A DNA stretch of 64,000 nt from Takakia lepidozioides. Taxonomy: Eukaryota; Plantae; Bryophyta. The stretch is from NCBI GenBank assembly GCA_030704615.1, contig CM060732.1, positions 37,138,001 through 37,202,000 on the forward strand. Reading direction: 5' to 3'. This document shows positions 1 to 64,000 of this stretch, one piece after another (the stretch's first letter is position 1; each line of letters begins with the position of its first letter). Made by a program: the position numbers and the translations under genes. Below the pieces are notes generated by a model, which did no database searches, was not told where the DNA came from, and saw nothing but the letters and a program-made list of their open reading frames with translations.

Positions 1-200
1 GGTGCAGCTGAGCAGGCAGATTGAAACATGGTCTGGTAAAACCAAGCTGACTCTCCCAACAACCTTGTAAACATCAAGAAGAATACCAAATCGTGATGCT
101 AACAGGAGCCAAGAGCCCACATTTGCAGGATGGACAAACATCTTTACATTGTACATTAAGAAAAGCCACACCTTGCAATTGTGGTTGTCCCACCATCGTG
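1..200 (-). repeat. Partial inverted copy of the PDF-motif exon/intron repeat unit
   Basis: The reverse complement (cacgatggtgggacaaccacaattgcaaggtgtggc...gatttggtattcttcttgatgtttacaagg...tttcaatctgcctgctcag) matches the unit of the 15.9-18.5 kb array. Confidence 0.85.
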
Positions 201-281
201 CAAACTCTAGCTCTCATGCGGTGTACTCAGAATCTGCAAATGTCTCCCTCCGCGCTCAAGCACCCCGCGGTGCAAGACGCC

Positions 282-3200
282 TGTCAAGTTATTTTACCAC
301 TAGTGTGAAACTAGCTAGGAAATAGCTAGCTTTTACATATTGACATTTGGGATTGGCCCAAGTGTCAATCCGGGGTCAAGGCAGATTTAGGCCCTGGAGT
401 GGTTATCTTCATGGCAAGCGCGGGAGGCTCATCTTTCTCGAGTTGAGCCTCACCGCGCCTAGCTATGGCGCCGTAGTGTGGATTCCCCATGGCGTGGGGT
501 GCACTTGGCTTGACTTGTATTTGAGTGATGAGGTTATATATGCATGAGTTTATGCTTCAACTTTGTGAGCTCTCATGAGCTTGTGCTTGTATGTCTTCTT
601 CTTCTTTATCACTCGAGAAAGATCAGCTCGAGTTTGTGAGTGCCAGGTTCGAGTTGTTTTGTAGCACTTGTGTTTTCATGAGAAGCGGTTCAGCCTAGAG
701 TGCAGGGATTCGTGCATGAGCCTATCCAAAGTGGATAGAGTGCAAAGGCGAACAGGTTGCAGGTTTGCAATGGATAGAGAGGCGGGTAGCCTATGTTGAA
801 GAGCGGCGTTGCATAGCTCAACGCTATGGCAACCAAGTTTGGGCTTCTAGTGTGAAGTGGGGGAGATGCTGGTCTCGAGTGGACGAACTGGTGGTCGTCT
901 TCTTCAGCTGCAGGCCGAGTTAAGGAGCTGCAGCAATGTGGAGCTACGAGGGTGTTAGATGCAAGTCACAGTGATCGGGAGCTCCAACTTCAAGCTCATA
1001 AGGAGGTATGAATGAAGAGAGATGGTTGATTTCTCTTGTATGCAAGCCAATGCATTTGTGGCTATGTTGAGTTGGGGGTTTCAATCTGAAACTCCAGCGG
1101 TATGAGGGCTCTTGTCATTGCAAGAGTAGGGCTGGAACAAGAGCTAAGAGGTGCGGCAAGGCCATGGAATGTACACCTAGGGTTTCAGAGCTTGGAAGAA
1201 GAGCTCTTGCACCACAAGAGGAGTGTCTTGTGGCTGGAAATGTAAGCCTTAGGGTTTCAGGAGCTTGGCAAGGGCTGTGGAGTGCTTAGTCTTGTCTTAG
1301 AGAGCATCAAGGAGCCAAGGAGCCAAGATAAGGGGCTGATATCTCTTGTGTGAAGAGGTTGCATGTGTGGAGCATGTATTCGGCTCATTGAAGCTTACAT
1401 CTTCAAGTTTGAAGGGCAAGCAAGGAAGAGGGAAGGGCTGACCTCCCTTATGTGAGGGCAATGCATGTGTGGAGCATGCTATCAGCCTGGTGAAGGCTTG
1501 CACTTTCAGGTCTGGGAGTGCAAGAAAGGAAGGAAGGGGCTGGTTTCCCTGTAGGTCATGTGTAGAGCATGCTTTCAGCCTGCTGCAGCTTGTATTTTCA
1601 GGTCTGTGGGTGCAAGAAAGGAAGCAAAAAGGGCTGATTCTCTTGTGGCGAGAGTAGGGCATGTGTGGAGCATGCCTTCAGTCCATTGGGCTTTTGTTTT
1701 CAAGCTTTAGAGAGCTAAAACGGAAGGTCTAGGGCTGGTTTCCACTTGGAGTGAAAGAAAAGCACTTGTAGGGCCTATGTGAGTTGGGGTTTCAACTTCA
1801 AGCTTGAAGGGAGCGCAACTCTTGAAGCAGCAGGTGTAGGGGGCTGGAATAGGCTCTAAGACAGATGCTATGGCCAAGGAGAGTGCTTGAATGAGTGCTC
1901 ACAAGGGCTGGGAACCAGCAGGGCTTGGTTGTTTGCCATTGAGTTTAGTGGCGTGTTTGGGGAGGCTAAGTGAGAAAGAAGGCTTGGTTTGTGGCAACCA
2001 CCTCATGGCTTAGGGCTACTATGGTGGTGTGTGGGAGCCGAAAGAGCAAGAATACCTTGCTAATTCCTCACAACCGCCATAGCTCGGTGCAAAGAAGCCT
2101 AGAGTCCAAGAGACACAAACCCTATCTTGGCGTGGCTAAGCCCCTTGGAGAAATGGCTAAACTGCCAGAGCGGCCATAGAGGGGCTGTGTCGGTCTGTGC
2201 CGGTGGCCTCCCGGGCTGTGACGAGCTGTGTCGGGCTGCGCCGGGCTGTGAGGGGCTGTGCGGGGTTGTGTCGGTGGCCTCCGGCTGTGGGGGGGCTGTG
2301 AGGGGCTGTGTTGGGCTGTGCCGGTGGCCCTCCGGGCTGTGCGGGGCTGTGTCGGGCTGTGACGAGCTGTGCTGGTGGCCCTCCGGGCTGTGAGGGGCTG
2401 TGCAGGGCTGTGTCGGTGGCCTCCCGGGCTGTGACGAGCTGTGCAGGGCTGTGCGGGACTGTGTCGGGCTGTGACGAGCTGTGCCGGGGGCCCTCCGGGC
2501 TGTGGGGGGCTGTGCGGGGCTGTGTCGGGCTGTGCCGGTGGCCTACCGGGCTGTGACGAGCTTTGCCGGGCTGTGGGGGGCTGTTCCGGGCTGTGCCCCT
2601 GGCCTTTGGGGCTGTCACGGGCTATGACGGGCTGTGACAGGCTGTGCCCGTGGCCTTTGGGGCTGTGATGGGCCGTGAGGGGCTGTGATAGGCCGTGCCT
2701 GAGGCCTTTGGGGCTGTGACGGGCTGCGCCTCTAGCTTTTGGGGCTGGGGCCTATGTGGGGCTGTGACGGCTGTCACCAGTGACCAAGGTAGGCCTGTGC
2801 TGGTCTGTGGTGGCCCGTGTTGACCTGTGGAGGGCCAGTGCTGACTCGTGGAGGCACTGGTGGACTGCCTAAGGACTGGCATGTGGTCTTGAAGGCCGAA
2901 TTTTGACGCTCGTGGAGGGCAGTTCGAGGAGTATCTTCATGATATTCCCATGGTTATGCAAGTGTGAGAGGAGAGGAAGAGTGTTGGGATGAGAGCATGC
3001 TGGGGTTAGGCATTGCTTTAGCTTCTCTTCCTCGTACTTTTCCACCCTCTCATTAGGCCAAGACCTTTCCGTAGGTGGAGGCAAGAGTCAGTCCGGGTTT
3101 GGGCTGGGGTGTCCTTGCAGGAGCAACACCGTGGAGTTGTTTTTGGTGTGGGGGAGTTGTCGTTCTGATTTCTTGTGTTTGGATCCCCCCCCCATACATG

Positions 3201-3515
3201 CATGCTTGATTGTGTGCCATGTTAGTTTTGTGTGGGCGCTTGCTTTCATAGGGATTAGGCCGGGTTTGATCACCGGTCAGTCCTAGAGTATGCTGTCGGT
3301 GGTGAGGCTGGAGTGATGACCAGTCAGACCATCATTGTTTCTCCTGTGGTGAGGTTGGAGATGATGACCAGCCAACCATAGGAGTGCTTGCGGTGGGTGC
3401 AGGTGTAGGCTATGTTAGGAACCTAGTATTCCAAACCATAAGCCGCAACAGGTTCTCTACCCGGTAACCTTGTGGAGAGGGGGTTAGAGACATGTTCATG
3501 ACCGGTTGAGTGACA
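282..3515 (+). repeat. Putative 5' LTR of family A (~3.2 kb)
   Basis: TGTCA...TGACA termini shortly upstream of gag; the 3' boundary is inferred because no 3' LTR is present for comparison. Confidence 0.6.
2181..2775 (+). repeat. GGGCTGTG/CACAGCCC-rich minisatellite inside LTR A
   Basis: Tandem degenerate gggctgtg(t/a)c units; source of the spurious Cys/Gly/Pro ORFs. Confidence 0.9.
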
Positions 3516-3720
3516 GTTTGTCAACACGGAGGTGCCACTAGTTGCTGGGGAGAGTGCCAATTCGAGTACTAGCGATACTAGTGGGTACACGAGACAAGGT
3601 GTGCGGTTTAGGCCACCTTCACCTCTTGTGTCTTCTACGGAAGGTTCTGATTCGGATTGTGAATCAGGAGGACTCACACCGGCGGTGCAAGTTGTTTCCT
3701 TGCCATTGTTGTAGGACACA

Positions 3721-5038
3721 ATGGAGGAGATGTATGGAGCTACTAAGGGGCCTCGTAGGTACTCTGGAGCTATGGGCACCATCGAGTTGGATGATTTTAT
3801 CCAAGAGTTTGATAGTTGGTGTGATTTGCAGCAAATGCGCAATCCACAACTATTTACGCCTTTCATGGCATGGAAGGGGCTGTTTCAGCACCTTGAGGGC
3901 CCGCCTATGGATGATTACCATGAGTTCAGGCGGGGGCATGAGGTTGAGATTGAGGAGTAGAGGATGTACTGGTCACCCGACTATGTCTCCATCACTAGGG
4001 GCACTAGAGCCACGAGGGCATTGGCTACACCTGCCGCTGCACCGGCAGCTTCAGCAAGCAGCAGTGGGACTGGTGATACCATAGCTACGACGCCCACCCA
4101 AGCTACTGCTGTACCAGCACCAGTGGCGGTGCCTGCCTTCAACCCTGTTGTGGAGTTCTTCGAAGAGTTAAGAGGGAACTACCAAGGGGTGAGGACAGAG
4201 AAGTTGCGGAGCTTACAAGAGTTCCAACGGAAGCCGACTGAGAGCTTGAGGGAGGCTTTCACTCGCATGAGGCGATTGATAAATGTAACCCAAGGGGTTA
4301 CGGAAGCTCAGGCAGTCCAATTCTGGTATGGGATATTGGACAAGGAGCTGAGGAGAAGGGTGCGGGATGCAACTCTCCTACAAGCGGCTCAACCCACCTT
4401 AGCAAATGTGTTTTTGCTGGCAGAGCGGATAGAGCTCAACATGGTGGAGGAACGAGTGGTCATGGTGGGATTTGCTAAGGAGACACCGCGGGGTAGTGGT
4501 GCTCCTAGCCAACCACTACCTCAACGTGCTCAAGGCAACAAGGGGGCTCAAGTGAAGCCCAGGGAAGGACAGAGAGGACCTCAGATGCAGGGGTCTCTCC
4601 CTTCATTTGCAGGCCAGCAACGGGCGGATGTGGTATGTTGGACATGTGGAGGACCCCATGTCAAGAAGGATTGCCCAGAGGGAGGCAAAGGGCTAGCATA
4701 TGCACAGCCTGCACAATTGCAGTGTAGGCATTGTGGCAAGCACGGGCATGGAGAGGCCCAGTGTTATGGTTTGCATCCTGAGTTGCGCCCAGGCCAGTTC
4801 CAAGGGAACAATGGTGGCCGGGGGCGGGGTGGAGCAGCCCAGAGAGGACGAGGTGGCCAGGCATGAGGTGCAGGCCAAGGGCAAGCTCAACATGGCCAAG
4901 GACGCGGAGGTCAGGGTGGTGACCAAGGCATGGCCAACCGGCTTCAGCAGCTAGAACAGAGGCTCGCTGCCATGGCCATAGCTCAGTTGGTACCGGCTCC
5001 AAGGCCGGATGGTCCACCTCCTGCTCCTGAGGGAGGAG
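3721..5038 (+). pseudogene. gag: gag of family A (left copy), disrupted
   Basis: Capsid-like FFEELRGNYQG...FQRKPTESLREAFTRM; CWTCGGPHVKKDC and CRHCGKHGHGEAQC knuckles; in-frame stops at 3958-3960 and 4864-4866. Confidence 0.85.
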
Positions 5039-7712
5039 GTGACAACTGAGGTGGTCCTGGTGCAATACCCGCACTCTCCTCCTCTCCTGACGGTACAAAA
5101 GCTTCTACCCAGGCTTGTTGCACACGACAATCAGCAATCTGCTGCAAATCCTTGCTCGTACCCCACAATGGAGTATGAGCAACCATGGCAGACAACTCCG
5201 TCGTACCATGTATGTCATCCTGCTCTGCTGGAGGTGGCACATCCTCTGCATGGGCATTGCCCTCCGGCAACTCTTGAGGCCAAGTCACTGCAGCTGTGAA
5301 TGCTACTAGTGTCGGCATCTTGCCTCACTGGGCAACCGCAACTCCTCCTATGAACGTGACAGGGAGCTGCACACGCCGGCCTTCCCCTGACTGCCATCCA
5401 GGCCTATAGGAAGCTAACTCCTCCCAAAAATCCAGGGTGAAGCCCATGGGGTACAACACTGCCCCACCAACCAGGACATCATACGAGACCGCGTCTGTCA
5501 CAATGGCCTTGGCTCGCATCACTGAGCCATCTGTAGGGTGATCCGGCCGTAGTCTGATATCCAACTCACGCCGTGTCATGCCCCGAGCCTGCTCCAATCC
5601 TCCCAGAGACGTCTGTATCTGGAAAGGACAAGGCTCCATATCCGCCTCCGTGAGGCCCAAGCCTGCAATAGCAGCTTTGCCCAGCATCAATGGCTGAGCT
5701 CCCGAGTCCAACAAGACCCGCAGTGGCCGGTACCTCTTGCCTGCCGGTCCACTCAAACAGAAAATACCATCCTGGTTGTCTAACAAGACAACTCCAGGTG
5801 TCACCATGGCGCGCTCAATGGCTGGCCTAGCTGGCAGCTCCATTAACTTGGCAGCTGCAGCTTGCCATGGCGCCGCCGTGGCAGTCTTGACCCTCAAATC
5901 CGAGGATCCCTCCGGCACTACACCTCCCACTATCTCCGCAGAAGATGAAGTAACCTTCCCACTCTCACATAGTGTAGCTGCCAGCCTGAACACCTCAGCT
6001 GGTCTTACCCCCAACGTCGCAATCATGGTAGCCGAGAACAATGGAGCCTGACACACAGATGTGGCCGCTCCTAGCAGCACACTAGCTGCCGTAACCTTTG
6101 CAACACTAGGTAGTGGTGCTACCCGTGTAGCTCTCCCCAATGGCATAGTAACTTCCGCCTCGGTAACAGTCAGGCGAGAACTAGGTGCCATGGATGGCGT
6201 CGACACTGTCTCCGCCAATGTGAATGACTGAGGAAGCCTAGCCTGACGGTTTGCCTTCCCACGCTGTGGATCCAACTCCACCTCTGCACCTCGTGGCTCA
6301 GGAACTCGTGCTGCTCCTCGAGTCACGGCCGCAGTAGACTCCACCTGCACTACTGGTAGTGCTGCTCCGCACATGAATCCCATGCCTCCCATATCTCCTC
6401 CCTTAGGAGCAGGAGGTGGACCATCCGGCCTTGGAGCCGGTACCAACTGAGCTGTGGCCATGGCAGCGAGCCTCTGTTCTAGCTGCTGAAGCCGGTTGGC
6501 CATGCCTTGGTCACCACCCTGACCTCCGCGTCCTCGGCCATGTTGAGCTTGCCCTTGGCCTGCACCTCATGCCTGGCCACCTCGTCCTCTCTGGGCTGCT
6601 CCACCCCGCCCCCGGCCACCATTGTTCCCTTGGAACTGGCCTGGGCGCAACTCAGGATGCAAACCATAACACTGGGCCTCTCCATGCCCGTGCTTGCCAC
6701 AATGCCCACACTGCAATTGTGCAGGCTGTGCATATGCTAGCCTTTTGCCTCCCTCTGGGCAATCCTTCTTGACATGGGGTCCTCCACATGTCCAACATAC
6801 CACATCCGCCCGTTGCTAGCCTGCAAATGAAGGGAGAGGCCCCTGCATCTAAGGTCCTCTCTGTCCTTCCCTGGGCTTCACTTGAGCCCCCTTGTTGCCT
6901 TGAGCACGTTGAGGTAGTGGTTGGCTAGGAGCACCACTACCCTGTGGTGTCTCCTTAGCAAATCCCACCATGACCACTCGTTCCTCCACCATGTTGAGCT
7001 CTATCCACTCTGCCAGCAAAAACACATTTGTTAAGGTGGGTTGGGTCGCTTGTAGGAGAGTTGCATCCCGCACCCTTCTCCTCAGCTCCTTGTCCAATAT
7101 CCCATACCAGAATTGGACTGCCTGAGCTTCCGTAACCCCTTGGGTTACATTTATCAATCGCCTCATGCGAGTGAAAGCCTCCCTCAAGCTCTCAGTCGGC
7201 TTCCATTGGAACTCTTGTAAGCTCCGCAACTTCTCTGTCCTCACCCCTTGGTAGTTCCCTCTTAACTCTTCGAAGAACTCCACAACAGGGTTGAAGGCAG
7301 GCACCGCCACTGGTGCTGGTGCAGCAGTAGCTTGGGTGGGCGTCGTAGCTATGGTATCACCAGTCCCACTGCTGCTTGCTGATGCTGCCGGTGCAGCGGC
7401 AGGTGTAGCCAATGCCCTCGTGGCTCTAGTGCCCCTAGTGATGGAGACATAGTCGGGTGACCAGTACATCCTCCACTCCTCAATCTCAACCTCATGCCCC
7501 CGCCTGAACTCATGGTAATCATCCATAGGCGGGCCCTCAAGGTGCTGAAACAGCCCCTTCCATGCCATGAAAGGCGTAAATAGTTGTGGATTGCGCATTT
7601 GCTGCAAATCACACCAACTATCAAACTCTTGGATAAAATCATCCAACTCGATGGTGCCCATAGCTCCAGAGTACCTACGAGGCCCCTTAGTAGCTCCATA
7701 CATCTCCTCCAT
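5039..7712 (-). pseudogene. gag-pol: gag-aspartic protease of family A (right copy), disrupted
   Basis: ORFs 6849-7901, 6567-6803, 5325-6503 and 4983-5318 lie in one frame separated by stops; retropepsin motifs LLDSGA and YDVLVG. Confidence 0.85.
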
Positions 7713-7917
7713 TGTGTCCCACAACAATGGCAAGGAAACAACTTGCACCGCCGGTGTGAGTCCTCCTGATTCACAATCCGAATCAGAACCTTCCGTAGAA
7801 GACACAAGAGGTGAAGGTGGCCTAAACCGCACACCTCGTCTCGTGTACCCACTAGTATCACTAGTGCTCGAACCGACACTCTCCCCAGCAACTAGTGGCA
7901 CCTCCGTGTTGACAAAC

Positions 7918-10900
7918 TGTCACTCAACCGATCATGAACATGTCTCTAACCCCCTCTCCACAAGGTTACCGGGTAGAGAACCTGTTGCGGCTTATGGTTT
8001 GGAATACTAGGTTCCTAACATAGCCTGCACCTGCACCTGCATCCACCGCAAGCACTCCTATGGTTGGCTAGTCATCACCTCCAACCTCACCACAGGAGAA
8101 ACAATGATGGTCTGACTGGTCATCACTCCAGCCTCACCACCGACAACATACTCTAGGACTGACCGGTGATCAAACCCGGCCTAATCCCTATGAAAGCAAG
8201 CGCCCACACAAAACGAACATGGCGCACAATCAAGCATGCAGGTATGGGGGGGATCCAAACAAAAAAAAATCAGAACGACAACTCCCCCACACCAAAAACA
8301 ACTCCACGGTGTTGCTCCTGCAAGGACACCCCAGCCCAAACCCGGACTGACTCTTGCCTCCACCTACGGAAAGGTCTTGGCCTAATGAGAGGGTGGAAAA
8401 CTACGAGGAAGAGAAGCTAAAGCAATGCCTAACCCCAGCATGCTCTCATCCCAACACTCTTCCTCTCCTCTCACACTTGCATAACCATGGGAATATCATG
8501 AAGATACTCCTCGAACTGCCCTCCACGAGCATCAAAATTCGGCCTTCAAGACCACATGCCAGTCCTTAGGCAGTCCACCAGTGCCTCCACGAGTCAGCAC
8601 TGGCCCTCCACAGGTCAACACGGGCCACCACAGACCAGCACAGGCCTACCTTGGTCACTGGTCACAGCCGTCACAGCCCCACATAGGCCCCAGCCCCAAA
8701 AGCCAGAGGCACAGCCCGTCACAGCCCGTCATAGCCCCAAAGGCCTCATGCACGGCCTATCACAGCGCCTCACGGCCCATCACAGCCCCAAAGGCCACGG
8801 GCACAGCCTGTCACAGCCCGTCATAGCCCGTGACAGCCCCAAAGGCCAGGGGCACAGCCCGGAACAGCCCCCCACAACCCGGCAAAGCTCGTCACAGACC
8901 GGGAGGCCACCGGCACAGCCCGACACAGCCCGGAGGGCCCCCGGCACAGCTCGTCACAGCCCGACATAGCCCCGCACAGCCCCCCACAGCCCGGAAGGCC
9001 ACCGGCGCAGCCCGGCACAGCCCCCCACAGCCCCGCACAGCTCGTCACAGCCCGGGAGGCCACCGACACAGCCCTGCACAAGCCCCCACAGCCCGGAGGG
9101 CCACCAGCACAGCCCGACATAGCCCCGCACAGCCCTGCACAGCCCCCCACAGCCCGGAGGGCCACCGGCACAGCTCGTCACAGCCCGACACAGCCCCGCA
9201 CAGCCCTACACAGCCCTACACAGCCCCCCACAGCCCGGAGGACCACCGGTACAGCCCCGCACAGCCCTCCACAGCCCCCCCACAGCCCGGAGGGCCACCG
9301 GCACAGCCCCGCACAGCCCCTCACAGCCTGGCGCAGCCCGGCACAGCTCGTCACAGCCCCTCACAGCCCGGCACAGCTCGTCGCAGCCCGACACAGCCCG
9401 GAGGGCCACCAGCACAGCCCCGCACAGCCCCTCACCGCCCGGCGCAGCCCGGCACAGCTCGTCACAGCCCGGGAGGCCACCGGCACAGCTCGACACAGCC
9501 CCTCTATGGCCGCTCTGGCAGTTTAGCCATTTCTCCAAGGGGCTTAGCCACGCCAAGCTAGGGTTTGTGTCTCTTGGACTCTAGGCTTCTTAGCACCGAG
9601 CTATGGCGGTTGTGAGGAATTAGCAAGGTATTCTTGCTCTTACGGCTCCCACACACCACCATAGTAGCCCTAAGCCATGAGGTGGTTGCCACAAACCAAG
9701 CCTTCTTTCTCACTTAGCCTCCCAAACACGCCACTAAACTCAATGGCAAACAACCAAGCCCTGCTGGTTCCCAGCCCTTGTGAGCACTCATTCAAGCACT
9801 CTCCTTGGCCATAGCATCTGTCTTAGAGCCTATTCCAGCCCCCTACACCTGTTGCTTCAAGAGTTGCGCTCCCTTCAAGCTTGAAGTTGAAACCCCAACT
9901 CACATAGGCCCTACAAGTGCTTTTCTTTCACTCCAAGTGGAAACCAGCCCTAGACCTTCCGTTCTAGCTCTCTAAAGCTTGAAAACAAAAGCCCAATGGA
10001 CTGAAGGCATGCTCCACACATGCCCTACTCTCGCCACAAGAGAATCAGCCCTTTTTGCTTCATTTCTTGCACCCACAGACCTGAAAATACAAGCTGCAGC
10101 AGGCTGAAAGCATGCTCTACACATGACCTACAGGGAAACCAGCCCCTTCCTTCCTTTCTTGCACTCCCAGACCTGAAAGTGCAAGCCTTCACCAGGCTGA
10201 TAGCATGCTCCACACATGCATTGCCCTCACATAAGGGAGGTCAGCCCTTCCCTCTTCCTTGCTTGCCCTCCAAACTTGAAGATGGAAGCTTCAATGAGCC
10301 GAATACATGCTCCACACATGCAACCTCTTCACACAAGAGATATCAGCCCCTTATCTTGGCTCCTTGGCTCCTTGATGCTCTCTAAGACAAGACTAAGCAC
10401 TCCACAGCCCTTGCCAAGCTCCTGAAATTCTAAGGCTTACATTTCCAGCCACAAGACACTCCTCTTGTGGTGCAAGAGCTCTTCTTCCAAGCTCTGAAAC
10501 CCTAGGTGTACATTCCATGGCCTTGCCGCACCTCTTAGCTCTTGTTCCAGCCCTGCTCTTGCAATGACAAGAGCCCTCATACCGCTGGAGTTTCAGATTG
10601 AAACCCCCGACTCAACATAGCCACAAATGCATTGGCTTGCATACAAGAGAAATCAACCATCTCTCTTCATTCATACCTCCTTATGAGCTTGAAGTTGGAG
10701 CTCCCGATAATTGTGACTTACATCTAACATCCTCGCACCTACACATTGCCGCTGCTCCTTAACTCGGCCTGCAGCTGAAGAAGACGACCACCAGTTTGCC
10801 CACTCGAGACCAGCATCTCCCCCACTTCACACTAGAAGCCCAAACTTGGTTGCCATAGTGTTGAGCTATGCAACGCCGCTCTTCAACATAGGCTACCCGC

Positions 10901-11401
10901 CTCTCTATCCATTGCAAACCTGCAACATGTTCGCCTTTGCACTCTATCCACTTTGGATAGGCTCATGCACGGATCCCTGCACTCTAGGTTGAACCGCTTC
11001 TCATGAAAACACAAGTGCTACAAAACAACTCGAACTTGGCACTCACAAACTCGAGCTGATCTTTCTCGAGTGATAAAGAAGAAGAAGACATACAAGCACA
11101 AGCTCATGCGAGCTCACAAAGCTGAAGCATCAACTCATGCATATATAAACTCATCACTCAAATACAAGTCAAGCCAAGTGCACCCCACGCCATGGGGAAT
11201 CCACACTACGGCGCCATAGCTAGGCGCGGTGAGGCTCAACTCGAGAAAGATGAGCCTCCCGCGCTTGCCGTGAAGATAACCACTCCAGGGCCTAAATTTG
11301 CCTTGACCCCTGGATTGACACTTGGGCCAATCCCAAATGTCAATATGTAAAAGCTAGCTATTTCCTAGCTAGTTTCACACTAGTGGTAAAATAACTTGAC
11401 A
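7918..11401 (-). repeat. Putative 5' LTR of family A, right copy (~3.5 kb)
   Basis: Reverse complement of 282-3515 with a longer minisatellite. Confidence 0.6.
8660..9502 (-). repeat. CACAGCCC minisatellite in right LTR A (about 250 bp longer than in the left copy)
   Basis: Tandem cacagccc units. Confidence 0.9.
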
Positions 11402-13284
11402 AGAAGGTCCTGAGGAACTGAATCAAAGGCTTTGTGAAAGTCCATGAAGCAAACATAGACCATTCTTTTCTCATAGCGTGCACTTTCCACCATAACCTGA
11501 AGAGTGAAGATGTGGTCAATAGTGGATCGGTTTCGACGGAAACCAGCCTGTCCCTCAGCACGAATGTGAGAGGACTCAGCCCAATCATCCAGTTCCATGG
11601 CCACTACTGCCCCAAACAGTTTAGCAAGCAATGAGGACACCATGAGAGTACGATAGTTTGTCGGTGCGAGCCTGTCACCGCTCTTAAAAAGTGGGTGGAT
11701 GATGCTCTTTGTCCACTCTGTTGGAAAGCCCCGTTGCACCACCTCATTGAAGAGGTTAGCTATAAAAGGGGCTAAAGTAGGTGCCACATGCTTGATGAAT
11801 TCACTTTGAAGTCCTGAAATGTCCACCGCTCTGCCATTTTGTAGCTTCTTGATTGTCTTACTGACATTGGCTGTAGTAAAGAGAGAGAAGTGAAGGGGTT
11901 TAGAGGTTATGGGAGAAGGAGTTTGGGTTGGGGAATGGTACAAAGACTGTGCATACTCATGCCAGACATGAATGTCAGTGATTGGGGGGGGATCTCTATG
12001 AGGTTTAAGGAGGGACCAAAAAGAACGAGGAGAAAATCTGATTTTAGCAAGGAAAGAAGATTGCAACTTGATAGTGTAGGCTCGCTTTTTGGATCTAATG
12101 AGGGACTTATAGTGCTTAAGAGCAAGATTAGTGGATTCTGGAGAAGAATTGGTATCAAGTAGTAAAAATTTGATGCGACGTCTAGCAGTCTTGCATTCCT
12201 CATCATAAAATGGTGCGTAATGACGAGTGGAGAAGGGTGAGGTAGATGGAAGGGTGACGGGAAAGGATCGCAGGGCTGAGTCCCAAAGGGCTTGGGTAAG
12301 ATGTGTAGCCTTGTCGTTAGGAGATGATAGATGTAGAATGGAAGGGAGGGTTGACACTAGGTATGTTTCATACTCGACGTCGTGTAAGTGAGAGAAATGG
12401 GTATTAAAGTGGATACGTGGGTGTAAGGGAAGAGATGCAGAGGGGATCCTCACGGGGAGGGAGATGGAAGGAAATGCAAAGGAAAGGCAAGAGTGATCAG
12501 AATCCGGGTACCTCGTGATGTAAAAGGAGCTTATTCTATCAGACTTGTTGGGGCTCCCCAAGAGATAGTCAACCACGCTTTGGCCTTTGTACGTGTGGCA
12601 AGTGAACTAGCTGGAGGATTTGAAGTTGGTTGTTCCATTGTAAATGGCCAGCCCCTGAGTTTCACAAAACTTGAGTAGGTGGTGACCGTAACTTGTGATT
12701 TCACAAGAGGAACCTGCACTTTGTCTCTCCAATTCCGTATGCGAGTGTTGGATGTGTAGAGGATCTGTGTGGTCGAAGGTGGGGGCCTGTAGTGATCCTG
12801 TACGGGCGCTGAAATCTCCAACCAAGAAAATGTCCGTTTGTGGGGTACGGAGACGGGCCATATCGTCTTCCAATGGAACATATGGTGAATCTGTTCAAAT
12901 ATATAGGCCGCTGTGCGGAGATGCAGCCGGAGCAAAATAACATCCTGCCAGCAAGATGTTGTAGCCTTTGATGTGACACCAAATGTACCTTGCCAGTGGG
13001 TCTTTGTATGGGAAGGAGATAAGTAGGAGAAGCCAATCAGCAAAGTAACAAGCCACACCTCCAGATCCTTTGAGCCCTATACGTGGACGAATCACTGACT
13101 GAAAGCTATAACCGAGAATAAAAGGGGGGTCATTTCCTTCATACGCATGAGTTTCCAATAGAAAAAGAACATCACACTTGGAAAGAATATCTAGAAGCCC
13201 TTGAGGGTGGCTCCACAACGAGCCATTACAGTTCCATGAGCCAATGTGTAGATGTGAGCGTGCGTTGGTCTCATGGTGCCCCAA
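11402..13284 (-). pseudogene. LINE ORF2 (endonuclease + partial reverse transcriptase), disrupted and truncated
   Basis: Pieces 12895-13284, 12607-12873 and 11380-12576. Confidence 0.88.
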
Positions 13285-14434
13285 CCCCTATTTAGAGCTA
13301 GAGGGGCGACGTTTGTGTTCCCGGACAATTACCCTCCCATCTTGGTATACGGCATAGTGCCCCTGAGCTCAAGCTTGCTTAACCTGCAAGAGTTGCGCTC
13401 GCATGGCGTTGTATTGCAAAGGGGTCAAGTCATCTTTGAGGTACATACCCTGACCTCTCAATTGAGGCCTCTGCCTGAGGACTCTATCCCGAGCACCCTT
13501 GTTCTTGAATCTAATGAAGAGGACTTTGTGCTCTGAAGATCCTGCACGCCAAGCCCTTTCAATGCCACTCGCGCCCCGTGGGAGTGCAAGGTTTTGTTGA
13601 ATAAGGCTGGTGGCAGCGTCAAGAGGGTCCCCCTCAGCAAGGCCCCCTAGCTTCCCAGTGACCCTGATGTTAAGGGCTTTGAAAGCCCGTTGTTGTTCCT
13701 CTCGCAAGGTAGCCGAGACTGTCTCCTCCAGAGAGTGAGGACTGTTGTTGGATGTGCTCCCCTTAACTATATTAGCCCAGGAGGAGGCCTCTGCCTTGTG
13801 AGCTTGGAGCTTCCGAGCCATTGTAGACGTCGCAATTCTGTGTGTTTCCAGCTCTTTGCTAAGGGATTCCACCTGCAGGTGGATGCTTGCTGTGAGGGGA
13901 TCTGGGAGGCTCTTCTCTGTGAAGGTCTTCACTTCGCCTTCAAGTTTTGAAAGACGCGTATGTGTGGATTTGTCATTGAGATGTTTCGTCAGACCTTGAA
14001 GTTTGCTAGTGCACTCCTGAAGAGAGGCCCGCAAAACGTTGTCCTGAACTCGCATATTGTTCTCCAAGTTTGTGTCTCTGTCTGTCATGCATTTCTGCCA
14101 ATCTTTGTCCAAGGAATCCATGCGCTGTTCCCACTTCTTGTTAAGGGAAGCCATCCGCGTCTCCCAGTCTTTGTCTAGGGAAGCCAACCGCTCTTCCGAG
14201 TCATTGTCACGGGCAGCGAGCACTTGCTGCAGAGTCTCCTCCGAGATGCATTTCGTTTGTAAGATGGAGATTTGGTCCCGAAGTGTTTGAACATCAGCAC
14301 TCCTTGTGGAGTACTGACGCAAAGGAGAGGCTTGCTGAGAGACAGGGGCAGGAAGAAGAAGCAGAGGGGAATCAGGTCGACGTGAGGGAGACAGGCAGTC
14401 TACCTCGTCGGCAGCCGTCCTTTGGCGTTTGGAG

Positions 14435-14578
14435 TGTTGGAGTGTCAAGTGTATAGCCTTTGCACGGCACTTTGAGAATAGAACGGGACGGGTAGCTCAG
14501 TGGTAGAGCACCCCACCGGAATGGGGGAGGTCCTAGGTTCAATCCCTAGCCCGACCACACGCCAGTGGTTTTCCAACA
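14435..14578. mobile_element. 144-bp solo LTR of a tRNA-bearing TRIM (Helenus-like)
   Basis: TGTTGGA...TCCAACA termini; 5-bp TSD tggag/tggac (1 mismatch); internal tRNA-like sequence. Confidence 0.8.
14486..14557 (+). pseudogene. tRNA-like cloverleaf with Pol III A and B boxes, inside the mini-LTR
   Basis: GGACGGG-TA-GCTC AGTGGTA GAGC-A-CCCCA CCGGAAT GGGGG-AGGTC-CTAGG TTCAATC CCTAG-CCCGACC-A; acceptor-stem mismatch and irregular anticodon arm. Confidence 0.8.
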
Positions 14579-14827
14579 TGGACGTCATGGTGTGGTGGAG
14601 GTGGCGCTAGCGCGCCAACGCCCGTGAGCGCAGCGCCGACGTGCTGCGTGCAAACATGAGGAAGAAGCACACAACAAGGTAAAAGCGCACAGCGCAACGG
14701 AAGATAGGGCTAGCGGACAAGAGAAACGACGCAAAAAAAAGACATAAAAGTTGTCTGAACACGCGACGTCACAACACGTAATTAGAGACCTTACCAGTAC
14801 GCTATACACCCGAATATGTAACATATC

Positions 14828-14830
<3 letters not shown>

Positions 14831-14867
<37 letters not shown>
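14831..14867. repeat. (TA)n microsatellite
   Basis: Direct observation. Confidence 0.97.
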
Positions 14868-14870
<3 letters not shown>

Positions 14871-15049
14871 ATTTTTTCAGACCCTTTCAATATACATAGT
14901 CTATCTGTGGGGGTATTTAATTAACCCTCTTCTGTTCACGCACGTGATAGGTACATTAACCCTTGGTGCACCCCCCGCGCATCAGACTTGCAATAGGGGA
15001 ACTGCCTCCACCATCAGCATACTAACCAATCTCTTGTGTCAATTGTGGG

Positions 15050-15235
15050 GATGTGAGGACACTATGGAAAACGGACAGACCACAAGGTGCGCTGCACATT
15101 TTAAATGAGCACGACATTCGGGCAGACTGCAGTACTTATGTGTGCTTGTTGCCGGATTGTGTCAAAATGAAAAGCCTAGCAGAGGGAAAGCAAGTGTATA
15201 CCCACATTATCCAAAGCGGATTCAAGCCAAACATA
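15050..15235 (+). pseudogene. PLS-class PPR gene fragment (N-terminal region)
   Basis: TYVCLLPDCVKMKSLAEGKQVYTHIIQSGFKPNI resembles an L-type PPR motif. Confidence 0.7.
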
Positions 15236-15890
15236 CGACTACAACAGATCCCGGCTTTAATGTTTGCCACATTTGCCCAGTCGTAGCAGATATGTCTACA
15301 AAATGCAAGGGGCAGTCCCTTGCCAATTGTGACCACTAGAAGTCTTATATACCACCTTTGTACCTCTGTCATGTCAGGATCTGTGGTCAAACACGTTTGA
15401 CCAAATAGGAGAAGATGGTAGATACGATTAGGAGTCATGGCCAAAACTGCAACAGGATGATGTGGGCATAGGAATGTATGACTGCTAGTATTCATGAATG
15501 CACGTGGCGATTGCTGGTTGCCCAAGGAGTGTCTATGTGGAAAATACAAAAATAAATGGATGCAATAGAACGAGGATGTGACTACAAAAGACGACGTGTC
15601 TACATATCATTGCTCGCGTGGTTGAAATATTGTGGTGTGTTGGATACAAGTGCATCTAACGGCTGCAAATGATACGACTTCGAGGGTGAATATATACAAA
15701 TATATAAAGCTAAAAATACCTTCACATAATAACATGGAATATGTAATCATTTTATATATTGTTAGGGTGCAAAACGTTCAAAATTTCAAAAGGTTGGCTC
15801 GAATTTAGGGTTGCTAGGTCGCAGAGTGCAAGGCTGGGACAGTGTGTTTTTTGGGATCTACGTCTTCTTAGTGCCGAAGCATCGCGATAG

Positions 15891-18530
15891 CAGGCCGTGT
15901 TTCAATCTCTACCTGCTCGAATGCACCGTGGCCGCTCTCACAGACCTATCCGACATTACCTGACTATAGACACAAATAGCACACACGAGGTCATCTTGGG
16001 TTCATGGTCAGTCAAATCCTCCATTGGTCAAGACACAAGGTCGAGGACAACGTGGTGAGGGCACCTTCTTCTTCGACCTATTTCAGCCTGTTTTGCCCTC
16101 TCATCAGACTCAGCCCTGCATTTGCAACACGGAGCAGAGCTGGCATGAGTTTTTGAAAGATCCTTCACGATGGTGGGACATCCGCAATCAAAAGGTGTGG
16201 CTTTTTCTTAAGGTACGATGTGAAGAAGTTTGTCCACCCGACAAATTTGGGCTCTCGGCTCCTGTTAGTACCATGATTTGGTATTCTTCTTGATGTTTAC
16301 AAGGTTCTTGGGAGAGTCAGCTTTGTCTTAGCAGGTCGTGTTTCAATCTCTGCCCGCTCAGTTGCACCTTGGTGGTTCTCACGGACCAATCCGACATTAC
16401 CAAAGTACGGACACAAGCAGCACACACAAGAGGTCCCCTTGGATTCATGGTCAGTTGAATCCTCCATGGGTCAAGACACAAGGTCGAGGACAATGTGGTG
16501 AGGGCACCTTCTTCTTCGACCTATTTCAGCCCTCTCATCAGTCTCGGCCCTACATTTGCAACAGGGAGCAAAGCTGGCATGAGTTTTTGAAAGATCCTTC
16601 ACGATGGTGGGACATCCGCAATCAAAAGGTGTGGCTTTTTCTTAAGGTACGATGTGAAGAAGTTTGTTCATCTTACAAATTTGGGCTCTCGGCTCCTGTT
16701 AGTACCATGATTTGGTATTCTTCCTGATGATTACAAGGTTCTTGGGAGAGTTAGCTTTGTCTTAGCAGGTCGTGTTTCAATCTCTGCCTGCTCAGTTGCA
16801 CCTTGGTGGTTCTCACGGACCAATCCGGCATTACCAAAGTACGGACACAAGCAGCACACACAAGAGGTCCCCTTGGATTCATGGTCAGTCGAATCCTACA
16901 TGGGTCAAGACACAAGGTCGAGGACAACGTGGTGAGGGCACCTTCTTCTTCGACCTATTTCAGCCTGTTTTTCCCTCTCATCAGACTCGGCCTTGCATTT
17001 GCAACACAGAGCAGAGCTGGGATGAGTTTTTGAAAGATCCTTCATGATGGTGGGACATCTGCAATCAAAAGGTGTGGCTTTTTCTTAAGGTACGATGTGA
17101 AGAAGTTTGTCCATCCTACAAATTGGGGCTCTCGGCTCCTGTTAGTACCATGATTTGGTATTCTTCTTGATGTTTACAAGGTTCTTGGGAGAGTCAGCTT
17201 TGTCTTAGCAGGACGTGGTTCAATTTCTGCCCGCTCAGTTGCACCTTGGTGGTTCTCACGAACCAATCTGACATTACCAAAGTACGGACACAAGGAGCAC
17301 ACACAAGAGGTCCCCTTGGATTCATGGTCAGTTGAATCCTCCATGGGTCAAGACACAAGGTCGAGGACAATGTGGTGAGGGCACCTTCTTCTTCGACCTA
17401 TTTCAGCCTGTTTTGCCCTCTCATCAGACTCGGCCCTACATTTGCAACACAGAGCAGAGCTGGCATGAGTTTTTGAAAGATCCTTCACGATGGTGGGACA
17501 TCCGCAATCAAAAGGTGTGGCTTTTTCTTAAGGTACGATGTGAAGAAGTTTGTTCATCCTACAAATTTGGGCTCTCGGCTCCTGTTAGTACCATGATTTG
17601 GTATTCTTCTTGATGATTACAAGGTTCTTGGGAGAGTCAGCTTTGTCTTAGCAGGTCATGTTTCAATCTCTGCCCGCTCAGTTGTACCTTGGTGGTTCTC
17701 ACGGACCAATCCGACATTACCAAAGTACGGACACAAGCAGCACATACAAGAGGTCCCCTTGGATTCATGGTCAATCGAATCCTCCATGGGTCAAGACACA
17801 AGGTCGAGGACAGTGTGGTGAGGGCACCTTCTTCTTCGACCTATTTCAGCCTGTCTTGCGCTCTCATTAGACTCAGCCCTGAAGTTGCAGCACTTGTGCG
17901 GAGCTGGCATGAGTTTTTGAAAGATCCTTCACAATGGTGGGACAACCGCAATCGCAAGGTGCGGCATTTTCTTAATGTACGTTGCCAAGAAGTTTGTCCA
18001 TCCTGTAAATGTGGGCCCTCGGCAGACACAAGCAACACACACAAGAGGTTCTTTGGGTTGATGGTCGGTCAGATCCTCCATTGGTTATGACACAAGGTCG
18101 AGGACAATGCGGTGAGGGCACCTTCTTCTTCAACCTATTTCAGCCTGTTTTGCCCTCTCATCAAACTCGACCCTGAATTTGCTATGATAAGGGAGTGACA
18201 TAAGAGAGTGTTTGACAAGATGGCTGAACGTGATGTGGTTTCCTGGAGTGCAATAGTGATTGCAGTATATGTCCAGCATGGTCGTGGATTGGAGGTTTTG
18301 GAGACCTAGGTGCAAATGATGCAAGAGGGGGTGAAGCCCGAACATGTCACTTTCATTTGTGTCCTCAAGGCATGTGCCAACTTGGCAGCCCTGGAAAAGG
18401 GCAAGGAGGTCCATGGGAAGAAGTTTGTCCATCCTGCAAATGGTGGGTTCTTCCTTAGCTCACTACAGACACGAGCAACACACACAACGGGTCCTTTCGG
18501 ATTGATGGTCAATTAAATCCTCCAAGGGTG
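15891..18530 (+). repeat. ~443-bp tandem array (5 full units plus partials) derived from an OSB-type PDF-motif exon + intron
   Basis: ggtcaagacacaagg recurs at about 16026, 16469, 16903, 17346 and 17789; spliced consensus SWHEFLKDPSQWWDNRNRK^TNPTLPDYRHKQHTQEVLWVDGRSNPPWV. Confidence 0.85.
18195..18418 (+). pseudogene. PLS-class PPR fragment
   Basis: VFDKMAERDVVSWSAIVIAVYVQHGRGLEVLET*VQMMQEGVKPEHVTFICVLKACANLAALEKGKEVHG. Confidence 0.88.
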
Positions 18531-20453
18531 AAAGAAAAGCTAGTTGTTTTCATGTCACAATAATCTGGTTGCTGCCTATGCGAGTCTGGTTGAACCTCAT
18601 GCGAAGCGCATGGAGGCTTTACAACAGCAGTTAGATGTGTACAGACTCACGGAGGAGCAGACTCTCAGGGGTGCCACACACGACTTGGTGGATAATCACC
18701 TTATGCAGGTCTGGTTAACACAAGGGCCAGTGGAAGGTAAAGCACCACGGAAGCTCACCCAGGGCGAAATGAATGAGCTCAGACTGCAGGTGCAGAACAT
18801 TGCCACAACTACTATAGACAATGTCTATAGTAGGATAGCGGAGCTACATGAGGATATAGAAGGCCTGCAGACTCGGGTGGATGACCTGAGTTCAAATATT
18901 GACAAAAGAGTCTTTGTACCTGAGGATCAGCTGATGGCTACTTATTTACAAGCCAGGACTCTAATTTTTCAGTCTTTTTCGCAAGGGGTGCAGGAGATGC
19001 CAGTGGTAGAAGGGCCAGTTGTACCAATACCACAGCAAGTGACTGTGCAGGTAGCTGACCATGTTGTTACTACAGCCACACCACAACCTGAGGTATGGGG
19101 GGATGGTGCTTTTAACCCACCTAAGACTTCTGCTGCACGGGAGTACAGTCGGACTATGATTATGCCCTTCAACCAAATTCCCATTGTGTTGGATTTGGAT
19201 TGGAAGGAATTTAGTCCTCCGCAGTCGTTGGCACATTACTACCAGATCATGCGCATTTGGCTGCCAGTGGCAACTAGGACTAAGGTTCTTCCGAACAATC
19301 GACCCATTGAGGATCATCACTTTGCGAGGTACTGGTCTGAAGCAGGTACCATGTTGAAGGAATTAATTGCATTCCAAGTTGTACATGGGTACATTTATAC
19401 CAAGACCAATGAGGTATCAAGTATTGTCATGGGCTGTGGATTATACTATGCTGCTTGTTTTCTGGCACGTTATCACATTGAGCAACATAGGATGCAATCC
19501 CGATTTTCTGAGTTATTCCAGTGGGGATCATTGGGTCTTACCTTCAGTGCCACCTCATATGTACCTATATGATGCAAAAGTTATGATGCAGAAGGATTCC
19601 CAACTTCGTTCATGGTTTCATTCGACTTGGAACAATTTGACAACACAGAAATTCGGCCCTGAGGATATTTTCTTTAAGGGACATGATGCATGGAAATACT
19701 TGCACTGTTCCAAAGTCATTGACATACCTCTTACCTATACAGATAAAGAGTTCAGGACGTTCACTAATTTTGTTTGCCAGCGCTTACAACAAGTTGTACA
19801 ATTTAAACTTCCAGATATGGTCGGACCACATTGTATGCCACACAGGATATCACTTAAAGTTCGGGCGTTAAAACACCTAAGGGGAGACGATGATTCTGAT
19901 ACTACTGTTTCTTCAGCGGACTCTTTTGACATGGCAGAAGACTATGCACTTCAGATGGCAGAGAAGAAACGACGGGGATCTCTTATGCCTGAGAGGTTAC
20001 CTCGTTATCAGCCAAAGGAGGGTCAGACATTTCCAGGTAGTGCTCAATTATCTCCGTCAACCAGTGACAGAACTCGGGCTCGCACACGGAGTCCTTCACG
20101 AGACTCTCATCGTCAGAAGGGTGCTCGCTCACAAAGGTTTGCTAATCCCAAACAGTAACCCGTGAGGACACGACTTTTTAAGAGGGGGAGGGGTAAATGT
20201 TAGAGGGCTGCTTGGGGACTTAGACGCTTTTACGGGTTCTGTGGGGTACCCTTATTTTTTGCGCAGACTGAGACCAACAGGAGCCGTAGGGGTGGCAGCA
20301 GCAGGCTTTAGGGGGGTTACATAGCCCGACACAGCTTCACACAGCCAGTCACAGCCCGCCACAGTTTCGCACAGCTTCACACAGCCCGTCACAGCCAGTC
20401 ACAGCCGCCACAGCTTCGCACAGCCCGACACAGCCTGACACAGCCTGACACAG
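18531..20453 (+). mobile_element. 3' fragment of gypsy family B: extra ORF, PPT and truncated 3' LTR
   Basis: PPT AAGAGGGGGAGGGG (20180-20193), then TGTTAGAGGG at 20198 matching the start of the LTR at 33149 (-); the LTR breaks inside its CACAGC repeat. Confidence 0.85.
18544..20158 (+). pseudogene. Extra ORF of unknown function upstream of the PPT (frameshifted, ~540 codons)
   Basis: Overlapping ORFs 18544-19572 and 19367-20158; coiled-coil N-terminal part and Arg/Ser-rich tail. Confidence 0.6.
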
Positions 20454-22434
20454 TCCCATGCTCTTCTCTATGGAGTGCCCAACTTAAGGCTGTCTACTGA
20501 ATTGCATACTGTTGAGAAAATTAGTCTGCGTCATGTTTTATGCAGCACGACCTGTCTAAGCATACCAGAAAGCTTCTATGCATACACTTCACCAAAAGTC
20601 CTCATGTACAAATTTGTGGTATGTCTCTAAGTCACCTAGGCAACTCTTCTCTCCATTGATCAGTATTCTAGATGTTGCCACCATGAATCTAGCAAATAGT
20701 TCTTGATTTTCGGCCTTTGAGGTGATAAGTTTCCAGATATGTAATACCTTACAATGCATGATCTCTTGCATAATGATGTAGTAGAAGTCTAGATGTTGAA
20801 ATCATTTCATCTGCCAATATTTGCATGAAACATGTCAAAATGATTCCAATGTGCATCAAAGTTATGTTTAACCCTTAATTTCCCAAGCAACCCAAATGGG
20901 GTCGCTGTGAATTTTCACTTATACCTCATTTCAGCAGATTTACTCTGATGGGCCCACTCCTTTTTTTTGGACAAGGGACTTGTCTCGAATATGATGCAAA
21001 AAGAAAAAATTAAAAAGAAAAGAAAAAAAAAAGCCACCACCTACAGAAAATATCTAAGATAACTACGTCACCTTTATGGCGGGCTTGTTGACTGCAGACG
21101 TGGCAGGTAAACAAGCCCAAATTGTAAAACTAGTAAAATTAGTAAAATTATAAAAACCGCTTTACTTTGTGGTGTGTGAGCATTACATACACACATCCAC
21201 CACTGGGTTTTAGAAATTTTGTAGAAAAAAAAGTACTTCATTTGGAGGCAAATTTTCCTTTGTTCAATTTTAAGATTTTAACCCCTATGTAATTACATAC
21301 AAAGCAACCATAGGTGAAAAAATCAGTTGGACCTGCAATTTAGAGGGGTTGTAGCCACTCCACTCTTGATTTGGAAATGGTGCGTCTTGGGCAGCCCATA
21401 TTTTTTAGGCGAAATAAAGCCAGAATGCACTCGAACTTTGTAGGTTGCGACACGTCCTTGTAAAAAAACAGGGGAAAAACGAAAAAAAAAAAGCCAGAAA
21501 GCGCCCGCTCCCTGGTGGAGTGTCACCATAAAGCACCAAGGGAACCACCCCTTGGTGCCTGGGAACTGGATCCTGTGGCAACCGCCATTCAACGGCCGGT
21601 GCTTATTGGCGTGGCAGCCTTGGGGGACCTCGCCACGTGCTGCACCCTGGCGTTCGCCAAGCGTTTTAGGGCTGGAGGGGGTGGCCTTTGCCACTGCGAT
21701 ATAAGACTACATTTTTATGGTAGGCACTTTGTTGCAATATAAGGGCCCTTAGAGCCAGGTTTATCTGCCCTGCTTTGAATATGTATCGCGCTTGAAATGT
21801 CTTCTTGGTCATATATGGTCGCCCTATTGCGACAGTATGGTGCATAGCTGTAGCCACATACGATCCACGTGGAAAAGAGCTGGTTCGCCATCTACGCACT
21901 CTACCCCACCAGTTTGTAGCCACATGGCCGCTGTACATGAAATGAAAAAAAATGGGTTGGTCTTGGGGCAAGCAAAATTGGTTTCCCACTTTTCCATTGG
22001 GACCCGGAATTTGAGGTCCGGGGCCAATGTTATAATCTCACAATTTTCACGGTGAAATTAGTATTAGGTTAATTATTACCTAGGTAATGCTTACCTATAA
22101 ATGCATGATTGCCCACTAGAGAGTCTTCGAGCATTACCTTGGTTAACCTAGATAATAGGCTTCAAGTATCAACTTCGACGGTTGCTTTGGCAAGTATGAG
22201 AGAACACAAAAAAATTCAAGCTGCGGTTTCCGAGTTGGAGTGTGCTACATACCGGCTTTTCCTCATTCATAAAGAAGTGGAGCAATTGGCTTATTCATTG
22301 CGTTTGAAAGATAAGTTTCTATTTCGCCTTCCTTTCATTATACCTACATCATGATTGATATTTATTTTCAAATTCATTATGCTTATAATAAGACAAAAGA
22401 AGGTCATTATTTATCAAGCTTATTATCTCACTCA

Positions 22435-24395
22435 TCATGATCCAAGGAAAAGGCCATTTGTTGTGGTAATAACAGAGAGTTCATTTCTATTGACCATGAC
22501 TGTTTGTTGCAACTCTAGGATGTACCTCTCCTGGTCAGCCTCAATCTGTCTGTATTGTTTGAAAGTATTCTCATTGCGACAGATTGTATTCTTCATATCA
22601 ACAATGAGTTTCGTTTGCTCGATTATCTCTGCTTCTGCCTTTATACATCTCTCCCATTGTCTGTTAACTTCTAATGCAGTTTGCTCAAGAGTAGTTGTGA
22701 GTGTAGCACATTGTATGGTCATCTTCTCATGTACTGCCTGCAACTCTGTATGTAGTACATTCACTTCTTGCAACTTGCCCTCATGCTTCACCTGCATTTG
22801 GTATAACTGTTGCTTATGTGCTTCATGCAAGTGGTCCTGCGCGAGGCCTGCTTCAATCAAATGTCCCTTGGCCAACTGCAAAGCAGCCTTTGTGTCCTCT
22901 AACTCTTGCTGTAATTTGAGATTGACCTCCTCATCGACCTTGTTAGCACACTCAGTGGCAATTCGAGCCTCAAACTCCTTCCTGAGTTCCTCCCTCAAAG
23001 TTGCCAATTGGGTAGATGGAACATGGGATTTCACATAAGTGCCCAACAAATTAAGTGTTCTGCTTATGGAACTCATAAGCATGGCCTGCTAAGGGTCATC
23101 ATGGTGAATTTGCTGTTGTTCTTCCTGATCCTCTACAGTGTGATGCCTCACCAACCATTCAGGCCATTGCCCCACCAGATTCTCTTCCTGAACCACCTCA
23201 TCGTCCACAGGTGCTGCAATGTCCTGATATTCTACCCCTGGTACCTCCGTCACAGGTGTGGGTATTACATGCACAACAGGGTTTTCCCTGGACAACCGCT
23301 ACACCTCTGGAATCACTGATTCCCTTACCAAGCCAGAGTTTTCATAGAGAATGCCATCCTTCTCAATTTCGGCCACGACCTGCTCTGTAGTGGGAATGTC
23401 CAACCTTTCTCCTTCCAGAGCAATTGGGGGTGATGTCACAACATATACTAACGGTGGAACCTCTAAAACAACTGAGTCAATTGGTTGTGGTGACTGTGGT
23501 ATCGAATTGACTTCATCTTCCCTCTCTGAAGGCCGTGCTTCCAATAATAACAGCCTTCTGTGCTGCTGGGCCCCATCCTGCACAAGAGCTTGGGAAACAT
23601 CATCGTGCGGTTTCCGTGAAGCCAGTGGATCCGCCACTACAGTCATACCCCGCCTCTGTCTCTTAGACTGTTGTTGCCCTGCCAGTCCACCCTTACTATG
23701 TGAAGAGCCCTACTCTTCAATTGCAATGGTTTCTGCCTCAAACACTCCCATCTCCTTACGTTCCCGAGTATTAAATATGCAAGAATCAAGAATGATTTGG
23801 GCAATAATTGGACCAAACACAATGATCGGAGACTTAGCAGCAGTGCCCTGTAACCTCTTCATCTTGTCCACCAGTCCATTGTACATTAACTTCACCCAAG
23901 CGACATCATCTCCCCTCAAAGCTTTCAGGATCTCCTCTGTGAATGACCTGCTCAAATACTGTTGGTTCTGTTTCATGGCAAATAGAACGTTCAATATTTG
24001 GCCAACTTCCCCAAGCCCTAGGTACTCGGCTTTGGTACAAGCGTAACCTTGAGTTCTAAAGAAACTCCCTTCTTGGAACAAATTCCCTATCTGCAATCTT
24101 GCCCTGTGCTCATCCACATCCACATGTCCTGATGGCAAATCAAACAATTGCTGCAGGTATTGGGGAGTAATTTCTATATCTACTCCCCTCACCTGATTAC
24201 TCCCATCCGAGGCTCAAAGTTCTGAAGAAATTGAATCATAAACTGCCGATGATGCAAGGACCAATCCTTGCGTAGCAGCCCCTCCAATCGCAACTCCCTT
24301 AGCAGCTGTACTGCCTGCGGTGCTGCAATTGTTTGCTTTTGCAGAATCGTGGTGCTCTTCACCTTGATATCCTCCATTCCCCTCACTCTCTTCAT
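22435..24395 (-). pseudogene. 3' extra ORF of family B (Athila-eORF / plant-transposon-protein-like N-terminus, coiled-coil C-terminus)
   Basis: QFMIQFLQNF...VRGVDIEITPQYLQQLFDLP; one frameshift near 24190, then ORFs 23710-24192, 23299-23646, 23089-23295 and 22435-23082 in one frame split by TAG stops. Confidence 0.65.
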
Positions 24396-25184
24396 TCTAG
24401 ACAAACAAAAAGGCTTTGTTTGAAACAGCTGAAGGAAAGCTTGTAGGGCACAGAGCATGAAGGTATGGTTGGCACAGAATAGAACAAGTAAGTGCGTGTA
24501 AGCCTGTGGGGCTTGCAAGTATCGAGTGAGAGAAAATGTACTCTCAATGCTTCCGTCCTTGCGCCACTGCGTGAGAAGTAAAGCGAGTGTGTAATCCGTT
24601 ACATCTGCCATAGCTACAAAACTAGTGCTTTGATTGCCCCTGTCGTCGAGACCTTGGCTATTTAGAGCCACCCCGACTCTTCCGCTCATAACACTTCATA
24701 TTTCTTGTTCTTGTTTCTTGGAGGGAACCACCTGCATATAATTCGCACTCCTGATTGGCTGTGGACTGCTTAGGTAATTTCTTAATTCCACCCCCCTCCA
24801 TGGACATTCCCACCTGGAATGTCCAGTAGGACAGCACATGTGGCATAGGTTTCCCTTTTTTGTACTCGGAAAGGGTTCCATTACCCTTACACTGAATGCA
24901 TTAATGGGCCCACAATTAATATTAGCTGTTGTACCGGGTAAGTACTTTGACGGCCCGATTTGTCCGTTTGCATGATGAGATTTTTTTTTGCAATTGATGC
25001 AGTGCGGTGTGGCACGCCTTAGTGGCCACGTGTCCGTTTCAAAACAAGCCCCCGACTTCCCCTCTCCGCGTGGCATATTCTCCAAGTTTGACTTCCAAAC
25101 TTCCTCTTCACTCGATGGCCATTTTTTAAACGTTAATTTGCGTCCACCTGTCACTGACCCTATGGACTGTGTAATCTGTATGGG

Positions 25185-25365
25185 CTGTGTTGGGCTGTGA
25201 CAGGCTGTGTGGCACTGTGGTGGGCTGTGATAGGCTGTGTCTCGCTGTGATGGGCTGTAATAGGCTGTGTCTCGCTGTGATGGGATGTGATAGGCTGTGT
25301 CACGCTGTGATGGGCTGTGATAGGCTGTGTCATGCTGTGATGGGCTGTGATAGGCTGTGTCACGC
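25185..25365 (-). repeat. 30-bp tandem repeat (about 6 copies) downstream of integrase
   Basis: ggctgtgataggctgtgtcacgctgtgatg units, translating as DTAYHSPSQR. Confidence 0.9.
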
Positions 25366-25589
25366 TTATATTTCCTGCCTTGGTCATACACGCTCGGCTT
25401 AACGACAAGTGCTCCATACTCCGTTGGTATCACTGGCGCAGCCCGTGACTGCTTTTGCGTTTCAACATGCAAATCGTGCTGCAATGGTTTGTCATGGATA
25501 CCACTGTACCCCTTCAACTTATTGGCATTGACTCTTCCCAGCATCTCTTTGTTAATGGTTTGTAAGATGGCGGTGTTGTTATCATACAT

Positions 25590-28500
25590 CTTCTGTATGA
25601 CATAAGGTCATTTCCATGGTGATTTAAGCTTAGAAGCTTTAATCTTCCCCTTCTTCTGCAACCAGAGAACCAAATCTCTCGTCTTAAAAGTCTTTAATTT
25701 GCCTTCATCAAACTGTTCCTTCCTCTTCATCTGAATTCTGGTCATGTTATCAGCTGCATCAGCACGTACTTCTTCCACATGGTATAATTCATGTTTCTGA
25801 TCTTAATTGAATCTTCCAATTCCATTCTTTTTCCCCATTCAGTTCTCATGGTAGGTAACAAGAATTCCACTGGAAGTAAAGCTTCCATACCATAAACTAA
25901 TTGGAATGGTGTATACTTAGTGGTGACTTTATATGAAGTCCTGTATGACCACAAAGCTGTCAGCAGCTTTGTATCCCAATCCGTTCTGTTTGCATTGACT
26001 ATCTTAGCCAAGATAGTACATAGTATTTTGTTGGTAGCCTCTGCCTGCCCATTACCCTGTGGGTAATATGTTGTACTCTTCCTATGCACAATCATGAACT
26101 CTTTAGTCAATAATTCAATGGTCTCATTAATGAAGTGACTTCCCTGGTCACTAATAAATTCCAGGGGACAGCCAAATCGTGTAAGTATGTTCTCATACAG
26201 GAACTTTGCTGTGGACTTGACTGTGTTGTCCCTCAGAGCTTTAGCTTCCACCCACTTTGTAGTATAATCAGTGGTTGTAATTATGTACTTATTCTGTGTA
26301 TTCTTGGCTGGTGGGTTAATTGGTCCAACAAAATCTAATCCCCATTTCTGAAATGGTTCAGTAGGCATCGTAGGATGCAAAGCCATCTTCCCAGATCTTT
26401 GCAAAGGTCCTAGCCTCTGACATTCATCACAACTCTGACAATACTTGTGTACATCTTTGAACAAAGTAGGCCACCAGTAACCTGCAAGTAGTATCTTCCT
26501 ACTGGTAGTCTCTTCTCCAAAATGACCTCCAGCCACTCCTTTATGAACTTCCTCCAAAACTTTATTTACTTCATGGTGGTACAAGCATCGTTTAAGTACT
26601 CCATCAGGTCCTAGCTTATACATTCTGCCCCCTACCATAGTATAAGGTAAAGCCTTGATAGCGATTCTCTTCCTCTGCTCCTTACCATAACTAGGTGGGC
26701 ACTGACCATGAGTAAGGTAGTATCTGATTGGCCACTGCCAATCTAACCATTCATCTGCACTTCCCTGCACCTCCATTGCAAATAAACTCGCATCAGGTAA
26801 TTTGTCGTCTACTCCTGTGGCGGGCTCTCCTGTTGTTAGGCGTGACAAATGATCTGCCACAAGATGCAAACGGCCAGACTGGTAAACAACTTCGAACTCA
26901 AACTCGTGCAAGATTATTAACCACCTTGCTATCATTCCACTTATCAAAGGTTTGTTCACCAGATATATCAGAGCCTGGTGATCCACATAAAACATAAACT
27001 TTCTTCCCAATAGGTAATGCCTGAATTTCTTGACTGCATAAATCATTGCCAGTGCTTCTCTTTCAGTTGTGCTATAGTTCCTTTCAGCACTGTTCATCAA
27101 CCTGCTAGCATAGTACACAGGTGAATCTATATTTCCTGTAACATTTTGGGCTAACACCGCTCCCAACGCTTCTCCTGAGGCATCATAGTGAACATGAAAT
27201 ACTACATGCCAGTGAGGGTTAATCAGCACAGGTGTAGTTGTTACTGACAATGTAAGTTCCTCAAAAGCCTGTTGACATTCAGCTGTCCATGCAAACACTG
27301 CATCTTTCTTCAGAAGCTTGCTCAATGGTGCTGCTATCTGTGCATACGTTTTGACAAATCTTCTGTTATAACTGGTTTGTCCAAGGAATCTCCTTAGACT
27401 CTTAACATTTACTGGTGGTGGAGAGGCTTTAATGGCCTCTGTCTTCCTGGGATCCACAAGAAGTCCCCTCTTACACACAATGTGTCCCAAAAGCACCCCT
27501 GAGTTCACACAAAAAGTACACTTCTCTGGATTCAGGCCCAGACCTCTCATCCTGCATCTGGCCAAACATAACTCCAATTTATGCAAGTGCTCATTCTTAG
27601 AGCTGTACACACTGAAATCATCCAAGAACACCTGCATGAAATCATCCAGATACTCATGAAAAGATTCACTTATTACTCTCTGAAAGGTTGCTGGTACATT
27701 ACAAAGTCCAAAATGCATGACTTTGTATGCATAAGCACCCCAGTATGTGATGAAAGCTGTCTTTCCCTGGTCTTCTTCTGCCACTTGCACTTGATTATAA
27801 CCACTGAAGCCATCCATGAATGAGTACATCTCATGGCCTGCCACAGTGTCCAATACCGCTTCTGTGAATGGCAAGGGAAAATGATCTTTCTTCGTGCAAG
27901 CATTCAACTTCTTATAGCTCACACAAACTCTCAGTTTACCATTCTTCTTGGGAACTATCACAATGGGTGACAACCAAGTTGTATACTCTATCGGGTATAT
28001 AAACTTAGCCTCAGCCAACTTCTTGATCTCTTCTCCAACCTTTTGTGCATAGTTAGGATTCATTCTGTACCTTGCCTGTTTGATTGGTACTGACCCTGGT
28101 TCCAGTTCAATCTTATGCTGACAGATCTCAGGTGGTATCCCTTTTAGATCCTCGTAGCTCCAAGCAAATACATCTCTGTATTTGATGAACAAACTCTTAG
28201 CTTCCTCAAAGAATTTTGGCTCCAAATCAGCCCCTATCTTCACCATCCTCGGTTCATCTTCAGTTCCCACATTCACTTCTCTCACCTGCTCATCAGCTGT
28301 GATTGTCCATCCAGTCACCACTTCATCCTGTAAACTCACAGTGGCTGGTTCCTCTAGGATTTCCATTTCTCCCTCTCTTTCTTCATAGAAATGTGGTGGG
28401 TAACTGTTTGTTTCACCTTCAATTGGTGTTGCTGTCACTACACCACAACAGATACCTTTTAAACAACTTAGGCCTTCCAGCTGCATCTCTGCAACCTGCT

Positions 28501-28759
28501 CCCACTCTGGGTGTGCAGTGAACAGGGTAGCTTCCTGCTCCTCATCAAGTCCTCCCCTCCAGTCATACTCCCTGACCCCTCGAGGTCTTCTCGTAGCAGG
28601 TAATCTACTAGATTTCTTAGTGGTAATTTGTATCTTGTGCATCCCATCATGCACAGTTAGTAGCTGGGAATTCCAGTCATGGAATACCCTGGCTTGCTTC
28701 AGCCACGGACGTCCCAACAATAAGGAGTAAGCTTCCATGACTTCATCCATTTTCAACAC
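25590..28759 (-). pseudogene. pol: pol (RT, RNase H, integrase) of family B
   Basis: RT FMDGFSGYNQ and VFLDD; RNase H DAS...NYSTTEREALA...DHQAL; integrase H-H-C-C, WGLDFVGP, SDQG, QGNGQAE; frameshifts at both ends. Confidence 0.95.
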
Positions 28760-28761
28760 AG

Positions 28762-31499
28762 TTACTTGATCATAAAGATCATCTTTTGAATCTGTATCTT
28801 AACTCCTCTTATCAATCCCAATGGTTGTACACTTCTTTGATCTGCCATTGTTACTGTAAATGGGGCTGGTTTCATGTTACTTAGACCAAGCTTCTGCCTT
28901 AATTGGGTTGTCATGATATTCACTCCTGAGCCTCCATCTATCAGTACATCAGTTAGTTCTGTGCTTCCAATTCTCAATTGGATTACTGGCATAGAATCAT
29001 CAAAGTCCATGACTGTTTCTCGCCCTTCCGGCTTCACATTATAACTGGTCACCTTGCTGTTCAGGTCTGTGTTCCCTGTCACATGGGCAATTCGATTGAT
29101 TGCTTGATACAGCCTGTGTCTACAATAAGGTGCCACAGCCAATAGCTGTCCAATGGTAATCTCCGCTTTGGACTGGCATATTACTTCAGCCAAAGTCCCT
29201 TCATTACTCTGCATGTCTGCAGCTTCTTTCTTCCCTTCATCCTCACTCACTTCCTCTTCTCTATCAGAATCAGAGGAATCTGCCATAGGAATATCAGTAC
29301 TCTTCTGCATTTCCCTTATGGTATCTGCCACTTCCTTGTGCAGTTCCTTCTCATCTCTCCAAGCCTCATCATCTTCAGGCACATCACTGCCATCTTCATT
29401 ATCATCATCTTCCTCATCTACTGGAGGTATTAGTTTGGCTTTGCTTCTCGTTACTATCATTGTACTTACTTCTGGTACAACACATGGCCTAACCATGTGA
29501 GCTGCCACCACTGGCCCCTCATTCACAGGAGCTCTCATCTCATTCTGGTGTCTGATCCATAATGGACAGGCTGCCTTGCGATGGCCTGCCTGATTACAAT
29601 AGTAACACAGTTCTTCCCCATTAGGTCCTCGCCCTTGGTCTTTTCTGGAATTGTTTCTGTAATCCTGATTCCCTGGCTGGTAATTCCTCCTTGGATTACC
29701 CTGATAGTTGCCTCTGGAATTTCCTTGGTAATTCCCTCTTGGATTACCTCTCCCTTCCATGCCATTGTTATAACCACCAGGCCTACCATAGTGGTCCTGA
29801 TCACTGTTTCTTCTTGGCTGGGGCTGCACTTGATGCACCCTTACTTGCCTAGGTTCTCTAGCTGCTGTCCTTCTGTTGTAGTAACAATTCTCAGTAGAAT
29901 GGTTATCCATTTTACAGATAGTACAGTGTTTCTCCTTCATGTGGCATTCAGTGGTGGTATGGCCTTCATTCTGACACTTTGCACACCAAACACCCTCCAA
30001 TGTGTTGCAGCCTCTGTGGCATACTTCTTCAAGATTTCTTCTAATCTTTTCTCATAGTTATCCCTCTTCAACTTCTCCTTCCTCTTACTCTTCCTTTTCA
30101 GCTCTTGCTCTTCTTCCTCATCTGACTCATCCTCAGAGTCCTCATCATCCCTTTTCTCTCTCCTGAGCATTCCCAATTGCTCAATTCTGTTCGTTGTTTC
30201 AAATGCCTCCTCCACTGTATTATGGGGTAACATATCCACTTTCTTTTGCAACTCTGGTCTTAGTCCACTCACAAACCAAGTCTTCTGTAAACCTGGTGCT
30301 GGTACAGCAGCCAGCTTTTTCATCATCAATTCCATCTTTTCCATATACTCCTCAACAGTTTCATGCTTCTTTTGCTTTAACTGTTGTAAACTTCCATACA
30401 CTTCATCCTCAGTTTTACTTGTCCTGAACCTATTTTGGAATGTTGTATTCAAGCCATTCCAAGTTAGGAAATGATTATCAGGGAATCTTGCATACCATTC
30501 ACTTGCTTTCTTGATAAGTGAACAAGGAAACAGTCTCATCTTGGCATCATCGCCATTCTCATTGTTCACAATACACATGTGCTCAAATTGGCTAATGTGT
30601 ACATCAGGATCCCCTTTTCCTGAATATATTGGAAAAGGTGGTTTTTCCCGTGTTGGTTGTAACGCCATCTGTGGCCCTACCTTCTGCCCACTGACAGATG
30701 CTGGCCCCCTTGCTGGTGCTGGTCCTTGAGGACCTGTTGTAGTTGTGGTGGAATTTCCACCAAGTGGTGACCCCTGAGCACTCCCTGCTACTGGCCCCAC
30801 TATATTCACAGTATTCCCAGCTCTAGTTGCACTACTTCCCACACTCCCTGTCCCCCCAGAGCCTGATCCAGGCTGCCCGCTTGATCCCCCTGAGCCGACA
30901 CCTTCGTTGGCCTGTGATCCAAGTGCTCCACTTGATCCAGGTCCAACGGGTTGGGATGTCCTGGTTGTAGTTTCAACCTCAGCTGTTGGGTCTACTTCTT
31001 CATACTCTTCCTCTTCCAATTTCTTCTCTCTGTTTTCATCCTCCAAGTTCTGTCCTTGGGTTTCTTCTTCACTCATGTAACTCAACTGCAATGGTGTTGG
31101 AGAGTCTGAACTCTCCGTTGGCTCTGCCACATCCTCTCCTCCTTCTTCATCTTCCGTTTCAGAAACTGGAGTTCCTGCTTTTAGTGTTCCATGCCAACTC
31201 TTATCAAAGATTTCTGTCAAATCTTTTATCCAGGGATGTACCTCAGATCTTTCACCTCGTGGTTGATCTTCTTCCAGTACCAATTCCCTTAATCTTTCTT
31301 GCAAAGAAAAAGAAGGAGTGGCATCCAACTCTAGTTCTTCCGGTATGGGTGATGTACTCTCTGATCTTAATGGTGTGAGAGGTCCAGATGATTCCCCTAT
31401 GTCTATTCCTCTCTCCCAAAGATATGGATAATTAGCTTTCAGATAACTTTCTCTTTTTGCTGAATATCTCTGGAGTCTAGCTTCTCTTTCATCACTCAT
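28762..31499 (-). pseudogene. gag: gag + protease of family B, frameshift near 30000
   Basis: YSGKGDPDVHISQF...QKKHETVEEY; three CCHC knuckles; protease motif LIDGGS. Confidence 0.92.
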
Positions 31500-31519
31500 G
31501 TCCCATGTCTTTCATTTCT

Positions 31520-32085
31520 TTAATGTGGCAATAACCAAAACTCTCTTCTGTAATATCTCTCGTATATGCCTGGGTTTCTTTCAAGCTTCCATGCACCCTT
31601 GGCTATACTAGAAGTCTCCGTTACCATATAACCATATGGCAAACAAGTCTGGAAAGCTGTTCTTGGTGTGAGTTTGATCCACAGAATATCCTTTGGAATC
31701 CAATTCTTTACCAGTACAAGCTCTTCATGCATATGAGTATAAACATTCACCTTCCTTTCCTCCCAGCCTTCAAACTCTACTCGCTTAATGGATAGCAATG
31801 CTATCACATAAACCAGTGTTGGTAACCAACGTGCTCTTCCTCTACAGGCCACCTGATAAATCTTTATCACCCCTTTCTCCAGACCCCACTCAGGGTCAGC
31901 ATCATGCACTCTCTTAAGAGTGTTTTCTTTACAACCGTCTGGCAATTCCAAGAACCTCTGAAAGAATTGTTTGGACAATCTTTCCTTCTCAGTTTCACAG
32001 GGAATTTGATTCACATCAAATTCTTTAATTCTCCAACCACCATGATCCCACCAGATGCCTGTCACATCTAGCTGTTCATGACCCA
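31520..32085 (-). CDS. Open frame between PBS and gag (5' extra ORF or frameshifted gag leader)
   Basis: About 190 stop-free codons ending 20 nt before the gag ATG, out of frame with gag. Confidence 0.4.
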
Positions 32086-32087
32086 GT

Positions 32088-32105
32088 TCCCCAGTATGGT
32101 CGCCA
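32088..32105 (-). promoter_or_regulatory. Primer binding site, tRNA-Arg-like
   Basis: TGGCGACCATACTGGGGA, 2 nt after the LTR end; resembles the Tat/Ogre-type TGGCGACTCC(A/G)CTGGGGA. Confidence 0.75.
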
Positions 32106-32107
32106 AA

Positions 32108-33149
32108 TGTCGGACGGCTTTTACTCACCCATCCCTTCGCTATCCGAGGTGGAAACTCCAAGATAGAAGAGTTGGATATCTCTAAGCACTCAGCCTGCCC
32201 AGAACAATCAGTCATGACTTGCAGCTAGTGAATCATGGTTGTGCTTCCTATTTGTATTCCTTCTTGCGTTCATGTTATCAATTTACCCTTTCGTGTATAC
32301 TGAAGCATCAGATTGCTTCAGTATCTACTAAGTTCCAATTAATCATGCATTCATTCCACAGCTTCACTCATGTCTCTCTACACAGTGTGATTGTATCGAA
32401 TAAGTATCAGATTGTGATTTATCAGGTATCAGGCCAATGCCATGGTGACTCTAATCTGCCCTACAGTATCACTACAGCTTTGCATGTACACGCATCTACT
32501 GTTCATCTCCCGTTCTTGCTCTCCGCCTGATCTCCTCTCATGCATGACCAAGAACCCCTTCCCGTGAAGTGCCCCCTTCCTGTTGCCGCTCTCCTTAATC
32601 TATCCCCAAGCTGTTCTAACCACCTAACTAACTAACCGTCACCCTGAAATAACACGTTCCCCCTGCAGATGTCGTTCCCTGTCAATGATAACTGTTCCCC
32701 ATATACTGTGACAGGCTGTGTCAAGCTATGCCGAGCTGTGACTGGCTGTGTAAAGTTGTGTCAGGTTGTGACTGGCTGTGTCGGGCTGTGTCGGGCTGTG
32801 ACTGGCTGTGACGGGCTGTGTCGGGCTGTGCGAAGCTGTGGCGGCTGTGATTGGCTGTGACGGGCTGTGTCGGGCTGTGCAAAGCTGTGGCGGCTGTGAC
32901 TGGCTGTGACGGGCTGTGTCGGGCTGTGCGAAGCTGTGGCGGCTGTGACTGGCTGTGACGGGCTGTGTGAAGCTGTGCGAAACTGTGGCGGGCTGTGATT
33001 GGCTGTGTGAAGTTGTGTCGGGCTGTGTAACCCCCCTAAAGCCTGCTGCTGCCACCCCTAAGGCTCCTGTTGGTCTCAGTCTACGCAAAAATTAAGGGTA
33101 CCCCACATAACCCGTAAAAGCGTCTAAGTCCCCAAGCAGCCCTCTAACA
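32108..33149 (-). repeat. 5' LTR of family B (1042 bp) with CACAGC minisatellite (32707-33030)
   Basis: TGT...ACA termini followed by the PBS; the first part matches 20198-20453. Confidence 0.88.
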
Positions 33150-34607
33150 GGTCGGAATTTCTCTGTATTATTCACGATAAGATGGACCATTCAAAAACTA
33201 CGTTGCCAAGGTTATAGATAACAAAACAAGATGATATCTGGTCTAGGGCAACTGCCGATATCACTGACAAACATGGTGACCCACGGACATGGTGATGGTG
33301 CCTATGCTCAGTTCTCCAACGAATTCTGGTCGAATGATCCCAACTTTACGATCGGCTCGTTGGCTCGTTATCTTCGACAACTTGAGAAAGTACCTTGCCG
33401 TGAAACATGAATTTTTTTCGATTCACCGATGCAAAACTCCTTTTCTGAAACACTGATGAGGGGAAAATCGAGGTGTGAAAGAGCTCTCAAGCCCTTTACT
33501 GTTGAAGGGCAAGATGGACCAAACCCACCACCACGTGGACCAAAGCCACTACCACGTCGACTCTATCTACGAATGGACAAATGTGTAAATGACAACAAGA
33601 ATCAATGGATGTTGGCATTTTTGTCGCTTCTTACATTGATAGGGGTTTTTGAAGAGATCCAACTTGGATTCTTGATGGTAGGTCATACCCATGAGGACAT
33701 TGATGCATACTTTAGTTATCTCTCAAAGAAGCTGAAACAGAAAAATACCTATATCATGGCAGATCTCATGCGTCTATTTATGGAGTCTCAAAAGCTCTAA
33801 TTCATTCCTCAGTTGGTACAAGAGGTTCCAGATTTCAAGAAGTATGTGGACGGGTATATAATTGACGGGAATGACCGGCTGATCGAACAGACAGACATGC
33901 ATATTTTTCGATTTTATGTTGATGGTGAGGGATGGCCAGTGATGAAATACAAGAAATCGGGTACGACGCCGACTGGCTTCCAAAAGAGGGTGCTGTGAGA
34001 ATGTGGAAGGTGGCGGAGGACGGGAGGTCTCCCCTTCTCCCAAAGGGGAACCCAAACCTTGTTCCGCTTAAGCCTATTTGGGAAGGTAAGAGTGAAGGGG
34101 AGTCTCGTGAGAAAAATGTCCAGATTCTGAATGGTATATCTAAGTATCGTGAATTTTGGAAACGTGGAATGGAGCTGGAGAGCAACTATGGAGCCATCAT
34201 GAAGAACTTTGATGAATACTGGAAGGATATTCTAGTGGAACTTGACAAACCTTTGCCACCTCCCCAATGACAAGCTTCACGAAGGGTTCTCTCCTTCGAC
34301 CTGTTGGAAGGAAAATCATGAAAGAGATGGGATTAGGGTTGAAAATGATGAAGAGGTGGAAGAGGAAGAGGATGTGAATCAGATGGATCCATATTGTGGA
34401 CCAAGGAGCCAAAAGCCTAAAGAGCCAATGAACCCCTTCAAGGACGTTGAGGTTGGAAATTTCGTTCTTGTTCAGCCAGCAGACACTGAGACATATCCAG
34501 TCTGGATGGGTGTGGCAATTTTAGAGGTCGTTCGGGACAAGTCGAGTCCTCAGTATCGCAAAGTCCATGTGGAGTGGTGGAGACTCAAAGGTTCACTCAA
34601 CCAGTAA
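33150..34607 (+). pseudogene. C-terminal part of a Sola-like (GHTHEDID-type) DNA transposase, cut by LTR B
   Basis: CIIHDKMDHSKT...LYLRMDKCVNDNKN...FLMVGHTHEDIDAYFS; stops and frameshifts. Confidence 0.75.
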
Positions 34608-34624
34608 CTTACATAAATTCAACC

Positions 34625-35530
34625 TGAAAATTTAGGGCCGATTTTGATAAGAGGGGAAAACAGGGTGAAATGTGTTGATGAAGATTGCATTCATTAGCAG
34701 TGCCTAATTTATCAATTGTGTCACTGCTGCTGCGGCTTCCAGTTCACCATCTACCCATGCAGGTTTCTTGTAGCAATAGATCCACAGGGAATCATAGGTA
34801 ATCTTGTGCTTGAAATCCGGCCCTCTTCCAGCAACACACCCCAACCCTAATGATGAGAGGGCAAAACAAACTGAAATAGGTTGAAGAAAAGGTGCCCTCA
34901 CCAATTTAGGGCCGATTCTGATAAGAGGAGAAAACAGGGTGAAATGTGTTGAAGAATGTGCCTTGAGTAGCAGTGCCCGATTTTATCAATTGTGCCGCTG
35001 CTGCGATTTCCACAGCTGAACGGGCAGAGATTGAAACGCGGCCTGCTAAGACCAAGCTGACTCTCCCAAGAACCTTGTAAACATTAGGAAGAGTACCAAA
35101 TCATAACAGGAGCCAAGAGCCCACATTTGCAGGATGGACTAACTTAGAAATTTACATGGTACATTAAAAAGCCACACCTTGTGATTGCGGTTGTCTCACC
35201 ATCATGAAGAAATTCAGGCCCGAGTCTGATGAGAGGTCAAAACAGGCTAAAATAGGTCAAAGAAGAAGGTGCCCTCACCACATTATCCTCGACCTTGTGT
35301 CATGACCCATGGAGGATTTGACTGACCATGAACACAATAGGACCTCTTGTGTGTGTTGCTTGTGTCTGTAGTCAGGTAATGTCATATTGGTCTGTGAGAA
35401 CCACCACGGTGCAGCTGAGCGGGCGTCGATTGAAACACGGACTGCTAAGACCAAGCTGTCTCTCCCAAGAACCTTGTAAACATTAGGTAGAATACCAAAT
35501 CATGGTACTAACAGGAGCCAAGAACCCATT
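34625..35530 (-). pseudogene. Inverted remnants of the OSB PDF-motif gene/repeat
   Basis: GPDFKHKITYDSLWIYCYKKPAWVDGEL within ORF 34704-34904, plus partial 443-bp units with an intact ctcacag acceptor. Confidence 0.8.
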
Positions 35531-36299
35531 GCGGTTGTGGTGTAGGTTGCACTTCGCCCCTTCCTGCATCAGTAGCTCAAGAATAGGTCTACAAAGCCTC
35601 CATCCCACGCCCCTATCTTGCGATCATCGCGTTCCATGACCCAACACAACAACTCGATACTAAGAAACTGCGCAGGAGGAAAAAAAAAAAAAAAAACCTA
35701 AGTCCCAGCCCTCTCATGCGCAACCCTATAAGCAATTTTTTAAACCTTTTAAACCTTTTGACTACCAGGCTTGGACTAGAAGTCATTCTGGCGACTATTT
35801 GGTGGTGAGCTCGCACTGGTCAACCATCATTGACCAACCATCCGTTTAGTGCGGAGCCATGCAGTCATGACGACGTCTATCAAAGTAGTCGCCCAGAGGA
35901 CTACGTAGTCACGTAGTCATTTCAACGACTACGTGAAGCCCCATTTGGTCCAAAAATACAGGGAAGTCATGGTCAAAGTCAGAAAAACCATGACTACCAC
36001 GGCTTGGCAGTCAGATATACCTCGATCTGTTGTAGTGAGATCCAACGGCTCGGACAAACCAACAAACAAAAAAAACAAAAAAAATATACTCAACCCCGCG
36101 TCCGTTGGATCTTCAAAATCCAACAGCTGCAGCGCCACGCAGGGCAGCCACCCCGTGATCAACCAACAGCCCAAAAAAAAGCACACATTTAAATTTGGGA
36201 GGGTGGCGGCGGCGGCGGTTAGGGTTACGGAGGGGGGCAAAGTGGCGGCTCCGTTAGGGAAACCTCCCTGGCTCGCTCCACCGAAATCTGCAAAAAGAA

Positions 36300-36900
36300 A
36301 AAACATCCTTGGCGCCTCGCCCCGTGGCCTGGTGCTGCAAAATCGCCCGCGCGCGCACTACCCGCACGAGCCACATTACACACGAGCGGGAAGGCGCCAT
36401 ACACTGGCGTGGCCCCACGAGGCGAGGCGTGTCAACAGGCGCCGCCACCCACCAAAACAAAAACAAAAAAAAACCAATATTTGGCGCTTCGCCACGTAGC
36501 GCCGCCTGCCCGTCGTGTGGAACGTGGCAGGCCAGAGCTCGTGCGTGCGGGCTGTACCGCCTGGCTGCGTGGCCACGTGCCGAGCGTGCGGCCGCCACCA
36601 ACCCAACCCAAAAAATTAAAATTAAAATTAAAAAAATTAAAAAAAATGGCGCTTCGCCATGTGGCACCTGCCTGTGCGTGCGGAAGTGGCAGGCTAGGGC
36701 GTGCACGTGCGGGATGTACCACCTGGCCGTGTGGCGACGCGCCGAGAGTGCTGCCGAAATCCCCCCCAAAAAAAAAAAAAAAAAATGCGCCGCGCCACTT
36801 GACGCCTCCCCAGCGTGCGGAAACTGGCCACGCGGCTGTAGCGCCTGGCCAAGTGCGCCGAGCTTGCGGCCTGGCGCCGCCACAAAAAAAAAAACACAAA
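36300..36900. repeat. Degenerate ~165-bp GC/CpG-rich repeats separated by poly-A tracts
   Basis: tggcgcttcgcca(c/t)gt...gtggcaggc...tgtacc.cctgg at about 36482 and 36647, with weaker flanking copies. Confidence 0.65.
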
Positions 36901-37284
36901 CAAAAAACATATTAAAAAACATGGCGCACTTTAACATTTCAATTGCTTCCTATTACCTTGCTATTAATATATATTCTAGCGACGACCAAAGGTCGGAAGC
37001 TAGTTTAGCGTAGAGCAGGAATAGGGTGCCATAGTGCCACGTCATCATCGCCACATCATCGTAGACACGTCATCATCGTCGTCAATTTCTTTGGAATCTG
37101 CCTGGATGGCCCGCGAGAAATAGACCAATAGAAATCGCCGCGCCAACGTTTTTGGAACTGCCCGCAATGCCCAGATCTTGATCTTCTTGAACTGCAGAAG
37201 CTCTGCGTTTTCCGCCATCGTTCACCTTGCAAGCACAGGCATGGATAGCTGAAGGAGCAGGGATCGAGTGTGGGTCCAGATTCA

Positions 37285-37465
37285 TAGTTCGATCCGACAT
37301 TATCTGACTACAGACACAAGCAGCACACACAACAGGTTATTGTCAGGCTGTGTTTCAATCTCTGCCTCCTGTTAGTACCATGATTTGGTATTCTTCCTGA
37401 TGTTTACAAGGTTCTTGCGAGAGTCAGCTTGGTTTTGCCAGGCCGTGTTTCAATCTCTGCCTACT
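37285..37465 (+). repeat. Deleted copy of the PDF-motif repeat unit
   Basis: gatccgacattatctgactacagacacaagcagcacac...ctcctgttagtaccatgatttggtattcttcc. Confidence 0.8.
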
Positions 37466-37524
37466 TAGAGATCCACGCTGACCTTGTTAAAACCGGATTA
37501 GCGCTTACTGGAGTCTGCCCTTGC

Positions 37525-37830
37525 TGACATATATGCCGAATGTGGGAGCATGAACTATGCATGTCAAGTTTCAACAATATGGCAAAATGAAATATTGTCC
37601 CTTGGAGTTCAGTGATTGCAGGATGTGCTCTGCATGGGTGCAGCAGGGATGTTTTTGAGACCTACGAGCAAATGCAACATGAAGGGGCAGGGTATGCACA
37701 GCAGGGGCGCGGGATGGAGGCTTTGGAGACGTGTGAGCAAATGAAGCCCTCATGGAGTGCAATGATTAACATGGATCTGGTACATAGGCTTTCAAAATGT
37801 ATGAGCAAATGCAACAGGAAGGGGTTTTGC
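37525..37830 (+). pseudogene. PLS PPR fragment, internally deleted
   Basis: YAECGS...WSSVIAGCALHGCSRDVFETYEQMQHEG...YAQQGRGMEALETCEQM. Confidence 0.75.
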
Positions 37831-40384
37831 ACTTTCAACCTATAATAAGATATATAAAGTAGATAATATGTAGCTGGAAAATAGAAAAATTAGAAATATG
37901 GTATAAAATTAGCAATACGTCCCATCCGTTGGATCTCTACAATCCAACGGCTTCCCCGCCCTCGGAAAAAATAACCAAAAAATCAAAAATCAGCTGCTGA
38001 GGGTTCTGTTGAACCTCGACGCACACACCGATGTCTTCACTATTGAGCCCGCCACAATAAATAACCCCAGCCACAAGTTGAGGTGCACATTCAGGTAAAA
38101 TAAATGGTCGATAATAAATAATAGCTAAGTGAAAAATAAGCAAATAGTACATATGGAATTAATAAGAAATCGTGGGTCCTCCCATCCGTTGGATCCTTGG
38201 CATTCACTGCGATCCAACGGCTCTCCGTTTCCCCAAAAACATATAAAAAAGAAGAATAACAATCGGCTGCGGATGGTCACGTCGAACTTCGGCGCACACA
38301 TCGAGGTCTTTGCAATCAAATGACTTTCACCCGACCCAAAACCAAAAGCCCAAAAAAGAAAATAAACGTGTTTGACCTAACCCGTGGTTGAGAGTTAGGT
38401 AAATGACGCTCCGTCACAAAATAAAGATAGGGTTTATGGCGGGTCAAACCTCACCGCCGTTGGATCGCGATAAGCCAGTAGCAGAGATCTTGGCGATCGA
38501 ACGGACGGTGTGCGGCTTAACTCCGCCATGCACCGCATGCCCTCCGTTCGATCGTCAAGATCATTTGACGCGTTGCGGGCTCTCTACGTCCGTCAAATTT
38601 GTGACAGTCCTAATCAACGGTTGGAGCACTTGATCCATGTGGTGTATTCTTAATCATTTGCATTGGCGCATTAACAGCGCCTTGACCACCGCCAGATCTG
38701 CTGGGCGTCCATATCCACGGCGGGAATACTCCATCCTTGTGCTCGTTTACGCACCTCTGTGAGTGTACCACGTACACCACACGTTAGGCAGAGGCACATA
38801 TAATCTGTCATTCTACACTCATGCGTTTATTTTATTTTTTTCTTGCTCTATCCTCCTCAGTCCATCTTGTTTCGTGTACCTTTGCATCTTTTTTGTGTAC
38901 TTTTGCATCAACCAATATTCTCATGAGTATTTGCCTTAAGCTTTAGGGTTTACCAGAGCATCTGTTCATGTACAGACACGAGTTCATCGTAAAGTCACAT
39001 TACGTTCAAGCACATTAGTGTTTGTTTTAGGTTTTAGAGATTTCAAGGTTTGCTTCATTTCTATTATTTTTCACCGTTACATACCTTAGTCTCCCTATAT
39101 TTTTACAGTTATATTTATTTAACTATCATCCATGCCTCATCCACTTGGATGATTTATTCATCCATTTTTTATTCATCCATAGTAACGTCAACATTAGTGT
39201 CAAGGTCTGGCGGATTGTTGTTTAAATTCAAGCTAAAGTCTCGTCACTTGACCTTCACTTTGTCCCACATCACATCAAATACTTGAAAGTACCTACTAGT
39301 GCATCTGAATATAATAACATGTCTTCTTCTTCACTTGGTGTTTTTTTTTTTTAAATAATTTTTTATAAATCTGGTCTTCATTAACATATTTACCTGATTT
39401 ATTGAATGACTCTATATTAGGATATCCAGTAAAGCCTGCTATTTTTTTTCTATCTATCTTTATCCGTCGAGACTAAAGAACGTCAACATTCATATCGACG
39501 TTATATTCTTTATATCATTTCTTATTTTTCTTGGTCCTCATCGACATGACATATTCTAATTCTTTTAATATTTCTTCATCGGTCGGAGTTTTCTTTTTTT
39601 CTATCTCTTAATTAGGATATTCAGCTACAGTCCTTCTATTTTTCCTATTTATCTCTATCAGTAGAGACTAAGGAACGTTGACATTCATTTCGACGTTCTG
39701 TCTTTTCTCGCAATGGATTCATTATCATCTGGTCTCAAAATCTTCCTCTGTCACAAAATGTCGAGGGTTGTAGTTACAACTGACAACTGCCTGACCATGA
39801 CTAGTGAAAGTTAGTGTCATGGCCGTCCATTGACCTCATCAACAATTAGTGTGATAATCATTATATTTGAGAATGGCTATGGGACGATGCATTGCCCATA
39901 TCCTCATATGGATGCAGACACACTAACTGAGGCTCTTGGGACACCTGTCATGTGGGATTTGTTCGACATCTCTTTGGACTATCCTACCTCTAGTCCAGAA
40001 TGTCATTTCTCATCCGAAGATGGAGATGGATCAGAAGAATCCGTGGATGGAGAAAATCCTCAGAGCCCTCTTGGAAGAAACAATTGGAGAAATCGTATGT
40101 GTATCCTCTTAACGGAAGAAGGCGGTGACATCTACGAGGGAAGAATACACGCATGCATTCCGGACGAGGTGGTACTTTGTGACAAACTCGGGGAGGACTA
40201 TGTTTGTTCTCACACTACAATACAAGCTGGGCTTTTCGACTCTGTATTTGACTCATTTTTGAGTCGTTTGCGATAATTTTATTCCCAGCCTCCATAGTCA
40301 AACATGCGTGACAAAGGTCAAGTCGTTTCAGTCAAGCAGTCGAATCCAGATGCCAGGTTCTGACAGTGAAATGTGACGTAAAAC

Positions 40385-40645
40385 CTAGGGGCGACGTGTA
40401 GGCAACACAGTATGACGTGGATGCGACGTGGCTCTGATGTGGCTATGACGTGTAGTAAAGTGGTTTAACTGAATTATAAGGTGGATGCATGACGTGTAGT
40501 GAAGTGGTTCTACAGTCGTATAACATGGATGAATGACGTGTAGTAACGTAGTTTAACTGAAGTATGACGTGTAGTAAAGTGGCTTAACCTCAGTGTGAGG
40601 ACATCAAGTAAAGTGGTTTAACTGAAGTATGATGTGTAGTAAAGT
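40385..40645. repeat. Degenerate tandem repeat TGACGTGTAGTAAAGTGGTTTAACTGAAGTA
   Basis: About 6 imperfect copies. Confidence 0.75.
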
Positions 40646-41399
40646 ACGGGATGACATGTTTGAATTTAAGTGATTGTAATCTACTCAAACTACAAAAATT
40701 ATTATTATTTTGCGTGGAATGCTACTGTATATAGTAAAGTGAAGTACTGTTGAGTAGCATGGTATATATCTTCTACTATACTATGACTGTATGAGTGGAA
40801 CATAATATTGTGTGCCATGATTTTTAGTATACGGTTCGACTGTGAGACAGTGATAGTGAGTTCGCTTGACTGTGTATAATGTAGTATTTTACTGTGAAGC
40901 AGTAAAAGGGGACATATTTTAATAAATATATTTCACTCTGGGGTGTATACATAAAATATTAAAACTATATATTAAATATATTTTGAAATCAAGGAGGATT
41001 TTTGTTTAATATTTGTTTGTTTTTGTTTTTGTGGATTCTGTTATTTTATTTATTTACTTTTTATTTTATATGTATATATATGTGAATTAGTGGGTTTTGT
41101 ATTTAAATTTTTTGATTCGCTGCACTGCATTGAAAATATCTTACAAATACAACAAAACATAGAATACAAATACATGGCAGGAACGCAGAACATTTGGATG
41201 GCTCAAAACTGACTTATATCAAGAGTGTTTTGCAAAACAAGTTTTGGCCACATCGAGCATGAGGGCCCATGTTGCCATATCCATAGATCACTGCCCAAGT
41301 TAAGTCATTGAGTAAGGAAAATTTGCTTTTCAGCTAGGTCCAGCACTATCGTGGACATGTCAAGAGTACATCGGAATCATTTCGTGAATGAATTCTGGA

Positions 41400-44300
41400 A
41401 CTTGTAGTTCCACAGAACGGTGGTGCCTACCATGTCACCCAAAGTGACCTCACTATCAAAAGCCTCGGTGTTGCAAGAAGGTATAAGGTGCGTTGGCTCA
41501 ATAGATTTTCAACTTGAACACTATAGTACCCATCTGGCAACGAGTCCACTTTGCCATAAACCCCAACAATCTTGCCCCAACCAACAACCAGACCTGCTTT
41601 CTTAAAGCTGCGCAAATAGACCTTGTATCCTTCTTAAACTGCATCCCAACACACCAGCAGTTCAATATCGACAGTTCAGACTTCAAATCAAACCAAAGAT
41701 GAAATGAACAGTCTAGTCTCCGCAATACGTACTTGCAATAAACCCACAATGTTCAAAAACTGCAAACATCAAGGAGAGATCAAATTACCGCTACAGGTGG
41801 GGCACTCTTAGCCAAGCAGCACTGGCATGTCCTCGAGTTGCAGGCCGGTTGGTTGTTGGCCGTGCATCACACAGTTCCTTGCATTGTAAGTCAGACCTCT
41901 GCCCCCAAAAAAATACGTACCCATGAGTCAGACAGCATGGAACAAAGCGCAAAAATGCTACCGTTAATATCAATCCCCTTTGTAGCCACCAAGGCTCTCA
42001 GTGCTGCAACCATCCAGCCTAATGTCATCAGTTGTCATCACCTGCCATGAGCTCCAGCAAAGGCAACCAACATACCTTTCCATTGTTTCAAGCCAACATT
42101 AAGAGAGGAATGCGTTGAGGTAATAAATTGATGGATAGGAAGAAATATTACCTCTTGTTCTGAATGGTGTACTTTGCCAGGTGAGGAATATTTGCTCTCC
42201 ATACTGTGGGTGCCCTCTGGAGTGGGGACATCTTCACCACCATCAGACGGCAGCTGCTGGGCTCTGCCCCTATTTTCCTCTTTGCACCCCCCCCCCCCCC
42301 CCCCCCTTACCCTTTCCTCCCTGACAACTCTCCCCTGTGCAAGATGACCTTCCAAAGCAGTTGCAGATGAGGAAAGGTTCAGAGTCTGCCCTGCTTTCAA
42401 CTTCACTAGGACCCCGCCTCTTCTTTTACCTTTTTCCTTAGCTCCTCCCTTCACCCTCTTGTTGTTGTCCATCTCTACGACCTTTTCCTCACATTGTGAA
42501 CTAGAATCTTTGGATTTACTGGGATCATCAGACGCTATATGTGTCCCACCAGGCGTTGCGCGTGCCACTTCACTTTCCCCAGTAAGGGCTTCTCCCGTTT
42601 CCTTGCCTCCTCCCTTCATCCCCTTGCTACTCTCCAGCTGTACAACCTCTACTTCATGTTCTGAACCACACTCCTCGGACTGGAGCGGAATTACTTTTGC
42701 GTTGGGTGGCTCGGCAAGGCCCCAGCAGGTGACCCCCCCCCCCCCCCCCTCTTCTGCATCTTTAAATGCAGATCCTAGTATGTAAAATAACCAGCCTTGC
42801 CACGACCCTATAAATAAACTCTTAACCCCTTGTTTCCATGACTTCCAACCTCCCAGCACTCAAACATCGACGAGAACAAGAACAGCTGCTACTCTGGGTG
42901 ATGCGCCATTCATGATGAAGCCAAAACTAAATCCACACGTTTCCCCCCTTCAGCTACAGCTCGTGTTCAATCACGACAACAATAGGATACCTATTCAGCT
43001 CGTGGTCAGTCATTACAAGCAGCAACAACAAATAAATGTCAAAACGACACAAACAGCTACTACACCTAATGGAAACCCATCTTTAAAGAACCAAAAGAAA
43101 GCGTATGGATTAATTTCCCCTACTTCAGTTCATGGTTAATTGCTGCATAGGTCTGAGCCTTTTCACCAAGCGTATAGCAAGGTCCACAAAATCATTGACC
43201 TAATGTGGAGATGCTACAAGTTAGTGACTGACAAAATACCCAAAAGCATGTACTAGACATTAGGGGCAGGTTGCAGCAGTTACACCCCAATGAACATCAT
43301 CACCAGATACCTCAAACAGCTGCTAGCTCCGTGTTTAATTACCATATCTCCAGCACCAACATTCCAAATGGTACCCTCCTCCCCACAGTCTTCAATCACA
43401 TCATCTCCATCCAGCCTCCTTCATCTCCACTCTCTCTCCTCCATATTCCCCAAGCCACTATCAGGAAAAAATAAAAGGTGCTCCAAGCATGAAGCCCCAA
43501 ACCTGAGTTATAAGTTAGATAGTCTTACCCTTGCACTTCGAGTCTCCGAGTATCCTTTGGGAGTTGTCAACGCTGCAGTTAAGGCATGAATGGATGGGCT
43601 TCCTTCGCTTTCTTTCCCCTGTGTACAGCCACAACAAGACCCATTAGGTGACCGCAGACATTGAAGTGGCAAAATTACAAATTGCGTCAACCCATGCAAT
43701 ATACATATAAGTCATCTTACCAATTTGGCTGTTGTCCCTGCAATTCCAGCCCGTCCAACGTGGCTTCCCTTTTTTATTGCAGCACGAGATGCAGCCCTGT
43801 CTTCGGCCTCCTCCTGCCCCTCTTTCAATGACCACCATCCCACCAAGCTCTTCCACGCGTGTGGAGGACAATCATCGGGCCTGGGATTGTGTGCAGTCCA
43901 CTCTCTCTTCCAGCGAGATCTCTCACTCTTCATGAAATTCATTATGTAAGTACGAACTGCGTTTGCCTTCATAGGAAATGGTGCATACTGGAACTCAATT
44001 TGCATCTCATTGACAATGAAATTTATCTTATCCTCATTCTGGTGTTTAATTCCCCTGGCCCCAAAGTCAAGACAGCGTATCACGTGGCCTTTTATCTTTG
44101 TTTGCCATTTCGACTTCCCCTTCGCAATGTCACCTATCTTAGTAGTAGTAATTGTGTAGACAAGCTGACCTTCTGAGGCACTACGCTTCCACTACTCCTG
44201 CAAGTCCTTATCGTCTTTCCTTGCTTCCCGTCGAAGCTCTGCCCTCCGCGCCTTTGTTGCTGCCCCCTCCACCGCTGGCTGTACATCCTTTGCTGCTGCT

Positions 44301-46060
44301 TCGTCCTTGACGACAGCACCTACAGGTCCAGCACCCCATCCTCCCACAAGCCCCCAATTTGGGTGGGCAGCTTGCCCCATTGCACCACCATGTTGGCTCT
44401 GTTGTTGTTGGTAAGGAAACAGCAACACATGAGGCTGGTTGTTGCTCCCAAAGTTGTGAAAGCCAGGCTGGTTTCCAAACTGCACCGGAGCACCCTGGAA
44501 AGGGGGTTGCTGTGAGGGTGGCAAGTTCGAGTATGGGTTCAAGTAACCCGGCATGGGGGGGGAGGGGGGGCTGGTTGAAATTACCTGTCTGTGGGCTTTG
44601 GGGACTCTGTATGTACTGAGGCTGTTGGTTGTAATTGCCTCCTGATGCAGGCTGCTGGAAGGATGATGATGATACAGGGTACATCTGCCCGATAGTCCCA
44701 TACAACCAGCCTTGGCCACTAGGAGAGATTGGGGCTGCAGGGATGGTCGGGGTCTTTGAACTAGAGCCCTTTTGTCGTTTTGCACGATCCTACAAGATCA
44801 CAAAGTCTGTGTTAGTAAAACTTATGTAACTCAAAAGTATTAAGGGCATTGTTATCATTCACTTCCTACATGCATATCGAACACTTGAAGGACTCGTAAC
44901 TGTGGAGGTTAAAGGCTGACCCAAAACTCCTTGAAGTCTGTGGGCGTGAAATGTCCATATGTCACAGGCTGAGACTTCTGTCGAACTTGGGGTTTCAGTG
45001 TCGCAATCTGCAACTCTAATCTTCCTTTCCTGCATTTCTCATCCTGAAGTAACATACATTTTGGCAATCACTACAAGACATAACCCTCGTCCCTCTCGTC
45101 CAGGACAACACTGACCAGGTAACCAAGAATTTGGGCATGAAACAAATGAATGCAAATGATAAGGACACAAGAAATAGAGTGGGAGAGAGAGCAAAAACTA
45201 GCATCGGTTTTATCGTGGCATCTTGGTGGAAAACGCATTCACCCGTTTCGGGGATGGGGGTTCTGCCTCTGCGCTTGATTCCTCTGAGTCGTCGGCCTTA
45301 TCTGCTTGGAACAATCTATCTGCCTCACTATCGAAACTCTTCTCCGAATCGTCAGACTCCACCACAGGACGTCGGTCGTTGCCTCCCATGGCACTCTCTT
45401 GCATCCGAGCACTCCGCCTCTGAAGAGCTGGGTCACGCGGCGGCCCAGCAGGGAGTTGGAGAAGGCCCAGCTTCTGCCTCACTCTACACAACACCTTCCG
45501 CAACGTCAGTCCCACACAACCTGCACGCTCCTCCTTAGAAAACAAGGTGCCTGCAGCCTTTGGCCCTTCGCTACAAGGTGGGGGAATGTTTAAAAAAAAA
45601 CTAGGGCAACGCTGCTCCCCTCCACTAATACTTTGCCACATGTTAGTTTTATCCTAGTCATAGTGAAACTTTCAACTACAATTTTACTGTAGATTCTACT
45701 TCGTACTTGCAGCTGAAGAGGCCCTGGCGACGCCCCATGAACGAAGACTCTTAAAAAACACAAAAGCAAGAGGAGAAAGCATAAAGATTTGACCTTCTTA
45801 TGTTGAAGAAGAAGACTATATGCATAAAGGAAGGCGAAGCGAAAGAATGTAATAAGGGTTTAAGGTGAAAGAGATACTCCCGATCTGTGTCCTCGATAAG
45901 ACCGAGCTCCTTCATGCGCTCTGCGTTTCGGATAAGATTCCGCTTCCGCATGCGTTCATACTTAGTCAGGCCCTCCTCCTCCTGCGCGAGTGACGGACCA
46001 CCTTCCCCAACTGCATTGGAGTGTTTGTCCATTCTGCTACTGCTAATGAACTTTGTTGTG
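41400..46060 (-). pseudogene. Degenerate intron-containing DNA-transposon accessory gene (En/Spm TnpA/Ptta-like segments)
   Basis: YERMRKRNLIRNAERMKELGL; AWKSLVGWWSLKEGQEEAEDRAASR...HVGRAGIA; TLGDMVGTTVLW near 41420. Confidence 0.5.
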
Positions 46061-47970
46061 GTGGAGGGAGGCTTCATGTCAGTCAACGATAATGGCGGGG
46101 CGGATTGCCTAAGAAACCAGGTGAAGTGCTTGTTGCAAGCAGCGACCAAGCTCTCCAATAACATCCGTCGTAAAGAGAAAAACACGAATGGGCGGGAAAG
46201 ACGTAGGGCCAATACACATAGGCATTTCAGGACCTGGCAACCTATGAAGGTGGACGAGTCAGGTAGGTTTTCGTGGGTCTTAGTGGAGGTTTCCCGAAGT
46301 TTCCAAAGCAGGTAGCATTACTCCCTCCTTGTCTTCCTCATGTTCTGCCCTCACAATTGATTGAGCTGGGACATTTGTTTCCAATTGGAGTGTCACATTA
46401 CTACAGAGTTTGCCGATTTGGGCAGCGGTTCATAAGAAAAATACAGAGGTATGAAGGTTATGATAAAAGCATCATAGTGGCTCAGCTCCATTTAGCTTGA
46501 AGACAAGTTCAAATGTATCTCCATTATCTGTAGGTGTGCAAAATTTTGCCTTCTTGTGTGTGGCTTTATGAGAGCAGTTGTTTTGTTGTCTTACAAGTGT
46601 GGTATTGTATTGTTGATGGTGGGCTCATACAGTCAAGTGGTGTTGCCTTGTATTGTGTTGTTGATGGTGGGCTCATATACTCAAGTGGGTGTGCCTGGGA
46701 TGCCATGGGCGACAAGAACGATGATTGCTACATAGTCAATGCTGCTATCTATGTGGGTTACTCGTTTTTGGCATCGTCGTAGTGACAATTGCATGGTGAG
46801 TTTTGTCTTCCCAGAGGCTGCCCAACCTTTCTTCTTCTTCCTGTTTATCTCTTCTCTATCACCCTTGGTCTCTTCATTGTGAACAGTAGCTACAGTGGTG
46901 GCTGAGTATTTATGTTACTGCAACGATTTGGATTAAACTCAACCACTTAACAGTGGTTTTCTGGATTAAGAATTTGTGGTATCAGGCAAGGGCTTGATGG
47001 GTTTGTTTTTTCAAATATGGCAGAATGTTGATAAGGACCTGACAACACCTTAAGGAAAATTCAGACAGACCTGCTTACTGGTATTTGTTTTCCGTTGCTT
47101 GCTTCTATGGCAGTGTATTCATAAGGCTATGGAGTAATAATCTTTTACCTGGTTCAAGCTATTGAAATTCCAAACAGATATTTCTTTGACCTGGTATAAG
47201 GTTCGTAATTGGTAAGCTTGTTTCTTCAAACATAGTAGAGACGTGTTGATAGGGATCTGGGACAACATTTTACCGCATGGTTTTGCCTGTTGGAAAATCA
47301 AATAGCTCTGTTTTTGTTTTGTTTCATCTAAAGTGGTTGTAAGCAGGTTCTGGAACAATACTTCCAGACCCACATTATGCTCCATGGAATGAGAATCATG
47401 TCTGAATGTGTGGTGATGAAATCTCTTTACAGCAAAACAAGGTTATTTCATGATGAATGCCTTACTTTTCCCACCCTCCCACCCAAACATTTCAGGTACC
47501 CTGAAATCTACAACGAAGAATCAAATCAGGTGTTGTGAAGGGAAGAAGATGTTAAATAGAACCTTTGTAAGGTTGCTTTGTCTTTTAATGACAATGACTT
47601 TGCAAAGTCTTGTCTTGACATGACAATGAGTAGGTTATTGTCTTTGGTCCATGACGTTGATTTAGCAGTTGGGGATGGAGAGAGGGGTGCTCTCGAGAAT
47701 CATGCATACTTGATGCTGCTCATATTGCAGTAAATCCATTGAGGTTGTTATATGCTGGCCCAGCCAAAAGTTTATACCCAGTGCATCTGTTCGTTTGTGA
47801 GGGGAGGGGGGCTTCGGAATCTCTACATCCCATTAGGATTGGTCATGGAATTACCAAGCACTGTATGCATGCAAGCGGATCTAGTCATAATGTTGAAAGT
47901 GCTGCTTGAGAAAGGGAGCTTGAAGTTACTTTCCAGCTGCTTACGAGGCACTTTAGCCGGATCTAAATGA

Positions 47971-48320
47971 ATGGAATATTCAAGACAGTGGAAGCAAGAA
48001 AGTGTTGGTTAGTACATGGTATCTTTAAAAGTTTTTCATATGCATATTCTAGGCAGCTGAGAGAGAGTAATTGATGGGGGCAGGGGTGGAATATTCAAGA
48101 CAATGGAAGCAAGAAAGTGCTGGTTAGTACATGGTATCTTTAAAAGTTTTTCATATGCATATTCTAGGCAGCTGAGAGAGAGCAATTGATGGGGGCAAGG
48201 GTGGAATATTCAAGATAGTGGAAGCAAGAAAGTGCTGGTTTGTACATGGTATCTTTAAAAGTTTTTCATATGCATATTCTACTAGGCAGCTGAGAGAGAG
48301 CAATTGATGGGGGCAGGGGT
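47971..48320. repeat. 3 x 115-bp tandem repeat
   Basis: ggaatattcaaga at 47973, 48088 and 48203. Confidence 0.92.
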
Positions 48321-48475
48321 GAAGCCCGAGCACATCACGTTTGTGTGCGTTTGCAGCCCTGGAATAAGGCAAAGAGGTGCATGGTTGCATCACCAAAGAT
48401 GGAATTGTACCAGATGTGATAATGAACAATACCCTCGTGGACATGTATGCCAAATGTGGGAGTGTTAATGGCTCA
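48316..48475 (+). pseudogene. PLS PPR fragment
   Basis: GVKPEHITFVC...ALE*GKEVHGCITKDGIVPDVIMNNTLVDMYAKCGSV. Confidence 0.85.
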
Positions 48476-48536
48476 ACGAGATTTGGAGTTGTGGAATGCC
48501 ATGCTTGCAGCAGCATTTTCATTATCATTCGTTCCT

Positions 48537-48866
48537 ACATTCATCCAATAGTTGGCAGCAAGGCGTTTGATTTATCCTTCATTCATACGTTAATCCAGTG
48601 CACAAAAATTATATTTCGTACGTTCATCCAATAGCTGTCAGCAAGGCGTTTGTTTATCATTCGTTCAGATAGTTCAGTTGTTTTGTTTCACTAACCTTTC
48701 ATACGTTCATCCAATAGTTGTCAGTAAGGCGTTTGTTTATCATTCATTCACATAATTCAGTTGTCTTGTTTCACTAACCTTTCATACATTCATCCAATAG
48801 CTGCCAGCAAGGCGTTTTTTTTATCATTTGTTCAGATAATTTAGTTGTTTTGTTTCACTAACCTTA
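48537..48866. repeat. 4 x 83-bp tandem repeat
   Basis: tcatccaatag at 48541, 48624, 48707 and 48790. Confidence 0.9.
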
Positions 48867-49319
48867 ACCAGCACACGATTAGTTTACTATTAATGAGCTG
48901 GGTCAGTTAAAACGTAGTTAAGTTGTTTTACTTCTTATTATCCACATATATATTGCTATATAATTTATATATTGTGATTACACGTGCCATTACTTAACTA
49001 GTTGTCTTAGTCAGCTCATTTTAGGTAGTCAAAGTTTCTCACTATAGTCAAAATTTTCGCGGTTGTCTAGCACCTCGAATATTTTAATATAAATTTTGAC
49101 TGAAAAATGGTTGGAAGAGTCGAAAGTGACAACAGTCAACGCCAACGTCAAACAAAATCGTCGAAATTATATAGGGTGTGTTGTAGTGTCATTACCAGGG
49201 TGCTAGTGGGAGGATGTGGATCTCTCATGTCCATTGTCAAGTGGCCTTTGATTAGAACAAAATTCTTGCAAAATGGAAGGTTACTTTCGGAAGATTTATA
49301 AAATTTCTACAACTCCGAG

Positions 49320-49942
49320 ATGGCTAGTGAGCTGGAGGATAGTGAGTGTGGTATAAGGAAGGCTCCTTACAGACATTTTCGTAGATCCAAAAGAGCTGTT
49401 GCTTTGGATGAGTCTAGGAAATAAAAAAGGTTATTCTCGAAAAAGTCTGTGAAAGAGGTCAGTAGCAAACCATGGTGTCACCTTCAATGCTATCAATTCT
49501 TTGACTGGAAGAAGACACTTGCTCTTCGCACCACATTTTGGGGATCTATCTTCAACAATAGACGAGGCTGGGATTTGACATTCCACGGAGACTACACAGA
49601 CTCGAGGTCGAGAGGTCAACTCGTCGAGCATACATTACTATTGAGGGAGTGCATATTTGCGAGAAGGCGTGGTGGACAATTCATGGAATTGGCAGGTCAA
49701 CTTATATGGAGTACAAAAGACTCAGCAAAGAAGGAGTTATCTCTTCTTTGCATGGAAATTGTGGAATTAAGGGGCCCCGCCCAGAGACTGTTCAGGCTGA
49801 GGGGAACATATTGTCTATCATTAACGGGAACAGTGATTTCATGCCATATAAGACGAGATGTATTGATGAGGGACGCCGAGATACACTCCGTGTACTACCT
49901 CCAGAGATTAATTGGAAACGAGTTCGAGATGAGTCCAACGAG
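49320..49942 (+). pseudogene. N-terminal exon of a Sola-like transposase
   Basis: ICEKAWWTIHGIGRSTY...HGN...DFMP, ending at a GTGAG donor; pattern recalled for GHTHEDID-type transposases. Confidence 0.55.
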
Positions 49943-51740
49943 GTGAGTATTCTTTCTCATAATGAGGAACTTACCATCAACCCCCTGCCATGTATGAAAA
50001 ATGGGTTGTTCTTGAAAATTGCAAAGAGAGTACAAACTTGAAGAACACTATGGAGTAGTTTTCTTCAATGTTCTCAACTTGGAGGGAAGACTAAAAATGC
50101 AATGTCTAACACCAAATAGTATGGGATTTGGAAAGGTGTTGTGAGTAAAGTACCTAAGATACAATTGTCTGCCAGTTTTTTTTTGGGGGGCAACACTCAT
50201 TTGTTCTGTAAAGATTTATGACTGATTTAAAAAGTACGTGTTCCCAACAAAATGCATGCTTCCTCTGATGCCACATGCCTTTCGGCCCAGCCCAGCCATA
50301 GCTGGTTCTCGCTTCTTGGCCTATGAAGCTCGGAAAGTGGTCTTGGAAGTAGCCCTCTGTGTGCTTGTTGAATTCTCTTTTGTACCTGTTTGTGCAGTAA
50401 AGAGCTTTCACTCTGTTGTGGTGCTATTTTTGTCTTACCTCTGCAAAGCTCTGTTAGTTTTTCGGATTTTCTTTACTAGTTGTTTTCTATCCTCTCGATA
50501 GAGGAGCTTTTGCTTTTATGTTGTCTTCACCTTCTCAGAGGGCTCTGTGGAGGTCAAGTTCTGGTGCCACCAGAGCTAACCAAATTTTCGTGAACACGCG
50601 GGTCGCTGGAAGTCCATGTTCAAAAATCCATTTTCGAGCCGCTACCATTGGGTAGTGATCCCGACGCTTTTAAGGCCCACATAACACTCGACGATGGTGC
50701 TAAGGTCACCTGCAGGAGCTTCATGTTAAGTGTCCCAGGATCCGTCAGTTCTTTGCATGCTCCGGATGCAGCGGTCTTTGGGTCATCCCTGACGCCCAGA
50801 AAATGCATAGCCAGAATCCACTCGGCTTCCATTGTACAGTTTCCATCGACCTGGCCGCCCAATAGCCCTTTGGATTCTGCTTACCTCCACCCAACTGCAT
50901 TGTTGATGACCTGATCAAGCTGTGTTCCATCCATTGACGATCAATTTATGAACTCGGATTGCTGCCGTGCCCCCACTCTCCTCGACTCACTTACAGAAAG
51001 CACACCAGCGTACAATCTTCAAGAAGAAATGGAAAGTTCAATCTGCAATAAGCTCATTAAATTGTACTTGTTATTTCAGATGAAAAGGAAATTTTTGTGT
51101 GAAGCTGGTCGACGTGAAAGTTGGCAGACTGAAAAACTTATCCCTTGAGAATGAAGTGTGGATGCTTGGAGGCAGCCTCCTATGGTGCCCTCCCTCGCCT
51201 GCAAGCACATCACCTAGTCACCTTCACCTTTATGAGGGCACAGAGGGCGGGGTGGAGGGAGGCCGTATTACATAACTTTAATGCGTACAGAGGGTACAGT
51301 CATCAATCCACCACCTAAGAAATACTGGGAGAAATAATGGTGCTACCTTGTCCGGTCACCGGTGTGGTATTATCTTCTCCCCCTGCCCTTGAGCAGTGTA
51401 ATGGCGAGGTAACTTTGAAGGTTTTTTTCCTCTCTCTATACAATTAAGGGGCTCATGTTATTGCAGGTACTTCGCTCCCGGCCCTCTTCAAAAATTAGAA
51501 GTTTCAATATCAGTGCTGCGCATGTACGTACTCCAAAATGGGTATGTAGCATATGTACTATGTGCCATGTGGTTCGCAGAGGAGTCTGACACCGTTCCCT
51601 TCCGAGCTGAAGCAGCACACGATTGAGGACCCCGGGCACTTCTATTACTTGGTGTCTGGCACGGTCCTCACACGGGCCGCGCGGCCGGGCGCCGGGTGGT
51701 GTCCACGGAATGTGCGCAGTCTGAGGACTTGAAAGTTGGG

Positions 51741-51878
51741 CCTTCGTCTATTAATCTAATACGTCTTTACTTCACACGTGCAAGACCAGTGCGCGGGACC
51801 CAGGCCCCGCGCGCGCGGGGTCACGCGCACGGGTCCGGCACGCGTGAAAGAAAGACGCATTAGATTAATAGACAAAGG
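51741..51878. other. ~138-bp foldback (MITE-like) upstream of the methyltransferase
   Basis: gtctattaatctaatacgtctttacttcacacgtgc ... gcacgcgtgaaagaaagacgcattagattaatagac. Confidence 0.8.
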
Positions 51879-52184
51879 TGGTGGGCTCTCCACTGCTGCC
51901 CACCCTGCTTCCTTCGACTGTGTTTGCATGGCAGCGAGCGAGTTGAGTCTTGTCCACACTTCACTTCTTCCTCGATCTAGTCAAGTTGGACGCCGTTACA
52001 TTCTCAACGACGCCGTCATAGAGATGAAATGAAATGGTAGTTTATAACGTCCGCCGAAAGCTAAAGAGCTTATGAGAGTTCGACGTTTCCTTGCAGTGAG
52101 AACAGCGGACGCCACTACTGCAAAGGCTGAGATTTCTGGAGGACTTGCACACTCCTTCGGCCTATTGCTACGGCGGTGGTGCGG

Positions 52185-55100
52185 ATGGCAACACACGCTC
52201 AGCTGATTTCATCCTCGTCCCTGCTGCAGCGCTCTTGCGTTTCTTCGAGGGAATTTTTGCACTCTTCTGCCGTGCACTTGCCATTACAATTTAGCAGCAA
52301 CGGAGTTGCAAGATTGAGATGCGATTCGGGAAGACGAGCTGCGAGGGCTCACGCTACATTGTCGGTCGTCAATTCTGTAGGTATCTTTGATTCTTTGTCT
52401 GATCACTGGATTTAAAACCGTTTACTGTCCGATTGTCAAATTCTTGAAGAGATGAATCGTCTGCGCTTACAATATTTGGTTCCATGAAGTCCAGTCTGAA
52501 CATTATACACGTGAAGAATGCGATGACGCCAGTGGATTTGACGGACGCGTACTTTGGCACTCCCTGTGAGAGTTAGGCAGGAAAGGCACACCGCAAGAAT
52601 CACAAACAATCGGATGAAGACTGGCCAAAATGAGAAAGTTCTGGTAGCGAATGAACCAGTACTTTCTCCCTCAGTGCAGACCTAGTATCGAAATAGAGGA
52701 AAATCACTACTGTGAATTTTCCGATATCTCATGTGCCGATAAAATCCCATATAACACTAAAGTAGAAGGCTGCCAAGACATATAGTCAATGAGGAGAAGT
52801 TTCTTCATTTGGCTCAAGTAATTCCCGGACATAAAACAAAGTTTCATGATAAAAGTTCCCTCCACTGGTTTTCCCTGTTGACATATTTCCCTAGCAATAT
52901 CTACTGCTAGTTTTGGACTCAATAGGGCATTTCATGCGGCAGAAGTAATCTAAGCTACAGATAACTTGTCATCATCTTGCCTTTTAGTTTCACCTTTCAG
53001 CACAAGATCACCACTTCATCATCTCCTGGGTCTGGGAGTGCCCTGTCTAAATTTACATTATTGCAGGAGCCAAGCATTGAGAAAGAGGAAAAGACGACAC
53101 TCGAGTTGTTGTGTTGCCCAATATGCTTTGAGCCTCTTGTAAGGAAAGGGCCTCCAGGCCTCAGCCAGTGAGTGTGCTTACCTTCTCAATGTCTGCTTTT
53201 GGGAATGCATCAGACCTAAAGCAGCACGATCTCAATTGTGTTCAATTTCAATTGAATGTGTCAATTGCTTTTATTGGATTTTGACCTGAGTTTGTCATTA
53301 TTGGGGTTGGCACTAATATGGTGTGTGCAGAGCAGCAGTAGCAAGGTCAGGTTTCCAGTGTAAAAGGTGCAAGAAAGGGTATTCAAACAGGGATGTCTAT
53401 CTTGACCTCACGATTTTGGCGGGATCACGGGACTACCAGGAGACTTTGACACCAGGCACTGAAATATTTAGGTATTTTCTAATTTGTTGCAGTTCCTTTG
53501 CGAGCACTTCAAGTCACAAGTAAAATGCTGAATAATTCTTCTACATGGGGTCGTTGGATCTGAAGAAAAGAGGTGAAATGAGATTGGTAATTTGAAAAGG
53601 TTGCCCTAGGAATGGACTTTGAGATGATTTCTCGTATGAACATATTGTGATGTTTGATTATTGGTAAATGCTGTACATATGAGGTATGCAGGTTGGTAAA
53701 TTTCATTCTACTTTGCATTTTGTTTTAGAATCACTTGGTACAGGTCTGTCCAACATAATCATGTAAGTCCAACAGAGCACTCCTTGGAGAATGAACAGAG
53801 TCTTATGCTCTAGAGATTGGGAAGCAGCAGAGGCATGAAGGACACACCTTCTCTGCTTGTTGTTATATTTACAGAGAGGTTTATCAGTGCCCCATTTTCA
53901 TTTCCATTGCATCCTGGAAGGGGTCCCTTGCTGGTGTCTGCAGTTTCAGAGTTCTGAGGGTTGTGGGCTTGATGCCGAAAACTTTTTCTGTTGCAGGAGT
54001 CCGTGGGTTTCCTTTGTGTATGAGCGAGGATGGCGTCAAATGTTTAGTACAGGTGGCTTCCCAGGTCTGGATGAGGAGGTGCCCACATTTCCAGCCCCTC
54101 AGTCCATTCGGGCAGTATCTTCATCCTTTTGCTAGTTTTGTTGTGTAAGTCAATCACAATCAGCTGGCTGCATCATTTGAGATATATGGGCAGGCAAGAT
54201 GTTCCAGTTCCTTGTGAGATGGACTATCGTCTAATATGTAAGCAAGGGTGGCTGTGTGCAGTTGAAGATTGCACAAGATTTCTTTAAGCCAACAGTAGGA
54301 GGGGTCCTGTTGGATGTAAGCTGTGGCAGTGGCCTGTTCACCCGCCGCTTTGCTCAGAGTGGAAACTACAAGGCTGTTATTGCCCTTGACTTTTCGGAGA
54401 ACATGCTCCGCCAGTCTTATGAGTTCATCAAGCAAGATCGCTCCCTTTCCACTGCGTATGTCTCTCCATTTTTTAGCACACAGAGTTGCACACAGAGGCA
54501 GAACGAGCAAAGTAATTAGTGGACCGTTGTTATGTAGCATAGTGGCCCTGCACATCCTGGGCACAGTTTGTATGAAGCAGGAAAAATAGAAAAGAAAGTG
54601 GGGGGAAGCAAACATATTGAGTCACAGACAGAAATGAACTGGTGCTTTAAAATGTTTACGGGAAGCTAAAAAGAGCTGATGGGACGAAATGAAGAAAGAG
54701 ACAAGAAAGAGAGAGGGGCCACGGAGATGTACCAATGAGCAATTAGGAGAGAGTACAAATCTGAGCAGTGTGATGATGCTGATGGTGAGTTGTTTTGCTT
54801 GGCAGAAATATAGCTCTGGTCAGAGCAGATGTGGCTAGGTTGCCATTTTCCACAGGAACGATCCATGCAGTGCATGCTGGGGCTGCTTTGCACTGCTGGC
54901 CCTCTCCTGCAGCTGGGGTACGACAATTTGCAGTGCCCTTATCAACTGTACTGTGCTTGATCTTCTTAAGCAACTTTTTTTCTGGTCACTAGACATGGCC
55001 AAAGTTGTTGAAGTATGCTGAGCTCTGACAAAGCAAGAGTCGTTTGCAGGTGTCAGAGATCAGTCGGATTTTGAAACCTGGTGGCGTGCTTGTGGCTACC

Positions 55101-56833
55101 ACTTTTGTAACACCAACTGTACTAGACGGCCTCCTGCCTCTCCGCCAGGTGCGTGATCAGGTTATTTTTCGGGAAAAAGCTCATTCTCTGCCACCCCCTT
55201 TTTCTGTGTTTGAATTGGGAACCACATTCACTAGCTCATTGAGTAATAGTGAAGGCTGAGCCTTTTCCTTGCAACAGTTGTTAGGTTCCAAGTTCTCAAT
55301 GCAGTCATCTCTTCCTAATTTGGGATGCTCTTACACCGCTGGTCTCAAGTAAGCTATCGTTCTTCAGGAGATGCTGCAAATTCCTTTTGAGATTCCAAGT
55401 GGTATTTTAAGTCCCACAAAAACCAGAGAGCAGTGGGTGACGTTGCCCCTGGACCTTCTTGAGTTTGAGAACCTAATGGTTATAGCTTGTAGGTTCTCTG
55501 GCGTGGATGGGTTCACATTCACAGCTTGATCTTCAGATGATGATAAGGCATACTGTGGCACCATGTGTGGGTAAGCCTGTTTTCGCGAGATGTGAAGCAG
55601 TGGGCCAGTCACAATGGTTACTTTGTGGAGTGGACTTCCCACAGTAACAAGTATCTAAACCTTGCCCCTCCTCCACCTCACCAGCTGCTGGTGCTGGCTA
55701 CATTTAGACCAACCAGATTGGACACCTGCTTCATCCACCGTTTGATCCTCTAACCATCATCATCCACCACTTTATATACCTATGAAGCGGATGAGTTTGA
55801 TTATCTAGTCAGTCCAATAAGAGCCTAGGGCTTCTCATTGCACGATTGTTAGTTTTCCAATCTGAATGAACAATCCTTGTTTTGCGAGTAAAAATCTAAA
55901 CTGGTTCAGATTTTTTACCATCAGCTGGGTGGTTGCTAAATGAAAGGAAGCTGCTGTTTATCCGAAGTCTCAGGGCTCAACACCCTGCAACCACAGTTTG
56001 TTGTTTTGCCCTCTCGAGTTCATCATTGAAGCTGACTACTCCTTAATAGGAACCTTTCCTCCATCCAGTTTCCACATGAGGCGTGTGGCAGATTATTGCC
56101 TTGTCATCCCTGTGTCAAGGATTAGGTCTGTTCTGTTCCCATCGTGTGCTCAGTGTCAGAATTGGATTAGTTGTGTCTGTGTGAAGCAAAGTATGCAGAC
56201 TGACACCCATTAGAGTCTGCACCCATTAGAGCTTGTTTAGCGCTGCACATGCTGAGGTCAGGTCCGATGGTTCACTGTGGGGTTATGACATTTTCCTGAG
56301 AGTTTCCATAGTCTCTTTCTCTCTCTTTTTATTTCTGGCTCTGATTTTGTCTCCTCTCTCTTGTTTTCTTCCACTTTGTCCCATAAGCTCTAAGAGCTTT
56401 CCGCGGACGATATAGAGCACCATTTCATTTTGACTCCTCTCTCTTGTTTTCTTCCACTTTGTCCCATAAGCTCTAAGAGCTTTCCGCGGACGTTATAAAG
56501 CACCATTTCATTTCATTTCATCTCTCTCTCTCTCTAAACTGGGTGAGGGGTCAATGGCCACAAGGCTACGGCAAACGTCTTATGAGTACATTCTCTCTCT
56601 CTCTCTCTCCCTCTTGTTGCAACTCTCAGAAGGAACATGTTTTTTGTTTTGTAATAGTTGCGCTGCTTGACGTCTTTGCATGGCAGGCAATGAAGCAAGC
56701 GATATCAAGCATCTCATTCAGATATTGGGACGAAGCAGAGCTGGAGGAGCTTTGCCGAATATGTGGACTCGTGGATTACAGGCACATCCGCAGTGGCAAT
56801 TTCATTATGCTCTCAGCTCGCAAACCTGAATAA
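52185..56833 (+). CDS. Chloroplast SAM-dependent (UbiE/type 11) methyltransferase, At2g41040/At1g78140-like, 355 aa
   Basis: Exons 52185-52376, 53067-53167, 53331-53471, 53997-54078, 54262-54455, 54806-54917, 55050-55148 and 56687-56833; all introns GT-AG and phase-consistent (1068 nt); transit-peptide-like N-terminus, CPIC/CKRC, YERGWRQ, LLDVSCGSG, ALDFSENML, RADVARLPF, AGAALHCWPSP, RILKPGG. Confidence 0.95.
56351..56512. repeat. 83-bp tandem duplication in the last intron
   Basis: ctcctctctcttgttttcttccactttg at 56351 and 56434. Confidence 0.9.
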
Positions 56834-56902
56834 GACAAAGCATTCTATTCCTCTGCACCTTTATCGCACCATTCTCAAACATTTTCACACTAGCTCCAAA
56901 GC

Positions 56903-57664
56903 TTATCTCCCATAGGACCATGTGCTGTAGAGAGAGTTGAAAATCAATCTGTCAAGACAAAGTAGCCTGGATCCCAACACTGGTCCCAGAGAGATTCTTT
57001 GGCAGTGGCAATCACCGGAAGTCTCAAGCCTCAGTGTCTCCTCATGGGCTTTAAGGTGAGACCCATTATTTGATGAGGGCAAAGGAGGGTAATTGCAGTT
57101 TTCGGAAGGGATGGCATTCAATATTCCAGGGTAGACTACAAAATCACACCACTTGTCAAGAGAGAATATTGCATCCATGGCTTCACCTTCTATTCTGAAG
57201 ACACGACGGCAATAGACAACATGTGTAACTTCTCTTGGGCCATCTCCGGCTTGCCTGGCTTGTTGTAATGGTTTTTCACCTCTTGAAATAACTTTGGTCT
57301 GAAGGTAGGGTCTGCAATTTCTCAGTTGTTTTACAAAAGCACTCATAATAGTCTTTGTGGCGGTCATCTCTTTCTGGATGCGACTCTCAACACCTTTTGC
57401 TATCTTTCTCTCCTCAGGGGTAAAGCTGTAATATTCTAGTTTGTCATGCTCTCCTGCATCTGTAATGTCAAGGGAATGCACGAGAGTTGCATCAACCCAA
57501 GGGCAAGGGAAACAAACAGAAACAAACATGTGGAAGCAGGAATATCGAAAGGAAAGATGATGGAAGATGTATCTCACCGCGTACATATACTCCATGAAAG
57601 CCTCACGGGTGAACGAGTACCACGTTTTTGATGTCTTGGAGCTTTCGCATTTCTTGTACGTCAT
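56903..57664 (-). CDS. Unassigned 253-aa ORF convergent with the methyltransferase
   Basis: Long ATG-initiated ORF with no recognisable domain; it may contain an in-frame intron. Confidence 0.3.
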   Translation of the reverse strand: MTYKKCESSKTSKTWYSFTREAFMEYMYAVRYIFHHLSFRYSCFHMFVSVCFPCPWVDATLVHSLDITDAGEHDKLEYYSFTPEERKIAKGVESRIQKEMTATKTIMSAFVKQLRNCRPYLQTKVISRGEKPLQQARQAGDGPREVTHVVYCRRVFRIEGEAMDAIFSLDKWCDFVVYPGILNAIPSENCNYPPLPSSNNGSHLKAHEETLRLETSGDCHCQRISLGPVLGSRLLCLDRLIFNSLYSTWSYGR

Positions 57665-57686
57665 TCAAGAAACAATTACAAGGGGG

Positions 57687-59350
57687 GCTCAAATAGTGTG
57701 CGTTGACGCACACTGTTTGGGCTGCCAGGTTAGTGTGGATTGAACCTCACAGAGATACCCTGTCTGGACGATTTTATTATGAAAAAACATTGAGAAGGGG
57801 GGCTCAAACAGTGTGCGTTGGCGCACACTGTTTGAGCTTCGAATTAGGGGTGGATTGTTCCAGACAAAGAGGCCTCTGTGTGCACCATTTCCACACAAAA
57901 AAAAATGGCACAAGGGGGGCTCAAACAGTGTGCGTTGACGCACACTGTTTGAGCTTCCAATTCGGGGTGGATTGAACCTGCCAGAGTGGCCCTATGTGGC
58001 CGTTTTGAACATGAAAAAACAAGCAAAATGGGGGGCTCAAACAGTGTGCGGTGCCGCACACTGTTTGAGCTTCCAATTCGGGGTGGATTGAACCTGTCAG
58101 AGTGGTCATATGTAGTCGTTTTGCACATCAAAAAACAAGCAAAATGGGGGGTTCAAACAGTGTACGGTGCCGCACACTGTTTGAGCTTCCTATTCGGGGT
58201 GGATTGAACCTGCCTGAGTGGCCCTATGTGGCCGATTTTCACATGAAAAAAACAATAACAAGGTGGGCTCAAACAGTGTGCGTTGACGCACACTATTTGA
58301 GCTGTCAGGTAAGTGTGCATTGAACCTGCCAGGCGGGCCCTATGTGGCCGATTTTCAAATGAAAAAAATAATGACAAGGTGGGCTCAAACAGTGTGCGTT
58401 GAAGCACACTGTTTGAGCTGCCAGATAAGTGTGCATTGAACCTCAAAGAGATCTCCTATGTGGCCGATTTTCAAATGAAAAAAACAATGACAAGGTGGCC
58501 TCAAACAGTTTGCGTTGACGCACACTGTTTGAGCTGCCAGGTAAGTGTGCATTGAACTTGCCAGACTGGCCCTATGTGGCCGATTTTCACATGGAAAAAA
58601 CAATGACAAGGTGGGCTCAAACTGTGTGCGTTGAAGCACACTGCTGGAGCTGCCAGGAAATTGTTGATTGAACCTCATAGAGATACCATGTCTGGACAAT
58701 TTTATTATGAAAAAAGTAGTGAGAAGGGGGGCTCGAACAGTGTGCGTTGGCGCACACTGTTTGAGCTTCGAATTGGGAGTGGATTGAATTAGATAGAGAG
58801 GCCCCCGTGTGCACCATTTCCACACCAAAAAACAAGGCACAAGGGGGGCTCAAACAGTATGCGTTGACGCACACTGTTTGAGCTTCCAATTCGGGGTGGA
58901 TTGAACCTGCCATAGTGGCCCTATGTGGCCGTTTTGAACATGAAAAAACAAGCAAAATGGGGGGCTCAAACAGTGTGCGGTGTCGCACACTCATTGAGCT
59001 TCCAATTCGGGGTGGATTGAACCTGCCATAGTGGCCCTATGTGGCCGTTTTGAACATGAAAAAACAAGCAAAATGGGGAGCTCAAACAGTGTGCGGTGTC
59101 GCACACTATTTGAGCTTCCAATTCGGGGTGGATTGAACCTACCATAGTGGCCCTATGTGGCCGTTTTGAACATGAAAAAACAAGCAAAATGGGGGGCTCA
59201 AACAGTGTGCGGTGCCGCACACTGTTTGAGCTTCCAATTCGGGGTGGATTGAACCTGCCATAGTGGCCCCATGTGGCCGTTTTGCACATCAAAAAACAAG
59301 CAAAATGGGGGCTCAAACAGTGTGCGTTGCCGCACACTGTTTGAGCTTCC
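57687..59350. repeat. 15 x ~116-bp tandem array, each unit with a 36-bp hairpin
   Basis: GCTCAAACAGTGTGCG-N4-CGCACACTGTTTGAGC at about 57687, 57802, 57919, 58035, 58151, 58267, 58383, 58499, 58615, 58731, 58848, 58964, 59080, 59196 and 59311. Confidence 0.95.
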
Positions 59351-59759
59351 AATTCGGGGTGGATTGAACCTGCCAGAGATGCCGTGTATAGGCGGTTTTC
59401 ATATCAAAATACAAGCACAACTGGGGTTCACATCACCAATGAAGCACAAAGGTCGGTCTCAAACATTGTACCTTTTTTTTGGCTGCTCCAGAAGACTCCC
59501 CAATCGCCGGAGACCATTTGCACTTCGGAGTGCTCTCTACGCCGAGCATGTTCTGGAGCATCTCCCCCATCCTCTTTTCCACTATCTGGTTCTTTCTGAG
59601 GGCAGCATCAACATCATCTTCGGCGTCCGTCTCTCCCTCGGATGCAGTCTCCTCCTCACCTGTTCTTGGTCTCTCTCTCCCTCCCTCTTTTTTTTGCTGT
59701 TCACAAAAGTAAACAAACCACAAGGGAGAGAGGGTGCAGAAAAAGTTAAAAGATTGTAC

Positions 59760-60470
59760 TCATAAGACGTTGTTTGCGGTAGCCTTGTGGCCATTGACCC
59801 CGCGCTCAGTTTGAGCGGGAACAAAAGGGACAAAACCTGCCTCTGTCAGGGGCTGACGTTGGTAGTAAGACTTACCTTCATATATAGAATTAATCTGGGT
59901 TTTCCAGATATCCTCTAGAAATCCCTTCACACAAGCATCAAACTGCTGTGTGTGATTTGCCCAATAACTAGGCCTCAGGAGGGCTTGGGCTTTTGGCTCG
60001 GCCTTGAGACTTTCAAAGTTGGTAAACAGAGATACAGGCACAATTCCCTTGATAGATTTGAAGAGAGCATCTCTTTGGTGAGAGAACCCCGGACAGTGTA
60101 TCAGAAAATGAGTACTGTCTTCAAATTGCCCACACAACGGGCAATTGCACTCTCCCTTTCCTCTCTGCTTCTGTTTGTTGTTCAAAGGTAGGCTTCCTGC
60201 CTTGAGTTTAAATTTCAGTCTAGTGCCGAGAGTGGGGAGACCCTTGAGGTCATCCAAGATGTCCTCCCCCATGTCACTGACTGGAAACAAGTTCAGGGAA
60301 GTTTTCTGCCTAACTTCATTTTCATTAGACAATCTCATGGCAACAGACATGGCTTTGGACACTACAGCCTCTAAGTCAGATTTATCAACCCATATTGCAG
60401 ATCCGTACTCCAAGGCAGGTCTAATAATGCGACAAAGCATGGTTTTCTTAATCTCAGAATTGACCCCTCT
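59760..60470 (-). mobile_element. 3' end of a LINE ORF2 (internally deleted)
   Basis: IIRPALEYGSAIW...RLKFKLKAGSLPL...CPLCGQFEDSTHFLIHC. Confidence 0.8.
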
Positions 60471-62399
60471 GCAGAAAAGGTTAAAAAGAGAGAAGGAGAG
60501 GGAAGATATTCATGTCATGTCAAGACATGGACAAGACCAACTAGGGTCATTTGTCAATTAAAGACATAAACAGCCCATGACAGGGCACCATCTAACATTT
60601 CCAGTCTTGTCATAACACACCAAGTGACACCACCCATTCAGTCATGATAAAATAGGGTGGGAGGGCGGGGTATGTTCATAATCAGATTCCTGTCATGTAC
60701 CCAAGTGACCCTCTTGCACAATATAAGTCAGATTGCAGCCTCAAATTATATCATCCATAGTTATCCATAAGATATGCACCATGCAAGATATCATGGGCAT
60801 ATAAGAACTTCTTGCCACATTATAGATCCAAGATATGTATACACAAGTACCTTGAGGTGATCCAAGACAAGCATTATGCAAGGGTAGGTAAGAACAGTCT
60901 GCCCTACAACACATTCAGTGAGTGTTCACACCGGCAGCAGGAAGGACCAGCCTGCAATTAATTACACTTATGGCCTGCCACCAAGTACACTTCTTGGGGG
61001 CATGGTAAGCCATATTGCCGCTTCACATTTGGCCAAATGTAACCAAAGCATGCATCGTGCAAGGCCTTCTGGGTATGTAAGAACAGTCTGTCATTGTATA
61101 TATTCAGGACCTGTGCACATAGGACTCTTGCTGGCCCAGCCTGCAGTAAATCAGACTTCAAACATGCAACCAAGTGATCACTTTGGGCATGACAAGACTG
61201 ACTGCGATTCATTCTATATCATGTACACTTGCCCCAAGATATACATCATGTAAGGCATTTTGGCATGGAAGAAAGGCCTGTCCTATCACAGCATCCAGAA
61301 CTGGACACACATACACTTTGAGTGCCCAAGACCAAGCCCACTTGGCCAAGATAAATCATACAATGCAGGTGGCTGTTCATATGGAAAAATAAAGTAAATA
61401 ATCATTGGCCAGAGTCCTTTAGAGCTTACCGTCACTGTTTCATAGGAGGCTAATGCCATGTTTTGCAAATAGAACCTCACTATGCTCCATTCCACAACAA
61501 ATCCAGTCTGAAACGGCCTGTCACTGCCTTATCAGGCTGTCTTTTTTAACAAAATTCAGGTCTCCTCGTCCTTAGAGCCAAACAGCCACTTATGACTTGT
61601 CCCTTACACCAGCAATCCTCTTTTAAGGCCAAAAAAAGGGAAACCTAGTCTAAAAATCCACAGGCAAAGCTGTCAAAGATTCAAGACAAGGTAGGATTCA
61701 CATGCAGTGCTGCATGAGACAAGGTTGCCAGGCCAAAGTGCTCCATCAGCAGCAGCAAAGGATAAGTCAAAAGCAAGCATCATCATGTCAAACCGGGAGC
61801 AAACGAGCCGAAAGCGGGGCTGCAGGCAGCAGCAGTATGTTCCTTTTGCACACATCCTGCAAGCTCAAGAGAATTCAAAGTAGGTAGGGATCCTCACCTG
61901 GTCCCATCACAAGCCCCCACAAAAACCAATGGGTTAGTGAGGATTGTGGAACCCCAGGTGAATCACAGACCCCTACACTTGTTATCGATGTCAACTAAGA
62001 ACCCCAAAAAGCAAGAGAGAAAGATATGAAGTAAAAGGAACCCTAATCGCCAAAAGCACCTTGAGCGATTGGGGAAGGTAACACTGCGCCATCGCCACCA
62101 ACACGCCACCTCCAACATAGCTAAGGAGAAGCGAAGCATCCAAATGCTAGGTCTAAGAAGGGAGAGGGAGCGATATACTTCCCCACCAAAGCGCCGCTGC
62201 GAAACATAAAAACCGGAGGAGGGAAATGGACGATAGAACCCGCTGTGAGAAGAGACAAGACGCCGCCATTGCGCATCCCCAGGAGCTCGTCCGGCATGAA
62301 GCAGCAAACAGGGTAGCAGCAGAGCTCAGACGCCATAACTCGCAAGCTCAGCAGCACGAGGAATGCAGCTGACAGCGGGAGAGACACCCTAGGGCAGAG

Positions 62400-63020
62400 C
62401 CCGATTTTTCATCCGGAGGATGAATAATCAATACCCTTTTTCTTAAGAACCCGACGGATGTCATCTGTTAGCTAGGTTTAAACAGTAGATTATAGGGTAG
62501 GAGTTAGGGTTTCACTCCTTAATTAGCAATAATTAAGGGTAATTAAAAAAATCTCCATGGCCGTCATAAGCTGCTTTTTTCATCCGGTCCAGATGAAAAA
62601 AAAAATAGGTTCATTTGTTTGGATGAGGTCCATCAGCAGGATGAAAAATTAGTATACATCATCCAGGGCAGCGGTTTTTCATTCTAATAGGTAATTCATC
62701 ATCCCTTAAGAGAAAGCCTCATTCAGTACGGAAAAAAACATAAAGGGGGAATAAAACGAATTCAAATCCTGGTATTTTTCATCCGGCATGGATGGAAAAA
62801 ATTATAGATAGGATGTCAGTGTCATAACCCTTATGGAGGTAATTCCTCATTCTCTGATTACTCATCTGATAGATGAAAGTCAATAAAAGAGGAATGAAAA
62901 ATTATAGGTCCTTTTTAAAGGTACTTTAGTGTCCACCCAGGTGATTCTTCCGGTATGGATAGAAAACCTTTACAAGTCGGGTGAAAACACCTTTTAGAGT
63001 CCATCTGGTATAGATGGAAA
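62400..63020. repeat. Dispersed TTTTCATCC/GGATGAAAA motifs in both orientations (DNA-transposon subterminal-like)
   Basis: tttttcatccggaggatgaa, tttttcatccggtccagatgaaaa, tttttcatccggcatggatggaaaa. Confidence 0.5.
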
Positions 63021-63309
63021 ATCATGAAAAGAACACTGATGCAAACGGCCAGTTTCGAGGAGGGAGATAGAGGGAGAGTGGGGGCAACAATGAAAAAAAA
63101 TGGGTTGGGGGGGGGGGGGGGGGGGGGGGAGGTCAGATGGTGGGGTCAGCTGCAGCATATGTCCAACACCAGATATCCTAAGTTAATCGACTCTATATCT
63201 TGGAAACAGGACCGCCCACCGACCTGTCAAACAGGCTAAGTCCTGGCAGAAGACAGTAGAAGAGATTCTCAAGGACCTGGACCTGGAACCGCAAGTCTTC
63301 ACCCTGCTA

Positions 63310-63791
63310 GATAAATCTGACTTAGAGGCTGTAGTGTCCAACCATGTCTGTTGCCATGAGATTGTCTGATGAAAATGAAGTTAGGCAAAAAACTTCCCTG
63401 AACTTGTTTCCAATCAGTGACATGGGGGAGGACATCTTGGATGACCTTAAGGGTCTACCCACTCTCGGCACTAGACTGAAATTTAAACTCAGGGCAGGAA
63501 GCCTACCTTTGAATAGCAAACAGAAGCAGATAGGAAATGGAGAGTGCAATTGCCCGTTGTGTTGGTAATCTGAAGACAATACTCATTTTCTGATACACTG
63601 TCTGGGGTTCTCTCACCAAAGAGACGCTCAGAGAGGCCTAGTTATTGGGCAAATCACACATAGCAGATTGATGCTTGTGTGAAGGGATCTGTAGAGGATA
63701 TCTGGAAAACCCGGATTAGTTCCATATGTGAAGGTAAGTCTTACTACCAACGTCAGCCCCTGACAGAGGTAGGATCTGTCCCTTTTGTTTC
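63310..63791 (+). mobile_element. Inverted second copy of the LINE 3' fragment
   Basis: Reverse complement of about 59818-60386 with an internal deletion of roughly 90 bp and a stop codon. Confidence 0.88.
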
Positions 63792-63800
63792 CCCAAGAGA

Positions 63801-63912
63801 GGGGGCAACAAAGAAAAATAGAGAATGTAGGGGGGGGAGTGACTGAGCAGCAACAGCTGCTCAGTCACTCCCCCCCCCCCCCCCACCTTCTTTTCTTTTC
63901 TTTGTTGCCCCC
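63801..63912. other. 112-bp hairpin
   Basis: G8-AGTGACTGAGCAGC-AACA-GCTGCTCAGTCACT-Cn, closed by GGGGGCAACAAAGAAAA / TTTTCTTTGTTGCCCCC. Confidence 0.85.
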
Positions 63913-64000
63913 TGATGTCTCCCTCTCTCTCCCTCTCTTCTGTGTTGCTCTCTTTTAAGCTCCCGACGAGATAAATTCAAGGTCAGATGGTGGGTTCAGC

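Follow-up and report, generated by a model that had tools for sequence, protein, structure and literature searches.

Two broken Ty3/gypsy retrotransposon copies, probably joined tail to tail by genomic rearrangement, form an 11-kb inverted repeat in Takakia lepidozioides

In this work, we examined a window of Takakia lepidozioides DNA (the whole stretch that was analysed, 64,000 nucleotides), and find within it an 11-kb inverted repeat that we judge, on balance, to be a tail-to-tail pair of broken sibling copies from a single bryophyte Ty3/gypsy family, and a genuine product of genomic rearrangement. The left arm (forward strand) and the right arm (reverse strand) are inverted copies of one another with 97.6% identity in a global alignment, and a spacer of 1356 bp separates them. 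Transposon-rich DNA is known to give rise to inverted structures of this kind. The features of the locus, in window coordinates, are the following.

1-281, no strand: left flank; 1-200 is one 'PDF/OSB' dispersed/tandem repeat unit, followed by 81 bp (201-281)
282-5038, forward: left arm, 5' portion of one Ty3/gypsy copy, cut off within the gag-protease linker
282-3515, forward: left-copy 5' non-coding block (candidate LTR), TGTCA...TGACA, with an inferred inner boundary
3511-3523, forward: TGACA-GTT-TGTCA 'ends-abutted' motif, mirrored in the right arm at 7910-7922
3721-4866, forward: left-arm gag, with two CCHC knuckles
5038-5039, no strand: central junction, where the gag linker of the left copy meets the polyprotein of the right copy head-on
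5039-6394, reverse: spacer, in which the right copy continues as single-copy sequence (linker, aspartic protease, TGA at 5325-5327, and 95 more codons of polyprotein)
6395-11401, reverse: right arm, 5' portion of a second copy (non-coding block 7918-11401, leader, gag 6567-7712)
11402-15500, reverse: right flank, a LINE (non-LTR retrotransposon; Pfam RVT_1, E=4.2e-7), right end approximate

A repeat search of the window returned the arms as collinear inverted blocks, running from an outermost pair at 282-375/11308-11401 (99%) to an innermost pair at 3396-5038/6395-8037 (98%). In the global alignment the left arm measures 4757 nt and the right arm 5007 nt, with 113 substitutions over 4754 aligned columns (81 transitions and 32 transversions) and 11 indel events. 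Nearly all of the sequence inserted in the right arm (245 of 253 nt) falls in a GC-rich 10/41/51-bp minisatellite, which occupies 2171-2738 on the left and 8706-9531 on the right. Each arm is built of a 3.2-kb non-coding block (the candidate LTR), a short leader and then gag; the left block contains, besides the minisatellite, repeats of ~92-102 bp (1314-1729) and a single TATATA at 535. A sequence-only reading of this DNA had described near-identical inverted arms of LTR and gag around a spacer, and the arms were recovered as such, the strict LTR status of the outer blocks aside. No further copies of the arm family are present in the 64-kb window, which is also free of N.

The nearest relatives of the gag are liverwort and Sphagnum Ty3/gypsy elements. 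The left-arm gag opens at the ATG at 3721 and aligns to liverwort and moss gag proteins, and its match to Pfam Retrotrans_gag is weak (E=0.0024). Stops private to one arm occur on the left at TAG 3958-3960 (in gag) and TAG 3712-3714 (in the leader), and on the right at TAG 6849-6851 and TAG 6816-6818. An in-frame TGA between gag and protease is common to both arms (4864-4866 on the left, 6567-6569 on the right), which would make the source either already defective or dependent on read-through, a slightly awkward circumstance for two independent transpositions. The spacer holds an open frame on the reverse strand (5325-6503) with a VLLDSGA motif (the D of DSG at 5706-5708), a weak Pfam aspartic-protease match (Asp_protease_2, E=0.026) and 54% identity to the Marchantia gag-protease protein P0018, and the earlier designation of this interval as a protease spacer is well founded. 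The order of a gag with CCHC knuckles and then a retropepsin-type aspartic protease is that of Ty3/gypsy. The Sphagnum relatives encode reverse transcriptase (RT), RNase H and integrase downstream of gag-protease; for the arm copies none of the three is detectable in 1-11700, in agreement with the claim that neither copy has RT or integrase. Both copies are truncated derivatives, and not complete Ty3/gypsy members.

At the outer ends, TGTCA stands at 282 and the complement of TGTCA ends at 11401. The homology of the arms stops exactly at this motif on both outer sides, without a single base extending into the flanks, and unrelated DNA lies beyond, so that the termini are as precise as had been proposed. 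The outer blocks, which the same reading took for LTRs, have TGTCA and TGACA ends and are candidate LTRs. The inner boundary of the 3.2-kb block is placed by the TGACA at 3511-3515 only, because no directly repeated second copy occurs in the window; no LTR copy that would define the boundary, and no 3' LTR of either copy, was found in the 64 kb. A search for a tRNA-Met primer-binding site after the block gave no match above chance, and the start of the outer block resembles the sequence after the internal TGTCA no more closely than shuffled sequences do. The sole tRNA-like match in the window is unrelated to the retrotransposon copies.

Similarity to the Sphagnum relatives begins at the ends-abutted motif, at GTCA[A/T]CACGGAG, and the gag leader follows immediately after the motif. 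Among these relatives is a 'permuted-LTR' clade of bryophyte gypsy elements, represented by a locus from a Sphagnum metagenome (L036), for which we confirmed the layout A-genes-B-GC-A-B with a 4-bp target-site duplication, CATA. Its gag and protease are 45-60% identical to those described here, and it likewise has TGTCA...[T/C]GACA termini and a CA-N2-3-TG ends-abutted motif. In L036, however, the motif reads CGACA-GC-TATCA and lies near the 3' end, whereas in the arms TGACA-GTT-TGTCA precedes the leader of gag and no 3' end is present, so that the arm family may have either a conventional or a permuted layout. In the Sphagnum relatives, none of the A, leader and B regions shows similarity to the 3.2-kb block.

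The two flanks are unrelated to each other. By blastn against the window, the left flank matches 16166-16368, 16600-16802, 17043-17245 and 17486-17688 at 85% identity on the opposite strand, and its PDF/OSB unit thus runs opposite to the array at 16.1-18.0 kb. On the right, the RT domain of the LINE is cut by the right copy just past the FMDFHKAFDSVPQDL motif, and only positions 6-88 of the RVT_1 profile are covered. We considered whether the LINE RT continues across the palindrome; the left flank, with its PDF-repeat unit and 81 bp, yields a translation in which no RT continuation is visible. A target-site duplication of 4-6 bp is absent from the outer ends (CGCC/ACGCC on the left vs AGAA/AGAAG on the right). 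At the centre, the 5038/5039 junction is blunt, with neither microhomology nor filler, and the coding similarity of the right copy to the Sphagnum relatives persists to the last residue before it. The TGACA at 5040-5044, beside the junction, was entertained as an integrase footprint; its chance expectation is ~2% and it sits in conserved coding sequence, and coincidence is more likely.

The unrelated flanks, the lack of a target-site duplication and the blunt central join give the arms the look of two insertions that were joined later. It is reasonable to postulate, and we lean toward this history, that two sibling insertions were truncated and joined by one end-joining rearrangement and then decayed silently. 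Integrase would have placed two convergent copies at two sites, one beside a PDF-repeat unit and one in the RT of a LINE. Blunt non-homologous end joining at one double-strand break would then have fused the gag linker of the left copy (5038) to the right copy (5039) at a breakpoint about 95 codons beyond the protease frame of the latter, and the RT-integrase-3' halves of both copies may have been lost by deletion, or moved off by inversion, in the same event. Last, both arms would have decayed independently as silent, probably methylated DNA. What can be read directly from the DNA is the structure with its termini, flanks that are unrelated, a join that is blunt and arm differences of a neutral pattern; from these we infer the order of events.

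Other histories have to be weighed against these two insertions. A fold-back at the DNA level, or a breakage-fusion-bridge cycle, is ruled out by inverted homology that stops exactly at the element termini, and nesting of one copy in the other is ruled out by the non-element DNA that adjoins both outer termini. A single-event origin, in which plus-strand DNA (5' block, gag and protease) snapped back and copied itself, after which integrase linked each terminus to the chromosome at a target site of its own in a non-concerted manner, would fit the topology exactly, as the locus reads 1...y and then the complement of x...1 with the loop inside the long copy; it would also place the same element terminus at both outer ends, make the arms near-identical at birth and put the same in-frame TGA in both. 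Self-priming, however, needs microhomology at the turn-around, where the join is blunt, and the lack of a target-site duplication between unrelated flanks calls for the extra, ad hoc step of non-concerted integration; these observations make snap-back formation unlikely. An extension of it, in which integrase took two identical 5' termini for an end pair and an element of the ends-abutted bryophyte clade thereby made, in one step, its own hairpin locus that now feeds siRNAs against the family, would be highly improbable. That the palindrome is an artefact of assembly, a chimeric read or graph mis-join having set two different family copies head-on, appears very unlikely. The join does fall between repeats of one family, and the palindrome begins only 281 bp into the window, with the sequence further left out of view; but a difference of 2.4% and 11 indels between the arms does not describe a fold-back read duplicated on itself, repeat-induced mis-joins do not yield joins at non-homologous positions in opposite orientation, and the window has no N.

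The history of two insertions is itself not economical. Nearby convergent insertions from the same burst, followed by a rearrangement with both breakpoints inside them, amount to three events, and a snap-back of cDNA, as a single event, accounts more simply for arms that were identical at birth.

The differences between the arms bear upon their condition since that time. Within the gag frame there are 2.5 synonymous vs 15.5 non-synonymous differences (pN/pS about 1.9), which argues that the arms were nearly identical when formed and that the differences represent unconstrained decay. CpG positions account for 21 of the 81 transitions, and the CpG observed/expected ratio is 0.43. With private nonsense codons in each, this CpG ratio and transitions of the CpG type, the arms bear the marks of an ordinary dead, methylated transposable-element remnant.

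It had further been suggested that inward read-through would fold into kilobases of double-stranded RNA, and the geometry of this suggestion is sound. Gag reads inward in both arms, and any transcript across 5038/5039 would therefore be self-complementary. For an RNA that spans the centre, the predicted structure is a stem of at most ~4.7 kb, with ~98% of its positions paired, closed by a 1.36-kb loop; transcripts started convergently in the two 5' blocks would likewise pair with each other. Between the arms there are 50 perfectly paired stretches of at least 21 bp, which cover 4127 nt (the longest is 245 bp), and for the 300 nt that adjoin the loop the computed duplex energy is -724 kcal/mol. 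No AATAAA or ATTAAA poly(A) hexamer occurs on either strand. As such, the locus could give rise to hairpin or double-stranded siRNA directed at its own family, a role in which it would be a passive by-product.

A stronger reading would have the locus function as a natural 'killer', in which inward transcription gives a hairpin or convergent double-stranded RNA, and Dicer-like enzymes process this into siRNAs that silence intact family members in trans. The inward gag orientation, the long and ~98% paired stem and the absence of canonical poly(A) hexamers from both strands are all compatible with it; furthermore, DCL1, DCL3 and DCL4 are present in bryophytes (PMC11799827), hairpin siRNA loci have been annotated across land plants (PMC7111516), and hairpins from tail-to-tail or nested LTR retrotransposons have been explicitly discussed as a silencing trigger (PMC11624286). 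Even so, we consider such a function unlikely, as both arms have decayed in the manner expected of a silenced remnant, no intact family member lies in the 64-kb window, and a flanking gene promoter, which Mu killer needs (PMC3440606), is not evident in flanks that consist of a repeat unit and a dead LINE. An equivalent configuration of the retrotransposon EVD has been found, but causality was not shown for it (PMC11624286).

To our knowledge, Mu killer has no demonstrated counterpart among LTR retrotransposons, and the onset of silencing of new retrotransposons in bryophytes is essentially unstudied. Such a counterpart has been sought, and the question was left open (PMC11624286). Mu killer of maize (Slotkin et al. 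2005, as described in PMC3440606 and PMC11624286) is a partial inverted duplication of MuDR, a DNA transposon; its transcription comes from read-through out of a neighbouring gene, and siRNAs and heritable trans-silencing were demonstrated for it. The resemblance lies in a long inverted repeat of the 5' end of a transposon and part of its first gene, with a predicted hairpin RNA of ~4 kb in the maize case; here, too, the inverted arms take in the end of an element together with some of its coding sequence (the 5' block and gag). The present locus departs from Mu killer in that its element is an LTR retrotransposon and not a DNA transposon, and, a point that the parallel drawn by the sequence-only reading overlooks, in that the arms appear to have been inserted separately and then joined, rather than being the inverted duplication of one element.

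The EVD pairs of Arabidopsis (PMC11624286) are likewise two opposite-orientation copies of one LTR retrotransposon with convergent 5' LTRs, and the output proposed for them is hairpin RNA or double-stranded RNA from convergent transcription. They arise, however, by fresh nested insertion of full-length copies, whereas the present pair is old (~2% diverged), 3'-truncated and apparently fused by end joining. Like plant hp-siRNA loci (PMC7111516), the palindrome is an inverted repeat, long and nearly perfect, and any transcript of it would serve Dicer as a substrate; those loci are defined by the accumulation of small RNA, in contrast to a locus known from its sequence alone. On that footing it is one more rearranged transposable-element remnant. 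If transcribed, it would constitute a natural, kilobases-long hairpin directed at a bryophyte LTR retrotransposon, and the 5038/5039 junction and the arm-specific SNPs permit unambiguous mapping of RNA and small RNAs, which makes for a well-defined and cheap test case.

Another gypsy element, at 24.7-33.1 kb of the window, was considered as a full-length model of the arm family and set aside; its gag and protease are unrelated to those of the arms, and the GC-rich minisatellite is the only sequence the two have in common.

The near-identical inverted arms proposed in the sequence-only reading are recovered by a repeat search of the window as collinear inverted blocks, the outermost at 282-375/11308-11401 (99%) and the innermost at 3396-5038/6395-8037 (98%), the latter pair being separated by 1356 nt. 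Aligned globally, the left arm and the reverse complement of the right arm are 97.6% identical (113 substitutions over 4754 aligned columns, comprising 81 transitions and 32 transversions, together with 11 indel events). The right arm is longer by 250 nt, nearly all of it within a minisatellite that is GC-rich, has a 10-bp unit and shows higher-order periods of 41, 51 and above; with the minisatellite left out, arm divergence is ~1.9%. The window contains no N, and a BLAST of its 64 kb against itself shows no additional member of the family. Both arms read inward and have three parts each, a non-coding block, a leader and gag, as follows:

1-281: left flank, a PDF/OSB repeat unit plus 81 bp
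282-3515, + strand: non-coding block of the left arm, 3.2 kb, TGTCA at its start and TGACA at its end
Between the 3.2-kb block and gag, both arms: leader, 200 nt
3511-3523, mirror 7910-7922: motif TGACA-GTT-TGTCA (resembling two abutted element ends), directly upstream of the gag leader in both arms
ATG at 3721 (left arm), mirror at 7712 (right arm): gag frame
3712 and 3958: TAG stops private to the left arm
6849 and 6816: TAG stops private to the right arm
4864-4866/6567-6569: in-frame TGA common to both arms, in an RGG-rich linker where Marchantia homologues are open
5325-6503, - strand: protease frame, with VLLDSGA and a weak Asp_protease_2 match
11402-15500, - strand: right flank, a LINE with an RT domain that the right copy interrupts just past the FMDFHKAFDSVPQDL motif

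Each arm had been described as LTR plus gag. The gag part stands, with two CCHC knuckles, a weak match to Pfam Retrotrans_gag, and matches of 45-63% identity among liverwort (Marchantia, Calypogeia) and Sphagnum gag proteins; these matches were taken to mark the genome as that of a bryophyte, probably a liverwort, rather than of a cereal. The LTR part allows two readings, since no 3' end of the family lies in the window. The 3.2-kb block, in which ~100-bp repeats, a single TATATA and the minisatellite lie, may be an LTR of conventional form with an unusual primer-binding region downstream of it, or it may represent the "A plus leader" of an element with a permuted layout (A-genes-B-GC-A-B). 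Under either, the outer end of the block is an element terminus with gag downstream. In the right arm, the gag frame stays open through the 200 nt preceding the gag ATG (3520-3720; mirror 7713-7913), which show amino-acid conservation with predicted proteins of other bryophytes (…TR[RS]G[VL]R[FY]…PL[LI]WD-ME), despite containing no ATG; their conserved start, A[AT]C-ACG-G, offers a favourable context for initiation at a non-AUG codon, or may instead be the primer-binding region.

The 1356-bp spacer is a continuation of the right-hand copy, and its assignment to protease is upheld by the VLLDSGA motif, the Asp_protease_2 match and 54% identity to the protease part of P0018, a Marchantia gag-protease protein. 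A further 95 codons follow the protease frame as far as the junction and are homologous to the post-protease region of Sphagnum relatives, in two loci to the last residue before the junction. Neither RT nor integrase was seen in either copy in the sequence-only reading, and a search of 1-11700 likewise detects none, nor any RNase H.

These relatives come from a gag-alignment scan of metagenome contigs, which gave 80 loci, judged to be Sphagnum DNA because they resemble named Sphagnum proteins. In these, gag is followed by protease, ~1.6 kb of unassigned sequence, RT, RNase H and integrase; the ~1.6-kb interval (e.g. L036:12700-14350) has no match to a gypsy pol probe. One of them, L036 (Ga0116227_10002080), shows the permuted layout in an element at 8642-17845 with a 4-bp duplication, CATA:

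8642-8979: first A, then the genes and a polypurine tract
17281-17391: first B, ending CGACA, then GC
17394-17732: second A, after GC
17733-17845: second B, ending TGACA

Its abutted ends (B end CGACA-GC-A start) resemble the motif in the palindrome but lie 3' of the genes, whereas that motif adjoins the gag leader; TGACA-GTT-TGTCA would be expected by chance in each arm with a probability of about 5%. From exactly this motif onward, starting at GTCA[A/T]CACGGAG, the sequence is homologous to the Sphagnum elements, and no homology was found upstream of it. The A-end/B-start joint of L036 (…TTTCA-GT-TGTGG…) resembles a second CA-NN-TG junction, so that two distinct ends-abutted sites lie in the repeat unit. 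In L010, another Sphagnum relative, the gag-linker/protease region is present a second time as an inverted copy of 468 bp (92.5%; 11317-11784 and 15382-15849), placed behind a truncated RT, so that internal inverted rearrangements recur in this clade.

The simplest history fitting the terminus, join, substitution and stop-codon evidence is that two sibling copies of one burst inserted convergently, that one later end-joining event fused them by deletion or inversion, and that both arms then decayed independently; an inversion would have exceeded 52 kb, as the window is without a reciprocal junction. The precise TGTCA outer ends of the sequence-only reading are confirmed, with the inverted homology ending on either side at one and the same nucleotide of the element. 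The flanks are unrelated to each other and there is no 4- or 5-bp target duplication at the outer ends (CGCC/ACGCC left versus AGAA/AGAAG right), which speaks against one concerted insertion. A resident copy folding back at the DNA level is ruled out, since it would take its flank along, yet homology stops at the element end. A snap-back cDNA integrated via its two identical 5' termini would account for the topology and for arm identity at birth, but we consider it improbable, as the microhomology and target duplication that it predicts are both absent: the join is blunt, with 5038 the last matching base, no filler, and no microhomology between the following bases and the expected left-copy sequence. 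An assembly artefact is likewise unlikely, given the 2.4% divergence and 11 indels that separate the arms, and a join between non-homologous positions in opposite orientation.

Differences between the arms in gag are 2.5 synonymous versus 15.5 non-synonymous (pN/pS about 1.9, against 0.23 and 0.67 in the other two frames); they therefore accrued without selection on gag, and the arms were practically identical at formation. CpG transitions make up 21 of the 81, with a CpG o/e of 0.43, a pattern that reads as the signature of methylated, silent DNA. At commonly assumed plant rates, in place of a species rate, the divergence would suggest an age on the order of a million years. The remainder of the LINE RT was not found anywhere in the window. 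The left-flank PDF/OSB unit (1-200) runs opposite to the array of tandem units at 16-18 kb (compared: 16166-18023, 35013-35528, 37359-37456), and units elsewhere in the window occur in both orientations; its orientation would fit a large inversion with one end at 5039 but is not diagnostic of one.

Read-through had been proposed to fold into kilobases of dsRNA, and the geometry agrees: RNA crossing 5038/5039 is predicted to give a stem as long as ~4.7 kb, with 50 perfectly paired runs of at least 21 bp (4127 nt in total) and a duplex energy of -724 kcal/mol for the 300 nt adjoining the loop alone. As such, a "killer" reading is plausible, as hairpin capacity with function assigned by analogy. 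That the locus in fact silences its family in trans is doubtful. Such junction-crossing RNA would be self-complementary, dsRNA would also arise if the two 5' blocks were transcribed convergently, the canonical poly(A) hexamer is absent on both strands, bryophytes possess DCL machinery (PMC11799827), and loci giving hairpin siRNAs are common across plants (PMC7111516); however, maize Mu killer relies on the promoter of a neighbouring gene (PMC3440606), and no such promoter is evident at this locus. Silencing triggered by tail-to-tail or nested LTR-retrotransposon copies is an explicit idea in PMC11624286, where such a configuration was found and the trigger is still not demonstrated. The palindrome is a TE-derived long inverted repeat of a known type in an under-studied lineage, and its significance is moderate to low unless RNA shows activity.

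The window also holds an unrelated, largely open second gypsy element at 24696-33149 (- strand), with no clear LTR pair:

29937-31499, - strand: gag
28762-30000, - strand: CCHC/protease
25742-28759, - strand: RT-RNase H-integrase

It has in common with the palindrome only a GC-rich GGGCTGTG-type minisatellite (32706-33027, 25176-25366), and 256 bp from its 5' region recur in inverted orientation at 20198-20453 (95.7%).
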